Source: Candidatus Brocadiia bacterium
Lineage (GTDB): Bacteria > Planctomycetota > Brocadiia > CAIUPP01
Reading direction: 5' to 3'
Assembly (NCBI GenBank): GCA_050015075.1
Contig: JBEKCB010000025.1
Location: forward strand, 1-64,000
Length of the DNA stretch: 64,000 nucleotides
Part shown: piece after piece, positions 1-64,000 of the stretch
How positions within the stretch are numbered: the first letter of the stretch is position 1
Layout of the letters: each line of letters starts with the position of its first letter
Position numbers and translations under genes: made by a program
Notes under the pieces: generated by a model
The model's input: the letters and a program-made list of their open reading frames with translations, nothing else
What the model was told of the DNA's origin: nothing
Database searches by the model: none

Positions 1-94
1 AAGGCCCGGCCCTCCAGTACCTTGGTCAGTTTACCCACTGGCACGATACTGAATGTCGGGCCTTCTTTCTACTCGAAAAGTGCGAAACTATAGA

Positions 95-240
95 CTAGTG
101 CTTCCTTGCGGAAATAGACGTCCTATTTCCGCAAGGAAGCATGACCGCAATGAACCGCGTCGTTATACCGAGTTATGAGTTCCGTTGGGCCGTGTTTAGT
201 TGCGTAAATTGGTACGCCAATTTACGCAACTAAACACTAG
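95..240. mobile_element. 146-bp MITE-like element, copy 1
   Basis: CTAGTG...CACTAG ends; two long hairpins (GCTTCCTTGCGGAAATAG/CTATTTCCGCAAGGAAGC and GTTTAGTTGCGTAAATTGG/CCAATTTACGCAACTAAAC); near-identical copy at 54202-54347. Confidence 0.8.
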
Positions 241-294
241 GGCGATCCCCGCGTGCGCGATCGCCCGCTTCCCGCCGCACGTCCGGCGGGGTTC

Positions 295-795
295 TCAGGC
301 TATGAACTCAATGCCGCCGCTCTGCGCCGGCGCTGATTGCGCCGTCGCGTTCTGGTTGCCGGCGGCAAGGATTTGCTGAAGCCACGTCGTGGGATTGCTC
401 GCGGCCGTCACGGTGGCGCCCGTTGGCGCTGTGCTGCTGTTGACCGTCCCGCCGGCGCCCGCACCGTGATGAAGATGATATTGTCCTTGGGCCTTCTGAG
501 ACATCATCAGCTTGACGGCGGTCCCAAATTGGTTCAGCGTGAGCCCGTTGCCTGTGGTGTTCAACTGCTGATAGAGCTGGTCCGCGGCGGCCGTCGTCGA
601 GGACGAAGGCGCTGAATTCGAGTTCGCCCCCATGAACTGGTTATAGAAGTTCTCGAACTCGGTCTTGGAAATCGTGCCGCTGCCGTTCGTGTCCGCGGAT
701 TGGAACATCTGCTGTATCAGCATTTGCTGCATCGCTGCGAAGTTGGCTTGATACGTCCCCGAAGTCCCCTGCGTCGCCGATATGGCCTCTACCAC
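295..795 (-). CDS. EF-hand domain protein with Q/S/T/A-rich low-complexity regions
   Basis: ADTNGSGTISKTEF EF-hand loop; GGAGG RBS before GTG start. Confidence 0.75.
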   Translation of the reverse strand: MVEAISATQGTSGTYQANFAAMQQMLIQQMFQSADTNGSGTISKTEFENFYNQFMGANSNSAPSSSTTAAADQLYQQLNTTGNGLTLNQFGTAVKLMMSQKAQGQYHLHHGAGAGGTVNSSTAPTGATVTAASNPTTWLQQILAAGNQNATAQSAPAQSGGIEFIA

Positions 796-880
796 GGTCC
801 TCCCTCCCCAAATTGTGTTGCGCCAAAGTACAGCATGACCCCGCGACCCTCTCGCATTTCCGAGGGTGTGTCCACAGTTA

Positions 881-907
881 TTATCGGCATGAACTTCGGA
901 GCCTTTA
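881..907 (-). promoter_or_regulatory. sigma-28 (FliA-type) promoter of the EF-hand gene
   Basis: Minus strand reads TAAA-N15-GCCGATAA, an exact consensus match. Confidence 0.7.
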
Positions 908-969
908 CCCGCTTTTTCGAGGTTTTTCCGACAGGAGGAGCGGCGGGCGGGCGGCGGTCAAGACTGGCT

Positions 970-2310
970 TTAACTAGCGGCTGGAGGCGTACTTATGTCC
1001 GGCGCGGGACAGATTCTGAGCAGCACTTCTCGCGGCAGCGTCGCCGCCAGGACCAGCACCTCGCACACGAGCCGGCGCATCAGCATGCAGCGGCCGGCGT
1101 GCGGCTGGGCCACGGCGCCGCAGAACTCCAGGCTTTCGCTCCGGCACGCGCCACCGCAGACGTGCCGCGCCCAGCACAGGCTGCATTCCTTCCTCGAGCA
1201 GAACCGGTTATCGAGCCACTGCCCGCGCAGCACCTCGTCAATCACCACCTGCGGCCAGGCGATGCCGATGTGCGAGTTCTGCTGCTTGTGGCAAGCGTAG
1301 ATCAGCCCGGTCGGCCCGACGCTGTAATACCCGCGCCCCGCGCCGCATTCGCTCGGCCGGAACTCCTGCCACAGGATGCGCCGGAGCGTCTTCTCGAGGT
1401 ACTGCCAGCGCGGCGGGGCGCCCGACCGCGCGCGCGCGCCGAACCAGTTGCACGCGCTGCGGATTTCGGCGTCGAGCGTATGTCCGTATGCGGCGCCGGC
1501 GACTGGTTCGAGCGCGACGCCGGCGGCGAGTCCCTGATCGCACAGTTCGTTGAGCGCGCCGAGCCGCGCGAGGACGTCCGCCGGCATTCCACTCCAGGTC
1601 CCGCGCAGGACGATCCGTCCGGAGCATCCGGCGCGATGGAGCCGGCTCAGCCCGCGCCGCATCGCCGCGTAACTGCCAGTGCCGCGCGCCTCGTCGTGCA
1701 GTCTGGGCGTCCCGTCGCAACTGACGATGATCGAGAACCCATGCTTGGCCAGGAACCGCGCCACGATCGGCGTCACCAGCGTCGCGTTCGTGGTGACGTG
1801 GAACACGGCGCGGCGTTTATCCATCTCGGCGAGTCGCTGCGCCATTTCAGTAATCGTCGAGAGCATCCCGAAGTGCATCAGCGGCTCGCCGCCGAAAAAC
1901 CCGATCCGCAGGTCGCGGCCGTCGCCAGGGAACATTCTCAGCGCGGCGGAGGCGATGTCGCGGGTCATCACCGGCGGCTCGGCGTCATCCTTGGCAATCC
2001 AGCAGTATTTGCACCGCAGGTTGCACTGATCGGAGAGATGGAGCGTGAGCTGCCGGCAGGACACATCCGGGCTGAGATCGAACTTCGGCCGCCGCTTCGA
2101 GAACAGCAGCCCCGCAGCAAAGCCCTCTGGGACCGCACGCTGAAGGGCCAGCGCCTGGTGCTGCGCCTTCGAGATCTCGACCGCGACCAGCGTGTTCGCG
2201 TCGAACGCGATGACGCTGTCCTCGCCCACCGTGACGTAATGCACGTCCGGCGCGCAAAGCTCCGTCGCGCCGCGTGGCCGCACCTGCAGATTGAGAATGT
2301 GCGGCGTCAT
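970..2310 (-). CDS. Radical SAM/SPASM protein, ranthipeptide (SCIFF/CteB)-maturase-like
   Basis: CNLRCKYC, FFGGEPL, TTNATL and SPASM motifs CGAG...IYACH...CSLCWARHVCGGAC; short N-terminal RRE-like beta segment; ATGA overlap with the upstream gene places the start at 2310. Confidence 0.85.
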   Translation of the reverse strand: MTPHILNLQVRPRGATELCAPDVHYVTVGEDSVIAFDANTLVAVEISKAQHQALALQRAVPEGFAAGLLFSKRRPKFDLSPDVSCRQLTLHLSDQCNLRCKYCWIAKDDAEPPVMTRDIASAALRMFPGDGRDLRIGFFGGEPLMHFGMLSTITEMAQRLAEMDKRRAVFHVTTNATLVTPIVARFLAKHGFSIIVSCDGTPRLHDEARGTGSYAAMRRGLSRLHRAGCSGRIVLRGTWSGMPADVLARLGALNELCDQGLAAGVALEPVAGAAYGHTLDAEIRSACNWFGARARSGAPPRWQYLEKTLRRILWQEFRPSECGAGRGYYSVGPTGLIYACHKQQNSHIGIAWPQVVIDEVLRGQWLDNRFCSRKECSLCWARHVCGGACRSESLEFCGAVAQPHAGRCMLMRRLVCEVLVLAATLPREVLLRICPAPDISTPPAAS

Positions 2311-3095
2311 GCCGTCCTCATCCTTCCCATACACTCCCATTCCTCCCACGTCCGTTTCGGATCGTACTCGACCACGTTCCACGGCTGGACCATCCACGGC
2401 TGCGGCTTGAAAGTGTAGCGCGCGCGCCAGGCGGCCGGCGTGGCGACGTACAGATGCCGCTTCGGCCAGGGCGAGACGATGCCGCGCCCGACGTAGTCCT
2501 CGCCGGGATAGTTGAACCCGCGCTTCGCGTCGAACTTCATTCCCGGCCGCCAGACCGCGAGCGTGACCTGCGGCCTGTGATACTTCGCATGGATCGAGGC
2601 GTCGCGGATGACGTGATCGCCGTCGCCGACGCAGACGAGCACCGGGAACTCCACACAGAGCGCGGGCTTTTTCACCGCAGAGGCGCGGAGGTCGCTGAGA
2701 ACGGCGGCTTTTGCATTATCAGGAACGCCGTCCTCTGCGTTCTCCGCGCCTCCGCGGTCCATCAAAGCAATGATCTCCTCGATGTTCGGCGGCAGCAGCT
2801 CGTCGGCGTCGGGAAAGAGCACCATCTCCGGCCGCGCCTTGTCCATCAGCGCGAACAGCCGCGCGTGCAGCTCGTGCCCGACCGCGATCGCGTTGGCGGC
2901 GTTGTAGGGAATATCCACGCGGGCGACCTCTGCGAGTTTCGGACAGAGCTGGACGTTGCACATCACTTCCCGCGGCGGTTCGCCGTTGACGAGAATGAAC
3001 AGCGCATCCACGTGCCGCGCCAGGTCGGAGATGATCTGCTCCGCAAACTGCGCCTGCACGCCCTGGTGAATCGTCATCGCGCCGGCGAGTCTCAT
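2307..3095 (-). CDS. Putative GT-A fold glycosyltransferase
   Basis: VLFPDADE DxD motif; operon context; contains an in-frame palindromic insert at about 2673-2758. Confidence 0.55.
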   Translation of the reverse strand: MRLAGAMTIHQGVQAQFAEQIISDLARHVDALFILVNGEPPREVMCNVQLCPKLAEVARVDIPYNAANAIAVGHELHARLFALMDKARPEMVLFPDADELLPPNIEEIIALMDRGGAENAEDGVPDNAKAAVLSDLRASAVKKPALCVEFPVLVCVGDGDHVIRDASIHAKYHRPQVTLAVWRPGMKFDAKRGFNYPGEDYVGRGIVSPWPKRHLYVATPAAWRARYTFKPQPWMVQPWNVVEYDPKRTWEEWECMGRMRTA

Positions 3096-3118
3096 CGCTT
3101 CTCCCTCAATCCAGGCTT

Positions 3119-3197
3119 AACCACGGAATACACGGAACACACGGAAGCTGTTTTTCTCCGTCCCTTCATTTCCGTGTTTTCCGTGTATTCCGTGGTT
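3119..3197. repeat. Intergenic palindromic element (AACCACGGAATACACGGAA...TTCCGTGTATTCCGTGGTT)
   Basis: 19-bp perfect inverted arms built from ~9-bp subrepeats. Confidence 0.75.
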
Positions 3198-3201
3198 GAC
3201 A

Positions 3202-4089
3202 TCAGTCGTTTCCGTCACAGTAGCGCGCGAGCAGTTGATGCAGTTCCAGCGCCTCGTACTCGCTTAATCCGGACCGGCAGTGCGCGAGCAGATCACGGTA
3301 GCGCGGGCGGATGTCGGCCGGCGTCAGCGGCGTCTTGCCGTCGCCCGGATCGGTCTGTAGCTTTCGCCACGCCGCGTCGCGCTGCGCCAGCGTCGCATCC
3401 CAGGTCTCGCGCGGCGAGGAGCCCAGCGGCGCGCTCGCATGCGTGAAGTCGCCGCGCCAGCTATAAATGTAACTCGCGCGCGCACCGACCTCCGTCGTCG
3501 CCAGCCCGAACTCACCGAGCGCGTCGAGCAGCTTCCGGTGTTCGTTGCCGCTGGCAGTTCCATAACCATGGTGCTTCACGAAGCCGCGCGCGAGAATCAT
3601 TGAGGCTTCGTAATTGTTCACGTTCAGTTTGTACTCGCCGGTTGCCGTGAAGTGAATCCACGATCGCGCCGGCTTCCAGCCGAAAGGAATGGTGGAATGC
3701 ACGTCAATCCGATCGTAGCCCTTAGCGAGATCCTCGCCCCTCCTTGCTGCGGCTAACTGCTGCACTGCCTGCGAAAGATGCCACGGCAACCAGGCGTCGT
3801 CATCATCCCACGTGTGCACGAACTCGAACTCGTCGCCGACCTTCCCGAGAAGCCGGTTTCGCGGGATGCCCGGCTCGTCGCTCGGCTCGTTGAAGACCGT
3901 CACATCAGGCAGCTCGCAGCGAAGCGGCACGGGATGATTGTTGAGGATGAACAGCCGCTTCGCCGGATAATCCTGCGCCAGGAAAAACGCCAGGCATTCC
4001 CGCATCCGCTGGAAGCGGCCGTACGTGCAGGTCAGGCACGCGACCAGAGGAAGTGCAGACTGCGGACTGCGGACTGCGGGATCGGTCAT
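3202..4089 (-). CDS. Glycosyltransferase family 2
   Basis: VACLTCTYGR...FLAQDYP...RN...TWDDDDAWLPWHL; ATGA overlap places the start at 4089. Confidence 0.85.
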   Translation of the reverse strand: MTDPAVRSPQSALPLVACLTCTYGRFQRMRECLAFFLAQDYPAKRLFILNNHPVPLRCELPDVTVFNEPSDEPGIPRNRLLGKVGDEFEFVHTWDDDDAWLPWHLSQAVQQLAAARRGEDLAKGYDRIDVHSTIPFGWKPARSWIHFTATGEYKLNVNNYEASMILARGFVKHHGYGTASGNEHRKLLDALGEFGLATTEVGARASYIYSWRGDFTHASAPLGSSPRETWDATLAQRDAAWRKLQTDPGDGKTPLTPADIRPRYRDLLAHCRSGLSEYEALELHQLLARYCDGND

Positions 4090-6101
4090 GGCTTCTCCAT
4101 CCTCCATTTCGCCGCGACGGCGGGATCGTGCGTGTGCTCGTAGGTCAGCGCCGGATCGGTCGGCGTCCACCAATTGGCTTTGCCCTCGAAGCTCTGTCGG
4201 CACGGCAGCGGCAGCCAGAGCTTCGTGAGGCCGAGGCGCTCGATCTTCGCCGTCCAGATGCGCTCGAGGACCGCGCCGGCGCCGAGCGGCGCGACCTCGG
4301 AATCCTCCGGCCAGGTGCGCGCGAGGAAATCCGTCCGCGCGGCGAAGACCTTCGTGACCGTGCATTTGTTGTCGCAGATTCCCGTGACCAGCGCCGCTCC
4401 TTGAGCGGAGGACATCGCGCGCCGCACCATCTCCTGCGCCCAACCCGGACGCGGATGGAACACGTCCGCGCCGATCTTCACGACCCATTCAAATCCACCG
4501 CCGCGGGCCTGCGCAGTGGCGGCGCGGACGGCGCGCCTCTCGCCGACCGGCAGTCCGGGATTGGCGCCGGTTTCGATGACGTTGATGCCGGAGACTTCAG
4601 GCCAGCCGCGAATCGGGCTCGCATCGCCGACGACGCAGAGCGCGATCTCGTCCGCTCCGGAGGCGCGCGCCGATTCCAGGCAGCGGTCGAGAATCTGCCG
4701 CTTCTCCTCCAGCGTCGCCGCGTTGGAGCTCGTGCCGTCATCGGCCGAAATCGTAATCGCCAGAAGAATCTTCTTTCCCTGGTTCAGCGTCTTGTCCTCC
4801 GCGCCCTGGACGCGCGTCTCGCGGTCGGCAGCGATCCGGCGATCCAGCTCGGCGAGCAGTTCGTCGGAGTTCAGCTTGAACCGGCTTTGAGCGTCGGCGC
4901 GGTAGCGGTTAAATTCGTCGGTCTCAACCTGCGCGAGGACGTGCTCGGGGATCGCGCCGTGCGGCCCCTGTCCTGCCGCCAGCCGCGCGCGGTAATCCTC
5001 CCAGTGCGCGTCGTCCAGCACCAGCCGCCACGCGGCCGCGTAGCCGAGCCACGTCCCGTTCTCCATCGTCGTGCCGAACGGCACGCTCACGCCGGTCTTC
5101 GAACCGCGGAAGAGATGCCAGAGCGCGACGCCGTCATGGAACAGGATCGGCACCTGGTGCGCCGCGGCCAGGAGCGCGACGGCGAGTTCCTGCGCGCCGT
5201 GGAAATTCGGCAGCGCCGGCCAGCCGCCGAACCGGTCGAGGACCGTCCTCGGGATCGCGTAGAACGCGCCCATCATCAGCGAGGTCGGCCAGAGCTCGAG
5301 CTTCGGCAGGTCCGGCCGCCGCTTCATCCAGCGTCCGCCGAGCATTCCCTTCTCCGGCACCAGGCACGCGCCGGCGCGCCCGCACGTGAACATGCAGCCG
5401 CCGTACACAATCGCCTGGCGCTCCAGCGCCGCCGCGGCCAGCGTGCGCAGCTTGTGCGGCCGGTCCAGCATCTCCTTGAACTCCGGCCTGACCGGCCCGA
5501 TTTCGGGATACCGCGTCGCGAACCAGCACGCCGTCTCCCAGTCGAGCGCGTTGTGCGCGTCGAGGAAGATCACCACGTCGCCGCTCGCGCGCAGCGCGCC
5601 GAGCCGCCGCGATCGCGGACCGCCGATCCGCGTCGGATTGCGGATGGCCGAGACCGGCTCCGGGACGGTCGAGCCGTCGTCCACCACAATGATCTCGGCG
5701 TCCGGACAATCGTGCTTGACGCTGGCGACGGTCGCGACGAGGTTCTCGCGCTCGTTGAGGCTGGAGATCACAACGGAAATAGACGATGGACGAGAGACGA
5801 TGGACGATTGCACGGCAGCCGATGGCATCTGCGCCGCCTTCATCTCGACCAGCATCTTCTCCTTGCACGGCGCGCAGTTCGTCAGATCCTTCCGGCCTTC
5901 GAAAATGTCCGCGCCGGCCCATTTCTTTTTCGGGCAGTTCGAGTCCGGGCCGCCCATGAACGCGTGGTCCATCACCAGCCACTTCGCGGAGTCCGTCCCC
6001 GGCGCGGCGCAGAGCTTGCGGTGGATTCCCGTCGCCGGGTTCATGCTCTGCTGGTGCTCGAACTCGCATCGGACGCAGATTTGTGCTCGGCTTGGGTTCA
6101 T
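4086..6101 (-). CDS. Multidomain glycosyltransferase: Cys-rich N-terminus, GT2/GT27 (ppGalNAc-T)-like domain, second GT-like domain
   Basis: ISVVISSLNE, IIVVDDGS, RRLGALRASGDVVIFLDAH (DxH), MGAFYAIPR..LDRFGGW, WHLFR; start at 6101 just after the tail-tip gene stop. Confidence 0.8.
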   Translation of the reverse strand: MNPSRAQICVRCEFEHQQSMNPATGIHRKLCAAPGTDSAKWLVMDHAFMGGPDSNCPKKKWAGADIFEGRKDLTNCAPCKEKMLVEMKAAQMPSAAVQSSIVSRPSSISVVISSLNERENLVATVASVKHDCPDAEIIVVDDGSTVPEPVSAIRNPTRIGGPRSRRLGALRASGDVVIFLDAHNALDWETACWFATRYPEIGPVRPEFKEMLDRPHKLRTLAAAALERQAIVYGGCMFTCGRAGACLVPEKGMLGGRWMKRRPDLPKLELWPTSLMMGAFYAIPRTVLDRFGGWPALPNFHGAQELAVALLAAAHQVPILFHDGVALWHLFRGSKTGVSVPFGTTMENGTWLGYAAAWRLVLDDAHWEDYRARLAAGQGPHGAIPEHVLAQVETDEFNRYRADAQSRFKLNSDELLAELDRRIAADRETRVQGAEDKTLNQGKKILLAITISADDGTSSNAATLEEKRQILDRCLESARASGADEIALCVVGDASPIRGWPEVSGINVIETGANPGLPVGERRAVRAATAQARGGGFEWVVKIGADVFHPRPGWAQEMVRRAMSSAQGAALVTGICDNKCTVTKVFAARTDFLARTWPEDSEVAPLGAGAVLERIWTAKIERLGLTKLWLPLPCRQSFEGKANWWTPTDPALTYEHTHDPAVAAKWRMEKP

Positions 6102-6103
6102 GT

Positions 6104-9082
6104 TCAACTCGGGGTTAGCGTGTAGGTGATTCCGTGGACTTCGATCACGAACGTTGACATGCAATCGTACTTGCCGTCGGTGGTTGCCGGAGCGTAGTTG
6201 CCTTCCCAGCCGGCGCCGCCAATCGGAGTTATGCCGAGCCGGACTTCCCAAAGATCGAAGATGACACCTGCGGTGAGGCCATTGCTGAGTTGCGCGGCAA
6301 AGGTGCAGTGGCCTTCGGTCAAAATCAGTGTTCCGCTCGATCCATCCGATCCCGTCAGACGAATACTTGCCGGAGTCGCGCCCGAGCAGGCGTCACAGCC
6401 GACCGGCGAGGTCGGCGGCGAGGTCGGAGCCGACGTGTGCGCCGCGGTATGAGCTGCCGTAGGCGCGGACGTGTGCCCGGCGGTCGGCTCGGAGGTCGCC
6501 CCCGACGTGTGCGCTTCGGTCGGCTCGGACGTGTGCGCTTCGGTCGGCCCCGACGTGTGTTCTTCGGTCGGCGCGCTCGTCGGCGGCGAAGTCGGCGCGC
6601 CGGTGTAGGGCGATGTCGGCGCTGGAGTGCCCGATGGAGTCGTCGCCGGCGGCGTACCCTCCGCCGTCGTCTCCAGAGGCGTCGTGTCGTTCGGTGTCGT
6701 CTCGCCCGGCGTCGTCCCCGGCTCGCTGCCCGGCTCCGTCGAGCCGCGAAGCACGATCCCGTTCAGCTCGAATTGCGTCGTGCAGAAAAGCTCGCAGCCG
6801 ATCTGGCAGCTTGTCTCGCAGGCCCAGCAGCCGCCCGGCGGCATCGCCTCGGCGAGCGTGTCGCAGACGCCGGACGGGAAATACGGGATCTCGGCGCTGA
6901 GCTTGATTCCCGGCACCGCGCGGTTCGATCCGCCGCCGAGCGTGTGCTCGATGCCCACCACGCGCGCGACCTGGCCCGCTCCGAACCAGCCGGCCAGGTC
7001 GAGGTCGAACAGGTCGTACGGTTCCGCGTCGAGCCGCCGCAGCGAGTCCACCAGCGCGATCTGCTGCCAGATGTACTGCCAGCGGTTCAGCCAGAAGTTC
7101 GCCACGCCCTGCACCGGCGCCAGGCTCGCGTACGCCCAGAAGTCAATCGTCTTGGCGATGCGGCCGCCGACGAACTCCTCCGCCGCCGGCGACCGAAGAA
7201 TTATCGTCCGCCGCACCGCGTTGTCAATGTACGAGCCGGTGATCTCCGTGACGATCTGGTTCCATTCCCGGCGCGCGATGTCCAGCGAGCCGAGATAACG
7301 ATCGGCTCCGGACGTCGGCGGCGTGCCGGTTGGGACCATGACGTTGGTCAGGTAGATCAACTGCGCCTGGCCGGCGAAGAAGACCTCGGCGCAACGCGCC
7401 TGGAACGCGAGATCGGCGCAGAGTTCGAGTCCCTTCTTCTGCTCGGTCAGCGCGAAGCCCATCAGCAGCGCCGCCGTCGCCGTCTTCGCCGCGGCGAAAG
7501 AATCGGCGTCAATGTTGTCGCTCGTCATGCCCATCCAGCGCGTGTGGATCGCCTGGATGATGTCGGAGGGATTCTGCAAGAGCGTCCCGGTCCCGTCGCC
7601 GACGCTCTCCACGCCGTCGAGCGTGATCCACAGGTCGTCGTTCTTCATCCGGATATCGAGCTGCGACGGCGGCAGGCTGAACGTGATGCTCGTCACCGCG
7701 CGGCCCGGGCACGTGGCCGTGTCGTTGTAGTTGATCGTGTAGAGCGAAGGATCGAGCGCGAAGTACCATTCCGTCGGCGTCGTCCAGATCTGTCCGTTGA
7801 TCCACAGGCTCAGCGGATGGCCATAGCCCTCGACGCTGTAAACCTTCTTTGAAGGCGCGTCATTGACCACGTAAGTGTAGTTCGAACGCGCGACGTAGAC
7901 CTTCGATCCGCACGGATGTCCGGCCACGTTGCTGCCGATCTGGTACGTCGCGCCGATCGGCAGCGTGTACGTATGGCCGGCGTTCGTGAACGCGTCGCCG
8001 ATCCACGTCGTCTGCGTCGGATCGAGCGGGTTGACGTAGGCGAATCCGCTCAGCATGCCGAAGACGATGGTGTGCGTGGCCGAGTCGTAGCTCTGGATGA
8101 TCTTCCGCTGCACCGTGCCGTCCGGCGACGTGAAGAGAATGTAGTAGCCGACGTAGGTGCCGTCCGGACCGGTGAGCGCGCTGTCCACCAGGTGCTGGCA
8201 ATCCACGCCGAGCGCGGTGACCGTGCCGGTGTAGAGCGGCGCGCCGCGCTCGGTGATGCTGAAGAAGTTGCCGTTGAACTGCCCGTTGATCCGCTCGCCG
8301 CCGATCCAGATCTCCATCGGCGTGAGCTGCGGGAAATACTCCGCGTCGTTCACGTACAGGCCCATGTCGAAGTAGTTGCAGACCCGCGCCAGCTCGGTCA
8401 CCGGCCCGAAATCCACCGCCACCGCGCGCGCACGCATGACGTGGCCGAAGACCAGCGGGATCAGCTTGTTCTCGTCAGTCTGGACCACGTTCGGGCAGTC
8501 CAGCCGGTCGGCGAAATTTCCGACCGTGCGGTTGAAATAGGTCGAGATGTCCGTGATGTCCAGCAGCACCGCGTGGTCCCGCTCGCTCCACGTGCACGGC
8601 GCGTTGATGATGCCGACGTGGAGCTTGACCAGGTCGCTCTCGGCGTTGCCCCGGAACTGCTGATAGATTGCCACCCACGCGCGCTGCGGCTCGATGCTCT
8701 GGAAATAATTGAAGAGGACCTTGTCCTCGTCGCGCAGCTTCACCGTGCAGTCGCCGACGACGTTGACCGCCTTGTCCGCCTTGATCCCGAGCCGCACGAC
8801 GCCCCACTCGAGCACGCGCCCCTGAGCGTTGTCCCAGGACGCCCCATCGCCGGAGCCGAAATCCTCTTGCGCGTACCACTTCACCCCGACCGGCGCGGCC
8901 GGAGGCAGCGTCGGTCCGCCGCTCGTCGTCGCTCCGGTCTCGGAGACCGTCGGCTCGCCCGGCGCAATGAGAATCGGCGCCGTGCTGCCGCCGGCCGCAG
9001 GCCAGGAAATCTGCAGCAGGCAATACGGCTTGCTGCTCTCGGAGTCCGCCGCGGCGATTGTCGAAGATGTTAGTGTGCGCAT
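6104..9082 (-). CDS. Phage tail-tip/baseplate hub-like protein with a C-terminal six-Cys motif and mucin-like stalk
   Basis: Follows the Dit-like gene; IPLVFG and NPSDII motifs typical of tail-tip proteins; TSxPT repeats. Confidence 0.7.
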   Translation of the reverse strand: MRTLTSSTIAAADSESSKPYCLLQISWPAAGGSTAPILIAPGEPTVSETGATTSGGPTLPPAAPVGVKWYAQEDFGSGDGASWDNAQGRVLEWGVVRLGIKADKAVNVVGDCTVKLRDEDKVLFNYFQSIEPQRAWVAIYQQFRGNAESDLVKLHVGIINAPCTWSERDHAVLLDITDISTYFNRTVGNFADRLDCPNVVQTDENKLIPLVFGHVMRARAVAVDFGPVTELARVCNYFDMGLYVNDAEYFPQLTPMEIWIGGERINGQFNGNFFSITERGAPLYTGTVTALGVDCQHLVDSALTGPDGTYVGYYILFTSPDGTVQRKIIQSYDSATHTIVFGMLSGFAYVNPLDPTQTTWIGDAFTNAGHTYTLPIGATYQIGSNVAGHPCGSKVYVARSNYTYVVNDAPSKKVYSVEGYGHPLSLWINGQIWTTPTEWYFALDPSLYTINYNDTATCPGRAVTSITFSLPPSQLDIRMKNDDLWITLDGVESVGDGTGTLLQNPSDIIQAIHTRWMGMTSDNIDADSFAAAKTATAALLMGFALTEQKKGLELCADLAFQARCAEVFFAGQAQLIYLTNVMVPTGTPPTSGADRYLGSLDIARREWNQIVTEITGSYIDNAVRRTIILRSPAAEEFVGGRIAKTIDFWAYASLAPVQGVANFWLNRWQYIWQQIALVDSLRRLDAEPYDLFDLDLAGWFGAGQVARVVGIEHTLGGGSNRAVPGIKLSAEIPYFPSGVCDTLAEAMPPGGCWACETSCQIGCELFCTTQFELNGIVLRGSTEPGSEPGTTPGETTPNDTTPLETTAEGTPPATTPSGTPAPTSPYTGAPTSPPTSAPTEEHTSGPTEAHTSEPTEAHTSGATSEPTAGHTSAPTAAHTAAHTSAPTSPPTSPVGCDACSGATPASIRLTGSDGSSGTLILTEGHCTFAAQLSNGLTAGVIFDLWEVRLGITPIGGAGWEGNYAPATTDGKYDCMSTFVIEVHGITYTLTPS

Positions 9083-9088
9083 TTATCC

Positions 9089-9403
9089 TCACCCCGCCAC
9101 AACGGTTGGAGCAGGACTCTGACCATTGCAGCCAATGAACGTCCACGATCCCACGATGTTGCTCAGAGCGGTTCCGGTCGTAGAGGCCTCATAGAGCGGC
9201 TTCTGATCCGTCAATGTGTTGTCAATCACCCACCTTCCTGACGTGGAATTGTAGTGAAGGTAGATGCCGTTGCTGTTCATCCAGTAGTTCTGGCCATCGT
9301 GAGTCCCGGACTGCCGAGCATAGTTGCCATCTACGTTGGCATTAGCTGATCCGGCGCCTGAAGCGGTGTAGGCGAAGAAGGTTCTGTTGTATCCCACGAT
9401 CAT
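9089..9403 (-). CDS. Small beta-rich tail-associated protein
   Basis: ATGA-coupled to the fibre gene; visibly lower GC than neighbours. Confidence 0.6.
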   Translation of the reverse strand: MIVGYNRTFFAYTASGAGSANANVDGNYARQSGTHDGQNYWMNSNGIYLHYNSTSGRWVIDNTLTDQKPLYEASTTGTALSNIVGSWTFIGCNGQSPAPTVVAG

Positions 9404-11481
9404 GCTCTGACCACCTCCAGGGAAACCGTAACCCTCGTCACCGTGGTCGCGCTGTTCACCTTGAAGGCGATGATGTTGCCGGCGGTGAGGCTCGTGCTCC
9501 AACCGGTCAGCGTCGAGTCCTGGCTCTTCTGCGCGCTCGAGAGCGTCGGCAGGTCGGAGGCCGCGATGGAGGACGTGGTCGGGAATCCCGAATACGTGGA
9601 CGTCTGGACGTCCACGACGATGCTCCCCGACTGGTCCGCCAGCAGCGTCACGCGCTGAATCGTGCAATTGAACGGGATTTCCAGGAATCCCTTCACGCCC
9701 GTCGTGATCGCCGAGCCGCCGCCGTCAATCACGAACTCGATCGCATCCGGAAGGGCCAGCACGTCGTCGCCGCCGGTCAGGTGCGTGCTCTCGTGCGCGG
9801 TCGGCGTCCTCGCGTTGGTCAGCCTCGAATCGGACGATGCCACGATTCCGCCGTGTGCCGTCGTCGTCAAGCCGGCATGCGTGTTCAGGTTGCCCTGCAC
9901 CGTCGCCGCCGCGCCGGCCGCATCGCTCGCGGCTTCAGCCGCGCTTTCCGCAGTCGAGATCGCCGAGCCAAGCGCCGTCCGGACCGCCTTCTCGCTCGGC
10001 ACGTTGCTGTCGCTTCCCGGCGAGCCGACAGTAATGACGAGCGCGCTCGCCGCAATGCTCGCCGCCTCGGCCGCAGACTGCGCCGATGCCGCCGCGCCCG
10101 CCGCGTCGAAGGCGCTGCTGGCCTGGAACGCCGCGGTCCCGAGCGCGCCGCCGTCCTCGAGGGCCTTGCCGGTCGCGTCGGCGAACAGTACGACGTGCCC
10201 GGCCATTGACGAGTCCGGTCCGGTGACATCGCCCGATCCCAAGCCGGAAACGGAGTCCGCGATCGCCGTCCGCACCGCCTTCTCGCTCGGCACGTTGCTG
10301 TCGCTTCCCGGCGAGCCGACAGTAGTAACCAAGTCGGCAATCGGAATGCTCGCCGCCTCGGCCGCAGACTGCGCCGCAGCCGCCGCACCGGAGGCGTCCG
10401 CCCCGACATCGCTCGGACCCAGCGTCACCGCGCCGACTTTGCCGCAGACGCTCGAGACGACCTGCTGGTTGTCTATCCGGTTCCAGGACGCGCCGTTATA
10501 AGTCAACCAGTCGCCCGCGCCGTACGTCGTGCCGCTGATCGTGCCCGCGGCCGAGCAGACCCAATACTGGCCTTTCGCCGGCGATGCCGGATACGAGCCG
10601 CCGGAGCAGTCGAAAGTTCCCTGATAATCCAGCGCGCCGACAATGGCCGCCGGGAGCTGGCTCGTCGGCACCTTGCCGCTCGCATCCAGCGTGGCAACGC
10701 CGCTGTCCGCGCCGGCAGATGTCAGCGGGATGCTCGCCGCCTCCGCCGCGGCCTGGGCCGCAGCCGCCGCGCCGGCGACATCCGCGCCGATGCTCGCCGG
10801 ACTGATCGGATCGGAACCGGTGGATGCGTGCGTCGAGGCGTGCGCGGTCGGCGTCCGGGCGTTGGTGAGCCTCGAATCCGTCGCAGCCACGATCCCGCCG
10901 TGCGCCGTCGTCGTCAGGTCCGCGTGCGCGAGCAGATCGTCTTCAAGCGCGTACTCCGGCGGCGAGGTCGGCGGCGAGGTCGGGCCTGAAGTGCCCGCCT
11001 CGGTCGGCGAACTCGTCGCCCTGCCCGTCGCCGACGAAGTGGAGGCCGATCCGCTGGAAAGGTGCAGCTTGATCGTCAGTTCGTAGAATCCGCCGGAGCG
11101 CACGGTGGTCGCCACCGTGTCGCCGCCGGTGACGAAGCTGCCGGTGGAAGCCGCCTCGTCGGCGACGGTGACCGGAGCGAGCGTCGCGCTGAGGAAATAC
11201 GCCGCCCATGCGACGTTTCGCTCGTCGGTGAACGTGAACTCGTTCAGCGTGCCCTGCGCCTGGTTCTTGAAGAAACTCTGAACGTCGTTCAATTCGCTCA
11301 GGCGCAGGTTCGACCACTTCAACTCGCGCCGCGTGTCCGTCGCGTCCGCCAGCGCGAAGCGGTAGAACCCGCCGCTCGCCTTCGGCTGCACGACCTGGTG
11401 CGGATCGAGATCGAGCTGGTCGTTCAGGTCCGGGTTCTGGACCGTCGCCGTCACGCCGCCGAGAGAAAAGGAAACGCTCAT
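9400..11481 (-). CDS. Distal tail (Dit)-like domain fused to a tail-fibre-like protein
   Basis: N-terminal ...VQSFFKNQAQGTLNEFTFTD; internal duplications (TTTAHGGIVA..DSRLTNARTPTAH x2, GSPGSDSNVPSEKAVRTA x2); GVATLDASGKVP fibre motif. Confidence 0.65.
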   Translation of the reverse strand: MSVSFSLGGVTATVQNPDLNDQLDLDPHQVVQPKASGGFYRFALADATDTRRELKWSNLRLSELNDVQSFFKNQAQGTLNEFTFTDERNVAWAAYFLSATLAPVTVADEAASTGSFVTGGDTVATTVRSGGFYELTIKLHLSSGSASTSSATGRATSSPTEAGTSGPTSPPTSPPEYALEDDLLAHADLTTTAHGGIVAATDSRLTNARTPTAHASTHASTGSDPISPASIGADVAGAAAAAQAAAEAASIPLTSAGADSGVATLDASGKVPTSQLPAAIVGALDYQGTFDCSGGSYPASPAKGQYWVCSAAGTISGTTYGAGDWLTYNGASWNRIDNQQVVSSVCGKVGAVTLGPSDVGADASGAAAAAQSAAEAASIPIADLVTTVGSPGSDSNVPSEKAVRTAIADSVSGLGSGDVTGPDSSMAGHVVLFADATGKALEDGGALGTAAFQASSAFDAAGAAASAQSAAEAASIAASALVITVGSPGSDSNVPSEKAVRTALGSAISTAESAAEAASDAAGAAATVQGNLNTHAGLTTTAHGGIVASSDSRLTNARTPTAHESTHLTGGDDVLALPDAIEFVIDGGGSAITTGVKGFLEIPFNCTIQRVTLLADQSGSIVVDVQTSTYSGFPTTSSIAASDLPTLSSAQKSQDSTLTGWSTSLTAGNIIAFKVNSATTVTRVTVSLEVVRA

Positions 11482-11614
11482 TTAATTATTCCTGTAACCT
11501 CCGATGGACGCCGATGAATGCAGATAAGGCAAACGACCGAGTAATAATCCGTATCTGCGTTCATCACGCGCGCAGTACACTGCGCGCTCTGGGTCCCTCG
11601 GCGGTTAAAAAATA

Positions 11615-12166
11615 TTAAGCTGCCGTGGTCTGTTCCGAACTCGGCTCGTTCGTCGGGTTCGCCGAAGTCCGCTTGGCGACGGTCGGGCGCTCCTCGAAGT
11701 CCTTGAAGGCGACCGCCAGGATGTCGGCGTCGGCTTTTTCGGAGAACGTTTCGTTCAGTTCGTAGCACTTCTCGAAGACGATATCCTCGGCCTGCTCGCC
11801 GGTGATCGGCGAGACGCACGTGAACCGGATGCGGACGGTCCGCACGCCGCCGTCGTTGCTGGTCGAAAGCCAGGAACTCGCCGCGCCGACGCCGAACAGC
11901 GCCTCGTGCGGCGTGACCGGATAGCCCGTCGCGCTGAGGAATTCCTTGAACTTCACCTGGAACTTGCCGCTGCACGGCCTGGCCTTGCCGGCCCGGAGCG
12001 AGCTGAGATCCGTCCGGTCCATGATGGCGACGGACTCGCGCTGGGCCACGTCGAAGCACATGTCGCCTTCGTCCACGACGAGCTGGACGGCGTTGGCCGG
12101 GCTCGACCCGTCCTCGATGGTGATGATCCCATCGGCCATGTTCTTTACCACCGTCTGCTTCGCCAC
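11615..12166 (-). CDS. Putative tail tube protein
   Basis: Size (~183 aa), position, beta-rich sequence; GGAGGTGA RBS before GTG at 12166; ends ...SSEQTTAA. Confidence 0.55.
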   Translation of the reverse strand: MAKQTVVKNMADGIITIEDGSSPANAVQLVVDEGDMCFDVAQRESVAIMDRTDLSSLRAGKARPCSGKFQVKFKEFLSATGYPVTPHEALFGVGAASSWLSTSNDGGVRTVRIRFTCVSPITGEQAEDIVFEKCYELNETFSEKADADILAVAFKDFEERPTVAKRTSANPTNEPSSEQTTAA

Positions 12167-12233
12167 AACTCTCACCTCCAAAAAACGTTTTCACCACTAC
12201 GACCCGACGCGCGCGACGTACGGATTTACCAAC

Positions 12234-12545
12234 CTAGTCTTGCGTCGTGGGTTCGTCAGTCGTGGAGCCGTTCGTCGTGTCCGTAGTGGTGAGTTCCGGC
12301 GTCGTCGCGGCGGCCGGCGTGTTGGCCGAGACGGAGGCGACCAGCGCGGCCTTGTTCGTCGCCATCTGGTTCGCCAGCGACTGGATCTGGGCCTGCAGCG
12401 CCGCGACCGACTGGGCCGGCTGAGAGGCGACCGTCTGGAGCTGCGCGGTGAGCTGGTCGAGGAGCGCTTCGGCGCTCGCATCCACCGTCGTCTCGGCCGC
12501 CACAGCCTGAATGATCGGGGTAAGATCAATGCTGACCGTTGCCAT
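12234..12545 (-). CDS. Small coiled-coil phage protein with a Thr-rich tail
   Basis: AAGGAG RBS; Ala/Gln helix, then TTPELTTTDTTNGSTTDEPTTQD. Confidence 0.65.
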   Translation of the reverse strand: MATVSIDLTPIIQAVAAETTVDASAEALLDQLTAQLQTVASQPAQSVAALQAQIQSLANQMATNKAALVASVSANTPAAATTPELTTTDTTNGSTTDEPTTQD

Positions 12546-12717
12546 AGCACCAACTCCTTCCATCAAAAAGAGGATCCGTTCCACCTTCCTTCGGTCACTG
12601 CGCTTGAACACGGTACGCTCCGCGACGATGGACTATGGACGATAGACCACGCGCGGCAATCGTCCATCGTCTATCGTCCATCGTCTGCCTCCATCGTTTC
12701 TCGTCCATCGTCGCCGC

Positions 12718-12933
12718 TCACTTCGGCGCCGCCGGCGGCGAAGCGGGCGGCACAGCCGCCTTCGGCTTGAACAGCGCGATCAGCCCGACCAGCTTCGCCC
12801 AGATCCACGAGATGATGGCGCCGATCTTCGCCAGGACGTGGTCCGCGAGCACCTGGTGCAGCGCGGCGAGGATCCCGAGCACGACGCTGCTCAGCACGCA
12901 GCCGAGCAGGAACGCCACGATCAGTTGCAGCAT
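12718..12933 (-). CDS. Small membrane protein (holin-like)
   Basis: GGAGG RBS before ATG at 12933; two hydrophobic segments in 71 aa. Confidence 0.55.
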   Translation of the reverse strand: MLQLIVAFLLGCVLSSVVLGILAALHQVLADHVLAKIGAIISWIWAKLVGLIALFKPKAAVPPASPPAAPK

Positions 12934-12989
12934 CGTCGGCCTCCATTTCACAGGACGATTGACCATGGACGATGGACGATCGTCAGTGG

Positions 12990-13500
12990 CTAAAACTGCG
13001 CCTTTTGCGTCAGCACCAGCAGCGGCGCTCCGAGCATCAGGCCCAGAAGAATCACGCACACGATCAGGTCCGACCACCAGTTCAGGTCCAGCTTCCCCAG
13101 CAGGACGATAAGGAGCACACCCAAGCATTCGCAGCCGCCAACTGTCAGAAACTTCAGCCAGCCAGGACTCAAACCGAAACTGCACCTGCGTCAGAGACGC
13201 AATGCTTCCTTTCACCTGGTCGCGGAACTGGTCGGTGTCCTGCGAGGACTTCTGGATCGCATTGATGATCGCCGTGTTCTGCTGCGCGAGCGAGAGGACC
13301 TGCGCCTGGACGTCCTTGAGCGTCGAGGCGGTGGTCGAGTCCGGAGCGACCGTCTGCGCCGCCTTCTGCGCCGGCGCGGACGAACAGCCGACGGCCAAGA
13401 TCACCGCAGAGGCGCAGAGGACGCCGAGAGCGGCGAAACGCCTCAAGGCCTGATTGCCAGAACTTTCCGTCTCCGCGTTCTCCGCGTCTCTGCGGTGCAT
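12990..13500 (-). pseudogene. Lipoprotein/coiled-coil/transmembrane protein with an apparent frameshift near 13177
   Basis: Lipobox ILAVGC and coiled coil; removing one T from CAGTTTCGGTTTG joins it to the 2-TM ORF 12990-13172. Confidence 0.5.
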
Positions 13501-13512
13501 CGCCGCCTCCTT

Positions 13513-13989
13513 TCAAGAAATCCTGAACTTGCAGACCATCGTCGTCGTGAACTGCCAGAGTTCGATGTGCTTCTGCAGGGCGATCTTCGGCGCGTAGGAC
13601 GGGTTCGCGTACTCCGCCTCGGCGAACGTCGCCCCGAGGCCGAAATTGTCCGCCTGGAACTGCCGGCTCATGAAGTCCTCGAAGCCTTCGGCGAGGTCCA
13701 CGATACGGCGCGAGTCCTCGCCGGCGGTCGCCATCTCGATCAGGAACGCGGTCCGGCGCTCGAGTACGGCCGCCGGGCCGCGCTTGCACTTCGCCGGCGG
13801 CCAGTGATGCAAGTCCTCCGCCGGCCCCATCGCGAAGACCGGGCAGACCGCTGGCATGATCTCCATGCGCGTCAACACGCCCTGGCCGTTGAACCGGAAC
13901 ATCGTTCCGCCCTTCAGCAGCGCGGACATCGCGGAGTCGGCCTGCAGGCGGCTCCAGACGGCGTTCAAGACATCGGTCGAAAGGCCCAT
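13513..13989 (-). CDS. Tail completion/terminator-like protein
   Basis: AVWSRLQADSAMSALL N-terminus; lies between the gp36-like gene and the tail genes. Confidence 0.55.
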   Translation of the reverse strand: MGLSTDVLNAVWSRLQADSAMSALLKGGTMFRFNGQGVLTRMEIMPAVCPVFAMGPAEDLHHWPPAKCKRGPAAVLERRTAFLIEMATAGEDSRRIVDLAEGFEDFMSRQFQADNFGLGATFAEAEYANPSYAPKIALQKHIELWQFTTTMVCKFRIS

Positions 13990-14030
13990 CAGAATCTCTC
14001 CCAAAGCCGAGTGCGAATCCGGTGCGGCAT

Positions 14031-14456
14031 TCAAAAACCACGAGTCTGGCGGCGCGTGAACTGCCGCCGGCGGCCGGAGGCCTTTGCGCCGTGGAAGCGG
14101 TCGCCGCGGTCGTCGGCCTTCGGCTCGCCGAGCGACGCCTGGCCCTGGCCGACTTGCTCCAGGAACGCCACGTCGCGGTCATAACCGTTCTTCACCTCGT
14201 CGGGCAGCGACTGCCGGCCGAGGTACAGGTAGTACAGCGCCAGGCGGACGGCGATGCTCAGCAGCATCGGCGGCACGGTCGCCAGCGGCAGCGGATACTG
14301 CGGCGAGATCAAGCCGTCAATCAGCGACGACGCCTGGTCGCACGCGGCCTGCAGGACCGTGTTGTTCGGCGAGCCGGTCCCGCCCAGGTCGCTGAGTTGC
14401 GTCAGTTCGGCGGTGGTCTTGACGTTCGCCAAGTCAGTCGGAGCGCAATAGCTCAT
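14031..14456 (-). CDS. Mu gp36-like head-tail connector (DUF1320)
   Basis: MSYC..DL...EL.QL, ASSLIDG...YPLPL..VP..L...A..LALYYLY, Y...FLEQV..G..SLG pattern. Confidence 0.85.
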   Translation of the reverse strand: MSYCAPTDLANVKTTAELTQLSDLGGTGSPNNTVLQAACDQASSLIDGLISPQYPLPLATVPPMLLSIAVRLALYYLYLGRQSLPDEVKNGYDRDVAFLEQVGQGQASLGEPKADDRGDRFHGAKASGRRRQFTRRQTRGF

Positions 14457-14539
14457 CGGTTACTCCATTGCGGATTTCGGAATGCGGACTGCGGAATTCA
14501 ATCCGCAATCCGCACTCCGCACTCTGCACTCTGCACTCG

Positions 14540-15481
14540 TTACGCCGCGGTCGTCGGGGCGCCGGAAGTGCCCTGCGAGCCGTAGGCGAGCCACCACGCG
14601 ATGGCCTTCACTGCGCCGCGGTAATCCATGCCGAAGTCGAAGCGCTTCTGGTAGAAAACGTTCGGGTCGTCGAGCTTCACCATCGGCGTCAGCGCCAGCG
14701 GCCGGCGCACCTGGTTGACCACCGGCTTGATCGGCTTCGAGCAGTCCAGCATCATCCACTGGTTGCCGGTCCACATCGGCATCTTGATCTGGTTCTCTTT
14801 CGGGAACTTCCCGTAGAGCGTCTGGCTGATCTGGCTGGAGTTGGCCAGCGGCACGTTGAAGAGCTGGTCCACGGCCTGCTCCAGCGCCGGCGAGAACAGG
14901 AAGTGCGTCGGCTGGACCAGGAGCACGATGCCGTCCGGTCCGACGAAGGTGCTCATCTGCTTGATGCCCGCGTAGACCGCCGCGGCCGAGAGGTATGCCG
15001 TCGTCAGGTTCGACTGCGGAGCGCCGGCGGCGCCTTTCATCCCCTGCCAGACGTGCGAGCTGGAGAAGAACGGCACGCCGTCGAAACCGACCGACTCGGC
15101 GAAGGCGCCGACGCCGAGTTCGTCCTGCACCTGCAGCCACGGCTCGAGCACGCCGAGCGCGGCCTGCTGCTGGATCGCCAGCGCGTATGCCCCCGTCACG
15201 TCGTCCTCGATGTCCTCGCGCGGCACGCCGATCGTGTGCTCGAAGGTCAGGTTGCGGACGCTCGCCTCGAACGCGGCCAGGTCCTGGATCACGCGGTCCT
15301 TCACCCACTCGCGCATGCGTCCGGTCAGCGCGGCGACCGGGTAGTGCTCGATGCGCGTGGACGACGGCACCGCCGAGGCGATGTCGTCAATCCGGGTCTT
15401 CGTGCGCTCGAGCGTCTGCTGAAAAATGGTGTTGAACGACACCCACAACGCCTCCAGCGTTGCGGCATTGACTACTGCCAT
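14540..15481 (-). CDS. Mu-like major capsid protein (gpT family)
   Basis: VPSST..EHY...MREWV.DR, FEHTIGVPREDIEDD..G.Y, FDGVPFFS..H, W.MLD.SKPIKP, W.LAYGS; AGGAG RBS. Confidence 0.92.
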   Translation of the reverse strand: MAVVNAATLEALWVSFNTIFQQTLERTKTRIDDIASAVPSSTRIEHYPVAALTGRMREWVKDRVIQDLAAFEASVRNLTFEHTIGVPREDIEDDVTGAYALAIQQQAALGVLEPWLQVQDELGVGAFAESVGFDGVPFFSSSHVWQGMKGAAGAPQSNLTTAYLSAAAVYAGIKQMSTFVGPDGIVLLVQPTHFLFSPALEQAVDQLFNVPLANSSQISQTLYGKFPKENQIKMPMWTGNQWMMLDCSKPIKPVVNQVRRPLALTPMVKLDDPNVFYQKRFDFGMDYRGAVKAIAWWLAYGSQGTSGAPTTAA

Positions 15482-15571
15482 TGCGTCATCTCCTAAAAAA
15501 ATTCCTGTGCTACACAATCGGCAATCGGCATTCCTGTCGCGCAAGCGCGACACGGGCAATCTGCAATTCCG

Positions 15572-16024
15572 TTAGGCCGCCGTCGTCGGCGCACTGGTCA
15601 CCGGCAGCGCCGGCTCGACGTACGCGCCGCGCATGTCCACCAGCACTCCGTATCGGTCCACCGACTTGATGCGGCCCGCATACGTGTTCGTGCCGGCGGT
15701 CAGCGTCACGGTGTGATCGTCGGCGAAGTACGCCGGCTGGCCGACGCTCGCCTGCGTCAGCGTCGCGGCCGAATCCCAGTACGCGGCCTCCGGCGTGATG
15801 ATCTCCACGGTCTCAGCGCCGGCCGCGCCGGCGGAATTGTCCACCGTCTCGTCGGCGATGCCGCGGAAATGCCTCACGCCCGGGCCGGCCGGAACCGCAA
15901 AGCCGCCCGAGTTCAGCCCCACCGCGGCGCCGTTGAAGATCTGCGTCGCGGCGGCCACGGGCGCCTCGTCGCGGTGCAGCTCGTCCACGAACTCCGTGTC
16001 CCGATCCGACGTCAAGTTGCTCAT
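15572..16024 (-). CDS. Capsid cement/decoration protein
   Basis: PVAAAT.IF.GA.V...G.AVP, GIADETVDN..GAAG, VGQPAYFADDHTV; lies between protease and capsid. Confidence 0.8.
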   Translation of the reverse strand: MSNLTSDRDTEFVDELHRDEAPVAAATQIFNGAAVGLNSGGFAVPAGPGVRHFRGIADETVDNSAGAAGAETVEIITPEAAYWDSAATLTQASVGQPAYFADDHTVTLTAGTNTYAGRIKSVDRYGVLVDMRGAYVEPALPVTSAPTTAA

Positions 16025-16075
16025 GCGACTGCTCCTAAAAAAGAGACCATTGACCATAGACGACAGACGATGTCC

Positions 16076-17350
16076 TTACCCAACCATCCGCCGCTTCGTC
16101 GCCAGGAACTCCGCCTCCTTCAGCCCCGCCTGCTCGCAGGCCCAGCGGTCGGCGTCGGAGAGGACCGGCGTCTCGGCGGCGGCCTGGGCGCCGGCGGCGC
16201 TCGTCGCGCCTCCGAGCACCGGCGGCATGCTGTTGAGGATTTCCCGTGCGCCCTCGAAGTCCTGCATCGCCAGCCGGATGAACGCCTCCCGGTTCGCCGG
16301 GGTGATCTTCCGCTCGACGGAGATCGCGTTCTCGATGAGCTTCTCGGCCGCCGACTGCGCCGGCATCGCCCGGCTCGCGCCGATCAGCGCCAGCAGCTCG
16401 GCCAGCGGCCTGTCCGGCGTCGCGCCGAGCGCGTTGCAGATCGAGAGCAGCTTCACATCCGCATCGCTCGTAGAGGCGCCGTCAGGCGCTACTTTGAGCT
16501 TGTCGAGTGCCGCCTTGATCGCGGCCTCGTCGGCCGTCTCCGCCACGCCGAGCGAGCTGGCGAAGACCTTCACCTGGATGGACGCGCGCGTGCCGGCGTC
16601 CATCAGGGTCATGAGCGCTCTGCCGATTACGTCCGCCTTGGCGTCTTCCGCGACGCCCAGGCTGTTGGCGACGGTCTTCGCGTCAAGCGCGGGAGCGCCT
16701 GCGCGCCCCTCGTTCATGGCCGCCGCCAGCAAGGCGAGCAAATTCTGCATGGCTCCGCCCTCCTCTTCTGCGACGGCTGAATCGGGAGCGCCGGTGCGCT
16801 CCTCTGCCAATCCGGCGGCGGCGGCGTCGCTGTTCGCCACGGCCGGAAGCGCCTTCTTGAACGGACGGTTCGTCAGCGCCACGGAATCGAGCACCCACCG
16901 GATGATCCGGCCGGTGACCGGGTCCTTGTAATCCTTCAGCAGGTGCGAGCTGAGGTAGCGGAATTTCCTCTCGCGGATCAGCGCGCGCGCGTCGGCCACC
17001 CACTTGATGTGCGCCCACAGTTCGGTATCGTTGTTCCGCCCTTCGAGGGAATTGATCCAGCCGCCGGACTCGGCGCTCTTGCCGAGCAGCTTGGCGACCA
17101 CGCCCTGATGCTCGTAGTCCACCGGCAGGTCCACGCCGTTCGCGCGGCAGGCCTGGTTGAAGTACTCGACGATGCAGCGGATGTCCGCCGGCGTCAACCG
17201 GTACGCGCCGGCCGGGTGGCCTTCCCACTCGCCTTGCAAATCCACCTGGTACCAGCCTTCGGCCGGGACGCCGTTCGGCCCTGAGCTCACGTCCGAAGGG
17301 TCGGCGGGAAGCGCACCGGCGGAGTTGCTGAGCTGTTCCCGGTTTTCCAT
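16076..17350 (-). CDS. Mu-like prohead protease/scaffold (gpI)
   Basis: LPVDYEH, GWI..LE, LWAHIKW, RYLS, SVALTNRP motifs; helical scaffold C-terminus. Confidence 0.9.
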   Translation of the reverse strand: MENREQLSNSAGALPADPSDVSSGPNGVPAEGWYQVDLQGEWEGHPAGAYRLTPADIRCIVEYFNQACRANGVDLPVDYEHQGVVAKLLGKSAESGGWINSLEGRNNDTELWAHIKWVADARALIRERKFRYLSSHLLKDYKDPVTGRIIRWVLDSVALTNRPFKKALPAVANSDAAAAGLAEERTGAPDSAVAEEEGGAMQNLLALLAAAMNEGRAGAPALDAKTVANSLGVAEDAKADVIGRALMTLMDAGTRASIQVKVFASSLGVAETADEAAIKAALDKLKVAPDGASTSDADVKLLSICNALGATPDRPLAELLALIGASRAMPAQSAAEKLIENAISVERKITPANREAFIRLAMQDFEGAREILNSMPPVLGGATSAAGAQAAAETPVLSDADRWACEQAGLKEAEFLATKRRMVG

Positions 17351-17352
17351 GG

Positions 17353-18795
17353 TCAGTCACCCGCCTTTCCATCGGTTGTCGTCGCGGAAGACGCGTTCGT
17401 CCGATCCGCCGCAATCGGCGCCAGCACTTCCTCGCCGTCGGCAGGCGCGGGAATCCCGAACTTCCTCCGCGCCCATTTCGCCGGCACGCGCAGCCCGACA
17501 CTGACGAGCGTCAAGACGCTCGTCGCCAGCCGCTGCAAGTCCACCGGCTCCTCGACCAGCGTGCGATAGACCGGCGCGGCGACCTCCGGCCCGAAGTTCA
17601 GCAGCGTGATCGGCCCGAAGAACTGCCGGTTCAGCGTCTCGTCGAGCGCCCGCGCGTCCGAATCCACCAGGTCGAAGCGCACCGCCTCGTGCGCCCGGCC
17701 GCTGTACCCGAGCGTGTGCCCTTCGCCGTTGCCGCCGGTGAACGTCTGGCCGAGCACCGCAAGCGCCATCTCCTCGCCCGCGCGCTGGCGCAACTGGTCG
17801 TACATCGCGCCGTCGCTCGACGCGCGCGCCGCGTCGGCGAACGTGATCTTTCCGCCGGCGGGCACCATCCCCGCCGCCGCGCTGCCGAGGGACGTCAGCG
17901 CGCGCCACATCAGGTCGGCGTCCTCCTGCGTCGCGCCCGGCGGCAACTCGCCGAGGCGGACGGGAATCCCGCAGAGTTCCGCCAGTTGCAGCCAGTCGCG
18001 TAGCGCGTAGTTGCGAACCAGGAACGGTCGCGCGCAGGCGAGCGAAATGCCGCCGCGCTGGAGCGATCCGCTGAGCGCGTTGTGCCGGTGGAGAATGAAA
18101 TTGAACGGGTTCACCGGCAGCCCGAGCGGCGCCGATACGTCGCGCAGGAGCAGCTTCTGCCGGTCCACCAGGTCGAGCGTCCACCAGCGCTGCGGGCGGA
18201 ACTTCAGGTCGCTCGGCAGCCACTGCCGCTGGCTGGTCTCCCAGAGGATTTCGAGGCAGGCGAATCCCTTGGCGACCGCGTCGAGCAGGTCGCGGAGGCG
18301 GTCGCTCCAGGACTGGATGCGTCCGAGGCGCTTGCCGTCGGGCGCGGGCAGCAGCGCGGCGCAGAAATCGCGCGCCCGGAGCGATGCGCTCGAATCGTCG
18401 CCCGGCTCCAGCGCGAACTCGCAGCTCGTCACGCCCGCCTTGCGCTGCGTGAAGAGGCCGGAGAGGCGCGCGTCGCGCTCCTCCATCGCCTCGAACAGCT
18501 CCATCTGGTGGAGGATGTTGCCCTGCTCGGCCTCGCGGAGCAGGTTCACCAGGCGCGCCGGGGTCAGCAGATCGGCGACGGTATTCGCCATGTAATACCG
18601 CCAGCCGCCGAGCGTGGCCGGGGCGATCTCGCGCGTCTCCGGCTTCGTGTACGGCTTGCCGTACTGATCGAGGATCGCGTGCGGATCGCGCATTGCGGCC
18701 GGCTGCGGCTGCTGCCGTTCGGCGCTGCTCACGGCAGGCAGGCCATACTTGTCGAGGCCGGTCGGCAGCATCGTCATCAGCGTGACATCGCTCAT
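17353..18795 (-). CDS. Mu gp29-like portal protein (DUF935)
   Basis: L.EAEQG....Q.ELFE.MEERD, DLLDAVAKGF..LEI.W, DW...AE..GIPVRLG, AVLGQT, AHE.VR.DL..SDA. Confidence 0.92.
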   Translation of the reverse strand: MSDVTLMTMLPTGLDKYGLPAVSSAERQQPQPAAMRDPHAILDQYGKPYTKPETREIAPATLGGWRYYMANTVADLLTPARLVNLLREAEQGNILHQMELFEAMEERDARLSGLFTQRKAGVTSCEFALEPGDDSSASLRARDFCAALLPAPDGKRLGRIQSWSDRLRDLLDAVAKGFACLEILWETSQRQWLPSDLKFRPQRWWTLDLVDRQKLLLRDVSAPLGLPVNPFNFILHRHNALSGSLQRGGISLACARPFLVRNYALRDWLQLAELCGIPVRLGELPPGATQEDADLMWRALTSLGSAAAGMVPAGGKITFADAARASSDGAMYDQLRQRAGEEMALAVLGQTFTGGNGEGHTLGYSGRAHEAVRFDLVDSDARALDETLNRQFFGPITLLNFGPEVAAPVYRTLVEEPVDLQRLATSVLTLVSVGLRVPAKWARRKFGIPAPADGEEVLAPIAADRTNASSATTTDGKAGD

Positions 18796-18842
18796 CGAAG
18801 AATCCCTCAGCAATTAACTTCCGGCTCCTCGCTCGCTCTCCC

Positions 18843-18991
18843 GATTATAAGGGTGAAATTCCGCTCCGGAGCCGCGCGACAAAGTGAGTGCGCTTGCGAG
18901 TGGTTTCAGTGCGCTTCGGAGTGGTTTGAGTGCGCTTCAGTGCGCTTCGCAGCGGTTTCAGTGCGCTTATTTTCGCGAGCTGGATTTGACA
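18843..18991 (-). promoter_or_regulatory. Phased-repeat late promoter, copy upstream of the portal gene
   Basis: Five AAGCGCACT boxes (spacing 21/21/10/21) and TATAAT at 18844-18849; twin at 22092-22240. Confidence 0.75.
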
Positions 18992-19046
18992 CCCCTCGGC
19001 AAACGAGCGCGGATTAGCATAATCAGGGATGCGCGCTCGGACTTCA

Positions 19047-20732
19047 TCATTCATCATTCTGCCCTCTGACTTCCAAGCCTCCGCCTCCCGCGAACGCGAC
19101 GGCGAAATTGTTGCGCGGCTGAAGGCGCATCAGCGGCTCGCGCGGTTTTCCGCCGGGGCGGGAATCCGTGAAAAGCCGGCGCGCCATCTCAAAAGCGTCC
19201 GGGCCGTCGTCGTGGACGCCCGGCTTGCCGAAATCGAGGAACTGGTCGAGCAGCAGCCGCTGATCGCCCTCGCCCTCGTCGAAATAACAAAGGCCCCGCT
19301 CGAAGTCGGGCTGCAAGGAAAGGATCCGGTCCTCCTTCGAGGCGGCGTTCGTGACCGGGAACAGCCCGACCCGGTTCACGCGCCCGCGGATCTCCTCATT
19401 CGCCTCGAGCAGGGGCCAGAGGAACGCCTGGAAGCCGTTCGCCTCGCAGCCGATGCGGCCGGGCGAGAAGGCGTCGTACACGCGGAGGATCTCCGCGATC
19501 AGTTCGTTGGGCGAGGCGCGGCGCAGCCAGGCGTGGAGGCAGCGCAGCTCGCGCGTGCCCCGCGGCCGCGCCAGGACGACGAGCGCCTTGTAGTCGCTGG
19601 TCTCCTTCGCCGTAGCGCTCGGGTCCACGGCCGCGCGGACCTCGGCGGTCGAGCGGTCGAACTCCGCCGCGCGAAAATCGCGCACCCAGTCCGGGCGGAA
19701 TACCTCGTCGTCGGAAAACGACTTGCCGAGCATCTCGCGGCCGTAGAGCCCGCGCCCCATGATCGCGGACATGCGCCGGAGGACGGCGGTCGGAAAACGC
19801 TCCGGCCAGGCGGATTCGCCGCGCTCGTCCTCGGCCAGGTACTCGACGTAGCGGCAGATCGGCCGGCCGGCCGCATCGCGCTGCGCGGCGGCTTCCTGGA
19901 AGCGCGCCTTCAGGCCGTGGCGCGTGCCATAGTTGTTCAGCAGGATCTCGCACCACGCGCCGCCGGTATTCACCGCAGAGGCGCGGAGGTCGCGGAGTGT
20001 TTCACCAGGAATAGGTTTTCCGTCTCCGTGCAGTTCTCCGCGTTCTCTGCGTCTCTGCGGTGAAACCGCGTGCTCAACGGAGAGCGCGGGGAAGACGTTG
20101 CCGAAGAGCCATTCCCAGAGATGCTTTTCGCGCTGCGGGTTCCGCGCGAGGAAGTCGTCCTCCAGGTCGTCGCCGAGAAAATCGTCCGGCCGGTGTGGGC
20201 CGTGGAGCAGGCCGCGGCAGGATTGCCCCGTGCCGCGCGCGAGCACGCGCGTCTCGACGGCGACAAAATCCGTGTCGGTGTCGCTGCCGCCGCGCGGGCC
20301 GATCCGGTCGCCGTAGTCCCGGCGCAGTCGCTGGTTGTTGACCAGTTCCAGCTTGATCAGGTCGAGCTTCTCCGCCGCGTTCTCCTCGGTCTGGCCGCCG
20401 ACGATGATGAAATGCGCCCGGCGTTCGACGATCCGCCGGACGCGCCGCAGCAGCGCGCGCGTCGTCTTGCCGGCGCCGCGGAACCAGTACTCGGCGATCG
20501 GGATGCCCTTCTCCTCGACGATCTCGTCGGCCGCCAGGTGCAGGGGCGAGGACTCGCAGAAGATGTAATGCGGGAAGTAGGCGTGGATCCACGCGTCGAA
20601 CGGCAGCGCCCGGCGCGCAGCGATTGCCTTGTGGGACGAGTCCTCGAACGGCCGCGCCTCGCGCAGCACGGCGGCGAGAATCCTTCCGCGCTGCGCCTCA
20701 TAAGCCTTTGTCCAGCGGTCAGCCACGTTCAC
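19047..20732 (-). CDS. Terminase large subunit
   Basis: FRGAGKTT (Walker A), RGL.HGPHRPD...DDLEDD (Walker B), AAVDPS..DY.A, EANGFQ, KEDRI, HDDGPDA nuclease motifs. Confidence 0.92.
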   Translation of the reverse strand: MNVADRWTKAYEAQRGRILAAVLREARPFEDSSHKAIAARRALPFDAWIHAYFPHYIFCESSPLHLAADEIVEEKGIPIAEYWFRGAGKTTRALLRRVRRIVERRAHFIIVGGQTEENAAEKLDLIKLELVNNQRLRRDYGDRIGPRGGSDTDTDFVAVETRVLARGTGQSCRGLLHGPHRPDDFLGDDLEDDFLARNPQREKHLWEWLFGNVFPALSVEHAVSPQRRRERGELHGDGKPIPGETLRDLRASAVNTGGAWCEILLNNYGTRHGLKARFQEAAAQRDAAGRPICRYVEYLAEDERGESAWPERFPTAVLRRMSAIMGRGLYGREMLGKSFSDDEVFRPDWVRDFRAAEFDRSTAEVRAAVDPSATAKETSDYKALVVLARPRGTRELRCLHAWLRRASPNELIAEILRVYDAFSPGRIGCEANGFQAFLWPLLEANEEIRGRVNRVGLFPVTNAASKEDRILSLQPDFERGLCYFDEGEGDQRLLLDQFLDFGKPGVHDDGPDAFEMARRLFTDSRPGGKPREPLMRLQPRNNFAVAFAGGGGLEVRGQNDE

Positions 20733-20814
20733 CTCACCACCAAGTCACCAAGACACCAAGGACGGCAACGCTTCACTTTTCATTTTGCATTTTGCATTTT
20801 GCACTATTCACGTT

Positions 20815-21069
20815 TCACTCCTCGCCCAGCGTCGCACGAAGCTCCTGCTTCTTCTTCAGCGCGCTGATGTACGCCTGGCGCGCGTCTCGGACGTCGGCCA
20901 CGGCGGCCTCGACCACGTCGAGGTCAATGTCCATCGGCGAATTGAACAGCACTGTCGCCCGGCTGACGTGCCGGACCGCGTCGGCGGCGCGCTCCGTCGC
21001 GCGCTTCATGTCCGTATCGCACGCCGAAATTTGCCGCCGGATTTCAAGTTGCATCGCAATGTCTGCCAC
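20815..21069 (-). CDS. Small helical phage protein
   Basis: GAGG RBS; 84-aa ORF between the terminase genes. Confidence 0.6.
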   Translation of the reverse strand: MADIAMQLEIRRQISACDTDMKRATERAADAVRHVSRATVLFNSPMDIDLDVVEAAVADVRDARQAYISALKKKQELRATLGEE

Positions 21070-21119
21070 AATTTTTCCTCACCACGACGGGCACGACGGG
21101 ACACGACGAAAAGTAAACC

Positions 21120-21563
21120 TTATGAGTGCTTGCGCCGCTGTTCATCGAGGAACTGCTCGGTCCACTTGTAGAGCACCGCACACTCCTCCGACTCGGCGCG
21201 CGCGCCGACGAACTGCGCGAAACGCTCGAGCGTGTCGAGCATCGGCCCGATCGCCTCGACGTGCGACTCCAGCCTCTCGACGAGCAGCGTGATCTTGTTC
21301 AGCGCCTCAAGCGCCTCTGGGGTGGCCGCGGCCTTCTTGCCGACGGCGTCCATATGGAACTGGCGCTGCTTCTTGAGGATATCGAGGGCGGCCCGCGGCG
21401 ACTCGTACTGCCACTCCAGCCGTTTCCTCATCCAGTCGGCCTTGCTCGACCACCGGGCCAGCGTACGCCGGCTAAAGCCCGTCTGAAGAGCAATCTCGTC
21501 AAGGGTTTTCACCTCGCGCACGAAAAGATGCTCAGCCGTCCGGCGGACCTCCTGCAGATTCAT
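21120..21563 (-). CDS. Terminase small subunit (HTH, Mu gp27/DUF1804-like)
   Basis: AEHLFV.....LDEIA..TG.SRRTL.RW....DW; upstream of terL. Confidence 0.75.
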   Translation of the reverse strand: MNLQEVRRTAEHLFVREVKTLDEIALQTGFSRRTLARWSSKADWMRKRLEWQYESPRAALDILKKQRQFHMDAVGKKAAATPEALEALNKITLLVERLESHVEAIGPMLDTLERFAQFVGARAESEECAVLYKWTEQFLDEQRRKHS

Positions 21564-21594
21564 CGCGCGCTCCCGAAAAAAACTCGGACCGTTC

Positions 21595-22002
21595 CTACAG
21601 GATGTGCAGCAGGCCCAGGAACCACGCCAGGCCTTTGCCGACGATCACGAGCGCGACGATGATGTAGACCGCCAGCACCGCCTTCTCCAGCTTCGCGAGG
21701 CGTCGGAAGATTTCCTTGAAATCCTCGCCGCCCTTATCGAGAGTGCGGTCCAGCTCGCTGCGCTCCTTGGCGATCTGCGCGGCCACCTCCTTCGGCAGTG
21801 CGACCACCAGCTCGCGCAGCTCGCCCACGAGCCGTTCGAGCGCCGCGTACTCCGCCGAGGCTTTCTGCTTGAACCCCTCGAACTCGATCTTGATCCGCGA
21901 GAGATTGATGCAATACGCCTCCGGCGGGCACCGACGGCGCTCCGGCCCGGCGTAATCCGCCGCGCGGTGGTTGTCAGCGTCGAGCGGAGCGTCATGTGGC
22001 AT
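21595..22002 (-). CDS. Coiled-coil protein with C-terminal TM helix (first gene of the module)
   Basis: AAGGAG RBS; YAGPERR motif; C-terminal hydrophobic helix. Confidence 0.65.
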   Translation of the reverse strand: MPHDAPLDADNHRAADYAGPERRRCPPEAYCINLSRIKIEFEGFKQKASAEYAALERLVGELRELVVALPKEVAAQIAKERSELDRTLDKGGEDFKEIFRRLAKLEKAVLAVYIIVALVIVGKGLAWFLGLLHIL

Positions 22003-22091
22003 CAATAACTCCTTCCAGGCTTTGGAGCACCCTCTGCACCCGCCTTCGCTAAAGCTACGGCGGGCAAGCTCTGCACTCATGAAGCTCTCTG

Positions 22092-22240
22092 GATTATAAG
22101 GCCGTATTTTCGCCGCGATGGCCGCAGTGAAAGTGAGTGCGCTTGCGAGCGGTTTCAGTGCGCTTCGCAGCGGTTTGAGTGCGCTTGAGTGCGCTTCGGA
22201 GCGGTTTCAGTGCGCTTATTTTCGCGAGCTGGATTTGACA
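22092..22240 (-). promoter_or_regulatory. Phased-repeat late promoter, copy at the start of the module
   Basis: Same five boxes and spacing as 18843-18991; TATAAT at 22093-22098. Confidence 0.75.
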
Positions 22241-22333
22241 GGCCCGCGGAAAATGCGAGAATTGCGGGGAGACCATGCCGGACTCATTCGGCTAATTGCG
22301 TATGGCGTCCGCAACTTCAAGGAGGAACGCCGT

Positions 22334-23500
22334 ATGGCCGGGAAAATGAGGCTGGGCGTTGCGGGCTGCGGCCCTCGGGGCACGTACATCGGCGGGCTTT
22401 TCAAGGACCATTCCGGATGTGAACTGACGGCCGTCATGGACAAATACCCGGCGCCGGCGCAGAAGGCCGCGGAAAAGCTACACCTGCCCGAGGCGCGCGT
22501 CTTCACCGACTTCGACCGGATGCTCCGCGACGCGCCCATGGACGCCATCTATCTCGCGTGCGACCCGATGGTTCAGGTGGACATGGCCTGCCGCGCCATG
22601 GCGGCGGGAAAACATGTCTGCACCGACGTCCCCGCCGCATTCTCCATTGACGAGTGCTGGGAGCTGGTCCGAACGGTGGAAAAAACCGGGCGCAAGTACA
22701 TGCTCATGGAGCAGGTGCGCTACAGCGGCTTCGCCGAAACCTGGAAACGGATGCGCGAACGGGGCGAGTTCGGCCACGTCTGCTTCGCGCAGGGCGAGTA
22801 CATCCACTTCATCGAAAACTGCAACTACTGGATTGACCCGGCGACGGGTGAGAACATCTGCGAACCGGCGCGCCCCACGGATCGGACCGTGATCCCGAGC
22901 TGGCGTCTCAAGCTGTTTGCCGATCCGATCTACTACCTGCCGCACACGCTGAGTCCCCTCCTTTACATCCTGGGCGATCGCGTCGATCGCGTCTCCTGCA
23001 TGGGCACGCAGCAGATCAGTTACACCTGGCCCGACATCAACCTGCCCGTCAGGGACATCGAGTACGCGCTCATGCACACGGCCAAGGACACGGTGTTGGC
23101 CACAGGCGCGGGATTCAGTTTTCCTTATCCTCACCGGCACGCCGAAACGGAGCACCACTGGTACGAATTGCGCGGGACCAGGGCCAGCGTGGAATCGCCG
23201 CGGCGCCCGGACGACAAGTTCTGGCGCTGGCAGGAATCCACCTCCGCGCACGAGCCGATGGACCTGCATTCCTCCCCGCAGGATGCGACTGCGGAGCAAC
23301 TGAAATCCGGACACGGAGGGCGGGACTTCAAGCCGGTGGACCTTTTCGTCACATGCGTTCTGAACGATACGCTTCCGGCGATGGACGTGTATCTGGCCGT
23401 CGAAACCGCCGCGCCGGCGATCCTCGCCGCCGAATCGGCTCGACGCGACGGCGTCATGCTCACCGTGCCCGACTTCCGGCCCGGTGCGCGCCCCGCCTGA
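22334..23500 (+). CDS. Gfo/Idh/MocA oxidoreductase
   Basis: RLGVAGCGPRG Rossmann motif; AGKHV.TDVPAA; GHGGRD; GGAGG RBS. Confidence 0.9.
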   Translation: MAGKMRLGVAGCGPRGTYIGGLFKDHSGCELTAVMDKYPAPAQKAAEKLHLPEARVFTDFDRMLRDAPMDAIYLACDPMVQVDMACRAMAAGKHVCTDVPAAFSIDECWELVRTVEKTGRKYMLMEQVRYSGFAETWKRMRERGEFGHVCFAQGEYIHFIENCNYWIDPATGENICEPARPTDRTVIPSWRLKLFADPIYYLPHTLSPLLYILGDRVDRVSCMGTQQISYTWPDINLPVRDIEYALMHTAKDTVLATGAGFSFPYPHRHAETEHHWYELRGTRASVESPRRPDDKFWRWQESTSAHEPMDLHSSPQDATAEQLKSGHGGRDFKPVDLFVTCVLNDTLPAMDVYLAVETAAPAILAAESARRDGVMLTVPDFRPGARPA

Positions 23501-23732
23501 AAAATAGTGGACAGCCGCCTATTCCAGGAGCGAAGGACAGACGGCGACGGAAATGGTGTTGACAATGGCCGGCTCGGGCGTACAATCTCAACTGCGGGAG
23601 GTGGCCGTTCTCGGAGGGACGGTCAAATGGCAAATGCCGAATCAGAGGCCCACGGCGGTCGTGGGCAGAGCCATCCGGGAAATCCCGGATCAGATAGTCC
23701 CGTACCGGTCAGTTTGAGCCAGGGAGAAAGCC

Positions 23733-24599
23733 ATGAATCCAATCACCGCGAAGATGCGTCGTACTGCAATGCCTGTTATCGCCGCGTTATTCCTGTCAAT
23801 GATATGCGTATCGTGCGCCAATCGCGATCCGGGAGATACAACGGGTGCGCTTCCTCAGCAGGGAGGAGCTGTGAAACCGGCCCTCTTCCAGGATTTTAAT
23901 CCGGGCTGGACCAACAATACGTCGCAGGATGGCCTCTGGAAAATCAATGGGATTTGGGTAGGCACCGGGCAAAACACGTTCGACCCTGCCAACGTCACCT
24001 TTACGGAAACCTATCCTGGCGAGAAGAGCAAAGGCTTCATGCATTTCAAGTCCAAAGCCAATACGACTAATGGATCTGAAATACAGACGATCTCTTCGGG
24101 CCCGTGTTATGGCTACGGCTATTACGAGGTGAGGATGAAAGTAACCAGCGTCGGCGACCCTGCAACCAACCGGGGCGTTTGCGCTTCTTTTTTCTGGAAG
24201 AAAAAAGACTATGCCGCGGCCGAATGGGATTTCGAGTTCCTGACCAACGATAAATGGATCACCTCTCCCGACAGCGGCCAGGTCACCATGAACTATCACC
24301 TGGATGATAACCGGAGCAAAGTTCACTACCAGGAGCTTCCATTCAATCCCTCCAAGGGATTTCACCGGTACGGGTTTCTCTGGCAGCCGACCCGCCTGGA
24401 CTGGACCGTTGACGGAAAAATTGTCTACAGCTTCGAGGATCCGGGAGTCGCCAGCGAGCCCGGCTGGATCATGATGAACAGTTGGACCGGCAACAAAAAC
24501 TGGGGCGGCCTGCCCCCGACAGAAGATGCGGTGACGGTATACGACTGGGTAAAGTTCTATCCAAACGTTACCTCCGTGCCCAATGACGGGAAGGAATAA
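23733..24599 (+). CDS. Glycoside hydrolase family 16 lipoprotein
   Basis: YGYGYYEVRMK, catalytic EWDFEF, FHRYGF.W......WTVDG; signal peptide with Cys. Confidence 0.88.
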   Translation: MNPITAKMRRTAMPVIAALFLSMICVSCANRDPGDTTGALPQQGGAVKPALFQDFNPGWTNNTSQDGLWKINGIWVGTGQNTFDPANVTFTETYPGEKSKGFMHFKSKANTTNGSEIQTISSGPCYGYGYYEVRMKVTSVGDPATNRGVCASFFWKKKDYAAAEWDFEFLTNDKWITSPDSGQVTMNYHLDDNRSKVHYQELPFNPSKGFHRYGFLWQPTRLDWTVDGKIVYSFEDPGVASEPGWIMMNSWTGNKNWGGLPPTEDAVTVYDWVKFYPNVTSVPNDGKE

Positions 24600-24773
24600 G
24601 CAGCTCGACGCGCGCGCCCGCTCGCGGGTCTTCCCGGATGACCGGCTTGATCCAGCGGGAGTTCCCGGGAAAGGCACAGTCGCTGAAACACTCAGATCAG
24701 AACGCAATTGGAGGAAGCGGCGCAAGTTATTTCCGGGACGCCGCACTGGGATGTCACGAGTTTCGGGGCGCGA

Positions 24774-25913
24774 ATGGATTCCAGAGAACGCGTTTTCCTG
24801 GCCCTGAATTTCGAGGAGCCGGACCGTGTGCCGGTGGATTTTTGGGGCTCGGAGGGGTTTTACCGGTCGCTTCAGCAGGGACTGGATAAGGCGGCGTTTC
24901 TCGACCGGCACGATGTGGATTTCCGGTACATCGAGGGACCGCGCTACGTCGGGCCGCCGCCGGCGGTTTCCGCTGATGGAATCCGGACGGATATCTGGGG
25001 CGTGCCGAGGCAAACGGTGCGCGTGCCAACCCAGTTCGGCGAAGAAATCTACCAGGAGGTCGCACGCTCTCCGCTGGCCGCCGCGCAGACGGCCGAGGAG
25101 ATTGACGCTTACGCCCACTGGCCTTCCCCTGACTGGTTCGACTATGGACCGGTCAAAGCGCAATGCGAGGCGATCCGCAGCAAGGGGCGCGTGGCCGTGT
25201 TCATGGGAGACCGGCTCAACCGCGTCGCGCAGCTCAAGCCGGCCATGTACTTGCGCGGCGTGGAGCGGATCTTCATGGACCTGGCCGAAGCGCCGGAGAT
25301 AGCCCAGGCCATTCTTCGCCACCTTCGGCGGTTCTATGTCGAATACCTTTCCCGCGTGCTGGAAGCCGCCGACGGCGGAGTTGACATCGTGGTCACCGGC
25401 GACGACTTCGGCTCGCAGAATGCTCCGCTCTTGTCCCCCGCGATGTGGCGGCAATTCCTGGGCGATGGGTTCGAGGAGTACATGACGATCATCCGAACCG
25501 GCGGCGCGCGCTCCATGCACCACACCTGCGGAAGGGTCACTCCGCTGGTCGGGGAGATGGCCGCCCGAGGCTTGCAGATCCTTCAATCACTCCAGCCGGA
25601 AGCGATGGCCGCCGATTATGCCTTCCTGAAATCAACCTATGGCCGGCGCCTGGCCTTTCAGGGCGGCGTATCCATTCAACAGACGCTGCCTCGCGGCACC
25701 CCCGAGCAGGTGCGCGAAGAGGTCCGCCGGCGCGTTGAAACACTGGCCCCGGGCGGCGGGTATATCCTTTGCACCGCGCACAACATCCAGGCGGACTGTC
25801 CCCCTGCGAACGTCGAGGCCCTGCTGCAGGCGTATCGGCAGGAGGGCAAGCGGTGTCATCCCAGGCGAAACGGAACGGAGGAATATCACGTTCGGCAATC
25901 TGGGGACACATGA
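24774..25913 (+). CDS. Uroporphyrinogen decarboxylase-family protein
   Basis: MDSRERV..AL..EEPDRVP, GDDFGSQ, HTCG, QPE, GGGYIL..AHNIQ. Confidence 0.88.
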   Translation: MDSRERVFLALNFEEPDRVPVDFWGSEGFYRSLQQGLDKAAFLDRHDVDFRYIEGPRYVGPPPAVSADGIRTDIWGVPRQTVRVPTQFGEEIYQEVARSPLAAAQTAEEIDAYAHWPSPDWFDYGPVKAQCEAIRSKGRVAVFMGDRLNRVAQLKPAMYLRGVERIFMDLAEAPEIAQAILRHLRRFYVEYLSRVLEAADGGVDIVVTGDDFGSQNAPLLSPAMWRQFLGDGFEEYMTIIRTGGARSMHHTCGRVTPLVGEMAARGLQILQSLQPEAMAADYAFLKSTYGRRLAFQGGVSIQQTLPRGTPEQVREEVRRRVETLAPGGGYILCTAHNIQADCPPANVEALLQAYRQEGKRCHPRRNGTEEYHVRQSGDT

Positions 25914-25981
25914 CCAGTTATTTCCCCCTGCTGCAGCGCCAGGGCGCTCTTTCCGCGGGCGGCTGAGGTCCAAAACACGCC

Positions 25982-26100
25982 TGGCCATCCGGGTCCTCCG
26001 GTAAACCGCACCGGCTACTCTTTCCCATCAGGCGCGCGAGGGCCGCGCGTGGGCGTATCTTTTTACGAATGGCGGAGAAACCACTTGAAAGTAATCAGGC
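25982..26100. repeat. Dispersed ~110-bp repeat (TCAGGCGCGCGAGGGCCGCGCGTGGGC family), copy A
   Basis: Further copies at about 26816-26932, 60028-60130 and 62752-62852. Confidence 0.7.
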
Positions 26101-26270
26101 TTATGTCCCCGGCATTTGGGGCGTGAAACTGGGCTCAGCCGGTCAATGGTCAATAGGATCAGATGCGGTGAATGACGCTTTGACCCATGAGTTCGCCATT
26201 CCCGCGGCTTGACTTGCCGTGCTTACTAGTGTATTCTAAACGTAGCTATACGAATACAGGAGGACAAGCG

Positions 26271-26510
26271 ATGTCCAGGATGGTGACGCTGCGGCTGGAC
26301 GATCCCGCTTACCGGATGTTCCGGGCGATGGCGGAGCGGGAGAACCGGCCGCTGTCGAACTTCATCGAGACGGCTGCGATGCGTTTCGTCGAGGAGCACG
26401 GCCTCGTGGACGAATTCGAGATGGCCGAAATCCTCGGCAACGTGGAATTGAACCGCAGCCTGAAGCGAGGGCTGGCTGATGCCGTGAGGAAGCGGGGCCG
26501 CTTTGTCTAA
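26271..26510 (+). CDS. Ribbon-helix-helix antitoxin
   Basis: VTLRLDD......AERENRPLSNFIE; AGGAGG RBS; TTGACT-17-TATTCT promoter with a GTATTC/GAATAC inverted repeat. Confidence 0.8.
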   Translation: MSRMVTLRLDDPAYRMFRAMAERENRPLSNFIETAAMRFVEEHGLVDEFEMAEILGNVELNRSLKRGLADAVRKRGRFV

Positions 26511-26784
26511 GTTCCGCATCTTCAAGACGTCCGAATTTCAGAAGGCGCTCGCAAGATTGCCCGCCGCGCAGTCGGCATTCCTCGAGAACAAACTCAACGC
26601 GCATGTCTATCCCCAGTTTCGCCAGCAACCATACTTCGGGCCGAACATCAAGAAACTGCGGGGCTATTCGCCGGAGACTTGGCGCTACCGACTAGGGCGC
26701 TATCGGCTTTTCTATCTGGTTGACGGAGATGAACGGATCATCTACCTGCTCACGCTTGATGACCGCAAAGACGCGTATCGGTAA
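26503..26784 (+). CDS. RelE/ParE-family toxin
   Basis: NIKKLRG...WRYRLGRYRLFY.VD......LTLDDRKDAYR; overlaps the antitoxin gene. Confidence 0.88.
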   Translation: MSKFRIFKTSEFQKALARLPAAQSAFLENKLNAHVYPQFRQQPYFGPNIKKLRGYSPETWRYRLGRYRLFYLVDGDERIIYLLTLDDRKDAYR

Positions 26785-27020
26785 GGCTCCGGTTTGTCGT
26801 AACGCCATCAATAGCTGGCCACATAGGTCCTACAGTAAACCAATTAGGTTACTTGTCCACATCAGGCGCGCGAGGGCCGCGCGTGGGCATATCTCTTTAC
26901 GAACGGCTGAGAAACCACTTGAAAATAATCAGGTTTATGTCCGCGGAATACCCCAGAACAGCCGCAAAACTTTGAAAACAGACGCTGTAAGAGTACAATA
27001 CTGTCGGCGCGAGGGGAAAG

Positions 27021-27287
27021 GTGGTGCCTGCCGTGGCGACATGTCCAAGAAAGTATGCCGGTGCATTTATACTCGCGATTTCCATTACCTATGTGATATC
27101 CTATTTTGCTGTTTCTCGAATCTACATCGGCAACGACGAAGGGGAGAGAATAACGTTTCGCCTTTTCGACCATGAATGGGAACGAGAACTATGGAGCCCA
27201 TTGGCTGGTCTTGAAAACGCGCTTAGACAAGGGGAATTCGAAGGGCATACGAGAAATGGAGCGTCGTTGCCGCCCGCGGCTGAATAA
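27021..27287 (+). CDS. Small membrane protein (YxxSY...PL type)
   Basis: N-terminal TM ending YVISYF; resembles 27544-27969; start uncertain. Confidence 0.5.
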   Translation: MVPAVATCPRKYAGAFILAISITYVISYFAVSRIYIGNDEGERITFRLFDHEWERELWSPLAGLENALRQGEFEGHTRNGASLPPAAE

Positions 27288-27543
27288 TCACAGGAGCATT
27301 CGCGCATTACAGGCGCGAAGTGCAGACGGCGATGTAACCGGCGTCAGAAGAGGACAGCGTAACACAATAATAGGTCACCGCCCCTTATTATTCGCCCCCT
27401 ATTATTAAGGCTCCTCATTCCATTCAGCCGCGCGTGGGGTGCGCTTGGGCGCATCATTTTCCGGAATAGCCGGTACAAACTTGAGGCCGGCCATTTCGAG
27501 CGTATGATGTAGTGCTTGGGGCTGGCGTCTTGAGGGAGCGCAA

Positions 27544-27969
27544 ATGGGAAAAGGCTGGCGGGCGAAGCTAAAGAAGTGCACCGCCATCCTCCTTGTCGGC
27601 CTCATCACATATATAGCGTCTTACTGCTTTTTGTCCCTTCGCGGCCAGTATTGTTTTGAACAGTCTGGCCGGCTGCGATGGAATTATGCTCTTTCGGCTA
27701 GCGACATGATTGAATGGCGACCGCCCTGCATGTACTATCATCACTATCTGGACATCTACGGCAAAGAAGCAGTCCGAGAGGATGACATGGGGATTATCTT
27801 CTCGCCCCTTCTGAGACTTGACCGCAGGTTCGTGCATAAGACGCGCAAGGTGTTGGACGAGGAGGAAACGCTGGGGAGAAAAAAGGGACAGGCCCGTTTT
27901 CAGTGCGCGCAGAAAACGGGGCCTGTCCCGAATAAAACCGGCATGATCGGCCAGGGCCGGGAAGAATAA
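27544..27969 (+). CDS. Small membrane protein (YxxSY...FxPL type)
   Basis: GAGGGAG RBS; TM ending YIASYC; IIFSPLLRLD. Confidence 0.6.
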   Translation: MGKGWRAKLKKCTAILLVGLITYIASYCFLSLRGQYCFEQSGRLRWNYALSASDMIEWRPPCMYYHHYLDIYGKEAVREDDMGIIFSPLLRLDRRFVHKTRKVLDEEETLGRKKGQARFQCAQKTGPVPNKTGMIGQGREE

Positions 27970-28452
27970 TTACTGCCTGGATTCCTTGTCTTTGTCTTTA
28001 GACTCCTTGCTGTCCTTGGAACCCTTTGCGGGCGCCTTTTCCACGGGATGGGCAGGCTTGCCGGCTTGTGGATGGCCTCCGGTCTTTTTGTATTCGGTTG
28101 CGTGCTGCACCTTAATCCGCTCGCCGGCCCTCCGGTTTTCTTCGACGTTGACGTAGCGGTGTTCCCGGATATTGACGGTGACGATATCGCGGACGAAGAC
28201 GTCGTGCGTGTAGCGACGCCCCCCATAAAAGTAGAAGCCCCCGTACAAATAACAACCCGGCGGATACCCCGTGTCGTAGATGTACACTCTATCGTCCGGC
28301 GGCGGCTCGACGACTTCCACGTCGCCCGTGACGACTACTGCCGGCGCGGGCGCGACGAAGCCCACCCGCGGCCCCTGAATCACGCAGCCGCCGCAAAGAA
28401 GTGAAATAAAACCACTAGCGGCGCAGGCCACGACGACGACCCTGGACTTCAT
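27970..28452 (-). CDS. Hypothetical lipoprotein
   Basis: Signal peptide with LCGGC; Tyr/Gly-rich core; basic tail. Confidence 0.7.
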   Translation of the reverse strand: MKSRVVVVACAASGFISLLCGGCVIQGPRVGFVAPAPAVVVTGDVEVVEPPPDDRVYIYDTGYPPGCYLYGGFYFYGGRRYTHDVFVRDIVTVNIREHRYVNVEENRRAGERIKVQHATEYKKTGGHPQAGKPAHPVEKAPAKGSKDSKESKDKDKESRQ

Positions 28453-28810
28453 GATAGCTTCTCCTTTTTTTCAGCTTAACCGGGACTCGCCCCAGGCCAG
28501 CCCGTTCCCCGACGGTCGGGCATGAAGTGTCGTATTGTGACGACTGAACTCACGCGTGTCAACCGGGGTTTCCCATTTGGCCGCGCCATGCGGGAAGGCC
28601 GCCTGATCTAATTCGAAGGACACCATGCGCAGTTGCGGATGAACTTCGAACACCCAACATCGGACGTCCAACGCCCAAGTGCTCGCGCGACCCGTTCCGC
28701 TGACTTGGATGTTGGGCGTTCGTCCGTTCTTGCCTTGACAAGCGGGATTCCGGCGGGCAGAATGCGGCTGTGTCGGGCTCATCCGAGGCGGAACAAAAAG
28801 GAGGAGTATT

Positions 28811-30409
28811 ATGTTCGGAAAGATTTTAGCGGTCGGTCTTTCTGCGGCGGCGGTGGCGGGCCTGGCGGCTCCGGCCTGGAGCCAGGAAAAGCCGGTCGTC
28901 ATTTACACGCAGGCCAACGCGCCGGCGGCGCCGAAGCTCGACGACCTGCCGATGAAGGACAGCGTGTCGCAGTACGGCATGACCTGGACGTTCGAGAAGC
29001 CGGCGCGCGTCGGGCAATTCGTCAACGGGGACTTTTACGTCGTCGGGCCGGTGACGATCGCCGCGATTGCGCCCAAGCCTCTTTACGGCGCCGAGATTCC
29101 CGCCAACCAGCTTGACGCCAGGGACAAAGAACACCCGGTGAACGACCGCGTCCGCAACGGCTTCATGCTCAACCCGCCCGCCGCGCAGAAGATCTCCTAT
29201 GACAGCGGCGTCCGGAACTGGTTCGCCCCGTCCCTGATCCAGAAGCTGCCGGTCTCCATGAAGCCGGGCGATTCGCTCGTCTCGACCATCAGCATGCCGC
29301 TCGGGCTGTCGCTGCGGGCCGCGATCGCCAACGGGCCGGAAGTCCGCGGCGACGAGGATGCCAGCCCCATCAAGGACGCCGCCGTGCTGACGTGCGTCGC
29401 CGATCCGCAACCGCCCGACGCCTTCCGCCCGGCGTTCTGCGACCGCACTCAGAAAATCTACCTGGCGCGCAACCTGAAGCGCGAGCTGCTGCCCGACCTG
29501 GTCCGCCCCGGCGACACGTCCAAAATCACGGACTACATCCGCTACACCCAGCGCCCTTGGGTGAATACCTGCTTCTTCGGCTTCGAAGAGCCCGTGGAGA
29601 ACATGCCGTGGTACGGCCGCGAGGTCGGCCGCGTCGTCGGCAACGCGGGGCTGCTGCTGTGCTCGAACTTCGCGGCGCAGCAGAAAGAACCGCTCCTCGA
29701 CAATCTCGTCCAGGTCGGCATTGACTACGGCGGCATGATCCGCGCCGGGCATCCCGGGTTTGCCGGCTTCGGCGGCCACGGCACCGGCCGAAAGTTCCCC
29801 ATCGTCTTCGCCGGATTGCTCCTCGGCGACGAGGAACTCGCGAACATTAATAAATCATTCCCCAAAGCCGCCTTCAGCGAAGATGAGCAGACCGCCTACG
29901 GCGACTCCTGGACCGGCGCCAAGGTCGTCTTCACCGGGCACTCCGGCATTGACGTAGTCACCGGGATCGGCCGCGACTACGCGCGTGGTCCCGGCGCCTG
30001 GGGCCCCTACGAGCACACGCCGCCCACCACTTGGGGACCGGGCCAGAACACCAGCGAAGGGTACCGCCGCACGAGCACCACGAACGGCTGGGTCTCGGAG
30101 GCCCTGGTGCTCCGCTTGCTGCACGCCGAAAAGGCCTGGAACCACGATCCGTTCCTCGATTACGTGGATCGCTGGATGTACGAAAAAGACGACGACTTCA
30201 TTCAGAAGATCAAGGCCGCCACCGGCGGGAACTTCGACCATGACTGGTCCAAGCAAGGGTTCGCCTGGCCCGACGACAACTTCGTCAACGAGATGTGGCA
30301 TGAATATCGCGCGGGGCCGGGCATGCCGCCGACCAACGGCTGGACGAAGCAGCACGACGACTCCTATTACAAAAACGCCATCGCAAAAGAACTCAAGAGA
30401 CCCAACTAA
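28811..30409 (+). CDS. Secreted protein of unknown function, paralog 1
   Basis: Signal peptide; long identical blocks shared with 38645-40261 and 48207-49808. Confidence 0.9.
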   Translation: MFGKILAVGLSAAAVAGLAAPAWSQEKPVVIYTQANAPAAPKLDDLPMKDSVSQYGMTWTFEKPARVGQFVNGDFYVVGPVTIAAIAPKPLYGAEIPANQLDARDKEHPVNDRVRNGFMLNPPAAQKISYDSGVRNWFAPSLIQKLPVSMKPGDSLVSTISMPLGLSLRAAIANGPEVRGDEDASPIKDAAVLTCVADPQPPDAFRPAFCDRTQKIYLARNLKRELLPDLVRPGDTSKITDYIRYTQRPWVNTCFFGFEEPVENMPWYGREVGRVVGNAGLLLCSNFAAQQKEPLLDNLVQVGIDYGGMIRAGHPGFAGFGGHGTGRKFPIVFAGLLLGDEELANINKSFPKAAFSEDEQTAYGDSWTGAKVVFTGHSGIDVVTGIGRDYARGPGAWGPYEHTPPTTWGPGQNTSEGYRRTSTTNGWVSEALVLRLLHAEKAWNHDPFLDYVDRWMYEKDDDFIQKIKAATGGNFDHDWSKQGFAWPDDNFVNEMWHEYRAGPGMPPTNGWTKQHDDSYYKNAIAKELKRPN

Positions 30410-30632
30410 AGCGGCAGGTCAAACCGCCGCCGTGGCGCCGGGCGCAGGTCGAATTCGCGATGCCGGGTGATCGCCGGGTCGTTATGTGGAGCCGACGCGA
30501 CACGGCGGCCGGGAAATGTTGAGAGCCGGCAACACAGGGCTGCCGCATGAATCGGCGGCAAGCTCGCCTTATCGCATCAACACTCCCGTATTCATTGAGC
30601 CAACCGGCTCCGCAACGCGCGAGCCCTGAGTC

Positions 30633-30648
30633 CGGCACGCGAATTGCA
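30633..30648 (+). promoter_or_regulatory. sigma-54 -24/-12 site upstream of PEP-CTERM gene
   Basis: CGGCACGCGAATTGCA (GG-N10-GC). Confidence 0.55.
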
Positions 30649-30874
30649 GCGGGAAATCCAGCTACTCGGCTGGGGTGCCGGGAGGCCTTCTGGGGAAGGC
30701 TCGAGTGGTATTCTTTGCCTGCGAACTCTGCGGGCATTTATTGGGAAAGGAAGCTGACGCGGAGATCCAGGATCTCGTAAAAGGGCAGCCACCGGGTTTT
30801 GCGGAACCTCTGATCAGCGTGGCGCGTTCGTCCATTTCGCTCTGAACCAGAACATGCAATGGGGGGCCAATGCA

Positions 30875-31714
30875 ATGAGCCGCAAAAATGGTTTCGTCGG
30901 TTCGATTCTCGCTCTCACCGTAATCCTCGCAGCCTTCGCGCCCGGCGCGCTTGGGATACCCATCGGCTACGTCGTGGACAACGAGGACAACCTTTACACC
31001 ATAGACCTGTCCAACGCGAATACGACCCTTATCGGCACTACAGGCGTCTTTTTTGAAGGCCTCGCCCTTTCGCCCGGCGGGACCCTCTACGGCACCGATA
31101 CATCGGGCCAACTCTGGACCATTAACACAACCACCGCGGCGCCCACCCTCATCGGCGGCACCGGATTAGGCGACCTCGAGGCCCTCGCTTTCGATGGCTC
31201 GACGCTCATCACCGCCACGAATGCAGGAGCCGGAGTCGTCCTTTACTCCCTTAACACCAGCACCGCCGCGCCGACCTTCCTGGCCAACACCAGCCCGCTC
31301 ATTGTTGACCAGGGCGCCACGGCCATGACCGACATCGACAGCACAAACGCCTACATCATTGCCGGGTATGAGCACACGCCGCAGACGCTTGATTCCGTTA
31401 ACTTGAGCACCGGCGCCGTCACGACGATCGGCTCGACCGGCCTGACCGACGTCGCGGGGATCTTCGGACTAGCTTTATCCGGCGGCACGCTTTATGGAGT
31501 CGGCGACATCGGGAATGAATATACCCTGAATCAGACAACCGGCGCCGCCACGCCCCTCGCCGAATCAAGTGGTGATCAGTTCTTCCTCGACCTCACCCTC
31601 GCCCCGGCAACCGGCCCGGCGGGCGGCGTTCCCGAACCGGCCACACTCAGCCTTCTCGGACTCGGGCTGGCCGGGCTGATCGGCCGCCGGATGCGTCGGA
31701 GCAGCGGCAGGTAA
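30875..31714 (+). CDS. PEP-CTERM protein with beta-propeller-like repeats
   Basis: Signal peptide; C-terminal VPEPATLSLLGLGLAGLIGRR. Confidence 0.92.
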   Translation: MSRKNGFVGSILALTVILAAFAPGALGIPIGYVVDNEDNLYTIDLSNANTTLIGTTGVFFEGLALSPGGTLYGTDTSGQLWTINTTTAAPTLIGGTGLGDLEALAFDGSTLITATNAGAGVVLYSLNTSTAAPTFLANTSPLIVDQGATAMTDIDSTNAYIIAGYEHTPQTLDSVNLSTGAVTTIGSTGLTDVAGIFGLALSGGTLYGVGDIGNEYTLNQTTGAATPLAESSGDQFFLDLTLAPATGPAGGVPEPATLSLLGLGLAGLIGRRMRRSSGR

Positions 31715-32008
31715 CCGACGCTTCGTTCTTTCGATCTGCGCCTTTTGCGCCGCGCGCTGTTCTCCAGGAACATCGCGCGGCGTTTTTTTGTAGGCGCTTA
31801 CCGAGGAAACCATTCCTATCCGATTTAGCCGGAACAAGGGATGTTGAAAAACCGCCATTCCGAACGAAGGGCCGTATCCTCTTGCGGAATATTGAGAGGA
31901 TGGCTCATGGGTGGCTTGTATTGCGCTGTTCGCATCGGCGTCTCGCGCAGGACCTAAAGGGGAAAAAAGATAAGTCGTGTTTCTCCGGAACTCGGAGGTC
32001 TGAAATCT

Positions 32009-32863
32009 ATGATCCATGACGATGTGGACGCCGGGACCAGCATCACGGACATTTATTTTGTGGACGCCGATGAACTATTGCGGGAGAGGATGAAAACGGA
32101 ACAACCCTTCTGGGCGAAGTACATGTGCATAGAGGGCGGCTTCTCCATCGTAGCGTTCTGCAGAGATACGGCCGTCGGCATCCTTTCCGTGAAATGGCAG
32201 GAACTCCCGCCGCCGCTGCCGCCCAGCCGCGAAGGATATATCAACGATATTGAGGTCGTCGCGGAGCACCGGCGTAAAGGCATCGCCCGGCGGCTCACAA
32301 TCTTAGCGGCCACCCTTGTGGTAGGCTGCGGCATCGCGTGGACCGTTCAGCCAACCTTAATCATTCATGTGCTTTACAGGACCCCTCAGGATCAGGTACG
32401 CATGCTCGTCCAAGCGCTCCATAGCTATCAGCTCGACTACGGACGCTACCCGACACGCGAAGAGGGGTTGCGCGTACTCGTCGAAGGGCCGCCAAAATCG
32501 AGCGGTCAAGTACGCTGGAGCGGTCCGTACATTGACAACAAGCTTCTCAAGGACCCTTGGGGCCGTCCCTACGACTATCGTTGCCCCGGCCGCAACGGCA
32601 GGCCGTTCGACATATCTTCGCCGGGTAAGGACGGCATCTATGGGACAGATGACGATGTATACAGTTGGGAACTGGAGAAGCTGGACAAGATATATCCTAG
32701 TAGCGGCGTCCGCTGGCAGAGGGAAGCAGGGCCGATCAGCGACGTGTTCGCGCTGGGTTTCTGGCTGGGCGCAGGGACCTTGACGGTGCTTTGGATTCTG
32801 GCGCCGAGACTGAAGAATAAAAGTACGACGAAGGATAATAATTCGGGACAGTGGGGCCGTTGA
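32009..32863 (+). CDS. Chimeric ORF: partial GNAT acetyltransferase joined to a GspG-like pseudopilin domain
   Basis: GYINDIEV..EHRRKGIARRL, then TM and ALHSYQLDYGRYPT.EEGL..L...WSGPY....KDPWGRPY.Y..PG. Confidence 0.65.
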   Translation: MIHDDVDAGTSITDIYFVDADELLRERMKTEQPFWAKYMCIEGGFSIVAFCRDTAVGILSVKWQELPPPLPPSREGYINDIEVVAEHRRKGIARRLTILAATLVVGCGIAWTVQPTLIIHVLYRTPQDQVRMLVQALHSYQLDYGRYPTREEGLRVLVEGPPKSSGQVRWSGPYIDNKLLKDPWGRPYDYRCPGRNGRPFDISSPGKDGIYGTDDDVYSWELEKLDKIYPSSGVRWQREAGPISDVFALGFWLGAGTLTVLWILAPRLKNKSTTKDNNSGQWGR

Positions 32864-33000
32864 AAAAGGCGTCGGACGCGCCAGGTCCGGCGCACATCTC
32901 CACTCGGTCATTCCCGCGCAAGCGGGAATCCAAGGTTTCAGCGCGCGGTTCCGGATTCCCGCCTTCGCGGGAATGACCAGGAGCATTTTTCAACAGCCCC
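32853..33000. mobile_element. MITE-like element with an internal REP pair
   Basis: Terminal GGGGCCGTTGAAAAA/TTTTTCAACAGCCCC; inner GTCATTCCCGCG..GCGGGAATC inverted pair; relative at 40743-40847. Confidence 0.7.
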
Positions 33001-33121
33001 ACTGACGGTTGTTATAAAAAATCCACTTGACGGCGGCGAGTTAGAGAGTAGAATCTACCTTTGAAGGCCGACTGTCCTTTGGAGCACGGTCACATAGGGA
33101 ATTCCGGCGAGGGGGTCGCAC

Positions 33122-33520
33122 ATGCCAAAAATCCGGTGCGAGTGCAAACGCGTTCTGGCGTATCGTGAGGACCAGGCCGGCAAACGCGTCAAGTGTCCGG
33201 CGTGCTCCGCGAAGATCGTCCTGCCCGGCGTCGCACCGGCGAAGGCGGAACCGCCCGGCGCGGCCGAGGCTTCCGCCCTGCTCAGCCGGCGGTTGTCGGC
33301 GCAAGTCGCCGCCTTGACGCCGACCCTGGCGCCGCGGAAACAGCCGCCGCTCGCCGCGCAGCCGGGTCGGACGACTCCAGCGCACGTCATGCCGAAAGAC
33401 ACCTTGAATGTGGAGCCGGCGGACGCAGACATCCCGCTCGCAGGAGACGTGCCGACTTGGGGAAGCGGACCGCAGCCCGACGCGCCGTCGGCGGAGCCCG
33501 GTCCGCGCGCAACTCCGTGA
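33122..33520 (+). CDS. Zn-ribbon protein with a Pro/Ala-rich tail (possibly truncated)
   Basis: IRCEC......AGKRVKCPAC. Confidence 0.65.
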   Translation: MPKIRCECKRVLAYREDQAGKRVKCPACSAKIVLPGVAPAKAEPPGAAEASALLSRRLSAQVAALTPTLAPRKQPPLAAQPGRTTPAHVMPKDTLNVEPADADIPLAGDVPTWGSGPQPDAPSAEPGPRATP

Positions 33521-33589
33521 GCGTCCGTTCGGATCGGCCGCGCCGCTGAGCCGCGGAAGGTTGCGATGCGGTACGCCGCCGCGCCCGCC

Positions 33590-33856
33590 TCAAACCTGCA
33601 CGATGCAGGCGTATTGAGCGCAGCCTTGCTCGTCGAGCCAGCCGAACACCCGCGCCGTCTCATTCTGGATGCGGCCCCGGATGTCCTCGATGCCTTCCGG
33701 CAACTCGTCAACGCCCAACTCGTACAAGTCCGCAGGCGTGACGTCATTGCGCATGGCGTCCAGCAGGTCGCTCTCATCGTCCCATGCTTCGGCGTCGGAC
33801 TCGCCCGCCTGATACTCGCCCGCGTACGGCAGTATGCGACACTCCTTATACGCCAT
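33590..33856 (-). CDS. Small acidic hypothetical protein
   Basis: GAGGAGG RBS; 88 aa. Confidence 0.55.
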   Translation of the reverse strand: MAYKECRILPYAGEYQAGESDAEAWDDESDLLDAMRNDVTPADLYELGVDELPEGIEDIRGRIQNETARVFGWLDEQGCAQYACIVQV

Positions 33857-33911
33857 CTTTCGTCCTCCTCATACTCTCCCGATGCCTTAATAAAGCAGCC
33901 GCACTGCGCGC

Positions 33912-35024
33912 TCAGCGAGCATAGAGCCGTTGGATCAGTTCCTTCGGCTGCGTGCTCTGTTGAATCGCATCCTCACGCGAGATCTGCCCTTGCCGATACA
34001 GGTAAAGCAGAGAGGCGTTGAGCGTGGTCATGCCCTCTGCGTTGCCGCCCTCCATGGCCGCATAGAGCTGCTGTATCTCGCCGGTCCGGATGAGGTTTCG
34101 CACCGCCGGCGTTGCGACGAGGAGTTCCATCGCCATCACGCGCCCCGGCTGGTCGCGCCGGCGCATGAGCCCCTGCGCCATGATCCCGGCCAGAACGAAA
34201 GACAACTGGGACCGGGCCAGGAGCTGCTGCTGGGGCGGATACGAATCAATGATGCGGTTCGCCGTCTGGATGGCGTCGGTCGTGTGAAGGGTCGAGAGCA
34301 CCAGGTGCCCTGTTTCGGCCAGCGTCATGGCCATCTGAATGGTCTCGAGGTCCCGCAACTCGCCTACGAGTATGACATCGGGGTCCTGCCGCAGCACGCG
34401 CCGCAGCGCCTGGGCGAAGGACCGCGTGTCCTGGTTCATCTCGCGCTGGCTGATCAGCGCTCTCTTGTGTTTGTGCAGGAACTCGATCGGGTCCTCAATC
34501 GTGATGATGTTGCAGGACCTGCGCTCGTTGATCCAGTCCAACATGGCCGCGAGCGTCGTGGACTTGCCGCTGCCGGTGGGACCGGTGACCAGGAAGAGGC
34601 CGTGCTCCATCATGGCGAACTTTTCCAGTTGCTTCGGCAGTCCCAGCTCCGCAAAGGTGGCGATGTGCTCGGGAATGAGCCGCAGCGCTATGGCCACCGA
34701 ATCGCGCTGCCAGTAGAGGTTGGCCCGGAATCGCGCCAGGCCCGGGCGCGATACGGAGAAGTCCAGGTCGCGCTCCGCCACGAACTGTTCCCACTGCGCC
34801 TTGCTGGTCAACTCCTGACCGGCCGCGGAGGTCTGCGCGGGCGACATGGGCGGCAATCCCTCCACCGCGACCATGTCTCCGTGAATGCGCATAATGGGGG
34901 CCTGGCCGGCCACCAGATGAATGTCGGACGCCTTCTTGCCGACAGCGTCGCGCATCAGGTCTTCGATGCGGATCGTTGCCTGCTCTTCGGCGTTCTGTGT
35001 CGCGATCATCTCCCTTGTCTCCAC
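33912..35024 (-). CDS. pilT: Type IV pilus retraction ATPase
   Basis: ASDIHL, GPTGSGKSTT, TIEDPIE, LRQDPDVILVGELRD, GHLVLSTLHT, AVRNLIR. Confidence 0.92.
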   Translation of the reverse strand: METREMIATQNAEEQATIRIEDLMRDAVGKKASDIHLVAGQAPIMRIHGDMVAVEGLPPMSPAQTSAAGQELTSKAQWEQFVAERDLDFSVSRPGLARFRANLYWQRDSVAIALRLIPEHIATFAELGLPKQLEKFAMMEHGLFLVTGPTGSGKSTTLAAMLDWINERRSCNIITIEDPIEFLHKHKRALISQREMNQDTRSFAQALRRVLRQDPDVILVGELRDLETIQMAMTLAETGHLVLSTLHTTDAIQTANRIIDSYPPQQQLLARSQLSFVLAGIMAQGLMRRRDQPGRVMAMELLVATPAVRNLIRTGEIQQLYAAMEGGNAEGMTTLNASLLYLYRQGQISREDAIQQSTQPKELIQRLYAR

Positions 35025-35030
35025 AGGCCG

Positions 35031-36245
35031 CTACACGATTCCCGAGGCCGCCTCGAAGCTCCGCACAGCGTACTGCACCGCTTCCAGATAAAGCGCGGGC
35101 GGTTCGGTCTCCGGCGGCGCCACGGCCGCGCCTCGGTCCGCCAGCGCGTCCCAGTCTCCCGCTTCGTAGGCGATGACGTAGTCCAGGAAAACCCGCACGG
35201 GATTGTCTTCGCCCAGGAGCGCCGCCTTCACGTCCTCCTCCATCGGCAGAAATTCCAGGGCCTGCTCGATCGGACGGTCCACCACGGCATCCAGCAGAGA
35301 GAACATCCCCGCGAAGTACAGGCTTTGACTGCGCTTCTTCAACCCCGTTCCACCGGCCAGCAGCTCGCAGAACTTTCCGCGGACGAGCGACTGCACGAGC
35401 AGCTCGTTGGGCTTGTCGTTGGCCATTCCCGCCATCGCCAGCAGCGTGGCCCAGCGCCGGACATCGTACAGCCCCAGCAGCGCCATGGCGTGCATGACCG
35501 ACTTGACCTTGGTCCCCAGGCCGAAGAATGCGGAGTTGACATACTGAAGGAGCTTGTAGGAGAGCACGACGTCCCGTTTGACGATCTTCTCGACCTCCTC
35601 GAACTCCACGTTCGGCGACAGCAGGGCGTTGATCATCTGCAAAAGGTTCAGTTTGTTTTCCGGCACGCTGCCGGTGGACAGGGCCAGCGGCTTGCAGAAG
35701 AAACGTCCCTCAAAGTAGTCATATCCCGCGTTCAGCGCCTCATGGAAGGCCTCGCGGGTCTCCACTCTTGTGGCCAGAAAGCGCGGGCTGGACAGCGATT
35801 GCCGAGGCAGAGCATGCTGCCGCGCCTCCGCAGAAGCGGAGAAGTCCACCCTCACGATATCGGCCGACTCCGCCAGTCCCTCATGACGGCCATCCGCGCC
35901 GTCGCCCAGGACCAGCGTGTAGCCTGAGTCCTTGAGCCTGCGGCAGGCCTCCGCCAACTCGGTCCCGGCATCGGCGGAGTCCCGCAACTCGATGGCCAGC
36001 CACTCGCGCGGCAGCAGCACGGCGTAGTCGTTGAGCAGCGCGTCGCGCGTCGCGGGGATGAATGCCCGCTTGCCGGAACTCAGGGCCTGGACGTCTGCCA
36101 GCACCGAATCATTGACCACCATCCCGGCGCCCGCCTGGTCCGATTGCGCAAAAAGGCTCATCGGCCCGGATCGGAGCCGCATCTCGTAGCCATAGACTTC
36201 CCGGCTCCGATCGAAGATCGGTTGGCGCGCAATGAACGACTTCAT
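35031..36245 (-). CDS. EAL/HDOD domain signalling protein (degenerate EAL)
   Basis: FIARQPIFD....YGYE.RLR, GYDYFEG.FF.KP, LSYKLL.YVNS, GMFSLLDA. Confidence 0.88.
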   Translation of the reverse strand: MKSFIARQPIFDRSREVYGYEMRLRSGPMSLFAQSDQAGAGMVVNDSVLADVQALSSGKRAFIPATRDALLNDYAVLLPREWLAIELRDSADAGTELAEACRRLKDSGYTLVLGDGADGRHEGLAESADIVRVDFSASAEARQHALPRQSLSSPRFLATRVETREAFHEALNAGYDYFEGRFFCKPLALSTGSVPENKLNLLQMINALLSPNVEFEEVEKIVKRDVVLSYKLLQYVNSAFFGLGTKVKSVMHAMALLGLYDVRRWATLLAMAGMANDKPNELLVQSLVRGKFCELLAGGTGLKKRSQSLYFAGMFSLLDAVVDRPIEQALEFLPMEEDVKAALLGEDNPVRVFLDYVIAYEAGDWDALADRGAAVAPPETEPPALYLEAVQYAVRSFEAASGIV

Positions 36246-36502
36246 CGTGCGATGGCCCTTTCAGTCATGCGCGAGACTCCGGGGAGGAACGCTGCCTCAA
36301 GATTATCGAGGGATTTGCTGGAGAATTTAGCCGTCCGTCACGCCACCAGCGGAGAGGTGCGTCGGTCCAGCGCCCTTAGTTTGCCGCGCAGCGTCCTCTT
36401 GACAAGCAGGATTCTGAGGGTCAGAATCCGACAGTTGACGGCTGACCACAATATGGACGGCTTGCCCGCCGGTCGTGTGGCGGGTCGCGCGAAAGGCGGC
36501 AT

Positions 36503-37534
36503 ATGGAAAATTCCGGGCTGTCCGCAGGGACTGGAATGCCGAACGGAAGCATGGCGAAGGGTTGGGCATCGCCGGAGCGCCCGAAATGGACGTTCCTCGA
36601 AGTCGGCATCGGGGTCGGGCTGGTGATGGCCTTAGCTGCCTTTGCGTCCGTCCGCTGGAAATGGGTCGTGGCGGCGCCCGCCCTGACCTGGATTATCGCG
36701 GCGGTCGTTACTCACGCGTTTTTGCTTGCTTATCCGCTCGCCCTTGCGAAACGCCGCAGATTTACAGCCATATATGCCTGGCCCGGCTGGAGGAAAGTGC
36801 TGGTTGAGGCCGGCCTCTCGATCCCCATCGTCATCGGCATGCTGATCCTGCTCTGCGTCGCCACGTACTTGATCAGGCTTGCTTCGCCGGACACGTCGCT
36901 TACTACGGTATGGCAGCGTGCAGCTTCGGCTCCAATCACCTGGCAAATGGTTCTCATCTTGCTGATTGCCTTCACGCTTGGGCCGGTTACCGAAGAGATC
37001 TTTTTTCGCGGCTTCCTGCAGAACGCTTTGCGTTCGCGCCTGGCCGTGGTTCCGGCGACATTGCTTCAGGGGGCGATTTTCGCGCTCCTTCACATAGGTT
37101 ACGGCCTGATGTATATGGTCGCTGTTTTCTTCATCGGCTTGATACTCACGGCCGTCTACGAGTGGCGAAAATCGCTTCTGACCCCGGTATTCGTTCATAC
37201 GGGCTGGAACATGCTTTTCGCCGTCGGCATTTTTGTAATGATGATTGTCAACGCGAACAGCCCGCTGCTTGGAGTCGCCATGCAGGAGAGCTCAGACCGC
37301 TGCCTGGTCACCCAGGTCATTCCTGAATCGGCGGCCGAAAAAGCCGGTCTCCGCCAAGGCGATGTAATAACGCAGCTTGGCAAGTATTCCGTCCGCAACT
37401 CTGAGGAACTGCTACAAGCGGTTCGTCTTTACCGGGTTGGAGACGCCGTCACCGTTGGGATCACCCGCAACGGAACTCCCATGGAATTGCAGGCAGTCCT
37501 GCAGAAGCGGTCGCAGGCAAGGCCGGTCCCGTAA
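36503..37534 (+). CDS. CPBP (Abi/CAAX) intramembrane protease with a PDZ domain
   Basis: EEIFFRG, FALLH, H..WN; PDZ V.PESAAEKAGL..GDVI; start uncertain. Confidence 0.88.
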   Translation: MENSGLSAGTGMPNGSMAKGWASPERPKWTFLEVGIGVGLVMALAAFASVRWKWVVAAPALTWIIAAVVTHAFLLAYPLALAKRRRFTAIYAWPGWRKVLVEAGLSIPIVIGMLILLCVATYLIRLASPDTSLTTVWQRAASAPITWQMVLILLIAFTLGPVTEEIFFRGFLQNALRSRLAVVPATLLQGAIFALLHIGYGLMYMVAVFFIGLILTAVYEWRKSLLTPVFVHTGWNMLFAVGIFVMMIVNANSPLLGVAMQESSDRCLVTQVIPESAAEKAGLRQGDVITQLGKYSVRNSEELLQAVRLYRVGDAVTVGITRNGTPMELQAVLQKRSQARPVP

Positions 37535-37611
37535 CAATGCCGCCGCAGATGGTCGGCCGTGCACAATACCGGTTCTTTCTTGACGCTGGTGCGGAGCCGT
37601 GGTACGGTTCG

Positions 37612-37812
37612 CGCACGGGAAGAATCGCCAGAGTAGTCGTGCCGGCCTGCGCGTATCACATAACGCAACGGGGAGACCGTGCAGATCCGCGGTGTTTATC
37701 TCACGGCAGGAGCGGCGGACGGGACGGCGGCTCGTGCCGAGCAGCGGTGGCCGGCCGCGCAAAGACGGCGCTGGCGCACGAAAAGGAGGAAAATAACTGG
37801 TATTGTGTCCTC
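37612..37812 (+). pseudogene. Internally deleted REP-associated tyrosine transposase (RAYT) remnant
   Basis: RIARVVVP.CAYHITQRG (N-terminus) joined to GRRL.P..GGRPRK (C-terminus-like), followed by AATAACTGGTATTGTGTCC. Confidence 0.6.
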
Positions 37813-37870
37813 ACTTTCCCTTGAAGTGGCGGCGTGGCTTGGGCTAGTTGCTTAAGACGATTGGGTACCA

Positions 37871-38347
37871 ATGATGAGCAGGACGCGAATGAGGCCAAGA
37901 CCCGGAGATGTCTTTGAACTCGCAACCTCGAAAGGGTACGCATACATCCAATGTTGTCTTAAGCATCCTCGATACACGTATCTGATCAGGATCCTTCCGG
38001 GCATGTACGAGACGCAACCTTCCTCATTAAAGGACCTGGCCACTCGGAGGGAAGCGTTCTTCGTATTTTTTCCCTTGGGTGCTGCCGCACGCCGTGGTAT
38101 AGTGCGCTGGGTAACAAATGAAGCCCTTCCTAAGTGGGCGCAGAAACAACCTCTGATGCGGCTTGAGGGCGGAAGTGCCCCTGGAGGGAAGGTTCTGAAT
38201 TGGCGGCTATGGGATGGCGGGACGAAGGAAACGCTCGTTCAGAAGCTCACTGATGATCAAAAGAAGGTGTCCATTGCTGAAATATGGAACGACACATTAT
38301 TGATTGAGCGGATATGTCAGGGGTGGAAGCCAGAAGTCGATGTGTGA
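37871..38347 (+). CDS. Imm26-like immunity protein
   Basis: RPGDVFEL.TSKGYAY.Q...; lower GC; no cognate toxin seen. Confidence 0.6.
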   Translation: MMSRTRMRPRPGDVFELATSKGYAYIQCCLKHPRYTYLIRILPGMYETQPSSLKDLATRREAFFVFFPLGAAARRGIVRWVTNEALPKWAQKQPLMRLEGGSAPGGKVLNWRLWDGGTKETLVQKLTDDQKKVSIAEIWNDTLLIERICQGWKPEVDV

Positions 38348-38644
38348 GAGCAAATCGCAAATGTAGATTCGCTGGGGATTCGCTGGGGACAGAATACCAG
38401 TTATTTCCTTCCTTAATAATTGCCGCAACGTCTGCAGGATTCCCATGCCGGCCCGGAGCGCGAGGGCGACGCATGGGCGCGCCGTTTTCCAAAACAACGC
38501 GCTGAAGCCGGCCACGGCCTTGTCGCCGCAGTGCGGACGGCCGGAATTGAGGCCTTCGTCCGCCGTGCGACCTCTCCTTGACAAGCGGGATTCGGACGGT
38601 CAGAATGCGGCATCGGTTGGCTGCCCTTGAAATGGAGGAACATC

Positions 38645-40261
38645 ATGCTCGCAAAGATTTTGGCGCTCGGTCTCTCTGCCGCGGCGGTCGCGGGGCTGGC
38701 GACTCCCTGTTGGAGCCAGGAAAAGACGGTCGTGATCTACACCCGGGACAATGCGCCGGCGGCGCCGAAGCTCGATGAGCTGCCGTTGAAGGACAGCGTG
38801 TCGCAGTACGGCATGACCTGGACGTTCGACAAGCCGGCGCGGGTCGGGCAGTTCGTCAACGGCGACTTCTACGTCGTCGGGCCGGTGACGATCACCGCGA
38901 TCACGCCCAAGCCGCTTTACGGCGCGGAAATCCCCGCCGCTCAACTGGACGCACAGGATAAGCGCCAGGCGGAGAAGGACCGCGTCCGCAACGGCTTCAT
39001 GCTCAATCCGCCGGCCGCTCGAGAAGTCTCGTACGACAGCGGCGTCAAAAACTGGTTTCGCCCGTCGCTGATCCAGAAGCTCCCGGTCTCCATGAAGCCG
39101 GGCGATTCCCTCGTCTCGACGATCAGCATGACGCTGGGAGTGGTCCTGCAGGCGCCGCTTCAGATGAATAGCGCCGAGACGGAATCCCGCGGCGTGGAGG
39201 ACGCCAGTCCGGTCAAGGACGCCGCCGTGCTGACCTGCGTAGCCGAGCCGCAACCGCCCGATGCGTTCCGCCCGGCGTTCTGCGACCGCACTCACAAAAT
39301 CTACCTGGCGCGCAATCTGAAGCGCGAGCTGCTGCCCGCCGTCGCGGCGCCCGGCGACACGCCCAAACTCCAGCAATACATCGGCTGGACGCGGCGCCCG
39401 TGGGTCAACACCGGCTTCTTCGGCTTCGAGGAACCGGCCGACAACATGCCGTGGTACGGCCGCGAGGTCGGCCGCGTCGTCGGCAACGCGGCGCTGCTGC
39501 TGTGCTCCAACTTCACGCCGCAGGAAAAGGAACCGCTCCTCGACGATTTCGTCCAGGTGGGCATAGACCTGGGCGGCATGGTCCGCTCCGGACATCCCGG
39601 CTGGTACTGCTTCGGCGGCCACGGCAGCGGCCGCAAGCTGCCGATCGTCTTCGCAGGACTGCTCCTGGGCGACGAGGAACTTGCCCGCGTCAACAAGTCC
39701 TTCCCCAAAGCCTGTTTCGGCGAAGATGAGCAGACCGCCTACGGCGATTCCTGGACCGGGGCCAAGGTCGTCTTCACCGGCCACTCCGGGATAGATGGCC
39801 TCACCGGGATCGGCCGCGACTACGCTCGAGGGCCTAACGCGTGGGGTCCCTACGAACACACGCCGCCAACCACGTGGGGCCCGGGCCAGAAAACCAGCGA
39901 AAGCTACCGCCGCGGCAGCACCAGCGTCGGCTGGGTGGCGCAGGCGCTGGCCCTCCGCCTGCTGCACGCCGAAAAAGTCTGGGACCACGACGCGTTCTTC
40001 GATTACGTTGACCGCTGGATGTACGAAAAGGACGACGGCTTCCGGCAGGCGATCAAGGCCGGCGCCGGTGTTGACTATCCCAGGATGGAGTGGTGCTGGC
40101 AAGGCCAATGCCCGGAACAGTTCGTCAACGAGATGTGGGCCAAATACCGCGTCGGCCCCGGCATGCCGCCGACCGACGGATGGAAACAGCAGCACGACGA
40201 GAGCTACTACAAGAACGCCATCGCCAAAGAACTCAAAGGACCCGCGCAGAACGAGAGATAG
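38645..40261 (+). CDS. Secreted protein of unknown function, paralog 2
   Basis: GGAGG RBS; paralog of 28811-30409. Confidence 0.9.
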   Translation: MLAKILALGLSAAAVAGLATPCWSQEKTVVIYTRDNAPAAPKLDELPLKDSVSQYGMTWTFDKPARVGQFVNGDFYVVGPVTITAITPKPLYGAEIPAAQLDAQDKRQAEKDRVRNGFMLNPPAAREVSYDSGVKNWFRPSLIQKLPVSMKPGDSLVSTISMTLGVVLQAPLQMNSAETESRGVEDASPVKDAAVLTCVAEPQPPDAFRPAFCDRTHKIYLARNLKRELLPAVAAPGDTPKLQQYIGWTRRPWVNTGFFGFEEPADNMPWYGREVGRVVGNAALLLCSNFTPQEKEPLLDDFVQVGIDLGGMVRSGHPGWYCFGGHGSGRKLPIVFAGLLLGDEELARVNKSFPKACFGEDEQTAYGDSWTGAKVVFTGHSGIDGLTGIGRDYARGPNAWGPYEHTPPTTWGPGQKTSESYRRGSTSVGWVAQALALRLLHAEKVWDHDAFFDYVDRWMYEKDDGFRQAIKAGAGVDYPRMEWCWQGQCPEQFVNEMWAKYRVGPGMPPTDGWKQQHDESYYKNAIAKELKGPAQNER

Positions 40262-40264
40262 CCT

Positions 40265-40741
40265 GTGACGATAATGGCGGAACTCATCCTGGTAAACCTG
40301 ATCACAATAATAGTGATCGGGGCCGCGATGATTGCTGCCTGCCGTTCGATCTGCCGAGTCGCTCGCTGGATAAGTATGCCGAGCGCGCTCGTGGGGCTCC
40401 ACGTGGTGGTTGTCGTCGCCACAATCATTCCTTCACTCTTCGGCGTGGGCGGCGTCCCGTTTGAGCCGCTGTACATCCCCTTCTTACTCTATCCTGGAGT
40501 GCTACTGGACTTTGCGAATGGACGCTTCGCCTATCTTTTCTGGCCATGGTTGCAAGACAAGGTTGGCTTTCACCAAGCATGTTACCTGACCATCGTCGGA
40601 ATTCCGGCTTCGTTGACACTCCTCGCCGGCGCTGCAGCCTGGATGCTCGTTGCACGATTGCTCCAGCGGAGGCTGAAGAAGCCATCAGCCGACCAAGCAC
40701 CGCACAGTATGATTCCCGGCGCGCCTGAGAATGGAGGATAG
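40265..40741 (+). CDS. Hypothetical membrane protein
   Basis: Three to four hydrophobic segments. Confidence 0.6.
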   Translation: MTIMAELILVNLITIIVIGAAMIAACRSICRVARWISMPSALVGLHVVVVVATIIPSLFGVGGVPFEPLYIPFLLYPGVLLDFANGRFAYLFWPWLQDKVGFHQACYLTIVGIPASLTLLAGAAAWMLVARLLQRRLKKPSADQAPHSMIPGAPENGG

Positions 40742-40974
40742 CGGGGCTGTTGGACAAGCCGGCGGGGAAGAGCCCGCTCCTCGCGCGTCTCCGCTGCGTC
40801 ATTCCCGCGTTCGCGGGAATGACAGAGAGGCTTTTTCAACAGCACCCATCTTTCGCCGCGCGACTTTTCCTTGACAAGCGGGATTCGGAGGGTCAGAATT
40901 CGATACTTGATGGCTGATTGTCATGCGAGCGGCCATCCGGGAAATGCCGGATTACCCGTTCAAGCGGGCGGCTC

Positions 40975-43674
40975 ATGTCTCGAAGAATGCTCGTCCTCCT
41001 CTGCACGCTGGTCCTGATCGGCTGCGCCGCGTGCTCGACTCCCGCCGGCAAAGGCGGCGCGCAGGACGGGCCGGCGCCGGCCGACAACGCTTCCACCCCG
41101 CCTGAAAAGCACGTTGAGATCACCGACAGAGTCGCCCTGGCGCCGCTCCTTGACTACACGCGCCAGTCCGACGGCGCGCAGCGGACGGAGATTCTCTACG
41201 GCGCCTTCGCCTATCACACTTCCGCCTCCGGCGAGACCGGCGGGAATCTCTTCCCGGTGTTCTGGGGCCGCGACTACTTTGACGTCTTCCCGCTCCTGTG
41301 GCATTGGGGCGGGAACACCGTCGTGTTCCCCGTGGTCTGGGTGATGGATTCCGGGCGCGTCATCGGGCCACTGATGTGGGGCGACGGCTACCTGTACGTC
41401 GTTCCGCTCTACTGGCGCTGGGACGGCAATCAACTGCTCTTCCCCATCGCATGGAAGATCGGCGACGATAAGGGGATCGGGCCGGTCTGGTGGGGCAAGG
41501 AATATTTCGACGTGTTTCCTCTCTATTGGAGCGTGGGCGGCAACAGGTTGCTTTTCCCGCTCGCCTGGGACACGGAGCGGGGCAACAAGGCCATCCTGCC
41601 GGTGCTCTGGGGCGAGAACTATTTCCACGTGGTCCCGATTTACTGGAGTTGGGACGGCAACCAGGTCCTGTTCCCAATCGCGTGGAAAATCGGCGGCGGC
41701 AAGGGCGTCGGCCCGGTGTGGTGGGGCGAGGATTACTTCCACGTTTTCCCGGTTTGCTGGAACTGGGACGATAACCATCTGCTGCTCCCGCTCGCCTGGA
41801 AGATCGGCGACAGCAAAGGGATCGGGCCGGTCTGGTGGGGAAACGGTTACTTTGACGTGTTCCCCCTCTACTGGCGCTGGGGCGACAACCAGTTGCTGCT
41901 CCCGCTCGGCTGGGACATCGGCGACAGCAAAGGGATCGGGCCGGTCTGGTGGGGCAAGAGTTACTTTGACGTGTTCCCTCTTTACTGGCGCTGGGGCGAT
42001 AACCAGTTGCTGCTCCCGCTCGGCTGGGACATCGGCCACAGCAAAGGGATCGGGCCGGTCTGGTGGGGCAAGGGCTACTTCGACGTGTTCCCTCTCTACT
42101 GGCGCTTGGGCGAGAATCAGTTGCTTATCCCGCTCGCCTGGGACATCGGCGGCAGCAAGGCCATCTTGCCGGCGTTCTGGGGCGAGGGGTATTTCCACGT
42201 GCTCCCGCTCTACTGGAGCTGGGGCGGCGACAGAGTCCTCTTCCCGATCGGCTGGAAGCTCGGCGACGACAAAGGAATCGGGCCGGTCTGGTGGGGCAAA
42301 GACTACTTCCACGTTTTCCCGGTTTACTGGAACTGGGACGGCAACCGTCTGCTCTTCCCGATCGCGTGGAAGATCGGCGATAACAAGGGCGTGGGGCCGG
42401 TCTGGTGGAGCGAAGATCATTTTTACGTCTTCCCCATTTACTGGCGCTGGGGTGAGAACCAGGCGCTTTTCCCGCTCGCCTGGGACATCGGGGGCGACAA
42501 GGCCATCCTGCCGGTGTTCTGGGGCGAAGGCTATTTCCACGTCGCCCCGCTTTACTGGAGCTGGGGGAGCAACAGTATCCTCTTCCCGATCGGCTGGAAG
42601 ATCGGGGACGACAAAGGCGTCGGCCCAGTCTGGTGGGGCAAGAATTACTTCGACGTGTTTCCGCTCTACTGGAAATGGAAGCAGAACCAATTGCTCCTGC
42701 CCATCGCATGGAAGATCGGCGACGACAAGGGCGTCGGTCCGGTCTGGTGGGGTAAGGATTACTTCGACGTGTTTCCGCTTTACTGGAAATGGAACCACAA
42801 CCAACTGCTCCTGCCCGCCGCCTGGAAGATCGGCGACAGCAAAGGGATCGGTCCGGTCTGGTGGGGCAAGGATTATTTTGACGTGTTCCCGCTTTACTGG
42901 AAATGGAGGCAGAACCAATTGCTCCTGCCCATCGCATGGAAGATCGGCGAGGACAAGGGCGTCGGTCCGGTCTGGTGGGGCAAGGATTACTTCGACGTGT
43001 TCCCGCTTTACTGGAAATGGAAGCAGAACCAATTGCTCCTGCCCATCGCATGGAAGATCGGCGACAGCAAAGGGATCGGTCCGGTCTGGTGGGGCAAGGA
43101 TTACTTCGACGTGTTCCCGCTTTACTGGCACTGGCGGGATAACCATCTGCTGCTGCCCATCGGCTGGAGCATCAACGGCAACAAAGGGATCGGCCCGGTC
43201 TGGTGGGGCAAGGACTACGTCAACGTCTTCCCCCTTTACTGGAAGTCGGGAAACGATCAGGCCCTCTTTCCGCTCGCGTGGAACGTTTCGGGGAACAAGG
43301 GCATCGGCCCGGTCTGGTGGGGCCGGAACTACTTTCACGTGTTCCCGCTCTACTGGCAATGGAACGACAAGAAACTCATCCTTCCGTTCATCTACGAGCA
43401 GGCCGGGAAAGACAGCTACGACTTCCGTTTTCTCTGGCGGTTGGTGCACTATCAGCGCGACGCCGACGGGCGGCTGTTCGAGCTTCAGCCGCTGATGACC
43501 TCCGAACGCACGGAGACAACCCGGCGCTTTTCCGTCCTAGGGATCGGTTGGGAGAAAACCCCGTCCGGCCGCGCGCTGACGATCCTCTGGTGGAAAATCC
43601 CCCTCGGTGGCGCGAGCCAGGACCCGCCGAAGAAGCCGGTGACGCTGATGAGCAATCCCGCCTCCGGCGGGTGA
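40975..43674 (+). CDS. Trp-rich lipoprotein with about 19 x 38-aa tandem repeats
   Basis: Lipobox-like GCAAC; unit DKGIGPVWWGKDYFDVFPLYWKWKQNQLLLPIAWKIGD; 114-bp DNA period. Confidence 0.9.
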   Translation: MSRRMLVLLCTLVLIGCAACSTPAGKGGAQDGPAPADNASTPPEKHVEITDRVALAPLLDYTRQSDGAQRTEILYGAFAYHTSASGETGGNLFPVFWGRDYFDVFPLLWHWGGNTVVFPVVWVMDSGRVIGPLMWGDGYLYVVPLYWRWDGNQLLFPIAWKIGDDKGIGPVWWGKEYFDVFPLYWSVGGNRLLFPLAWDTERGNKAILPVLWGENYFHVVPIYWSWDGNQVLFPIAWKIGGGKGVGPVWWGEDYFHVFPVCWNWDDNHLLLPLAWKIGDSKGIGPVWWGNGYFDVFPLYWRWGDNQLLLPLGWDIGDSKGIGPVWWGKSYFDVFPLYWRWGDNQLLLPLGWDIGHSKGIGPVWWGKGYFDVFPLYWRLGENQLLIPLAWDIGGSKAILPAFWGEGYFHVLPLYWSWGGDRVLFPIGWKLGDDKGIGPVWWGKDYFHVFPVYWNWDGNRLLFPIAWKIGDNKGVGPVWWSEDHFYVFPIYWRWGENQALFPLAWDIGGDKAILPVFWGEGYFHVAPLYWSWGSNSILFPIGWKIGDDKGVGPVWWGKNYFDVFPLYWKWKQNQLLLPIAWKIGDDKGVGPVWWGKDYFDVFPLYWKWNHNQLLLPAAWKIGDSKGIGPVWWGKDYFDVFPLYWKWRQNQLLLPIAWKIGEDKGVGPVWWGKDYFDVFPLYWKWKQNQLLLPIAWKIGDSKGIGPVWWGKDYFDVFPLYWHWRDNHLLLPIGWSINGNKGIGPVWWGKDYVNVFPLYWKSGNDQALFPLAWNVSGNKGIGPVWWGRNYFHVFPLYWQWNDKKLILPFIYEQAGKDSYDFRFLWRLVHYQRDADGRLFELQPLMTSERTETTRRFSVLGIGWEKTPSGRALTILWWKIPLGGASQDPPKKPVTLMSNPASGG

Positions 43675-43714
43675 AGTCATTCATGACCGCCGCGCCGGCG
43701 CAACCTTTTTGCGC

Positions 43715-46700
43715 TCACCGGAGATCCCCGGTGTGGGGCGCTTGCGGGCTGGCCGGAGTCCCCTTCGCCTTTTCCGCCGGCGGAGCCTCCATGGGGTTTT
43801 CGGGCACTGCGTTCACATCCGATACCGTCGCTGTAACGCTGACTCCTGCCGCGTCGAAAGACTCGGCCAGGTGGTCCAGAATCCAGGCCTTTCCGCCCAA
43901 CGTGGTGAACCTCATGTCGAATTCCGCGACTCCGTGGGTGTCTGGATAGCTCGGCGGCAGAGAGACCGTAACGTGCGTCGGCGCTCTTCCTCCATCGGGG
44001 AGCGCCTCCCAATCACCGTATTCGATAACGAATTCGCACCGGCCCTCAAGAAATCCTTCCTCTCGAAGCACGTCGCCGGTTTCCTTGTCAATCCAAACCT
44101 GATCAAGATCCGCATGGCTGTCCCTGAATCCATACCAACGATCCCAGATTCCGCAGGCTACGCGCATCGGCAAAGTCAATTTCGGCCCGGGATTCCTGGC
44201 CTTGAGCTCACGGTAGTATGCTTCGTTCATCATCCGCTCGCCTTCCCCCAGAAACAAATCCGGCGTGCCGTTTTCTCCGCCGGCCCAGTAGTTTAGGACT
44301 GTGATTGAGCTCTTGCCGGTAAACTTTAGATTATACTCCCGGACGATGACGGGGCGAGTCTCGCCGTGCAAATCGCGCATGCTTAAACTGATGATCTCCT
44401 CACCCCATTCGATGCGCGCGGGATTCGCACGCTGAGCGGCCAGGAGTGCCTTCCAGCTTGGCCCTTCCTCGCGGAGGCACTTCAGCCCGATTACAGTTCG
44501 TTTCACTCCCCCGATCTCCTGCTCGGCCGGGAAAAACTCGTATTCATACTTGGCCCCTGTGGCCGCCGCCCTCAGACCTGCGTCCCACTGCTGGATTGCT
44601 TTTTCGCTGGGCCGGCCGATGGGCTTGATGTGCAGCACGAACGCCTCCCTGCCGGAGGCCGCCTCTTCGCCGATCATGGAGACGCCATAACGCTGAGGGG
44701 CTGCCTGAAATTCCTCCAGGGGCGAGACGAAGGTCACGCCTTGAACAATAGTGCGCAGCCCGATCGGGTAGGGAGTGTTGCGCGGGTCGTAAGTGTCGTC
44801 CGCCTTGCCGCTGTAGATCTTCTCTTTGGGGAAAGCTATGGTGAGGTCGTTCGGCGCGGTGTACGCCACTTCGGCCTCCCATGTGTTGTCCTTGCCCGTA
44901 TGCGCCATTGAAAACGTATACGCTAGGCTCCTCAACGGCGGCCTGAGCCACGGGCTGTTCTCTTTCAGCATCTTTGAGATCAGTTCCTGCGACGCGGGTT
45001 GTCCGGGCCCCTGCTTCAGAATTGCGTCTAACCCGATCGTTTTCGCTTCCTTCGTCCCTGTGAGGTTACTGCCGCCTTCCGCCGGCTTTTCCGTTGACGC
45101 CGGCGGGGAACTGCTCGGCAGCGGTGAAGCGCTCTGAGGCTTTCCCATTGTGCTGCGCAGTTCGAGGTTGGAGGCTATGTCCGAAAGAAAGACATAGTCC
45201 GGCCCCTTCCAATAATATGGTCCTCTACGCAACGCCTCCGGGGTTTCATCGCTGACGCCGCCGTGGTCCACGTTGTCCTCTCCAACGCTCCAAACCTTCC
45301 AGCCGGTCTCCGTCCGCGCATAGCGCATCGGCTCGCCGGAGAAGGGGTCAATCCGCCTCGAGGGCAGGATGCCGGGACAGAGCAAGTCAAGGCTGTCGGG
45401 CGGCGCGCCATGGGCCTTTTGATAAAGTGCAATCGCGGCCCGAATCTCCGTCGCGCGCAGACGCACGTCCAGTCTGCCGAGTTCGCCGAAAGCCCGAACA
45501 ATGGGCCGAAATATGGGATCGGGAACCGCGCCAGGCTCTTTCGTCCCAATCTCCACGATCTCCTTTGCCGTGTTCTGCTGGAGCAGTTCCGCAAGAGTTT
45601 TCTTCTCGATGATCCGGGACAATGCGGCGCGCTGCTTGCGCCACTGGTCGTAGATGATGGCATTGCCCGCCGGATTCTTCTCCAGCGACATCAAGACTTC
45701 ACCGTAAGCGACCTCCGTCGCCCAACACGTCGCCGGTTCGTCCGGACGGACCTCAGCCTCGCGGCACTGGCGGATAACCGTTCGCAAAGCCGCCTCGTCG
45801 AGTCCGCCGTTCGCGACCAACGCGTCCATGTTTCTCTGGCCGATCGCCATGATGGCCATGGCGACGAGTTCCTGGATCAGTGGGCCGTGCTGCCGCAGCG
45901 CTGTTCCCAGTTGCAGGCACTCTGCGTACGTCCTCGCCGCGTCGTCGGGCCTTCCTTGCAGTTCCGCCAGAAAGCCGGCGTCCGCGCAGGTCCGGGCCAG
46001 GTTCCTCACCGCGGCGAGGAACTCGACGTCGGCTACGGGCTGTCCCTCCTTCTTCGAGATAAGGAAGATGGGACGATAGACTTTCTGCTTGAGCCCTTCT
46101 CGCATGAGTTTGAACGCGGGCTGATTCAACTCCACCCACTTTTCGAACGCCGCGACGTTGCCGGTATATGGCTCGATTCCCCTCAATGACCCGGCCGGCC
46201 TTTCCTCAAAGGGCGCGACTGCCTTCGCGGCCTTCGCAAAGTAATACGCCGCATTCTGCTCCGCCGGGACGTCCGGCCAAAGAGCGCCGAATTTTCTGAT
46301 CTCCTCCGGCGTCGGCGCGCGCAGCGCGTCGTCGGTCGCCGGCACCTCATGCAGGCGGGAATACTCATCGAGCGGCGTTACTATCTCGCTGCCATTCGCC
46401 GCCGGCGCTTCCGCCTTCTGCTCGCCGCCGGCCTTCGACGCGCCCAGGGCGACGACGCACGCCAGCAAGGCGGCGATCAGCACCGTCCCGCCCACCCACA
46501 CGGATGCGCGGCGGTCTCGGCGCGCGTCCGCCGACAGAAGCCGCCGTATTCGCCCAAGCAGTTGCCCGCCTGCGGCCGGGACAAGTCTCGGAGCGGCGAC
46601 GCTCATCTCGGCGAGCCGGGCCAGCGCGCGGGCGTAGAGGGCGGGATCGCCGCAGGCGGAGACGGCCAGGTCGTCGCAACAATGCTCGCGCTCGACGCGC

Positions 46701-47518
46701 ACGCGGCGCGAGACCCAGTGCACGGCGGGATGGTAGAAGAGGAGCGTTTCGGCGACGGTCTGGAAAAGGTTGACGAGGTAGTCATGGCGGCGGACGTGCG
46801 CCAGCTCATGGGCCAGGATCGCCTCCAACTGCTGCGGCGACAATTGAGTCAGGACGCTGGCGGGGAAGAGGATCACGGGCCGGAACCAGCCGATCACGAC
46901 CGGCGCGTCGGCGATGGCGGATGTCAGCAGGCGGACGGGGCGCGCTACGCTCAGTTTGCGGGTGAGATCTTTCAGGCGATCCTGGAGCGTTTCGGACGCC
47001 CCGACGCCGGACCGCCGGATTCGCCTCACGCCGCTCCAGCCGAAGAGCAGACGGATCGAAAGGCACAGCACGCCACAGAACCACGCGCCGACGAACCATC
47101 GCAGGTTGGCCTCGATCCAATGCATCGCCCGCGCTTGCCAGGGGCGAGGCGCGGCCGGCGGGAGAAGCGGCGGCGGCCTGGGAGAAACACGCGCCGCAGA
47201 AGGATCAGCGGCCGGCGCGGAAACGGCGACGTTTCCCGATGGAGCGTTATCCGGCAGTTCAGGAAGTCCGGCCAACGCTCGCTGCGGGCTTCCCGGCAGC
47301 GGCGCGAGATGCCAATACGTGAGGACCGGCGCGGCGGTCATGAGCAGCAGCGCGCCGCACGCGGCCACGTATCGCGCGCCGGCGGTTGCGCGACGCAGCA
47401 GAAGCAGCGTCAGCGTCAGCAGCACCGCAACCGCCGCACCCTGCCACAGGAAGTGAATCAACGCCCAGCCGAACCGCACGACCGCCGGATGCGACAGGAG
47501 AGATTGCAGCCCGCTCAT
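43715..47518 (-). CDS. BlaR1-like M56 peptidase sensor with large extracytoplasmic domains
   Basis: GW.LIHFLWQG, AHELAHVRRHD, FYHPAV.W......EREHCCDD. Confidence 0.92.
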   Translation of the reverse strand: MSGLQSLLSHPAVVRFGWALIHFLWQGAAVAVLLTLTLLLLRRATAGARYVAACGALLLMTAAPVLTYWHLAPLPGSPQRALAGLPELPDNAPSGNVAVSAPAADPSAARVSPRPPPLLPPAAPRPWQARAMHWIEANLRWFVGAWFCGVLCLSIRLLFGWSGVRRIRRSGVGASETLQDRLKDLTRKLSVARPVRLLTSAIADAPVVIGWFRPVILFPASVLTQLSPQQLEAILAHELAHVRRHDYLVNLFQTVAETLLFYHPAVHWVSRRVRVEREHCCDDLAVSACGDPALYARALARLAEMSVAAPRLVPAAGGQLLGRIRRLLSADARRDRRASVWVGGTVLIAALLACVVALGASKAGGEQKAEAPAANGSEIVTPLDEYSRLHEVPATDDALRAPTPEEIRKFGALWPDVPAEQNAAYYFAKAAKAVAPFEERPAGSLRGIEPYTGNVAAFEKWVELNQPAFKLMREGLKQKVYRPIFLISKKEGQPVADVEFLAAVRNLARTCADAGFLAELQGRPDDAARTYAECLQLGTALRQHGPLIQELVAMAIMAIGQRNMDALVANGGLDEAALRTVIRQCREAEVRPDEPATCWATEVAYGEVLMSLEKNPAGNAIIYDQWRKQRAALSRIIEKKTLAELLQQNTAKEIVEIGTKEPGAVPDPIFRPIVRAFGELGRLDVRLRATEIRAAIALYQKAHGAPPDSLDLLCPGILPSRRIDPFSGEPMRYARTETGWKVWSVGEDNVDHGGVSDETPEALRRGPYYWKGPDYVFLSDIASNLELRSTMGKPQSASPLPSSSPPASTEKPAEGGSNLTGTKEAKTIGLDAILKQGPGQPASQELISKMLKENSPWLRPPLRSLAYTFSMAHTGKDNTWEAEVAYTAPNDLTIAFPKEKIYSGKADDTYDPRNTPYPIGLRTIVQGVTFVSPLEEFQAAPQRYGVSMIGEEAASGREAFVLHIKPIGRPSEKAIQQWDAGLRAAATGAKYEYEFFPAEQEIGGVKRTVIGLKCLREEGPSWKALLAAQRANPARIEWGEEIISLSMRDLHGETRPVIVREYNLKFTGKSSITVLNYWAGGENGTPDLFLGEGERMMNEAYYRELKARNPGPKLTLPMRVACGIWDRWYGFRDSHADLDQVWIDKETGDVLREEGFLEGRCEFVIEYGDWEALPDGGRAPTHVTVSLPPSYPDTHGVAEFDMRFTTLGGKAWILDHLAESFDAAGVSVTATVSDVNAVPENPMEAPPAEKAKGTPASPQAPHTGDLR

Positions 47519-47907
47519 TTTCGGCCCTCCTCGAATTCATCCAGAAGCTTGCGGATTCTCGCGATCTCGCCGCGCGACATCTTCCTGGCATGGAGCGCGT
47601 GCATCAGGAGCTTCTCCGCCGATCCCCCGAAGGCGCGCTCGAGCATGTCCTCAGCCAGCCGGCGAAGGGTTCGTTCCCTGGGCATGGCCGCGCGGCAGAC
47701 GTGCGCGCGCTGCGACTCGTCGCGCAGCACCAGGCCCTTCTCCGTCATGATCTGGATGAGCTTGAGCGTGGTCGTATAGCGCGTGTCGCGGTCCGCGCTG
47801 AGCGCCTCGTGCACGTCCCGGACCGTGCACGGGCCGCGCTCCCAAAGCACGTTGAGGATCTCGAGTTCCGCGTCGGTGGGTCGCCGCAAACCCCTCTCGG
47901 CCATCAT
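47515..47907 (-). CDS. BlaI/MecI/CopY-family repressor
   Basis: PTDAELEIL.VLW.RGP.TVR.V......YTT.LK..Q.M.EKG. Confidence 0.93.
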   Translation of the reverse strand: MMAERGLRRPTDAELEILNVLWERGPCTVRDVHEALSADRDTRYTTTLKLIQIMTEKGLVLRDESQRAHVCRAAMPRERTLRRLAEDMLERAFGGSAEKLLMHALHARKMSRGEIARIRKLLDEFEEGRK

Positions 47908-47938
47908 CGTTCCTCCCCTGGAATCATCACCTGACGGA

Positions 47939-47981
47939 ATTATATACGACGAGCTTCGTATTGTCAACGAAGATTTTCGTA
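47939..47981 (-). promoter_or_regulatory. sigma-70 promoter with two operator palindromes
   Basis: TTGACA (47962-67)-17-TATAAT (47939-44); ACGA-N6-TCGT twice (47944-61, 47966-81). Confidence 0.8.
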
Positions 47982-48206
47982 TTTCTTAACCGCGTTGCGC
48001 CTTTTGCCGTCGCCGGTCCACCGGAAAGCCCCGGCTCCGGCCTCATCAACGGCGCGACGTGACGAGCGCGCAGGGGCCGATCGTTTTCCAGTGTCGCCTT
48101 AGTCCGGGCGGCCGGAGAAGAGGCCTCCTTGACAAGCGAGATTCCGAGGGTCAGAATGCGACGCGGGATGGCTGACCGTCGAGGTGCAAAGGAACGGAGG
48201 AATATC

Positions 48207-49808
48207 ATGTTCAGAAAGATCTTAGCGTTCGGTCTCTCTGCGGCGGCAGTCGCGTGTCTGGCGACTCCGGGTTGGAGCCAGGAGAAGCCGGTCGTCATTT
48301 ACACCAGGGACAACGCCCCGGCGGCGCCGAAGCTCGATGAGCTGCCGTTGAAAGACAGCCTCTCGCAATACGGCATGACCTGGACGTTCGCCAAGCCGGC
48401 GCGGGTCGGGCAATTCGTCAACGGCGACTTCTACGTCGTCGGCGTCGTGACGATCACCGCGATCGCGCCCCGGCCTCTTTACGGCGCCGAGATCCCCGCG
48501 GACCAGCTCGACCCGACCGACAAGGAGGTGCGGGAAAAGGACCGCGTCCGCAACGGCTTCATGATCAATCCGCCCGCCGAGGAAAAAGTCGCTTACGACA
48601 GCGGCGTCAAGCACTTTTTCGACCCGGCGCTGGTCCGGAAGCTCCCGGTCTCCATGAAGCCGGGCGATTGCCTCGTCTCGACGATCAGCATGCCGATGGG
48701 CCTGGCGCTTCCGGTCTGGCTGAGGAACGCGACCGAACACCGCGCCGAGTCGGATTACAGCCCCGTCAAAGACGCTGCCGTGCTGACCTGCGTCGCCGAG
48801 CCGCAGCCGCTCGACGCGTTCCGCCCGGCGTTCTGCGACCGCACTCAGAAAATCTACCTGGCCCGCAACCTGAAGCGCGAGCTGCTGCCCGCCCTCGCCG
48901 CTCCCGCCGACATGCCCAAGCCCGAGGAATATGTCCGCTACACGCAGCGGCCGTGGGTCAACACGTGCTACTTCGGCTTCGAGGAACCTAATAACAACAT
49001 GCCCTCGTACGGCCGCGAGATCGGCCGCGTCGTCGGCAATTCGGCGCTGCTCCTGTGCTCGAACCTCACGCCTCAGCAGAAAGAACCGCTCCTCGACAAC
49101 CTCGTCCAGATCGGGATAGACCTCGGCGGCATCATCCGCGGCGGACATTCCGGATGGCCCTGCTGGGGCGGACACGGCACCGGCCGCAAGCTTCCCATCG
49201 TCTTTGCCGGATTCCTTCTCGGCGACGAGGAGCTTGCCCATATCAATAAATCCTTCCCCAAAGCCAGCTTCAGCGAAGACGAACAGACCGCCTACGGCGA
49301 CTGCTGGACCGGCGCCAAGGTCGTGTTCACCGGGCACTCCGGCATTGAAGAAGCCACCGGGATCGGCCGCGACTACGTCCGGGAATCCAGAACCTGGGGC
49401 CCCTACGAACACACGCAGCCTTCGACCTGGGGAAGCGGCCAGGTGACCAGCGAAAACTATCGCCGCAGCAGCACCACCCACGGCTGGGTCGCGCAGGCGT
49501 TGGCCCTCCGCCTGCTGCACGCCGAAAAAGCCTGGGACCACGACGCGTTCTTCGACTACGTTGACCGCTGGATGTACGAGAACGACGACTCGCCGATCAA
49601 GGTCCTCAAAGCCGCCGGCCATGACTACGACCAGGACTGGTCGCGACAAGGCTCATGCTGGGAACAGTTCGTCAACGAAATGTGGGCGCAATACCGCGCC
49701 GCTCCCGGCATGCCGCCGACCGACGGCTGGAAGCAGCAGCACGACGATAGCTATTACAGGAACGCCATCGCCAAGGAACTCAAAGGCCCTGCGCAGCGCG
49801 GCAGATAG
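48207..49808 (+). CDS. Secreted protein of unknown function, paralog 3
   Basis: GGAGG RBS; paralog of 28811-30409. Confidence 0.9.
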   Translation: MFRKILAFGLSAAAVACLATPGWSQEKPVVIYTRDNAPAAPKLDELPLKDSLSQYGMTWTFAKPARVGQFVNGDFYVVGVVTITAIAPRPLYGAEIPADQLDPTDKEVREKDRVRNGFMINPPAEEKVAYDSGVKHFFDPALVRKLPVSMKPGDCLVSTISMPMGLALPVWLRNATEHRAESDYSPVKDAAVLTCVAEPQPLDAFRPAFCDRTQKIYLARNLKRELLPALAAPADMPKPEEYVRYTQRPWVNTCYFGFEEPNNNMPSYGREIGRVVGNSALLLCSNLTPQQKEPLLDNLVQIGIDLGGIIRGGHSGWPCWGGHGTGRKLPIVFAGFLLGDEELAHINKSFPKASFSEDEQTAYGDCWTGAKVVFTGHSGIEEATGIGRDYVRESRTWGPYEHTQPSTWGSGQVTSENYRRSSTTHGWVAQALALRLLHAEKAWDHDAFFDYVDRWMYENDDSPIKVLKAAGHDYDQDWSRQGSCWEQFVNEMWAQYRAAPGMPPTDGWKQQHDDSYYRNAIAKELKGPAQRGR

Positions 49809-49966
49809 CTTCTGATGATGCGAACGGAGCCATTTGAAAAACTCCAGTCCAATGGGCTATTCTAGGCAGGATGCTCCTGTGGAGCGCTGTTGCCGCTCAA
49901 TCCCTGCGCCCATCGGCCGAACATTAATGCAGGGCTGTTGACCGCGCCGGACTGGAGGAAAAGTCG

Positions 49967-51418
49967 TTGCTCTTCACCGAACCTGCATTCCTGTTCTTCT
50001 TCCTGCCCATCGTGCTGGCCATTTATTTCATCCCGATGCGCTGGCACCGCAACGCGGTGCTGCTGCTGTCGAGCCTGCTCTTCTACGCCTGGGGCGAGCC
50101 GCGGTTCGTGGTCGTGCTGTTCGGCTCGTTCATCCTGAATTACTTCATGGGATTGTGGGTCGGCCGGACGCTCGGCACGCCGCGCGCCAAAAAGGTCCTG
50201 GCCCTCGCCGTCGCGCTCAACCTCCTGATCCTGGCCACGTGGAAATACGCGAACTTCTTCGTGGCCAACCTCGACGCGGCGCTGATCGCCGCCGGCGTCC
50301 GCCCGTTCCACCTCGCGCACATCACCCTGCCGCTCGGCATTTCGTTCTTCACGTTCCACGCGATGTCCTACGTAATTGACGTCTACCGCCGGAACGCGCC
50401 GGCGCAGAAGAACCCGCTGAACATCGCGATGTATCTCTCGCTCTTCCCGCAGCTCATCGCCGGGCCGATCGTGCGGTACAAGGACATCGCCGGCCAGCTC
50501 GACGAAAGGACCGTGACCGCGGAGCGCTTCGCGTACGGCATCCAGCGCTTTGTGCTGGGGCTGGGCAAGAAGATGCTCATCGCGAATACGGTGGCCGTCG
50601 TCGCGGACAAGGTCTTCGCGCTGCCGACCGGCCAGATGACCGCCGCCCTGGCGTGGCTGGGCGCGGTCTGCTACGCGCTGCAGATCTATTTCGACTTCTC
50701 CGGCTATTCCGACATGGCCGTCGGGCTCGGGCACATGTTCGGGTTCAAGTTCATCGAGAACTTCAACTACCCGTACATCTCGCGCTCGATCACGGAATTC
50801 TGGCGGCGGTGGCACATCTCGCTCTCGACCTGGTTCCGCGATTATCTCTACATACCGCTCGGCGGGAACCGCTGCGCGCCGTGGCGGGTATACTTCAACC
50901 TCGTCACCGTCTTCGCGCTCTGCGGACTGTGGCACGGAGCGAGCTGGACCTTCCTCGTCTGGGGGCTTTTCCACGGCGCGTTCCTGGTGATCGAGCGCGT
51001 GGGATTCGGCCGCGTGCTGGAGAAGCTCTGGTCGCCGTTGAGCCACGTCTACGCCATGCTCGCGGTCCTGGTCGGCTGGGTGCTCTTCCGCTCCGACACG
51101 CTCGGTTACGCGTTGAGCTATCTTAAAGTCATGGCCGGCCTCGCGCAGCCGTCGCCCGTCCACGACACCGTGGGCATGTATCTCGATCGCGAACTGGCGC
51201 AGGCGCTTTGCGCGGGAATCCTCTTCAGCACGCCGGTGGTGCCGGCGCTGATCGGATGGTGGCAGCGCACCTCGGAAAAAATCCCTGTGGCCGTCCGGCC
51301 GTGGGCTGGAATCGCCGCCACGTCCACCGGGATGTTCTGCCTTGGCGCCATTTTCGTGCTGTGCGCGATCCTGACGGCCGCCGGCACGTACAACCCGTTC
51401 ATCTACTTCAGGTTTTAG
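49967..51418 (+). CDS. MBOAT O-acyltransferase, AlgI-like
   Basis: LPLGISFFTF, FPQLIAGPIVR, QIYFDFSGYSDMA, FWRRWHISLS, GLWHGA, YNPFIYFRF. Confidence 0.93.
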   Translation: MLFTEPAFLFFFLPIVLAIYFIPMRWHRNAVLLLSSLLFYAWGEPRFVVVLFGSFILNYFMGLWVGRTLGTPRAKKVLALAVALNLLILATWKYANFFVANLDAALIAAGVRPFHLAHITLPLGISFFTFHAMSYVIDVYRRNAPAQKNPLNIAMYLSLFPQLIAGPIVRYKDIAGQLDERTVTAERFAYGIQRFVLGLGKKMLIANTVAVVADKVFALPTGQMTAALAWLGAVCYALQIYFDFSGYSDMAVGLGHMFGFKFIENFNYPYISRSITEFWRRWHISLSTWFRDYLYIPLGGNRCAPWRVYFNLVTVFALCGLWHGASWTFLVWGLFHGAFLVIERVGFGRVLEKLWSPLSHVYAMLAVLVGWVLFRSDTLGYALSYLKVMAGLAQPSPVHDTVGMYLDRELAQALCAGILFSTPVVPALIGWWQRTSEKIPVAVRPWAGIAATSTGMFCLGAIFVLCAILTAAGTYNPFIYFRF

Positions 51419-51595
51419 CACGGCGGGCCGGAAAAAAGATGCGTAATCTCTGGTCATTCCGAGCGGAGCGAGGAATCTCATGCGCTGCTTGTAATGGCGC
51501 CGTCAGGCGCTACTTCGTATGCCCTGACGGGCACACTACGAGCAGCATGACGCAGGTTGAACTTACGTGAGTAATTTGCAGGACGCGATACCAGC

Positions 51596-52765
51596 ATGGG
51601 CGAGAGACAGAACCGAATCGGCCGCGGCGCGCGGAACTACGTCCTGATCGCCGCATTCGTCGCGGCGACCTGGCTGCCGATGGCCGGCATGCTCTTCCGC
51701 CCGACGACGGCGCGCCCGCTTTCCGAAAACCGGGAGATGGCGCCCCTGCCGAAATTCGGCTGGCGCCCGGCTGCTTTGAAGTTATTCGTGTTCGACCTCA
51801 AGCCTTATCTGCGCGACAACTTCGGCTTCCGGCCCGAACTGATCCATTGGTACCACCTCCTCAAGGGCCGGCTGCTGGGCGCGTCCTCCTCGCCGCTGGT
51901 CCTGTTCGGGAAACAGGGTTGGCTTTTCTATGCCGGCGAGCACGCCGTGGACGACTACCGGTGCGTGACGCCCTACACAAACGAGGAACTCGACGGCATG
52001 CAGCGGCAGTTCGAGCAGGAACGCGACTGGCTTGCCCAGCGCGGCATCAAGTACCTTCTCGTCTTCGTCCCGAACAACCAGACGCTCTACCCGGAATTCC
52101 TTCCGGACGGGTTGACGCGACTGCGCCCTGAATCCCGCCTGGACCAGTTTGTCGCTCACATGCGCAAGAACTCCACGGTCGAACTCCTCGACCTGCGGCC
52201 GGTTCTGCTGGAAGCCAAGGAGAAGATGCGCGTCTCCCGCCGCACGGACTCGCACTGGACCGAGTACGGCGCGTTCATCGGCTACCAGGCCATCATGCAG
52301 AAACTCTGCGCCTGGTTCCCGGCGCTGAAACCGCCCCGGATCGAAGACTTCACCATCGTGACCCGAATGCGCCCGGGCGGCGACCTCACGGAAATGATTG
52401 ACGCCGAAGACGAGCGCCAGGAGGAAAGCATCGAGTTGATTCCGCTTACGCCGCGGCGAGCCGTCCAGAGCAAAATCCGCGACACGGCGCGGGTGAACGG
52501 CAAGCTGGTCCCCGCCATCAGCGTCGCTGAAGTCCCGCAGCCCGGCTGGCCGAGGGCCGTCATGTTGCACGACTCCAGCGGCGGCATGCGCGGCCTGATG
52601 CCGTTCCTTTCCGAGGACTTCAGCCGCATCGCCTTCGTGGCCACGAGGCGGTTTCAGCGCAAAATCATCGAGGCCGAAAAGCCCGACGTGGTCATCCGCC
52701 AATTCACGGAACGGTTTTTGATGTTGGACCTGGAGAACTTTCTCGACCAGGACGACGCGCCCTGA
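51596..52765 (+). CDS. AlgJ/AlgX-like O-acetyltransferase
   Basis: DNFGFR, GKQGWLFY, YPEFLP, TDSHWT.YGA, GDL..M; follows the AlgI-like gene. Confidence 0.88.
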   Translation: MGERQNRIGRGARNYVLIAAFVAATWLPMAGMLFRPTTARPLSENREMAPLPKFGWRPAALKLFVFDLKPYLRDNFGFRPELIHWYHLLKGRLLGASSSPLVLFGKQGWLFYAGEHAVDDYRCVTPYTNEELDGMQRQFEQERDWLAQRGIKYLLVFVPNNQTLYPEFLPDGLTRLRPESRLDQFVAHMRKNSTVELLDLRPVLLEAKEKMRVSRRTDSHWTEYGAFIGYQAIMQKLCAWFPALKPPRIEDFTIVTRMRPGGDLTEMIDAEDERQEESIELIPLTPRRAVQSKIRDTARVNGKLVPAISVAEVPQPGWPRAVMLHDSSGGMRGLMPFLSEDFSRIAFVATRRFQRKIIEAEKPDVVIRQFTERFLMLDLENFLDQDDAP

Positions 52766-52868
52766 GCCTCCCAGGGCCAACGCCTGCCGGCCTTTTTCCC
52801 ACGCGCTCCGAACTTGTGAGTTCCGGGGCGAGTTCCAGAACTCCCCGCGGCGTCTGCAGCCGCTCCTG

Positions 52869-54050
52869 TCACGCGAGCGGTATCTCCGTCTCTTTCCCCT
52901 TTCGCTCGTCGGAGAGATACGCCGCGTAGATCGAGCTGATCGTGTCGCAGGCGAGTCCCAGGTCGGACTGCGGCACGCGCTTCTCCACCACGCACGCCAG
53001 GAAATCCTGCATCTCCGCGATGTATCCCAGGGTGATATTCTCGTCGGGGCTGATGGCGGTCCAGCCTTCCTTGGTGCTGATCTTCTCGACGGTGTAGATG
53101 TCCTTGAACTGCTCCGCCTTCGGATTGAACGCATCCACCATGTTGATCGGGCTGAGATTGCAGCGCGTCCGGTGGTTGTTGGCGAAAATCTCGACGTAGT
53201 TGTGGATGCCGCCCAGGACGATCTCGCCGCTGATGACGTCGGCCACGGTTCCATCTTCAAAGGTGATATGCATCCACCCCTGGTCTTCGGTATCGTGGTA
53301 CTTGGTCCGGATAAATCCTCGGTCCTGGTAGCCGGGCAGGCGCGTGATCCGCTCGCAGCGCGAAGTCACGCTCTTCGGGCGGATGGGTTTGCCGTTGCGA
53401 TGGAGGCCCTCCACGCGTTTCAGGTACAGCGCGGCGGAAAGCGGGTGGCAGATTTTGCCCATGAGCGACCCGCCGCCCTGAAAGCGCCAGATGCCATAGA
53501 AGGCGGAGCCGGAGCCGTTGTGCGATTCCTCGCCCAGGATGCGCAGCACCTGGGCGCCGGTTTTCTCGATGATCTCGCGCTCTTTCTGGATGGCCGGCGC
53601 ATAGACGAAGTTCTCCGCGTAGCAGAAGACGACGCCCGACCGGCGGATGGTCTCGGCGAGTCTCGCCAGACTCCGGCCGACCTTCTTCAGCATCGGCCCT
53701 TTGGGGTCCCGGTCGCCGCGATACTCCTGCCCGCAGCCTTTCGGCCCGAAGTAGCCGGTGAGCGGCTTTTCGCAGATGATGTGGACTCCGCGTTCGGCGG
53801 CGAGGAGCATCCCTTCCTCGTGCGCGGCCGGCGGCGAGACGATGTCCAGCACGTCAACGTGCGGCAGCATTGAGGCGACGTCGTCGAAGGCCGGAATGCC
53901 GTGCCGTTTGCCGAAGGCCTTGCGGCTCTCCGGACGCAACGAGGTCACACCCGTCATTTGCACCTGCACACCGTGCACTTGAAGCAGCGATTCCAGATGA
54001 AACTTTGCCGCGACCCCAGCGCCCACGAGGCCCACGCGGATGGTTTCCAC
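52869..54050 (-). CDS. Gfo/Idh/MocA oxidoreductase
   Basis: VGLVGAG, CEKPLTG, YAEN.VYAP, GGGSL. Confidence 0.9.
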   Translation of the reverse strand: METIRVGLVGAGVAAKFHLESLLQVHGVQVQMTGVTSLRPESRKAFGKRHGIPAFDDVASMLPHVDVLDIVSPPAAHEEGMLLAAERGVHIICEKPLTGYFGPKGCGQEYRGDRDPKGPMLKKVGRSLARLAETIRRSGVVFCYAENFVYAPAIQKEREIIEKTGAQVLRILGEESHNGSGSAFYGIWRFQGGGSLMGKICHPLSAALYLKRVEGLHRNGKPIRPKSVTSRCERITRLPGYQDRGFIRTKYHDTEDQGWMHITFEDGTVADVISGEIVLGGIHNYVEIFANNHRTRCNLSPINMVDAFNPKAEQFKDIYTVEKISTKEGWTAISPDENITLGYIAEMQDFLACVVEKRVPQSDLGLACDTISSIYAAYLSDERKGKETEIPLA

Positions 54051-54201
54051 GGATTTTCCCTTTCATTGCGGAGCATGAAAGGCATTAATGTAATCGCAGA
54101 AGGGAGAACCTGTCAAAGGCCGCGCCGACCCGCAGCCGCGCCTCCATCAGCTTTCGGCCGCGCCGTCCACTTTGCAGAACTTCCGGATCAGGCGCGCGCT
54201 C

Positions 54202-54347
54202 CTAGTGCTTCCTTGCGGAAATAGGCGTCCTATTTCCGCAAGGAAGCATGACGGCAATAAACCGCGTCGTTATACCGAGTTATGAGTTCCGTTGGGCCAT
54301 GTTTAGTTGCGTAAATTGGTACGCCAATTTACGCAACTAAACACTAG
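54202..54347. mobile_element. 146-bp MITE-like element, copy 2
   Basis: Near-identical to 95-240; its terminal CTAG is the stop codon of the neighbouring gene. Confidence 0.8.
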
Positions 54348-55699
54348 GGCGGGAAGAGTTCGTTGATCGCCATGAGCGTCTCCGCGACGAGTTGCGCGCC
54401 GCCCTCGGGGCCGACGGAGGAAACCGCAGGAATGACGCTGTATCCGCCTCCCTGCATGGAGCGCGCGGTGGGCAGGTACATGCCGTGCCCGACGAGCTGG
54501 ATCAGCATCGTCTGCGCGGCGGGGCTGCGCGCTTTGATCTGCAGGCCGTAGTCGAGGAACAGCTCAAACGGGTTCGTCGCAATCGCCATGTCGCCCAGTC
54601 GCAGGATGTGCAGATCCACCGGAACGGGCATGAGTTCGCGCGGGTGATCGAAGGCGTCCACCACCGCCTGCTGACGGCTCGGCCACCAGGACTGCGACTC
54701 GGCCTTCTTCGCGATCCACTCCGCGCGGGTCTTCTCGGCCCAGTCGCGCTCGGCGCGGGTGATCCGGCGCGGGGCCAGGCCCGGCCGCCGCGTGCGGAAT
54801 GTCAGCGGCCACTCCTTGTCTTTCTCCGGCCGCGTACAGGCGAGCGCGCGCCCCATCGCGTCGGCCACGCGCTGGGCGATCTCCTGCCGCTCCGTCAGGC
54901 CGCGCCGCTGGAGCATCTCGAGTTCCTGCTCCTGGTAAAGCAGCATGTGCGGCGACTGGTCGCCGGCGGGACTGCACAGGCCGACGACGTGCAGGCGCTC
55001 GCCGAAGCGCCGCCGCAGCTCCAGGCGGACATCGTGCCAGTAGTCGGCGGAGAATTCCTCAAGCTGCTCAGTCACCTGCGAGGAGCACGGGATCGCCAGG
55101 ACCGCGCCGGCGAGGGTGCCATCCGGCTCATAGACGAAGAGCATGTCCAGGCTGTGGTCCTCGTAGCCGGCGATGCAGACGAAGTCGTCGCGGTGCGTCC
55201 GGCCGTACATCTGCGCGCTGCCGTCGGCGTAGACCGCCAGGCGATTGTGGCCGACGACGGCATGCCCGAAGGCGCGGGCGAGGAGGCGCGGCTTGCGCGT
55301 TTCCCATGCCTCGACGACGGCCTGCGCGACGCGCTCGGCGATCCAGTCGCGGCATTCCGTCGGCGTCATCACCTCGCCGCCGGGGTGGTCGTAAGAGCCA
55401 TCCTCGAAGACGAAGGAGGTGTGCGTGTGGGTGCCGGCCAGGATCACGCGGTCGGCGAGGACCGCCGGCGCGCGCGCGGCCAGCAGGTCGCGCACGGCGC
55501 GGAGGAGTCCGTCCGAGGAAGAGACCAGGTCGCAGGAGACGAGGACGGCGCTTCCGCCGGACTTCGCGTCCTCCAGCGCCAGCGCATTGACCGTGACCGG
55601 ATCGAGCGCTTTCGTCGCAACCCGCCGGTGCATCTGTCCGGCCAGCATCGCCGGCCGGGTCGGCGTCATGTCCCGCGAAGCGAAACCTATGTTCAGCAT
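54344..55699 (-). CDS. Neutral/alkaline ceramidase-like hydrolase
   Basis: THTHT, GHNR, SADYW, AGDQSP, PFELF.DYG..IK.RS, YLPT......GGY. Confidence 0.75.
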   Translation of the reverse strand: MLNIGFASRDMTPTRPAMLAGQMHRRVATKALDPVTVNALALEDAKSGGSAVLVSCDLVSSSDGLLRAVRDLLAARAPAVLADRVILAGTHTHTSFVFEDGSYDHPGGEVMTPTECRDWIAERVAQAVVEAWETRKPRLLARAFGHAVVGHNRLAVYADGSAQMYGRTHRDDFVCIAGYEDHSLDMLFVYEPDGTLAGAVLAIPCSSQVTEQLEEFSADYWHDVRLELRRRFGERLHVVGLCSPAGDQSPHMLLYQEQELEMLQRRGLTERQEIAQRVADAMGRALACTRPEKDKEWPLTFRTRRPGLAPRRITRAERDWAEKTRAEWIAKKAESQSWWPSRQQAVVDAFDHPRELMPVPVDLHILRLGDMAIATNPFELFLDYGLQIKARSPAAQTMLIQLVGHGMYLPTARSMQGGGYSVIPAVSSVGPEGGAQLVAETLMAINELFPP

Positions 55700-56220
55700 G
55701 AACCTTATCCCCAATCCACAATTTTCCACGCGCCTGGCGGTTCACGCCCACCGTGAACCTGCTGGCTGGTATCATCCGGAATTTGCCAGAGCGTCGCCTT
55801 CCACGCGACAGCCAGGCATCCCAGCCGTATTTTGACAACCAGGGTCACCGCAATCAAGCAAGTCTTCTGCGGAGTCCGGCAGGACTTCCGGAGTTCGGCC
55901 GGAGTTCGAGTTCCGGTTTGCTGCGGACCGGTCCGCTTCTCCCCAGTCCTGGAACCCTGTACAAGACCTGTAGCCCGCCGAAAATTTCCCTGACATACGG
56001 GTGGACTCGGTCCACGGGCTTAAGAGGGACAAGCCCGTTTCCACGCGAGAGGTGCAGTAAACTGTTGAGTATCCTGAACACGGCGAATATCGTCCTGAGG
56101 AGATTTCTCAACACAGGATCCCCACTTTGGCGAAACAGATTGGGCATTCTTCTGGTCGTAAGATACGAGAAGTAATGCGATTAGGCCTGAATGTGGAGAT
56201 TCTGAAACTGGGTGTATAGG

Positions 56221-56236
56221 CGGCACGGCGATTGCT
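56221..56236 (+). promoter_or_regulatory. sigma-54 -24/-12 site upstream of PEP-CTERM gene
   Basis: CGGCACGGCGATTGCT (GG-N10-GC), about 50 bp before the start. Confidence 0.65.
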
Positions 56237-56286
56237 GTGCTTCACGCGCATATTACAAGATCGTTTATGCTATTCTTTTTGGAGGG

Positions 56287-56976
56287 ATGCGTATGCCTAG
56301 TCTGCGCCGAGGTGTTCTGGCTGTCGCGTTCGTGGCGGCGCTTCTCGGCCTCTTGGCGAGCAACGCCGTTGCCGTTGTCATCGCGGACCAGCCGTGGGAT
56401 GGGACGTCGCAGGCTGTCGTCGCACAAGTTTTTCCCGACAACCCAACCTTTTCAACGTACCAGTTCGACAATTTCGCGACCGGCGTTCCGTACGACATAA
56501 CAACCCTGACGATCTACGGCGATGAGCTGGGCGACCCTACGGGCAACGTGGCCGTGACCGGGGAAATCTGGACGAACCTTCCGGACAAGGGCGGCACGCT
56601 CGTGATGAGCGGCACCGGAACCGAGGATGCGAGCCATAATCTCGACATCAGCTTCGCCGACCAACTCCTTGGCCCGGGCAGCTACTTCGTCACCGCCTAC
56701 GTGACCCGACCCATCTCGAGCGGACAGTGGTTCTGGTATCAGACAACTCCGGTTAATGCTCCGGAGGAATACTTCTATAACCCCGGCGGCGGGTTTGGCG
56801 CGGGTACCAGTTCGATTCCGGCTTCTGAATTCTTTGGTGGATCGCCGGCCGATATGGCCTTTACCCTCGACGGCGACACCGCCGGCGCGTTCGTCCCCGA
56901 GCCGGCGACGATGACGTTGCTCGGCCTCGGCCTGACAGGACTCGTCGCAAAAGTCGCAAGGCGGAGGAATCGGTAG
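56287..56976 (+). CDS. PEP-CTERM protein
   Basis: Signal peptide; VPEPATMTLLGLGLTGLVAKVARRR. Confidence 0.92.
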   Translation: MRMPSLRRGVLAVAFVAALLGLLASNAVAVVIADQPWDGTSQAVVAQVFPDNPTFSTYQFDNFATGVPYDITTLTIYGDELGDPTGNVAVTGEIWTNLPDKGGTLVMSGTGTEDASHNLDISFADQLLGPGSYFVTAYVTRPISSGQWFWYQTTPVNAPEEYFYNPGGGFGAGTSSIPASEFFGGSPADMAFTLDGDTAGAFVPEPATMTLLGLGLTGLVAKVARRRNR

Positions 56977-57014
56977 TCCGGCGATCCGTGCAGTCTTCTC
57001 GCCGCTCTGTTTCT

Positions 57015-57050
57015 AAAGAAGCGCTCCTTTCGGGGAGCGCTTCTTTTTTT
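57015..57050 (+). terminator. Intrinsic terminator
   Basis: AAGAAGCGCTCC-loop-GGAGCGCTTC followed by T7. Confidence 0.8.
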
Positions 57051-57290
57051 GGCGCGCGCCGGCGCATCGTTTTCCAGAACACCGAGAACGCAGTTGACTG
57101 CCGGCACTTTAAGCGTAGAATCTCACTTTCGAATGCGGACTGTCCTCCGGCGGACGGGCAAGGCAAACCCCGGCTGATGTCCGACCGTTCGGGCAGTGCG
57201 GCGATATGGAAAACTCCGGGTAAAATCATGGCAACTCCCGGTGGCGGTTGTCGCCGCGGAATCTTGAGGAGAAGCGCAATAAAGGCGATA

Positions 57291-58169
57291 GTGCCCGTCA
57301 AATCGGCTTGTGCGGTCCTGGCGATGGTGTGGATGTGCTCCGCCGCAGCCCCGGCCGCCGACACGGCGCCGGCGGTCGGCGCACAACCTGCCGTCACCCC
57401 GCAGCCGGAGTTGCGGCCGGGACGGACCTTCGCCATCCAGTTCCCCGAACTGCCGCCGACCTTTGAGGAACTGGTGGATGCCAAGGGCATCCAGCCGCAG
57501 ATGACGGTCTTTCTGCCCAGGAACTACGACCCCGCCCGCAAGCACCCGCTGCTGATTTTCCTCAACGGCGGCGCCGGCGGGCGCGGGGGTAATCCCGGTG
57601 TAGCCCGCGGGCTGACCGGGGAGATGGACTTCATCTGTTTGAGCCTGCCGCTGTTCCATAAGCTCGCCCCGGGTTCCGCCGGCTACGATTTCCTCATTCG
57701 CGATACCGACGGCAAGTACATGTGGCCGCTCCACAAGCGGATGCTGGCGGAACTGGAACGGATCGTGCCCAACATTGATCCGGGCCGCCGGATCATCGGC
57801 GGCTTCTCCAACGGCGCCCACGCTACGCAGGCGATGATCGAGCAATCGGACGGCGAGGCGGCCCGCATGTTCTCGGCATTTCTTTTCGTCAACGGCGGCG
57901 GGCGGATGGGGCGGTATGACCTGATCAAGAACAAGCCGCTGCTGATTGCCTATGGCGGCGCCGCCCTCCGCCCGCAGCGGCTGGCGGAGATCGTCGCAGC
58001 GGCCCAGGCCGGCGGCGTGGAGCTGACCACGTACGAGATGAAGGATATCGGCCACGCCTTTCCCGAGTCGGAGTACCCGGCCGTGCGCAAGTGGCTCTTC
58101 GGGCCGGCGATCGGCCTGCCGACGCCGGCGACTTCTTCCCGGCCGCCGCCAGGGCCGGCCGGTCCGTAG
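57291..58169 (+). CDS. Secreted alpha/beta hydrolase
   Basis: FLP.NYDP..KHPLLIFL.GG, GGFSNGA nucleophile elbow, GHAF. Confidence 0.8.
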   Translation: MPVKSACAVLAMVWMCSAAAPAADTAPAVGAQPAVTPQPELRPGRTFAIQFPELPPTFEELVDAKGIQPQMTVFLPRNYDPARKHPLLIFLNGGAGGRGGNPGVARGLTGEMDFICLSLPLFHKLAPGSAGYDFLIRDTDGKYMWPLHKRMLAELERIVPNIDPGRRIIGGFSNGAHATQAMIEQSDGEAARMFSAFLFVNGGGRMGRYDLIKNKPLLIAYGGAALRPQRLAEIVAAAQAGGVELTTYEMKDIGHAFPESEYPAVRKWLFGPAIGLPTPATSSRPPPGPAGP

Positions 58170-58249
58170 GGCGACGGCGCGGGGCCGCGGCTTCTGCGCG
58201 CCGGCGACGGAGACAATCCGGTCTCAGAATTCCCCGGGATGGATTTTCC

Positions 58250-59755
58250 ATGGCTCAACGAACCCTTTGCTGCGCGGCCGCCCTCCTTCTCACAGTCGTT
58301 CTCAAAGTTGCAGGCGCCGATCTGTCGCCGGCGGCCGGGGAAGTGTCGGTCAGGGTCGCCGAGCCCGCCATGAATGAGGTCTTCGCTGAAGGCGCGACGA
58401 TGACGCTCATCGCCGAAGCAAGCGCCCCGCCGGGGCGGATCGCTAAAGTGGAATTCTACAACAACGATCAGCTCATCGGCGTCAGTGCGACGGCGCCCTA
58501 CCAGCTCTCATACGGCCGCGGCGGTCTGTTGCCAGGCAACTACAGCATCCACGCCAAGGCGTACGACGACCGGGGCCGATCGGCCGTTTCTCCGGCGGTC
58601 ACGGTCACGGCCAGGCGCCGCGCTCAGTGGACGGCCAGGAGCTACGACTATGAGGAAACGAACGAAGGGGCGCTCAAGCAGGCGCGCCTCACCATTCCCG
58701 ACGGGCTTGGCGTAGTGCGCGGAGTCCTGGTCTTTTCCAACGCAGCCGGCGGCGACACGCGAGAGGCCTGGAAGCAAAGCTGGTGCCGGGAGTTCCTTTA
58801 TATGCACGACTTCGCCTTTCTCGGCACCAAGGCGTTCAACTCGCATTCTGAAACCTTGATCGTCTTCCACAACGCCCTCCGGCAGTTTGCCGGGGACAGC
58901 GGCCACCGGGAGATCGAGTCGGCGCCCTTCGCCATCTTCGGCTTCTCCGCCGGCGCCGGGTTTGCCATGACGCTCCTGGACGACAGGCCCGATCGCGTGA
59001 TCGCCTGCGCGGCGGTATCGGCAAGGAACGTCAGGATGGACTCCAACGATGCCGTGGCTGCCACGCCTCTTTGCCTGATCTCCGGAGAGATGGAGACAAC
59101 CCTGAACGCATGGATCGTGCCCCTGATGGAAGCGAGCCGGCCGAAAGGCGCGCTCTTCTCATGGATGAGCGTCCAGGGCTTTGCCCACCGGTTCGCGGGG
59201 CAACAGGTGCTTGCGATTCCCTTGCTCGATCAAGCCATTCGCCTGCGGTATCCCGTCGGCCAGGACCCGCTCAAGGGCCCGGTCCAGCTCTTGCCGGTTG
59301 ATCCCAGGAACGGCTGGATAGCGGATCACACGACCTGGAAAAGCGGGCTGACAACGATCACTCCTTATGCGGACTTCAAAGGCCCTCTGGGCACGTCCAG
59401 TTGGCTTTTGAATAAGGACATTGCCTTCATCTACCGGGCCTTCGCCACCTATGACAACCCGTTGAAGATCACATCCCTGCCGCCAACCACCGGCGAGCCG
59501 CCGGTCCTTGATCCCGGCGCGCGCCTGACTCTGCTCGTTGACGACAGCGCCTTCCCCCACTGGCGGAGCATGGAGTTCTTCGCGGGCGCGCAGAAGCTGG
59601 GCGAAGCGCATGCGCCCCCGGCCCGGTTCACCGTGTCCGACCTCAAGACAGGGGTCTATGCGTTCACCGTCCTGGCGACGGACGCCAAGGGGATCGCAAG
59701 GACGTCGAATCCGGCGCTGGTTCTCGTGCGAAAACTGCCGAAAGAAGCGCCGTGA
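58250..59755 (+). CDS. Secreted alpha/beta hydrolase flanked by Ig-like domains
   Basis: IAKVEFY....IG..TAPY...G.Y..AKAYD (Ig-like); GFSAG; second Ig-like domain at the C-terminus. Confidence 0.75.
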   Translation: MAQRTLCCAAALLLTVVLKVAGADLSPAAGEVSVRVAEPAMNEVFAEGATMTLIAEASAPPGRIAKVEFYNNDQLIGVSATAPYQLSYGRGGLLPGNYSIHAKAYDDRGRSAVSPAVTVTARRRAQWTARSYDYEETNEGALKQARLTIPDGLGVVRGVLVFSNAAGGDTREAWKQSWCREFLYMHDFAFLGTKAFNSHSETLIVFHNALRQFAGDSGHREIESAPFAIFGFSAGAGFAMTLLDDRPDRVIACAAVSARNVRMDSNDAVAATPLCLISGEMETTLNAWIVPLMEASRPKGALFSWMSVQGFAHRFAGQQVLAIPLLDQAIRLRYPVGQDPLKGPVQLLPVDPRNGWIADHTTWKSGLTTITPYADFKGPLGTSSWLLNKDIAFIYRAFATYDNPLKITSLPPTTGEPPVLDPGARLTLLVDDSAFPHWRSMEFFAGAQKLGEAHAPPARFTVSDLKTGVYAFTVLATDAKGIARTSNPALVLVRKLPKEAP

Positions 59756-60303
59756 GAGACAGGCGGGCCGGTCCGCGAGTTCCGGCAAAGCACAACCTGT
59801 CCTCGCGACGGTCGCCTCGCCTTCGCCAGGTCCGTTTTCACATCCGCAAGTGCCGGTCGTTGCGACAAGCAGACGATCCCCAACCCGAAGTCTGCGACGA
59901 CCGTATACGGATAAACATCGAACGCTCAACATCGAACTTCCAACGCCCAAGTATTTCCGCGCTCGGAGCCGAGGGACTTGGACGTTGGGCGTTTGGCGTT
60001 GGATGTTGGGCGTTCATCCGTTCACGGCTGGCCAAATAAGTCCTAGGACAAACCGATCCGGCGCCTCTTTCCAATCAGCCGCGCGAGGGCCGCGCGTGGG
60101 CGTACCTACTATAGAACAACGGCTTACGCGCTTTTTCACCGACAACTCCCCGGAATACCACGCGCGAATTTCGCTTGACAAGCGGGATTCTCGCGGGCAG
60201 AATCCGATGTTTGATGACTGACCATCGTGTGGGCGGCGGCCATCTGGCAAATCCCGAACCACCTATTATTCGCCCCTGCTGCAGGGACAGGAGGGCAACT
60301 CAG

Positions 60304-61653
60304 ATGCTCAAGATCGAATTCTGTGCTGCGGCGGTTTTCGCGGCGCTGGTCGCAACGGCCGCTCGCGGCGGCGAAGAGAAGAGCGTTCTCCCGCGCTCGG
60401 ACAACGCGGCCATCCTGTATCTGGAGGGCGCTGCGACACGAGCAGTCCCGCAATCGGCGGGGGAACTGGAAGCGCTCAAGTTCATGGACGAGGAGTTCGG
60501 CAAGCTGCCGCCCGCCGCGCTGAGCGACAGACCCGACGCCGTGGCCCTGCTCTCGCGCGACCTGGATTCCGACGGCGCCATGAGCCTGCTTCACGACGGC
60601 GCCCAACGGGGACCCTGCGCCTTCGACCTGAACTGGGATGCCGGCCCCGATATGGAAATGCCGCATCTCGGGCTTTTGAGGCTGTTCGCGTTCCGCTGCG
60701 TCGCGGCGGCCAAGTGCGCGGAGTTCCGAGGCGATCCCGTTCGCGCCGCCGAAATCTGCGGGGACCTCGCTCGGATGGGCGCGCACGTCGGCCGGGAGCC
60801 GGTCCTCATGTCCGGCCTCGTCGCGGCGCTAATTCAGAATGTGGCCGCGTCCGAGGCGGAGGGCTTGCTCTCGCGCAGTCCGGGCCGCGAGTCCGTGGAG
60901 AAACTGCTCCGGGCGCTCCAGAGCCTGCCCGAGCCGCTCAGGATGGATTCCTACTGCCGCGTCGACGCCGAATTCTGGGGAGAATGGGTCATTCGCAAGG
61001 CCCAAGCGCCTGAGAAGGAACTAATGGACTTCATCCGGGATTACCTGCACGGCGAGGGTCCCCCTTCGAAAATGGCGACTCATGAGCTGGAAGGCCTGAA
61101 GGAGCCGGAAATCAGGGCTCGTATCCTTGAATGGGCACGCGGCTACCAGCAGCACATGCGACGGTTGGCCAGAAATGTCGCCGGCCCCTACCATGAGGCA
61201 GCGCCGGCCATCACGGATGAAGAGCGCGGACTGAATAACACGATTCTTGAAATGACGTCCCGTGAGCTCCAGGGGGATCGGGACTTAGGGAACCCACTCC
61301 TGCAGATCTTCGTGCCGGCGTTGACAGTCAGCGCCCTGCCCTCTCTCGCCAATGCCGAGGCCCGGATCGGGATGATGCGCGTGTTGTGCGCCGCGATGCT
61401 GCTGAAAGAGGAGACCGGCAGCTATCCGGCGAACCTCGAGGAGCTTCGCCGCTACTTCCCCGATGGCTTTCCCAAAGACCCGTTCACGGGCAAAGACTAC
61501 ACGCTATCCATGAGCGGCGGCCTTCCCGCCGTAAGCTGCGGCGCGCCGGAGGAGGTCAGGAAGAAATCGCCGAATGACTTCTCGTTTGACCTCGCGCGAC
61601 AGCGCAGACTGGACGCCGAAGCCTTGAAGAATTTCCGGGGCCACGCGAGGTAA
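60304..61653 (+). CDS. Secreted helical protein with a pseudopilin-like C-terminal motif
   Basis: Signal peptide; DNAA..Y..A, LMSGLVA..I, GSYP.NL.EL......PKDPFTG; similar to the BlaR1 central domain. Confidence 0.75.
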   Translation: MLKIEFCAAAVFAALVATAARGGEEKSVLPRSDNAAILYLEGAATRAVPQSAGELEALKFMDEEFGKLPPAALSDRPDAVALLSRDLDSDGAMSLLHDGAQRGPCAFDLNWDAGPDMEMPHLGLLRLFAFRCVAAAKCAEFRGDPVRAAEICGDLARMGAHVGREPVLMSGLVAALIQNVAASEAEGLLSRSPGRESVEKLLRALQSLPEPLRMDSYCRVDAEFWGEWVIRKAQAPEKELMDFIRDYLHGEGPPSKMATHELEGLKEPEIRARILEWARGYQQHMRRLARNVAGPYHEAAPAITDEERGLNNTILEMTSRELQGDRDLGNPLLQIFVPALTVSALPSLANAEARIGMMRVLCAAMLLKEETGSYPANLEELRRYFPDGFPKDPFTGKDYTLSMSGGLPAVSCGAPEEVRKKSPNDFSFDLARQRRLDAEALKNFRGHAR

Positions 61654-62022
61654 GACTCAGAGCCAACCAAGCCCGCCCGCGAAGACGCGAAAGATCTCCG
61701 GGGGATTCGCTGGGGAAATAATACCAATTATTTCCTGCCCAGCGGGGCATATGATCTGGTCGTTTGGCTGGCCATACCATACCTACAGCAAACCGCTCCG
61801 GCTCCTGGTGCCCTTCAGCCGTGTCAAAATGGCACACGGACGCATCGGTTTCCATAGCAAGGGCACGCTGCAATTCACCTGACAAATGACTCCGACGGAT
61901 TGAACCGCCAGGACGCCAAGAGGGCTAGGGCCCTGGTTGACGCTTCTATGCGTCGAGCGTAGAATGCCAGCTCTACGAGGAAGCGCTCGTGGAGAGACGG
62001 TCAATGCAGGAGCCCGACGGAA

Positions 62023-62661
62023 ATGATCAGAGTCGGTGGCGCACGAATCGGTTGGGTTAACGCTACCTGGCCGTTTGCAATACTGACTGTACAACGGGAT
62101 CGGCTTGTGTTGAACGCCACGCTGATCGGCAAGTACTCTTTTTGTCCCGACCAGGTTGTGGGGATTGAAAGGTACTCAATCATACCCTTTCTTGGCTGGG
62201 GCATCAGGATTCAACACAACGTCTCGACCTACCCCAAGAGGATAGTCTACTGGTGTTTCGGCAGTCCCGCTTCGCTTCTCCGAAGAATCCGAGAAAGCGG
62301 ATTTGTCCCCACGGCATGCCCGGATTCGGTTCCGGCTGGACGGGGGCTACCCGTCAGATGGCAGGCAATCGTGGCAATGGTCCTTTTGTGGAACGGCTTG
62401 TGCTTCTTAGACATGTACACCGTTCTAGGCCGGCTCGCCTGGCAAGCGACGTGGAAGCCAGGGATTTTTGCTCTCCTCGCGCTGCTCTTTGTGTTCGCGG
62501 GTTCGCTCGCAATATGGCGGTCTCGCGTCCTGCAACACTTGATCCTAAGACCGGGGCACAGTTGCAGCGAGATTAAGGCATGGCTCTACCTGCTTGCCGA
62601 GGTTTCGTGCGGCCTGGTTATATTCTTCACCTACTTTTCGTTTGTTGGTCGCAATCAGTAA
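62023..62661 (+). CDS. Hypothetical membrane protein
   Basis: GGARIGW.NATWPFA.L N-terminus plus three TM segments; lower GC. Confidence 0.65.
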   Translation: MIRVGGARIGWVNATWPFAILTVQRDRLVLNATLIGKYSFCPDQVVGIERYSIIPFLGWGIRIQHNVSTYPKRIVYWCFGSPASLLRRIRESGFVPTACPDSVPAGRGLPVRWQAIVAMVLLWNGLCFLDMYTVLGRLAWQATWKPGIFALLALLFVFAGSLAIWRSRVLQHLILRPGHSCSEIKAWLYLLAEVSCGLVIFFTYFSFVGRNQ

Positions 62662-62964
62662 CGCCCCTCGTGAGTTCCGCGGACGCACGACTTATCCGTA
62701 CGTCCGTCTTGCAGCCGCTACAACAACTGGGTTCGACCGGAGAGAGACGTTGGCCAAATAGGTCCTACGCCGAACCACTCAGGATTCTCGTCCCAATCAG
62801 GCGCGCGAGGGGCGCGCACGGGCGTATCGTCTTACAGGACGGGGGTTTACGCGCCTGCTGATAGACAACACTCAGGAGAGCCGCGTGCAACTTCCGCTTG
62901 ACAGGCGGGCTTCTGATGGTCAAAATCCTAGAGCGGACCGCAAGCACAATTGAACAAAGGGGAG

Positions 62965-64000
62965 ATGAGAAGGAACATGATGAACCGGATTGCCGCTTGC
63001 GCGGCGGTCGTACTGAGCTTGCTGGCGACAACATCCTGCCGTCCTGCCAGGTACAAGGTTCAAGAGACTCGGCTCGGGCCTTGCGACAAGAGTGTGGACT
63101 TGGCCTATATTGCAGCCTTTTCCAGGGATAGCTCTCATCTGGCGTACTTTCTTAGACATGGCGCAAAGGTTCGTGTCGTCGCCGACGGCCGGCCGGACAC
63201 GGAGTACGATGAGATCGCTGAGGGAAGTCTGACATTCAGTCCCGATGGCGGACGGCTGGCTTATGCGGCCAGGACGGGCTCTAAGTGGTTCGCCGTCGTG
63301 GACGGTCAAACGAGTGTGGGATACGACAAGATTGGACCGAGGCATGGGATACACTTCTTCGCCGTTCAATTCAGCCCCGATGGCAAGCGCGTTGCGTATG
63401 TGGCGCAGAAGGGTGAGAAGTCGTTGATGGTGGTGGATGGCCAAGCAGGCCCGGAATATGACGATGTCGGTTACCAACAATTCAGCCCCGACAGTAATCA
63501 CGTGGCATATGCGGCCAGCAAGGGGCAAAAGTGGACCGTGGTGGAGGACGGCCAACCGGGCGCAGAGTACGACGGAATCGGTTTTGGCTACATGGTGACG
63601 TTCAGCAACGACGGCAAACACCTGGCGTACACTGCTCGAAAGGATAAGAAGGTTATTGCTGTAGTTGACGGTCGCCCTGCCGTGGAGTACGACGAAATCC
63701 TTTACGATGACCTGACCTTTAGCCCCGACAGCAAGCACATAACCTATGCAGCCAAGAAGGACGGGAAGTGGTTTGTGGTTGTGGATGGCCAGCCAGGCTT
63801 GGAATACGACAAAGTTTCTGTTCCTGTCTTCAGCACGGACGGCAAGCGGATGGCATATGTGGCCGACAAAGGCGGAAAGAGCCGGCTTGTTATGGACGGC
63901 AAGCCGGGCGCAGAGTACAACCATGTTGACCGGCCATTCTTCAGCCCTGATGGCGAACGCTTCGCTTACGCGGCCACAAGGGGAACAAAGAGCTTCGCCG
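62965..64000 (+). CDS. TolB/PD40-repeat beta-propeller lipoprotein (runs off the window end)
   Basis: Read directly (absent from the ORF track because no stop is in the window): MRRNMMNRIAAC...LATTSC, repeated FSPDG.R.AY.A.....W.VV.DG..G.EYD. Confidence 0.88.
   Translation, partial: MRRNMMNRIAACAAVVLSLLATTSCRPARYKVQETRLGPCDKSVDLAYIAAFSRDSSHLAYFLRHGAKVRVVADGRPDTEYDEIAEGSLTFSPDGGRLAYAARTGSKWFAVVDGQTSVGYDKIGPRHGIHFFAVQFSPDGKRVAYVAQKGEKSLMVVDGQAGPEYDDVGYQQFSPDSNHVAYAASKGQKWTVVEDGQPGAEYDGIGFGYMVTFSNDGKHLAYTARKDKKVIAVVDGRPAVEYDEILYDDLTFSPDSKHITYAAKKDGKWFVVVDGQPGLEYDKVSVPVFSTDGKRMAYVADKGGKSRLVMDGKPGAEYNHVDRPFFSPDGERFAYAATRGTKSFA

Follow-up and report, generated by a model that had tools for sequence, protein, structure and literature searches.

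The described systems closest to the locus reported here are radical SAM (rSAM)/SPASM enzymes and the Cys-rich peptides or proteins on which they act. In the SCIFF system (ScfA/ScfB; CteA/CteB of Clostridium thermocellum; TIGR03973 and TIGR03974) the substrate is a separate small peptide, some 45 residues long, that has six Cys near its C-terminus. According to PMC8326336, in which Asp, Glu and Thr are named as thioether acceptors, the rSAM/SPASM enzyme QhpD links Cys to Asp and to Glu by thioethers in a protein, QhpC, and not in a leader-bearing peptide; PapB/freyrasin and NxxcB/NxxcA are described there as making series of short rings, Cys-to-Asp or Asn-x-x-Cys. Three links are present in QhpC, the small gamma subunit of the enzyme quinohemoprotein amine dehydrogenase (QHNDH). 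PMC13692751 (September 2026) describes CrpC/CrpA of Methanococcus voltae, where a 28.8-kDa Cys-rich repeat protein receives ranthionine from a neighbouring RRE-bearing rSAM/SPASM enzyme at the motif C-X-X-Q/D. Finally, the CXXX-repeat systems (TIGR04114, TIGR04115 and TIGR04117) have, by their model descriptions, a Cys at every fourth residue and an rSAM/SPASM enzyme alongside; a full-text literature search returned no paper joining a CXXX repeat and radical SAM.

Thioether cross-linking of whole proteins is thus already known (QhpD on QhpC, CrpC on CrpA), and a virion protein as a substrate of rSAM cross-linking appears to be undescribed. The same type of search found no paper in which an rSAM enzyme modifies a protein of a phage tail or virion. 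The supplement of PMC13692751 lists similar clusters 'across all domains of life'; the main text of that paper has none of the words phage, viral or tail, and 'virus' occurs solely in 'tobacco etch virus protease'.

The locus lies in a stretch of 64,000 nucleotides from a Candidatus Brocadiia bacterium (hereafter the window). Because a SCIFF-like motif is found in a tail-tip protein and a matching enzyme gene is found nearby, the virus probably staples its own tail. The motif has the core Cys spacing of SCIFF, but sits within a 992-aa virion protein. Compared with QhpC, the target would be a structural virion protein, with relatives that carry up to 166 Cys. CrpA is likewise a Cys-rich repeat protein, in which Cys lies near a Q/D acceptor, but it is a cellular archaeal protein with a possibly metal-related role and a 17-residue repeat (PMC13692751), and the phage unit has four residues and is fused to a hub. 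The substrates of PapB and NxxcB are small peptides, while the phage acceptor would mostly be Glu or Gln directly after Cys. The CXXX-repeat target models do not match the viral arrays (E 0.99 for locus L046; 15 bits for a small ORF of L158).

The prophage region and its tail-tip protein

The features of the region, all on the minus strand, are as follows.

295..795 (-): EF-hand protein downstream of the rSAM gene (Pfam EF-hand_5, E 1.8e-7)
970..2397 (-): radical SAM/SPASM enzyme, longest ORF 475 aa (NCBIfam, PDB, AF2)
2307..3095 (-): 262-aa protein with no family assigned, kept beside the rSAM gene in close relatives
3202..4488 (-): second GT2-like protein, no family match of its own (core likeness to an L019 ORF)
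4086..6251 (-): family-2 glycosyltransferase (Pfam Glycos_transf_2, E 1.8e-17)
6104-9082 (-): 992-aa tail-tip/hub protein (ORF translation)
6107..6415 (-): C-terminal beta-rich domain of the hub protein, residues 890-992 (AF2 model)
6416..6745 (-): Thr/Pro-rich low-complexity stalk, about residues 780-889 (sequence; pLDDT <50)
6773..6871 (-): SCIFF-like six-Cys motif, residues 738-770 (translation, SCIFF model)
6878..9082 (-): baseplate hub (tail-tip) domain, residues 1-735 (AF2 and Foldseek)
9400..11481 (-): tail protein directly upstream of the hub gene (PHROG tail/minor-tail, E 2.5e-14 to 3e-27)
14540..20732 (-): Mu-like head module, comprising the next four genes
14540-15559 (-): major capsid
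16076-17350 (-): protease
17353-18813 (-): portal
19047-20732 (-): terminase large subunit

The Mu-like head module identifies the region as a prophage or phage-like element. Read along the minus strand, the order is terminase, portal, protease, capsid, tail protein and hub, a late-operon placement.

The hub fold is established. The AF2 model of residues 1-735 has pLDDT >90 over most of its length, and the top Foldseek matches are T5 pb3 (7zhj_b, E 9.6e-19), the DT57C baseplate and lambda gpJ, all of the siphophage baseplate hub/tail-tip type. The E values are 2.8e-17 for 8hqz_A, 3.6e-10 for lambda gpJ (8iyk_F) and 4.6e-7 for RcGTA (6tba_8A); the probability is 1.0, with TM values of 0.37-0.52 for the T5 chains. 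The description of the protein as a tail-tip component in the initial annotation agrees with this fold. As neither Pfam nor PHROG models matched the hub protein, its identity comes from the fold search; tblastn against 50,697 deposited phage records also gave no match. On the best explanation, a siphophage-type prophage encodes in this 992-aa protein both its baseplate hub and its central fibre. Residues 1-735 are alike in fold to T5 pb3, lambda gpJ and the RcGTA hub, and the gene likewise follows tail genes. A probable difference from those hubs is the Cys motif or array with its own rSAM gene after it, a combination seen here in only one part of the hub family.

Beyond the motif, the C-terminal domain has confident strands at 906-991 in the AF2 model and is kept among close homologs; it is possibly the receptor-binding end of the central fibre. 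The Thr/Pro-rich stalk is a probable glycosylation target, and glycosyltransferase genes lie directly downstream of the hub gene. The longest ORF of the first of these (4086..6251) overlaps the end of the hub gene, and its true start is probably just after the hub stop, as in the ORF layout of L015. By eye, the core of the 3202..4488 product resembles a GT2 plus methyltransferase ORF of L019, and L019:6084-8066 matches Glycos_transf_2. The rSAM gene is 3.7 kb downstream of the hub gene on the same strand, and no terminator-like site was found between them on that strand.

The six-Cys motif and the arrays of hub relatives

The minus-strand translation of 6773-6871 is GVCDTLAEAMPPGGCWACETSCQIGCELFCTTQ, with six Cys. 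It agrees exactly with the sequence and Cys count first proposed for the motif; the end given earlier, 6870, is one base short of the true end, 6871, and the strand is minus. Its supposed position at the joint of hub and stalk also stands, since it falls exactly between the hub fold (1-735) and the Thr/Pro-rich segment. The core spacing is GGC-x2-C-x3-C-x3-C-x3-C, and the likeness to the SCIFF pattern GGCxxCxTSCQxxCxxxC is borne out by an ungapped alignment with the true SCIFF of locus L121 (11/25 identical). TIGR03973 was the only NCBIfam model to match a 53-aa piece around the motif; it aligned over model positions 10-36 of 43 and scored 18.3 bits (E 0.0016; cut-off 50 bits). The whole hub protein reaches 12.2 bits on this model (six_Cys_in_45), also under the cut-off of 50; the L121 SCIFF, used as a control, scores 82.2 bits.

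Conservation of the motif is established. In 12 of 12 homologs, which are 35-84% identical to the hub protein of the window, C740, C752, C755, C759, C763, C767, E745, G751 and E756 are invariant. In the motif, D, E, Q or T comes directly after five of the six Cys (C740-D, C755-E, C759-Q, C763-E and C767-T). A six-frame scan of the 4.64-Mb genome with C[EQ]xxC[EQ]xxC found only three ORFs: the hub of the window, a protein of a second prophage on contig C48 and one Fe-S-type protein. Judged by its sequence, the motif in the hub protein is more than a chance occurrence. In the AF2 model this region has pLDDT <50, too low for a structural reading.

Distant hub relatives carry Cys arrays in C-[E/Q]-x-x units where the hub of the window has its motif. 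Runs of at least four Cys at four-residue spacing occur in 64 of the 150 best hub-family representatives, and more often among the 60 highest-ranked after the top two (48) than among the 88 lower-ranked (14). The arrays start at a median residue of 692 and reach a maximum of 166 Cys; of the residues that directly follow Cys in 2441 array units, 48% are E, 37% Q and 7% T. In these relatives the C-[E/Q]-x-x arrays probably form the central fibre itself. In the second prophage of this genome, on contig C48, the tail module encodes a 736-aa protein that bears a large Cys array; after its gene come a 193-aa ORF and an rSAM gene whose product is 34% identical to that of the window.

The radical SAM/SPASM enzyme and its linkage to the arrays

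By comparison with homologs, the rSAM protein probably starts at Met30 (position 2310). It contains a CX3CX2C motif and seven SPASM Cys, the cluster pattern of ScfB/CteB, and among 38 aligned sequences CNLRCKYC, CGAG...C, CxxCx5Cx3C and then a later Cys are invariant or nearly so. All segments named in the initial annotation are present in 970-2397(-): LHLSDQCNLRCKYC, FFGGEPLM, LRGT, CGAG...Y..V.P.G..Y.CH and CWA...C.G.C.

The four best NCBIfam matches are PapB (NF047865; 162.1 bits, the best of all, cut-off 340), nif11 (158 bits, cut-off 519), the SCIFF maturase ScfB/CteB (TIGR03974; 128.5 bits, cut-off 425) and QhpD (TIGR03906; 117.4 bits, cut-off 453). The sactisynthase models RumMC and StsB also match, at 79 and 59 bits, while the CXXX-repeat target rSAM (TIGR04115) gives 40.9 bits against a cut-off of 350, and TIGR04463 (CrpC) is absent from the best 25 of the 65 matches. 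The comparison of SCIFF maturase and anaerobic sulfatase maturase (anSME) profiles suggested earlier favours the ranthipeptide type, since anSME (TIGR03942) reaches 55.3 bits against a cut-off of 349 and covers only the N-terminal rSAM core. In a single-sequence PDB search, CteB was the best match (E 2.6e-29, versus 1e-4 for anSME); a profile that included real SCIFF maturases was biased toward CteB and was set aside. An anSME role, that is formylglycine formation, was rejected on these scores and on the absent substrate motif. The anSME substrate motif is (C/S)-x-(P/A)-x-R; the hub protein contains it once, as SGADR at residue 591, which is not within the Cys motif.

CteB is the best solved relative in both sequence and fold, and the three-cluster SPASM architecture is common to the two enzymes. 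The AF2 model (pLDDT 92.6) superposes on CteB with Z 36.0 and an rmsd of 2.5 A over 391 aligned residues (VIA-align), spanning model residues 28-434 and CteB 1-450. Regarding the RRE-like N-terminus claimed earlier, the N-terminal domain (four strands and two short helices) is included in this superposition, but the phage rSAMs are without about 25-30 residues of the RRE helical part present in SCIFF maturases. The phage enzyme differs from a SCIFF maturase in its shortened recognition domain, as well as in having its gene apart from the presumed substrate and in a phage tail operon. The family neighbourhood and fold of the enzyme are established: it groups with thioether-forming ranthipeptide-type maturases and reaches no curated cut-off. 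Since the scores of both enzyme and motif fall far short of all curated family cut-offs, the reaction type is an extrapolation.

Tight genomic linkage between arrays and rSAM genes is also established. Within 10 kb, a related rSAM/SPASM ORF is found at 50 of the 63 unique array-bearing loci, a count that includes near-identical contigs from different samples (L016/L020, L012/L013, L071/L073 and L084/L085). The linked rSAM is on the array strand in 49 of these 50 loci and abuts or overlaps the array ORF in 24. Eight of the 13 array loci lacking an rSAM gene have at most 304 bp downstream before the contig ends. None of the nine array-less loci from which the rSAM background in viral contigs was gauged has one, including the five loci of Cys-less hub homologs. 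The match between enzyme and motif suspected in the initial annotation is thereby strongly backed by comparative loci (50/63 vs 0/9).

Five array loci with at least 4 kb downstream show no recognisable rSAM relative, namely L019, L045 and L052 (one contig), L064 and L074. Of these, L064 belongs to a complete genome of 35.6 kb in which only a divergent 520-aa CX3CX2C protein (19 bits, no Pfam match) lies upstream. An rSAM profile matched none of the five records behind the rSAM-less loci L045, L064, L074, L042 and L059, of which three are at most 34% complete, one is 42% complete and one (L064) is complete. Pfam found no radical SAM domain in the ORFs near the arrays of L045, L064, L074 and L019; glycosyltransferases, methyltransferases and HTH proteins were found there. 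In the reverse test, 25 of the 33 viral rSAMs with at least 28% identity to the enzyme of the window lie near a regular Cys run and two more near an irregular C-E array, and the share falls at lower identity to 16/26 and then 4/21.

Proposed cross-linking and its alternatives

From sequence, fold and gene neighbourhood, we infer that the rSAM enzyme modifies the hub protein, and we give a probability of roughly 60% to the reading that it cross-links this tail protein itself. Every computable part of the initial annotation held, the RRE-like N-terminus only in part, and the bond is inferred to be a thioether. Within the infected cell, either ahead of tail assembly or in its course, the enzyme would act on the six-Cys motif. 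An acceptor residue, presumably Glu, Gln, Asp or Thr, would have a hydrogen abstracted from one of its side-chain carbons, and this carbon would then be joined to Cys sulfur, giving a set of non-reducible thioether (ranthionine-type) rings. The C-[D/E/Q/T]-x-x units are located where the chain exits the hub fold, and the short motif of this phage may lock a collar between the hub and the Thr/Pro-rich stalk, the latter probably glycosylated by the neighbouring glycosyltransferases. The purpose would be mechanical or chemical stability. A predicted complex of the rSAM, hub residues 720-790, three 4Fe-4S clusters and SAM (score 0.01, mark 0.32) carries no weight either way.

The alternative that survives best, though we consider it unlikely, is that the motif and arrays are metal-binding, Fe-S-binding or disulfide elements, and that the rSAM acts on a sugar or another protein handled by the glycosyltransferases. 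In the window the rSAM gene is not adjacent to the hub gene; as three glycosyltransferase-like genes part them, the enzyme could serve these or another target. Such a role for the motif is favoured by the case of gpL, a protein of the lambda tail tip that binds an Fe-S cluster, and the motif region is without a confident model. Cys-rich proteins are, as stated in PMC13692751, mostly metal ligands. However, across 50 loci the rSAM tracks the arrays and not the glycosyltransferases, abutting the array ORF in 24, and it is missing from the loci of Cys-less hub homologs. Moreover, the near-fixed E/Q/T after Cys fits the thioether acceptor types and not a metal site, and the relatives of the enzyme are all peptide or protein Cys cross-linkers.

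Marginally less probable is that the rSAM modifies the motif by other chemistry, such as alpha-carbon sactionine formation, inter-chain links among three hub copies or another Cys modification. The sactisynthase matches and the failure to reach any ranthipeptide family cut-off leave room for this, and the hub is trimeric in the matching solved tail tips, so that inter-chain links are geometrically conceivable. Against it, the best sequence and fold matches are CteB, PapB, nif11 and QhpD, for which PMC8326336 reports beta/gamma links, and the conserved E/Q/D/T beside Cys suits side-chain acceptors.

It is very improbable that the likeness is incidental, the hub motif being left over unmodified from a longer array and the true substrate a small precursor encoded elsewhere or beyond the contig end: the window opens at base 1 of its contig (C25), which does end 295 bases past the EF-hand gene, so that the downstream neighbourhood is unseen, and genuine SCIFF precursors adjoin more distant rSAMs in gut viral contigs, but no stand-alone SCIFF-like ORF was found in window positions 1-6200 or by a genome-wide pattern scan of ORFs of at least 25 aa, in line with the earlier statement that no separate precursor lies nearby, none follows the rSAM among plus-strand ORFs of at least 70 aa in L015, L016 and L020, which have longer flanks, and invariance in 12 homologs down to 35% identity is unlike a relic.

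If cross-linking of the hub protein by its rSAM is correct, radical SAM cross-linking would have a new role, covalent reinforcement of the virus particle as distinct from the making of small bioactive peptides or enzyme cofactors. It would also provide SCIFF-type motifs, the native role of which is still debated, with a structural analogue of clear context. On a broader proposal we are evenly divided: a large, unrecognised class of environmental phages may have a central tail fibre built as ladders of rSAM-installed thioether rings, (C-[E/Q]-x-x)n of up to about 160 Cys, carried by the baseplate hub or by further tail proteins and each served by a ranthisynthase-like enzyme of its own. RiPP-type radical chemistry would then be a step of virion morphogenesis, and the phage of the window would be the minimal, single-motif form of this class. 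Fibres of this kind, braced by covalent links, would be unaffected by reduction and probably protease-resistant, suiting particles that persist in anoxic, reducing habitats where disulfides fail. Cross-linking of tail proteins would, if true, explain the role of many phage 'radical SAM domain' genes beside tail genes, and would offer a large natural set of enzymes tolerating very long repetitive protein substrates, of potential use in peptide and protein stapling.

Among the remaining genes of the region, the 262-aa protein has viral glycosyltransferase-like clusters as its Atlas neighbours, which is a lead only, and the EF-hand protein is also present in L016 (16600-17100).

The phage late region and its hub protein

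The genome of the Candidatus Brocadiia bacterium comprises 4.64 Mb in 66 contigs, and the window is the opening 64 kb of contig C25, with a G+C content of approximately 0.54-0.69. On the minus strand, a phage late region extends between about 20.7 and 0.3 kb, with the following genes.

Genes of the phage late region in the window
19047-20732 (-), large terminase
17353-18813 (-), Mu-type portal
16076-17350 (-), Mu-type protease
14540-15559 (-), Mu gpT-like capsid
between the capsid and the 693-aa tail protein (-), small ORFs without assignment
9400-11481 (-), 693-aa tail protein matching PHROG tail and minor-tail families
6104-9082 (-), 992-aa hub protein, by fold match
4086-6251 (-), family-2 glycosyltransferase (GT2; Pfam, E 1.8e-17)
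3202-4488 (-), protein without family match, between GT2 and the radical SAM enzyme
2307-3095 (-), protein without family match, between GT2 and the radical SAM enzyme
970-2397 (-), radical SAM/SPASM enzyme (rSAM)
295-795 (-), EF-hand (calcium-binding type) protein, just 3' of the rSAM

Beyond the terminase (20733-25913) there is one 161-aa ORF and then cellular-looking genes, those rightwards of 22.1 kb including a GFO/IDH/MocA oxidoreductase, a GH16 and a URO-D protein. At the other end, the contig stops 295 bases beyond the EF-hand gene, which is kept in one relative (L016:16600-17100). Genes for replication, lysogeny or lysis were not found around the late region of the window, and the element may be a complete prophage, a remnant or GTA-like. 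A simple scan of the minus strand found no terminator-like site from the hub gene to the rSAM gene, which weakly suggests a single transcription unit.

The 992-aa protein has no match in Pfam or PHROG, and tblastn found no relatives among 50,697 deposited phage records. Its AlphaFold2 model (61 sequences, mean pLDDT 80.9) is mostly above 90 over residues 1-735, below 50 over 737-889, and confident and beta-rich over 890-992. Foldseek against the PDB matched the model to T5 pb3 (7zhj_b, E 9.6e-19), the DT57C baseplate (2.8e-17), lambda gpJ (8iyk_F, 3.6e-10) and the RcGTA particle (6tba_8A, 4.6e-7), as well as to tail-tip or baseplate hub proteins of JBD30, Chi and T1. By its predicted fold, the protein is a tail-tip hub. 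As this fold ends at about residue 735, the six-cysteine motif (residues 738-770) sits exactly where the chain exits the hub, followed by a Thr/Pro-rich stalk of some 110 residues and by the C-terminal domain.

The six-cysteine motif and the radical SAM enzyme

The initial annotation had described the motif as resembling SCIFF, the six-Cys precursor peptide, at positions 6773-6870. Translation of 6773-6871 (-) reproduced its 33 residues with six Cys; the start was right and the end one base short. All six Cys, together with E745, G751 and E756, are kept in 12 of 12 homologs (35-84% identical), and D741, T742, W753, A754, Q760, E764, L765, T768 and T769 in at least 90% of them; thus five of the six Cys have D, E, Q or T next. 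A conserved stretch also precedes the first Cys. The sole NCBIfam model matching a 53-residue piece around the motif was that of SCIFF (TIGR03973, E 0.0016), with 18.3 bits against a cut-off of 50; the genuine SCIFF precursor of viral locus L121 scored 82.2 bits. The two align without gaps, with 11 of 25 residues identical and GGC..C.TSCQ..C...C in common, which bears out the core spacing that the initial annotation gave for SCIFF. The hub motif is therefore SCIFF-like, yet it is not a SCIFF. An ORF scan of positions 1-6200 and a genome-wide pattern scan revealed no SCIFF-like small ORF, in agreement with the initial annotation, which had found no stand-alone precursor gene nearby. The pattern C[EQ]xxC[EQ]xxC occurs genome-wide only in the window hub, in a 736-aa protein of contig C48 and in one Fe-S-type protein.

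Genuine SCIFF precursors were met in gut viral contigs while the viral rSAM loci were being tested. SCIFF-type ORFs lie about 300 bp upstream of viral rSAMs 24-29% identical to the window's enzyme (L113, L115-L119, L121, L129, L138, L139 and L149); seven were inspected by sequence and judged to be SCIFF precursors, and L121 was scored by HMM. Phage or prophage DNA thus carries classic SCIFF pairs as well.

Every sequence segment that the initial annotation listed for the rSAM was found in the ORF 970-2397 (-), whose likely start is Met30. Besides the CX3CX2C motif, the enzyme has seven other conserved Cys arranged as in SPASM domains, and these are invariant or nearly so across 38 aligned sequences. 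Among NCBIfam models it ranks first with PapB (162 bits, cut-off 340) and the nif11-type (158, cut-off 519), followed by the SCIFF maturase (cut-off 425) and QhpD (117 bits, cut-off 453). The proposed comparison of maturase profiles gave 128 bits for the SCIFF maturase against 55 for the anaerobic sulfatase maturase, anSME (cut-off 349). By the curated thresholds the sequence falls outside all five families, but its similarities place it among the thioether formers. A single-sequence search against PDB sequences identified the SCIFF maturase CteB (E 2.6e-29), 8vpo (titled TigE, 1e-11) and anSME (1e-4). Among named database entries, its nearest relatives, at approximately 29-30% identity, carry SCIFF maturase annotations. 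The enzyme model (pLDDT 92.6) fits CteB with Z 36.0 and an rmsd of 2.5 A over 391 residues; this fit spans model residues 28-434 and therefore includes the N-terminal domain. The alignment with anSME begins only at residue 93 (Z 28.4). The N-terminal domain, which had been called RRE-like, keeps its strands in the phage enzymes and is covered by the CteB fit, but lacks about 25-30 residues of the helical part of SCIFF maturases, so that the assignment is only partly supported. For the neighbouring enzymes of 15 further loci, PapB, SCIFF, nif11 and QhpD models ranked first, all below their cut-offs.

Cysteine arrays and their linkage to the enzyme

In the two most distant of the 12 homologs the motif position is occupied by long arrays with a Cys at every fourth residue, and the same hub position holds long Cys arrays in loci from viral and metagenome contigs. 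When 1.84 billion representatives were searched with a hub profile, 1766 relatives were found at E <=0.001. Among the best 150 of these, 64 contain one or more runs of at least four Cys at four-residue spacing, a feature of 48 of the 60 that rank next after the top two and of 14 of the 88 that rank lower. In the same 150 the median start of the first run is residue 692, and the highest count is 166 Cys, in 1380 residues. In the 2441 repeat units counted across the fetched loci, Cys is followed by E in 48%, Q in 37% and T in 7%, and positions 3 and 4 are small or beta-branched residues. One of the long-array pairs is the L011 hub (9911-13024) with its rSAM (13897-15489), and in L011, L013 and L022 small ORFs containing Cys lie between the two genes.

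In order to measure linkage, a profile from the rSAM alignment was run against stop-to-stop ORFs of all fetched loci, after removal of four loci duplicating contigs already included and one identical to the window; the counts include some near-identical contigs from different samples. An rSAM match (E <1e-10) was found within the fetched flanks of 50 of the 63 loci with an array-bearing ORF, on the array's strand in 49 of these 50 and abutting or overlapping the array ORF in 24. The comparison set of nine array-less loci, five of them belonging to hub homologs without Cys and having flanks of 4-10 kb, had none. Of the 13 array loci without an rSAM, eight have 304 bp or less beyond the array ORF. 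The other five are L019, where glycosyltransferases lie downstream, like those of the window, before the contig ends; L045 and L052, on one contig that is 42% complete; L074, with a weak array; and L064, a complete viral genome of 35.6 kb with 32% GC and terminal repeats. The latter encodes a 759-aa protein with 119 Cys, and no recognisable rSAM relative was found in it. Directly upstream of its array lies a 520-aa Cys-rich CX3CX2C protein (19 bits, no Pfam match; region 7541-12271), which may be a strongly diverged enzyme with the same function.

In the reverse test, viral contigs were scanned with the rSAM alignment and 80 loci were kept, again with some near-identical contigs from different samples among them. 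Of the 33 loci with 28% identity or more, 22 have arrays totalling at least eight Cys, three a short run and eight none. In this last group, large ORFs immediately upstream bear irregular C-E arrays in two loci, the upstream sequence is shorter than 1.3 kb in three, and the other three have nothing of the kind. Among the 26 loci with 24-27% identity, five carry large arrays and 11 carry short runs, which in many cases are SCIFF peptides; among the 21 with 23% or less, one has a large array and three have short runs. Beside two viral rSAMs there are ORFs of 130-145 aa consisting almost entirely of C-[E/Q]-x-x units (L158:6111-6509 and L142:7571-8002), the former with a weak match (15 bits) to NCBIfam CXXX-repeat target models; they may be intermediates between peptides and large tail proteins.

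Contig C48 of the same genome carries another phage late region, with capsid-protease, decoration, neck and minor tail matches. Its 736-aa tail-module protein has a very large array with Cys at every fourth residue, mostly C-T-x-x and C-Q/E-T-x. Next to it come a 193-aa ORF and then an rSAM/SPASM enzyme (together 9651-13785). This enzyme is 34% identical to that of the window, with SCIFF and nif11 maturases ranked first in NCBIfam.

Proposed chemistry and alternatives

The analysis shows the hub fold, the class and fold of the enzyme, a conserved motif and a genomic coupling of arrays and enzyme, and the RiPP-type modification first suggested for the hub is supported in every computable respect. 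The best explanation, with a probability of roughly 0.6, is that the enzyme acts on the tail protein itself and forms thioether cross-links. It would join motif Cys to side chains of neighbouring Glu, Gln, Asp or Thr residues, as suggested by the enzyme's relatives, by the fixed acceptor-type residue after each Cys and by precedent in two papers. In a dehydrogenase subunit, QhpD is reported to link Cys to Asp and to Glu, and SCIFF, freyrasin and NxxcA to contain beta or gamma thioethers (PMC8326336); CrpC introduces ranthionine into CrpA, a repeat protein of 28.8 kDa with the motif C-X-X-Q/D (PMC13692751). By analogy, the acceptor in the hub motif could lie three residues before the Cys, as in NxxC, or five after it, as reported for SCIFF Cys32-Thr37. 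The links could form either inside one chain or across three hub copies, and a covalently braced fibre or collar, independent of redox state, is a plausible purpose. As context only, the source of the DNA fits an anoxic setting.

That the cysteines are instead metal, Fe-S or disulfide sites, with the rSAM acting elsewhere, is unlikely beside the coupling of arrays and enzyme. A different Cys chemistry, or links between chains, is likewise unlikely. An unseen stand-alone precursor past the contig end, as the true substrate, is very improbable.

Cross-linking of proteins by rSAM/SPASM enzymes is already known. What stands out for cross-linking of the hub by the rSAM, a reading that is directly testable, is the setting in virion morphogenesis and the scale, with arrays of up to 166 Cys that occur in a sizeable part of an extensive hub family. 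Full-text searches of the accessible literature found no paper in which a radical SAM enzyme modifies a phage tail or virion protein. In the main text of the CrpA paper (PMC13692751), 'phage', 'viral' and 'tail' are absent and 'virus' occurs only in 'tobacco etch virus protease'; its supplements list similar clusters in all domains of life.

Glycosyltransferase genes lie alongside the hub and rSAM genes in several loci (in the window at 2307-6251, -), as GT2 (window, L019 and L045) or GT9 (L011). The Thr/Pro-rich stalk is a likely glycosylation target, and the operon looks like a tail-fibre modification cassette. The glycosyltransferases and one rSAM share a short N-terminal Cys motif of the type N-C-A-P-C-K-x-K. 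Its sites are the GT2 N-terminus of the window (approximately 5800-5900, -), L019:4897-6087, L023:4039-5502 and L011:13524-13817, the last being a separate 97-aa ORF with a weak DUF6171 match (E 0.006).

Follow-up and report, generated by a model that had tools for sequence, protein, structure and literature searches.

The window analysed here, the whole stretch of 64,000 nucleotides at positions 1-64,000 of contig JBEKCB010000025.1 (GCA_050015075.1), comes from Candidatus Brocadiia bacterium, a peat bacterium represented by a Planctomycetota-type MAG with a 4.64-Mb genome. It carries a prophage in which tagged virion genes and glycosyltransferase genes lie together, all of them on the minus strand. 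The prophage has a head of the Mu gpT type. A large terminase (19047-20732), a Mu-type portal (17353-18813) and a gpI protease/scaffold (16076-17350) make up the part of the head module at 16076-20732 (Pfam PF10123 4.7e-35, PF06074 3.9e-82 and PF17289; phrog_38 6.6e-54), and the major capsid protein of 313 aa is encoded at 14540-15481 (Pfam Mu-like_gpT PF10124 9.9e-49; PDB relatives 9jod_A, E 4.5e-66, and 8rkc_A, E 4.1e-62). Directly upstream of the capsid gene is an ORF at 15572-16057, the likely start of which is the Met at 16024, giving a putative decoration or minor capsid protein of 150 aa (15572-16024; phrog_1731 4.9e-34, 'virion structural protein', the profile of which stops at residue 142 of the 161 in the ORF). 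The earlier note named it a cement protein, a name that is based only on position, between the protease and capsid genes like that of JBD30 gp39 (PMC11445458); neither single-sequence nor profile searches found a solved relative, and it is here called decoration-like.

The tail module contains several further proteins of interest. A protein of 188 aa at 11615-12181 gave no match in family searches, but the top Foldseek matches of its AlphaFold2 model (pLDDT 91.6) are solved tube proteins of siphophages and injection systems (best 8gtb_A, E 1.2e-4), so that its earlier naming as a tail tube is supported by the predicted fold. Next to it a small coiled-coil-like protein of 125 aa (12234-12611), for which family searches found no family, finishes in an acidic, T-rich stretch of ~25 aa, the last residues of which are TTQD. 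A protein of 693 aa (9400-11481), assigned to the tail or fibre by PHROG tail and virion structural families, has a Dit-like N-terminus of about 150 aa and an S/T/P linker (…TSSPTEAGTSGPTSPPTSPP…), and is homologous to a 140-145-aa protein found after the tape measure in three other loci (L076, L078, and L083). A distal tail protein of 992 aa (6104-9082), recognised from its sequence and homologues, the latter coming after a Dit-like gene in distant viral contigs, has a long hypervariable T/P/S-rich linker which possibly holds further acceptor sites, and N-terminal to this linker a C-x2-C-x3-C-x3-C-x3-C cluster that is kept in L003, L004/5, and L046.

Beyond these tail genes lies a group of enzymes. 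The largest, here called GT721, is a two-domain glycosyltransferase of 671 aa counted from a conserved Met (4086-6101; PF00535 1.8e-17), with a Cys-rich N-terminus of about 100 aa, a polypeptide-GalNAc-transferase-like GT-A domain at residues ~102-428 that contains D181-x-H183 and H329, and at residues ~440-666 another domain, of GT-A or nucleotidyltransferase-like type; no lectin domain was detected by Pfam. As a single sequence searched against the PDB, all eight of its matches were polypeptide GalNAc-transferases (ppGalNAc-Ts; E 0.04-0.6). The family alignment is shallow, comprising one homologue at 40% besides 16 close ones. In the profile search 15 of 24 matches, the highest-ranked ones, were again ppGalNAc-Ts (E 9.4e-8 to 2.3e-3), with dolichol-phosphate-mannose (DPM) synthase behind them at 7.9e-3, and FLDAH of GT721 was aligned with FLDSH of the ppGalNAc-Ts. 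H329 lies in an invariant WHLFRG, past a region that aligns weakly to residues 224-268 of GalNAc-T2. The structure was predicted with moderate confidence (mean pLDDT 59.7, 60-89 in the GT domain). ppGalNAc-Ts also held the top ranks in Foldseek (E 4e-11, ~340 columns, 20-22% identity), and VIA-align without Foldseek gave GalNAc-T1 (Z 19.9, 268 aligned, rmsd 4.3) and TgGalNAc-T3 (Z 19.9, 281 aligned, rmsd 5.0) ahead of a next entry at Z 15.0. By sequence profile and predicted fold the first domain of GT721 is thus closest to the polypeptide GalNAc-transferases. These enzymes attach the first sugar in the O-glycosylation of Thr within peptides rich in Pro, Thr and Ala, and the likeness fits a peptide Thr acceptor, but GT-A enzymes are versatile and the likeness is no proof that the acceptor is a peptide.

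The start of a second glycosyltransferase gene, p428 (3202-4089), overlaps the stop codon of GT721. It encodes a diverged GT2 enzyme of about 295 aa without a direct Pfam match, but its homologues at 31-41% identity bear PF00535 and it falls among GT2 clusters in the ESM Atlas (score 0.98). A protein of 262 aa (p262; 2307-3095) is a lead only to a third GT-A-like enzyme, based on Atlas neighbours that are viral clusters, 34% with PF00535 or 10% with GT34 (score 0.95). TM-like segments were sought in GT721, p428, and p262 and none was found. The group ends with a radical SAM/SPASM enzyme (rSAM; 970-2397) of the peptide-maturase class, the matches of which to individual families are all below cut-off. 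The order GT721, p428, p262, rSAM is kept in a related element (G402) at 73-77% identity, p262 being 76% identical.

The three head and tail proteins share their extreme C-terminus, as the earlier note had observed: the capsid protein ends GTSGAPTTAA, the decoration-like protein PVTSAPTTAA and the tube-fold protein SSEQTTAA. Among 14,592 ORFs of at least 100 aa in the genome only these three end in TTAA, and the same three are found with [ST]T[AG]A; among 3,282 filter-passing ORFs it is again these three. As TTAA occurs anywhere 46 times in 1,294,861 positions, only about 0.12 C-terminal cases are expected, and the probability of finding at least 3 of 17 is ~3e-11. The codons for PTTAA (14543-14557 in the capsid gene, immediately 5' of the stop codon, and 15575-15589 in the decoration-like gene) and for TTAA in the tube gene (11618-11629) use different synonymous codons in the three genes, so the tag is no copied DNA segment and it is the peptide that is under selection. 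The T-rich tail of the small coiled-coil-like protein, which the earlier note placed at 12234-12545, is kept in relatives (TTAD in L003, TTAG in L015, TTQD in L046), and it is possibly a fourth tagged protein. The portal, on the other hand, had been counted among the tagged proteins on account of a T-run that is not conserved in relatives, and it is therefore left out.

Comparison with homologues shows that the tails are extensions, since distant homologues of all three proteins are shorter. Distant gpT capsids terminate at AYGS-xGxGS or similar; distant decoration homologues stop at GVWVxI, ~19 residues before the end of the decoration-like protein (alignment A7), leaving an extension of ~19 aa that ends PTTAA; and most tube homologues terminate at ...PTIAK plus 1-5 residues (204 members, mostly 160-170 aa, covering query residues ~10-170), leaving an extension of 16-18 aa that ends TTAA. 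Within the window's own clade (65-98% identity) the tag [ST]T[AG]A is kept on the capsid in 7/7 complete close relatives, on the decoration-like protein in 6/7 and on the tube in 3/4, with one tube ending TTAE, and the consensus is P-T-T-[A/G]-A-COOH. The unit is doubled, PTTAAPTTAA, in L008 and P0007. Tagged tube homologues known without genomic context are also present in other metagenomes (P0033, P0034, P0037, P0095, and P0099).

Tags and glycosyltransferases co-occur both in this clade and in a deeply diverged second prophage lineage (family f107, here lineage B), the capsids of which are only 24-31% identical. In lineage B the C-terminal tags of virion proteins are T-runs, longer than in the window's clade, and all 12 decoration homologues (11/11 at a stricter E-value) are tagged. 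In one element (G420) T-runs with A/G after them form the C-termini of the capsid, of both decoration paralogues and of a non-homologous PF18906 tube. Most lineage B capsids are untagged (12/13), as is the tube of G411. A GT721-like gene with conserved DAH and HL[FY]R (BLASTP 9e-10) lies 6.3-11.4 kb past the capsid start in seven of the nine lineage B elements fetched; the contigs of the other two stop 6.5 and 3.2 kb past it, so that the gene is present in 7/7 where the contig reaches far enough. Used as the sole query against the PDB, the GT721-like enzyme of G411 gave no matches. Three PF00535 genes each are found in G411, G407, and G412. At other gpT loci TT does not occur within the last eight residues of any of 44 capsids or 25 decoration proteins, and none of the 25 loci with 10.4-10.9 kb of downstream sequence had GT721-, p428-, p262-, or rSAM-like matches, a search that covers one subset of glycosyltransferases within ~10.9 kb of the capsid start. 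All computational checks that the earlier note had suggested turned out in its favour. In 7/10 genomes with untagged gpT prophages a match to the GT721 domain is absent genome-wide, and the other three have weak N-terminal matches away from the prophage. Both tag-bearing lineages infect hosts of one bacterial class and may have inherited tag and enzyme jointly from a shared ancestor; the trials are consequently not fully independent, and the association represents few independent events.

Taken together, the sequences make it fairly probable that the shared C-terminal tags are O-glycosylation acceptor peptides for the soluble glycosyltransferases of the prophage itself, as was proposed earlier, and that the virion is coated with glycan. 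The particle is probably sugar-coated because the same tag is found on three unrelated head and tail proteins and the enzymes resemble the initiators of animal mucin-type glycosylation. The extensions, the co-occurrence and the ppGalNAc-T-like enzyme all support this proposal. The sequences show the tags as conserved extensions, the families and predicted folds of the enzymes, and the co-occurrence of the two; that a sugar is transferred to the tags, which sugar this would be, a position on the outside of the particle and a benefit to the phage are inferred. We propose that the late operon would make structural proteins and enzymes together in the cytoplasm. The N-terminal GT-A domain of GT721, with its D-x-H...H metal site, would use a nucleotide-sugar donor and place the first sugar on Thr hydroxyls of the flexible tags, the virion proteins being assembled already or still in assembly. 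The second domain of GT721, p428 and perhaps p262 would then extend or supply the glycan. With hundreds of capsid, decoration, and tube subunits, head and tail would be covered by a brush of glycan, and this may serve in shielding, stability or adhesion. Known acceptor preferences of ppGalNAc-Ts do not account for the strict C-terminal position or for the conservation of the terminal [A/G]-A.

The glycans of the host surface are a frequent target of prophage glycosyltransferases encoded beside tail genes. Conversion genes such as gtrABC-type systems are often found where the tail module ends distally, and the enzymes of the window lie there, beside fibre-like genes. These enzymes could accordingly be lysogenic-conversion or moron genes that alter a polysaccharide or glycoprotein of the host surface, e.g., to block superinfection, the tails being flexible bristles or spacers that stay unmodified and are conserved on other grounds. 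The acceptors of GT2 enzymes are mostly lipid-linked or polysaccharide, and transfer to protein by the prophage enzymes is itself deduced. We nevertheless consider this unlikely, as GT721, p428, and p262 are without transmembrane segments, neither a flippase nor a GtrC-like partner in the membrane came to light, GT721 matches ppGalNAc-Ts five orders of magnitude better than DPM synthase, which has the GtrB-like fold, and the joint occurrence of tag and GT721-like gene in two deep lineages, with neither in the other gpT loci searched, would be left unexplained. It is distinctly improbable that the tags are instead glycosylated by a general O-glycosylation system of the host while the phage enzymes elaborate the glycan or act elsewhere. 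Long T/P/S-rich linkers, which host systems glycosylate in many bacteria, are indeed also found inside the tail proteins, but no other ORF of the host genome ends [ST]T[AG]A, so the host itself makes no use of this terminal tag, and the tag co-varies with an initiating-type enzyme carried by the phage.

The last two residues of the tag are nearly always A/G then A, its extreme C-terminal position is strictly kept, and the tmRNA tag of the host, AETHYSLAA, likewise ends in AA. ...T-A-A-COOH might thus be recognised by a protease, an unfoldase or an assembly factor instead of a transferase, for example as a weak ssrA-like degron that clears subunits left unassembled, or as a peptide on which some common partner docks. 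This we hold to be highly improbable: the variants TTAE, TTAAH, TTQD, TTAGV, and TTPGG retain the Thr run while altering the terminal residues, Thr runs of 4-7 and doubled PTTAA units suit multi-site modification better than a degron, and the linked ppGalNAc-T-like enzyme would have no explanation. It is scarcely credible that the adjacent rSAM enzyme (PapB-like 2e-47, nif11-like 4e-46, and SCIFF-like 3e-37, all below family cut-offs) modifies the tags, even though its class acts on peptides and its gene is conserved in the element. Thioether-forming relatives of the kind matched here need Cys, which the tags lack and the Cys cluster of the 992-aa tail protein would provide as a better candidate substrate, and lineage B has tags and glycosyltransferases yet gave no rSAM match.

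To our knowledge, sugar-coating of phage particles has so far been shown only for mycobacterial phages. If glycosylation of the tags is correct, the prophage would represent a virion glycosylation analogous to that of mycobacteriophage Che8, with unrelated enzymes and a different tag. The glycans of the mycobacteriophages are reportedly attached by O-linkage, at the C-terminal ends of the capsid and tail-tube proteins. Virion glycosylation is established for Che8 (PMC11256854, PMC12363180) and is described for Che8, Corndog, and Myrna (Freeman et al., 2023, Cell Host Microbe 31:1216, via the same two sources). Like the window, Che8 encodes its glycosyltransferases in a small gene cluster, with three annotated genes in a row, and its unrelated capsid and tube have a short C-terminal motif in common, at the very end of the chain (...KTGS in the capsid, ...SDGS in the major tail protein, i.e., a common ...GS). 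The three genes, gp108-110, encode a GT2 plus methyltransferase (gp108, PF13578 and PF00535), an unassigned protein and a GT25, and an association with methyltransferases recurs in G412, where a PF13578 gene lies among the glycosyltransferases, and in the fusion P0209. BLASTP of gp108-110 against the window proteins, however, detected no similarity (E at least 1.4 for enzyme pairs). The window differs further in its ppGalNAc-T-like initiating candidate, its PTT[A/G]A or T-run tag, the additional tagging of a decoration-like protein, the Planctomycetota-type host and the Mu gpT head.

The acceptors of mucin-type O-glycosylation are Thr in Pro/Thr/Ala-rich unstructured peptide, as are those proposed here, and the eukaryotic polypeptide GalNAc-transferases that initiate it (CAZy GT27) match GT721 residues ~102-428 best, in sequence as well as in fold, with the D-x-H motif aligned. 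The identity is, however, 16-22%, the setting is the bacterial cytoplasm rather than the Golgi, and GT721 is without a ricin-type lectin domain and membrane anchor, having instead the Cys-rich N-terminal ~100 aa and the second domain. In prophage gtr-type serotype conversion, GT2-family enzymes of temperate phages are likewise encoded near the tail or attachment end, but they depend on lipid carriers and membrane partners and modify host O-antigen, whereas the enzymes of the window are soluble by prediction, have their closest matches among enzymes that act on peptides and occur together with tagged virion proteins. Capsid glycans of chloroviruses are attached at internal sites. Like the system proposed here, these giant DNA viruses glycosylate the major capsid protein with glycosyltransferases of their own, independently of host machinery (PMC4691112), but they are eukaryotic viruses with other capsid folds and without a shared C-terminal tag. 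Pilin glycosylation in Pseudomonas uses an oligosaccharyltransferase and a lipid-linked donor in the periplasm, in contrast to the predicted cytoplasmic GT-A enzyme of the window. As in the present proposal, the O-glycan of the Pseudomonas type IV pilin is found on a structural subunit that polymerises, at its very C-terminal end or close to it (PMC11445458).

Three virion proteins of the minus-strand operon end in the same short peptide: the gpT capsid (14540-15481; PF10124, 9.9e-49) in ...GTSGAPTTAA, a decoration-like protein belonging to the 'virion structural protein' family phrog_1731 (15572-16024) in ...PVTSAPTTAA, and a 188-aa protein with a tail-tube fold (11615-12181) in ...SSEQTTAA. 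Exactly three of the 14,592 ORFs of at least 100 aa in the genome end in TTAA or [ST]T[AG]A, and they are these three, which are also the only such cases among the 3,282 ORFs passing a crude coding filter. From 46 occurrences of TTAA in 1.29 million positions, 0.12 C-terminal TTAA would be expected, and the chance of finding at least three among 17 genes is about 3e-11. The shared ending pointed out in the earlier note is thus real and far beyond chance. The codons of the tag are unlike among the three genes, and the likeness is therefore kept at the peptide level. That the tagged proteins are not homologous, as the note had it, is also correct, as an HK97-type gpT capsid (solved relatives 9jod and 8rkc), phrog_1731 and a tail-tube fold represent unrelated families. 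The label of the 188-aa protein as tail tube is supported by its predicted structure (AF2 pLDDT 91.6), which Foldseek matches best to the tubes of phages R4C, Sf11, T5 and lambda and to those of injection systems (probability 1.00, TM 0.47-0.65). The label of cement protein is putative, coming from the PHROG category and gene position of the decoration-like protein, for which no solved relative was found by sequence or profile. The portal leaves the tagged set, its T-run not being conserved, and the 125-aa protein at 12234-12611 keeps its T-rich tail of about 25 aa in relatives, where it ends in TTQD, TTAD or TTAG.

Within the window, which covers the initial 64 kb of a contig of 82.8 kb (genome 4.64 Mb, 66 contigs), the operon extends from about 1 to 22240. 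It comprises, all on the minus strand, three small genes (20815-22080; one weakly DUF1804), the large terminase (19047-20732), a Mu-type portal (17353-18813; PF06074, 3.9e-82), the gpI protease/scaffold (16076-17350; PF10123, 4.7e-35), the decoration-like protein, the capsid, the gp36 adaptor (14031-14456; PF07030, 2e-27), three unassigned genes, the tube-fold protein, a 693-aa fibre-like protein with a Dit-like N-terminus (9400-11481), a 992-aa distal tail protein (6104-9082), the 671-aa GT2 enzyme GT721 (4086-6101; PF00535, 1.8e-17), a second, diverged GT2 named p428 (3202-4089), the 262-aa protein p262 (2307-3095) and a radical SAM/SPASM enzyme, rSAM (970-2397), which closes the operon. The order of a Mu-like head module, i.e., portal, gpI protease/scaffold, gpT capsid and gp36 adaptor, is kept according to Pfam. 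Transposase A/B and the early genes of a Mu-like phage are absent from the far side of the terminase in the window, where the three small genes are followed by host-type genes, a Gfo/Idh/MocA oxidoreductase and a GH16. The likeness to related genomes ends at about 22240 and the adjoining genes differ among them; because the similarity stops at the same point with differing neighbours, the element is mobile. On the left the element continues past the contig start.

A 157-nt direct repeat, 85% identical between its copies, is located at 18835-18991, between the portal and terminase genes, and at 22084-22240, the right edge of the element. It occupies the same two places in the related loci L046 and L004 and has related copies on nine other contigs of the genome, the first copy being found at 12 places. 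A repeat dispersed in the host is one possible reading, a phage end or a regulatory element another. Beyond rSAM, near the contig start, lies an EF-hand protein (295-795, minus strand; PF13202, 1.8e-7) with S/T/A-rich segments. Strongly hydrophobic segments were observed in the minus-strand proteins at 12718-13500 (KD19 2.81) and 21595-22080 (KD19 2.48), the former, of 260 aa, being placed between the head-completion genes and the tube gene; it might act in the manner of a holin or of a short tape measure.

The prediction that the tails are extensions was upheld by alignment with homologues in the decoration, tube and capsid families. The 15 distant homologues of the decoration-like protein (31-43% identity) stop at GVWVxI plus 0-11 residues, most of them plus 0-4, about 19 residues short of the end of the window protein. 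The tube family gave 204 matches at E <=1e-3, most of 160-170 aa and covering query residues ~10-170; among the best 70 of the 204, most stop at ...PTIAK and a few residues, and six (P0032, P0033, P0034, P0037, P0095, and P0099) have T/S-rich tails ending in A/G-A or AE. Distant gpT capsids end in AYGS-xGxGS or otherwise. Among close relatives (65-98% identity; metagenome sequences and one MAG) the strict [ST]T[AG]A ending is found in 7/7 complete capsids, 6/7 decoration proteins and 3/4 tubes, the exceptions being the decoration protein of L010, with a different long extension, and a tube ending in TTAE. The residues preceding the tag vary, and the PTTAA unit is doubled in the capsids of L008 and P0007 and in the decoration protein of L006. 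As TTAA and TTGA forms occur together in one phage (L006, L015), the signal is loosely P-T-T-[A/G]-A at a free end. Among the related capsid sequences P0009 and P0011 look frameshifted, and in P0012, from a metagenome contig, the N-terminal two thirds of the capsid gene run in frame into the C-terminal portion of rSAM, a derivative that arose by deletion and lacks the genes for the tail and the glycosyltransferases.

The remaining gpT loci of the collection, from Proteobacteria, Lentisphaerae, Omnitrophota and others, served as controls; TT was absent from the last eight residues of all their 44 capsids and 25 decoration homologues. One control capsid ends in GSTGA, without an extension. None of the 25 control loci with 10.4-10.9 kb after the capsid start had a tblastn match to GT721, p428, p262 or rSAM, a result that concerns relatives of these particular enzymes within the fetched flank. 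Seven of ten genomes with untagged prophages had no match to the GT721 domain anywhere, and the remaining three had weak N-terminal matches only, at other places. A collection scan with the 12-row tube alignment A4 gave 15 viral loci, none of them with a tagged tube; the 65-row alignment A3 was too heterogeneous for this purpose. When viral contigs were scanned with P0034, P0033, and P0095, three single tagged tube homologues, there was no match. A tube-profile search across the phylum gave homologues in 13/20 genomes of one family, all untagged.

Tags were found again in a second, diverged prophage lineage, lineage B. A gpT-type element is present in 13 of the 25 genomes searched in family f107 of the same bacterial class, with a capsid only 24-31% identical to that of the window. 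All 12 phrog_1731 homologues of this lineage (11/11 at a stricter threshold) have T-runs followed by A/G at the end, for example ...EPTTTTTAAA and ...APTTTTTAGA. In element G420 the tag is carried by two decoration paralogues, the capsid (...ASATTAAA) and a tube protein (...APTTTAAATTTGA) that belongs to another family, PF18906; other elements have it on a 121-aa protein, a beta-helix protein and several unassigned proteins of the tail region. In 7/9 fetched elements a GT721-like gene follows the capsid start at a distance of 6.3-11.4 kb, the contigs of the other two ending 6.5 and 3.2 kb past that start. The G411 enzyme can be aligned with residues 108-332 of GT721 at E 9e-10, retains DAH and HL[FY]R, and alone has no PDB match at E <=0.1. 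G411, G407, and G412 each have a row of three PF00535 genes, that of G412 with a methyltransferase among them. The two tag-bearing lineages may not be independent of each other. With single-copy tube-family genes in 13/20 genomes of family f6 and gpT-type elements in 13/25 of f107, the prevalence is unusually high for prophages and could point to domesticated, GTA-like particles.

The nearest relatives of GT721 among solved structures are polypeptide GalNAc-transferases (ppGalNAc-Ts, family GT27). With the protein alone all eight of eight matches are to ppGalNAc-Ts (E 0.04-0.6), and with the family profile 15 of them rank first (E 9.4e-8 to 2.3e-3), ahead of other glycosyltransferases, FLDAH of GT721 aligning with their FLDSH. 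The AF2 model has a mean pLDDT of 59.7 (60-89 in the catalytic domain), and its top Foldseek matches are GalNAc-T2, T1, T4, T10, PGANT9, and TgGalNAc-T3 (E 4e-11), the ppGalNAc-Ts being matched over about 340 columns at 20-22% identity. An aligner other than Foldseek gave Z 19.9 for GalNAc-T1 and TgGalNAc-T3, the next entry having 15.0. D181, H183, and H329 are invariant across the family alignment. GT721 thus shares with GT27 the GT-A fold and the D-x-H signature, whereas a ricin-type lectin domain was not found, Pfam giving GT2 families only. Also not found was the type II membrane anchor that is a feature of GT27 ppGalNAc-Ts (maximum 19-residue hydropathy 1.39, no window >=1.6). Literature searches, with supplements outside their range, found no phage ppGalNAc-T-like enzyme.

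Residues 440-666 of GT721 form a second GT-A or nucleotidyltransferase-like domain. The model of this part (about 4086-4790 in the window) matches the GlmU N-domain with Z 14.9, about equal to GT-A transferases, and the domain might supply the nucleotide sugar donor instead of lengthening a glycan. The homologues of p428 (31-41% identity) carry PF00535, Atlas also giving a lead; for p262 there is a language-model lead only, to GT-A-like viral clusters. The same set of enzyme genes, in the same order and with 73-77% identity, is found in the congeneric genome G402. A scan for p428-like genes gave 15 viral loci, most without structural genes, and no clear pattern of shared C-terminal endings.

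No tail chaperone or tape-measure gene lies between the end of the tube gene at 11615 and the start of the Dit-like gene at 11481, and the same holds for close relatives. At that place distant viral relatives carry a chaperone gene of ~175 aa and one of 775-866 aa. Long, hypervariable T/P/S/E-rich linkers with 12-nt periodic DNA repeats were seen inside the 992-aa and 693-aa tail proteins. The linker differs strongly between relatives while its flanks are conserved, and such linkers may be further glycosylation sites or plain spacers. Just before the T/P-rich linker of the 992-aa protein a C-x2-C-x3-C-x3-C-x3-C cluster is conserved (residues 752-767). rSAM falls in the peptide-maturase class, its matches (PapB-like 2e-47, SCIFF-like, CXXX-repeat-target 1.8e-10) all scoring under the family cut-offs. 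In distant viral relatives the homologous tail protein ends in Cys-rich or CXXX repeats and is paired, in L076/L077, with an rSAM gene; the tube homologues P0055 and P0081 end in CXXX repeats. A RiPP-like cross-link inside a virion protein may be envisaged.

The explanation with the best support, fairly probable in our judgment, follows the inference of the earlier note: the tags would serve as acceptors at which virion subunits are O-glycosylated in the cytoplasm. The ppGalNAc-T-like domain of GT721 would start glycosylation on the Thr of the tag, other prophage enzymes would extend the glycan, and a glycan brush on head and tail would be the outcome. Several other explanations are conceivable. 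The glycosyltransferases could serve conversion of the host surface, the tags could be glycosylated by the host, or the tag could be a degron or docking signal, for which it speaks that the host tmRNA tag likewise ends in AA. Modification of the tags by rSAM was set aside because they contain no Cys. All of these leave the link of the tag with a peptide-type transferase unexplained.

A wider reading is more tentative, and we would put it somewhat below even chances: a widespread, unrecognised Planctomycetota-type prophage group may perform a bacterial-virus version of mucin-type O-glycosylation, in which a soluble ppGalNAc-T relative reads a portable Thr tag at the C-terminus (PTT[A/G]A or T-runs) and the whole virion becomes a mucin-like glycoparticle. 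If so, the tag has been added to capsid, decoration, tube and fibre proteins that are unrelated to one another, the system is the first for virion glycosylation outside the actinobacteriophages, and a family regarded as essentially eukaryotic has a relative in a prokaryotic virus. If confirmed, such a relative would shed light on how mucin-type glycosylation arose, the tag, a minimal one of about five residues that is genetically encoded and has a soluble cytoplasmic enzyme, would be of use in glyco-engineering, and shared Thr-rich C-termini next to a GT721-like gene would be a signature for seeking glycosylated phages in metagenomes.

To our knowledge, mycobacteriophages are the only bacteriophages whose particles have been shown to be glycosylated, and the study of their virion glycosylation reportedly saw little sign of such particles elsewhere. 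Virion glycosylation in phages beyond that work was not found in the literature, supplements being outside the search. The nearest known counterpart is the virion glycosylation of mycobacteriophage Che8, which has three transferase genes together, and phage-encoded glycosyltransferases are present here too (GT721 with PF00535, the homologues of p428, and the set in G402). A terminal motif is shared in both cases, ...GS by the capsid and major tail protein of Che8 and TTAA by the capsid, decoration-like and tube-fold proteins here. BLASTP of the Che8 enzymes gp108-gp110 against all window proteins gave no enzyme pair below E 1.4, and only GT2 membership at the Pfam level is common to gp108 and the window enzymes. 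Being without similarity to the enzymes of Che8, the system is analogous to it and not orthologous. This locus and lineage B suggest that the same solution, in which phage-borne transferases are combined with a short portable tag at the C-terminus of unrelated virion proteins, has arisen or persisted with unrelated enzymes in phages of a distant phylum from peat.
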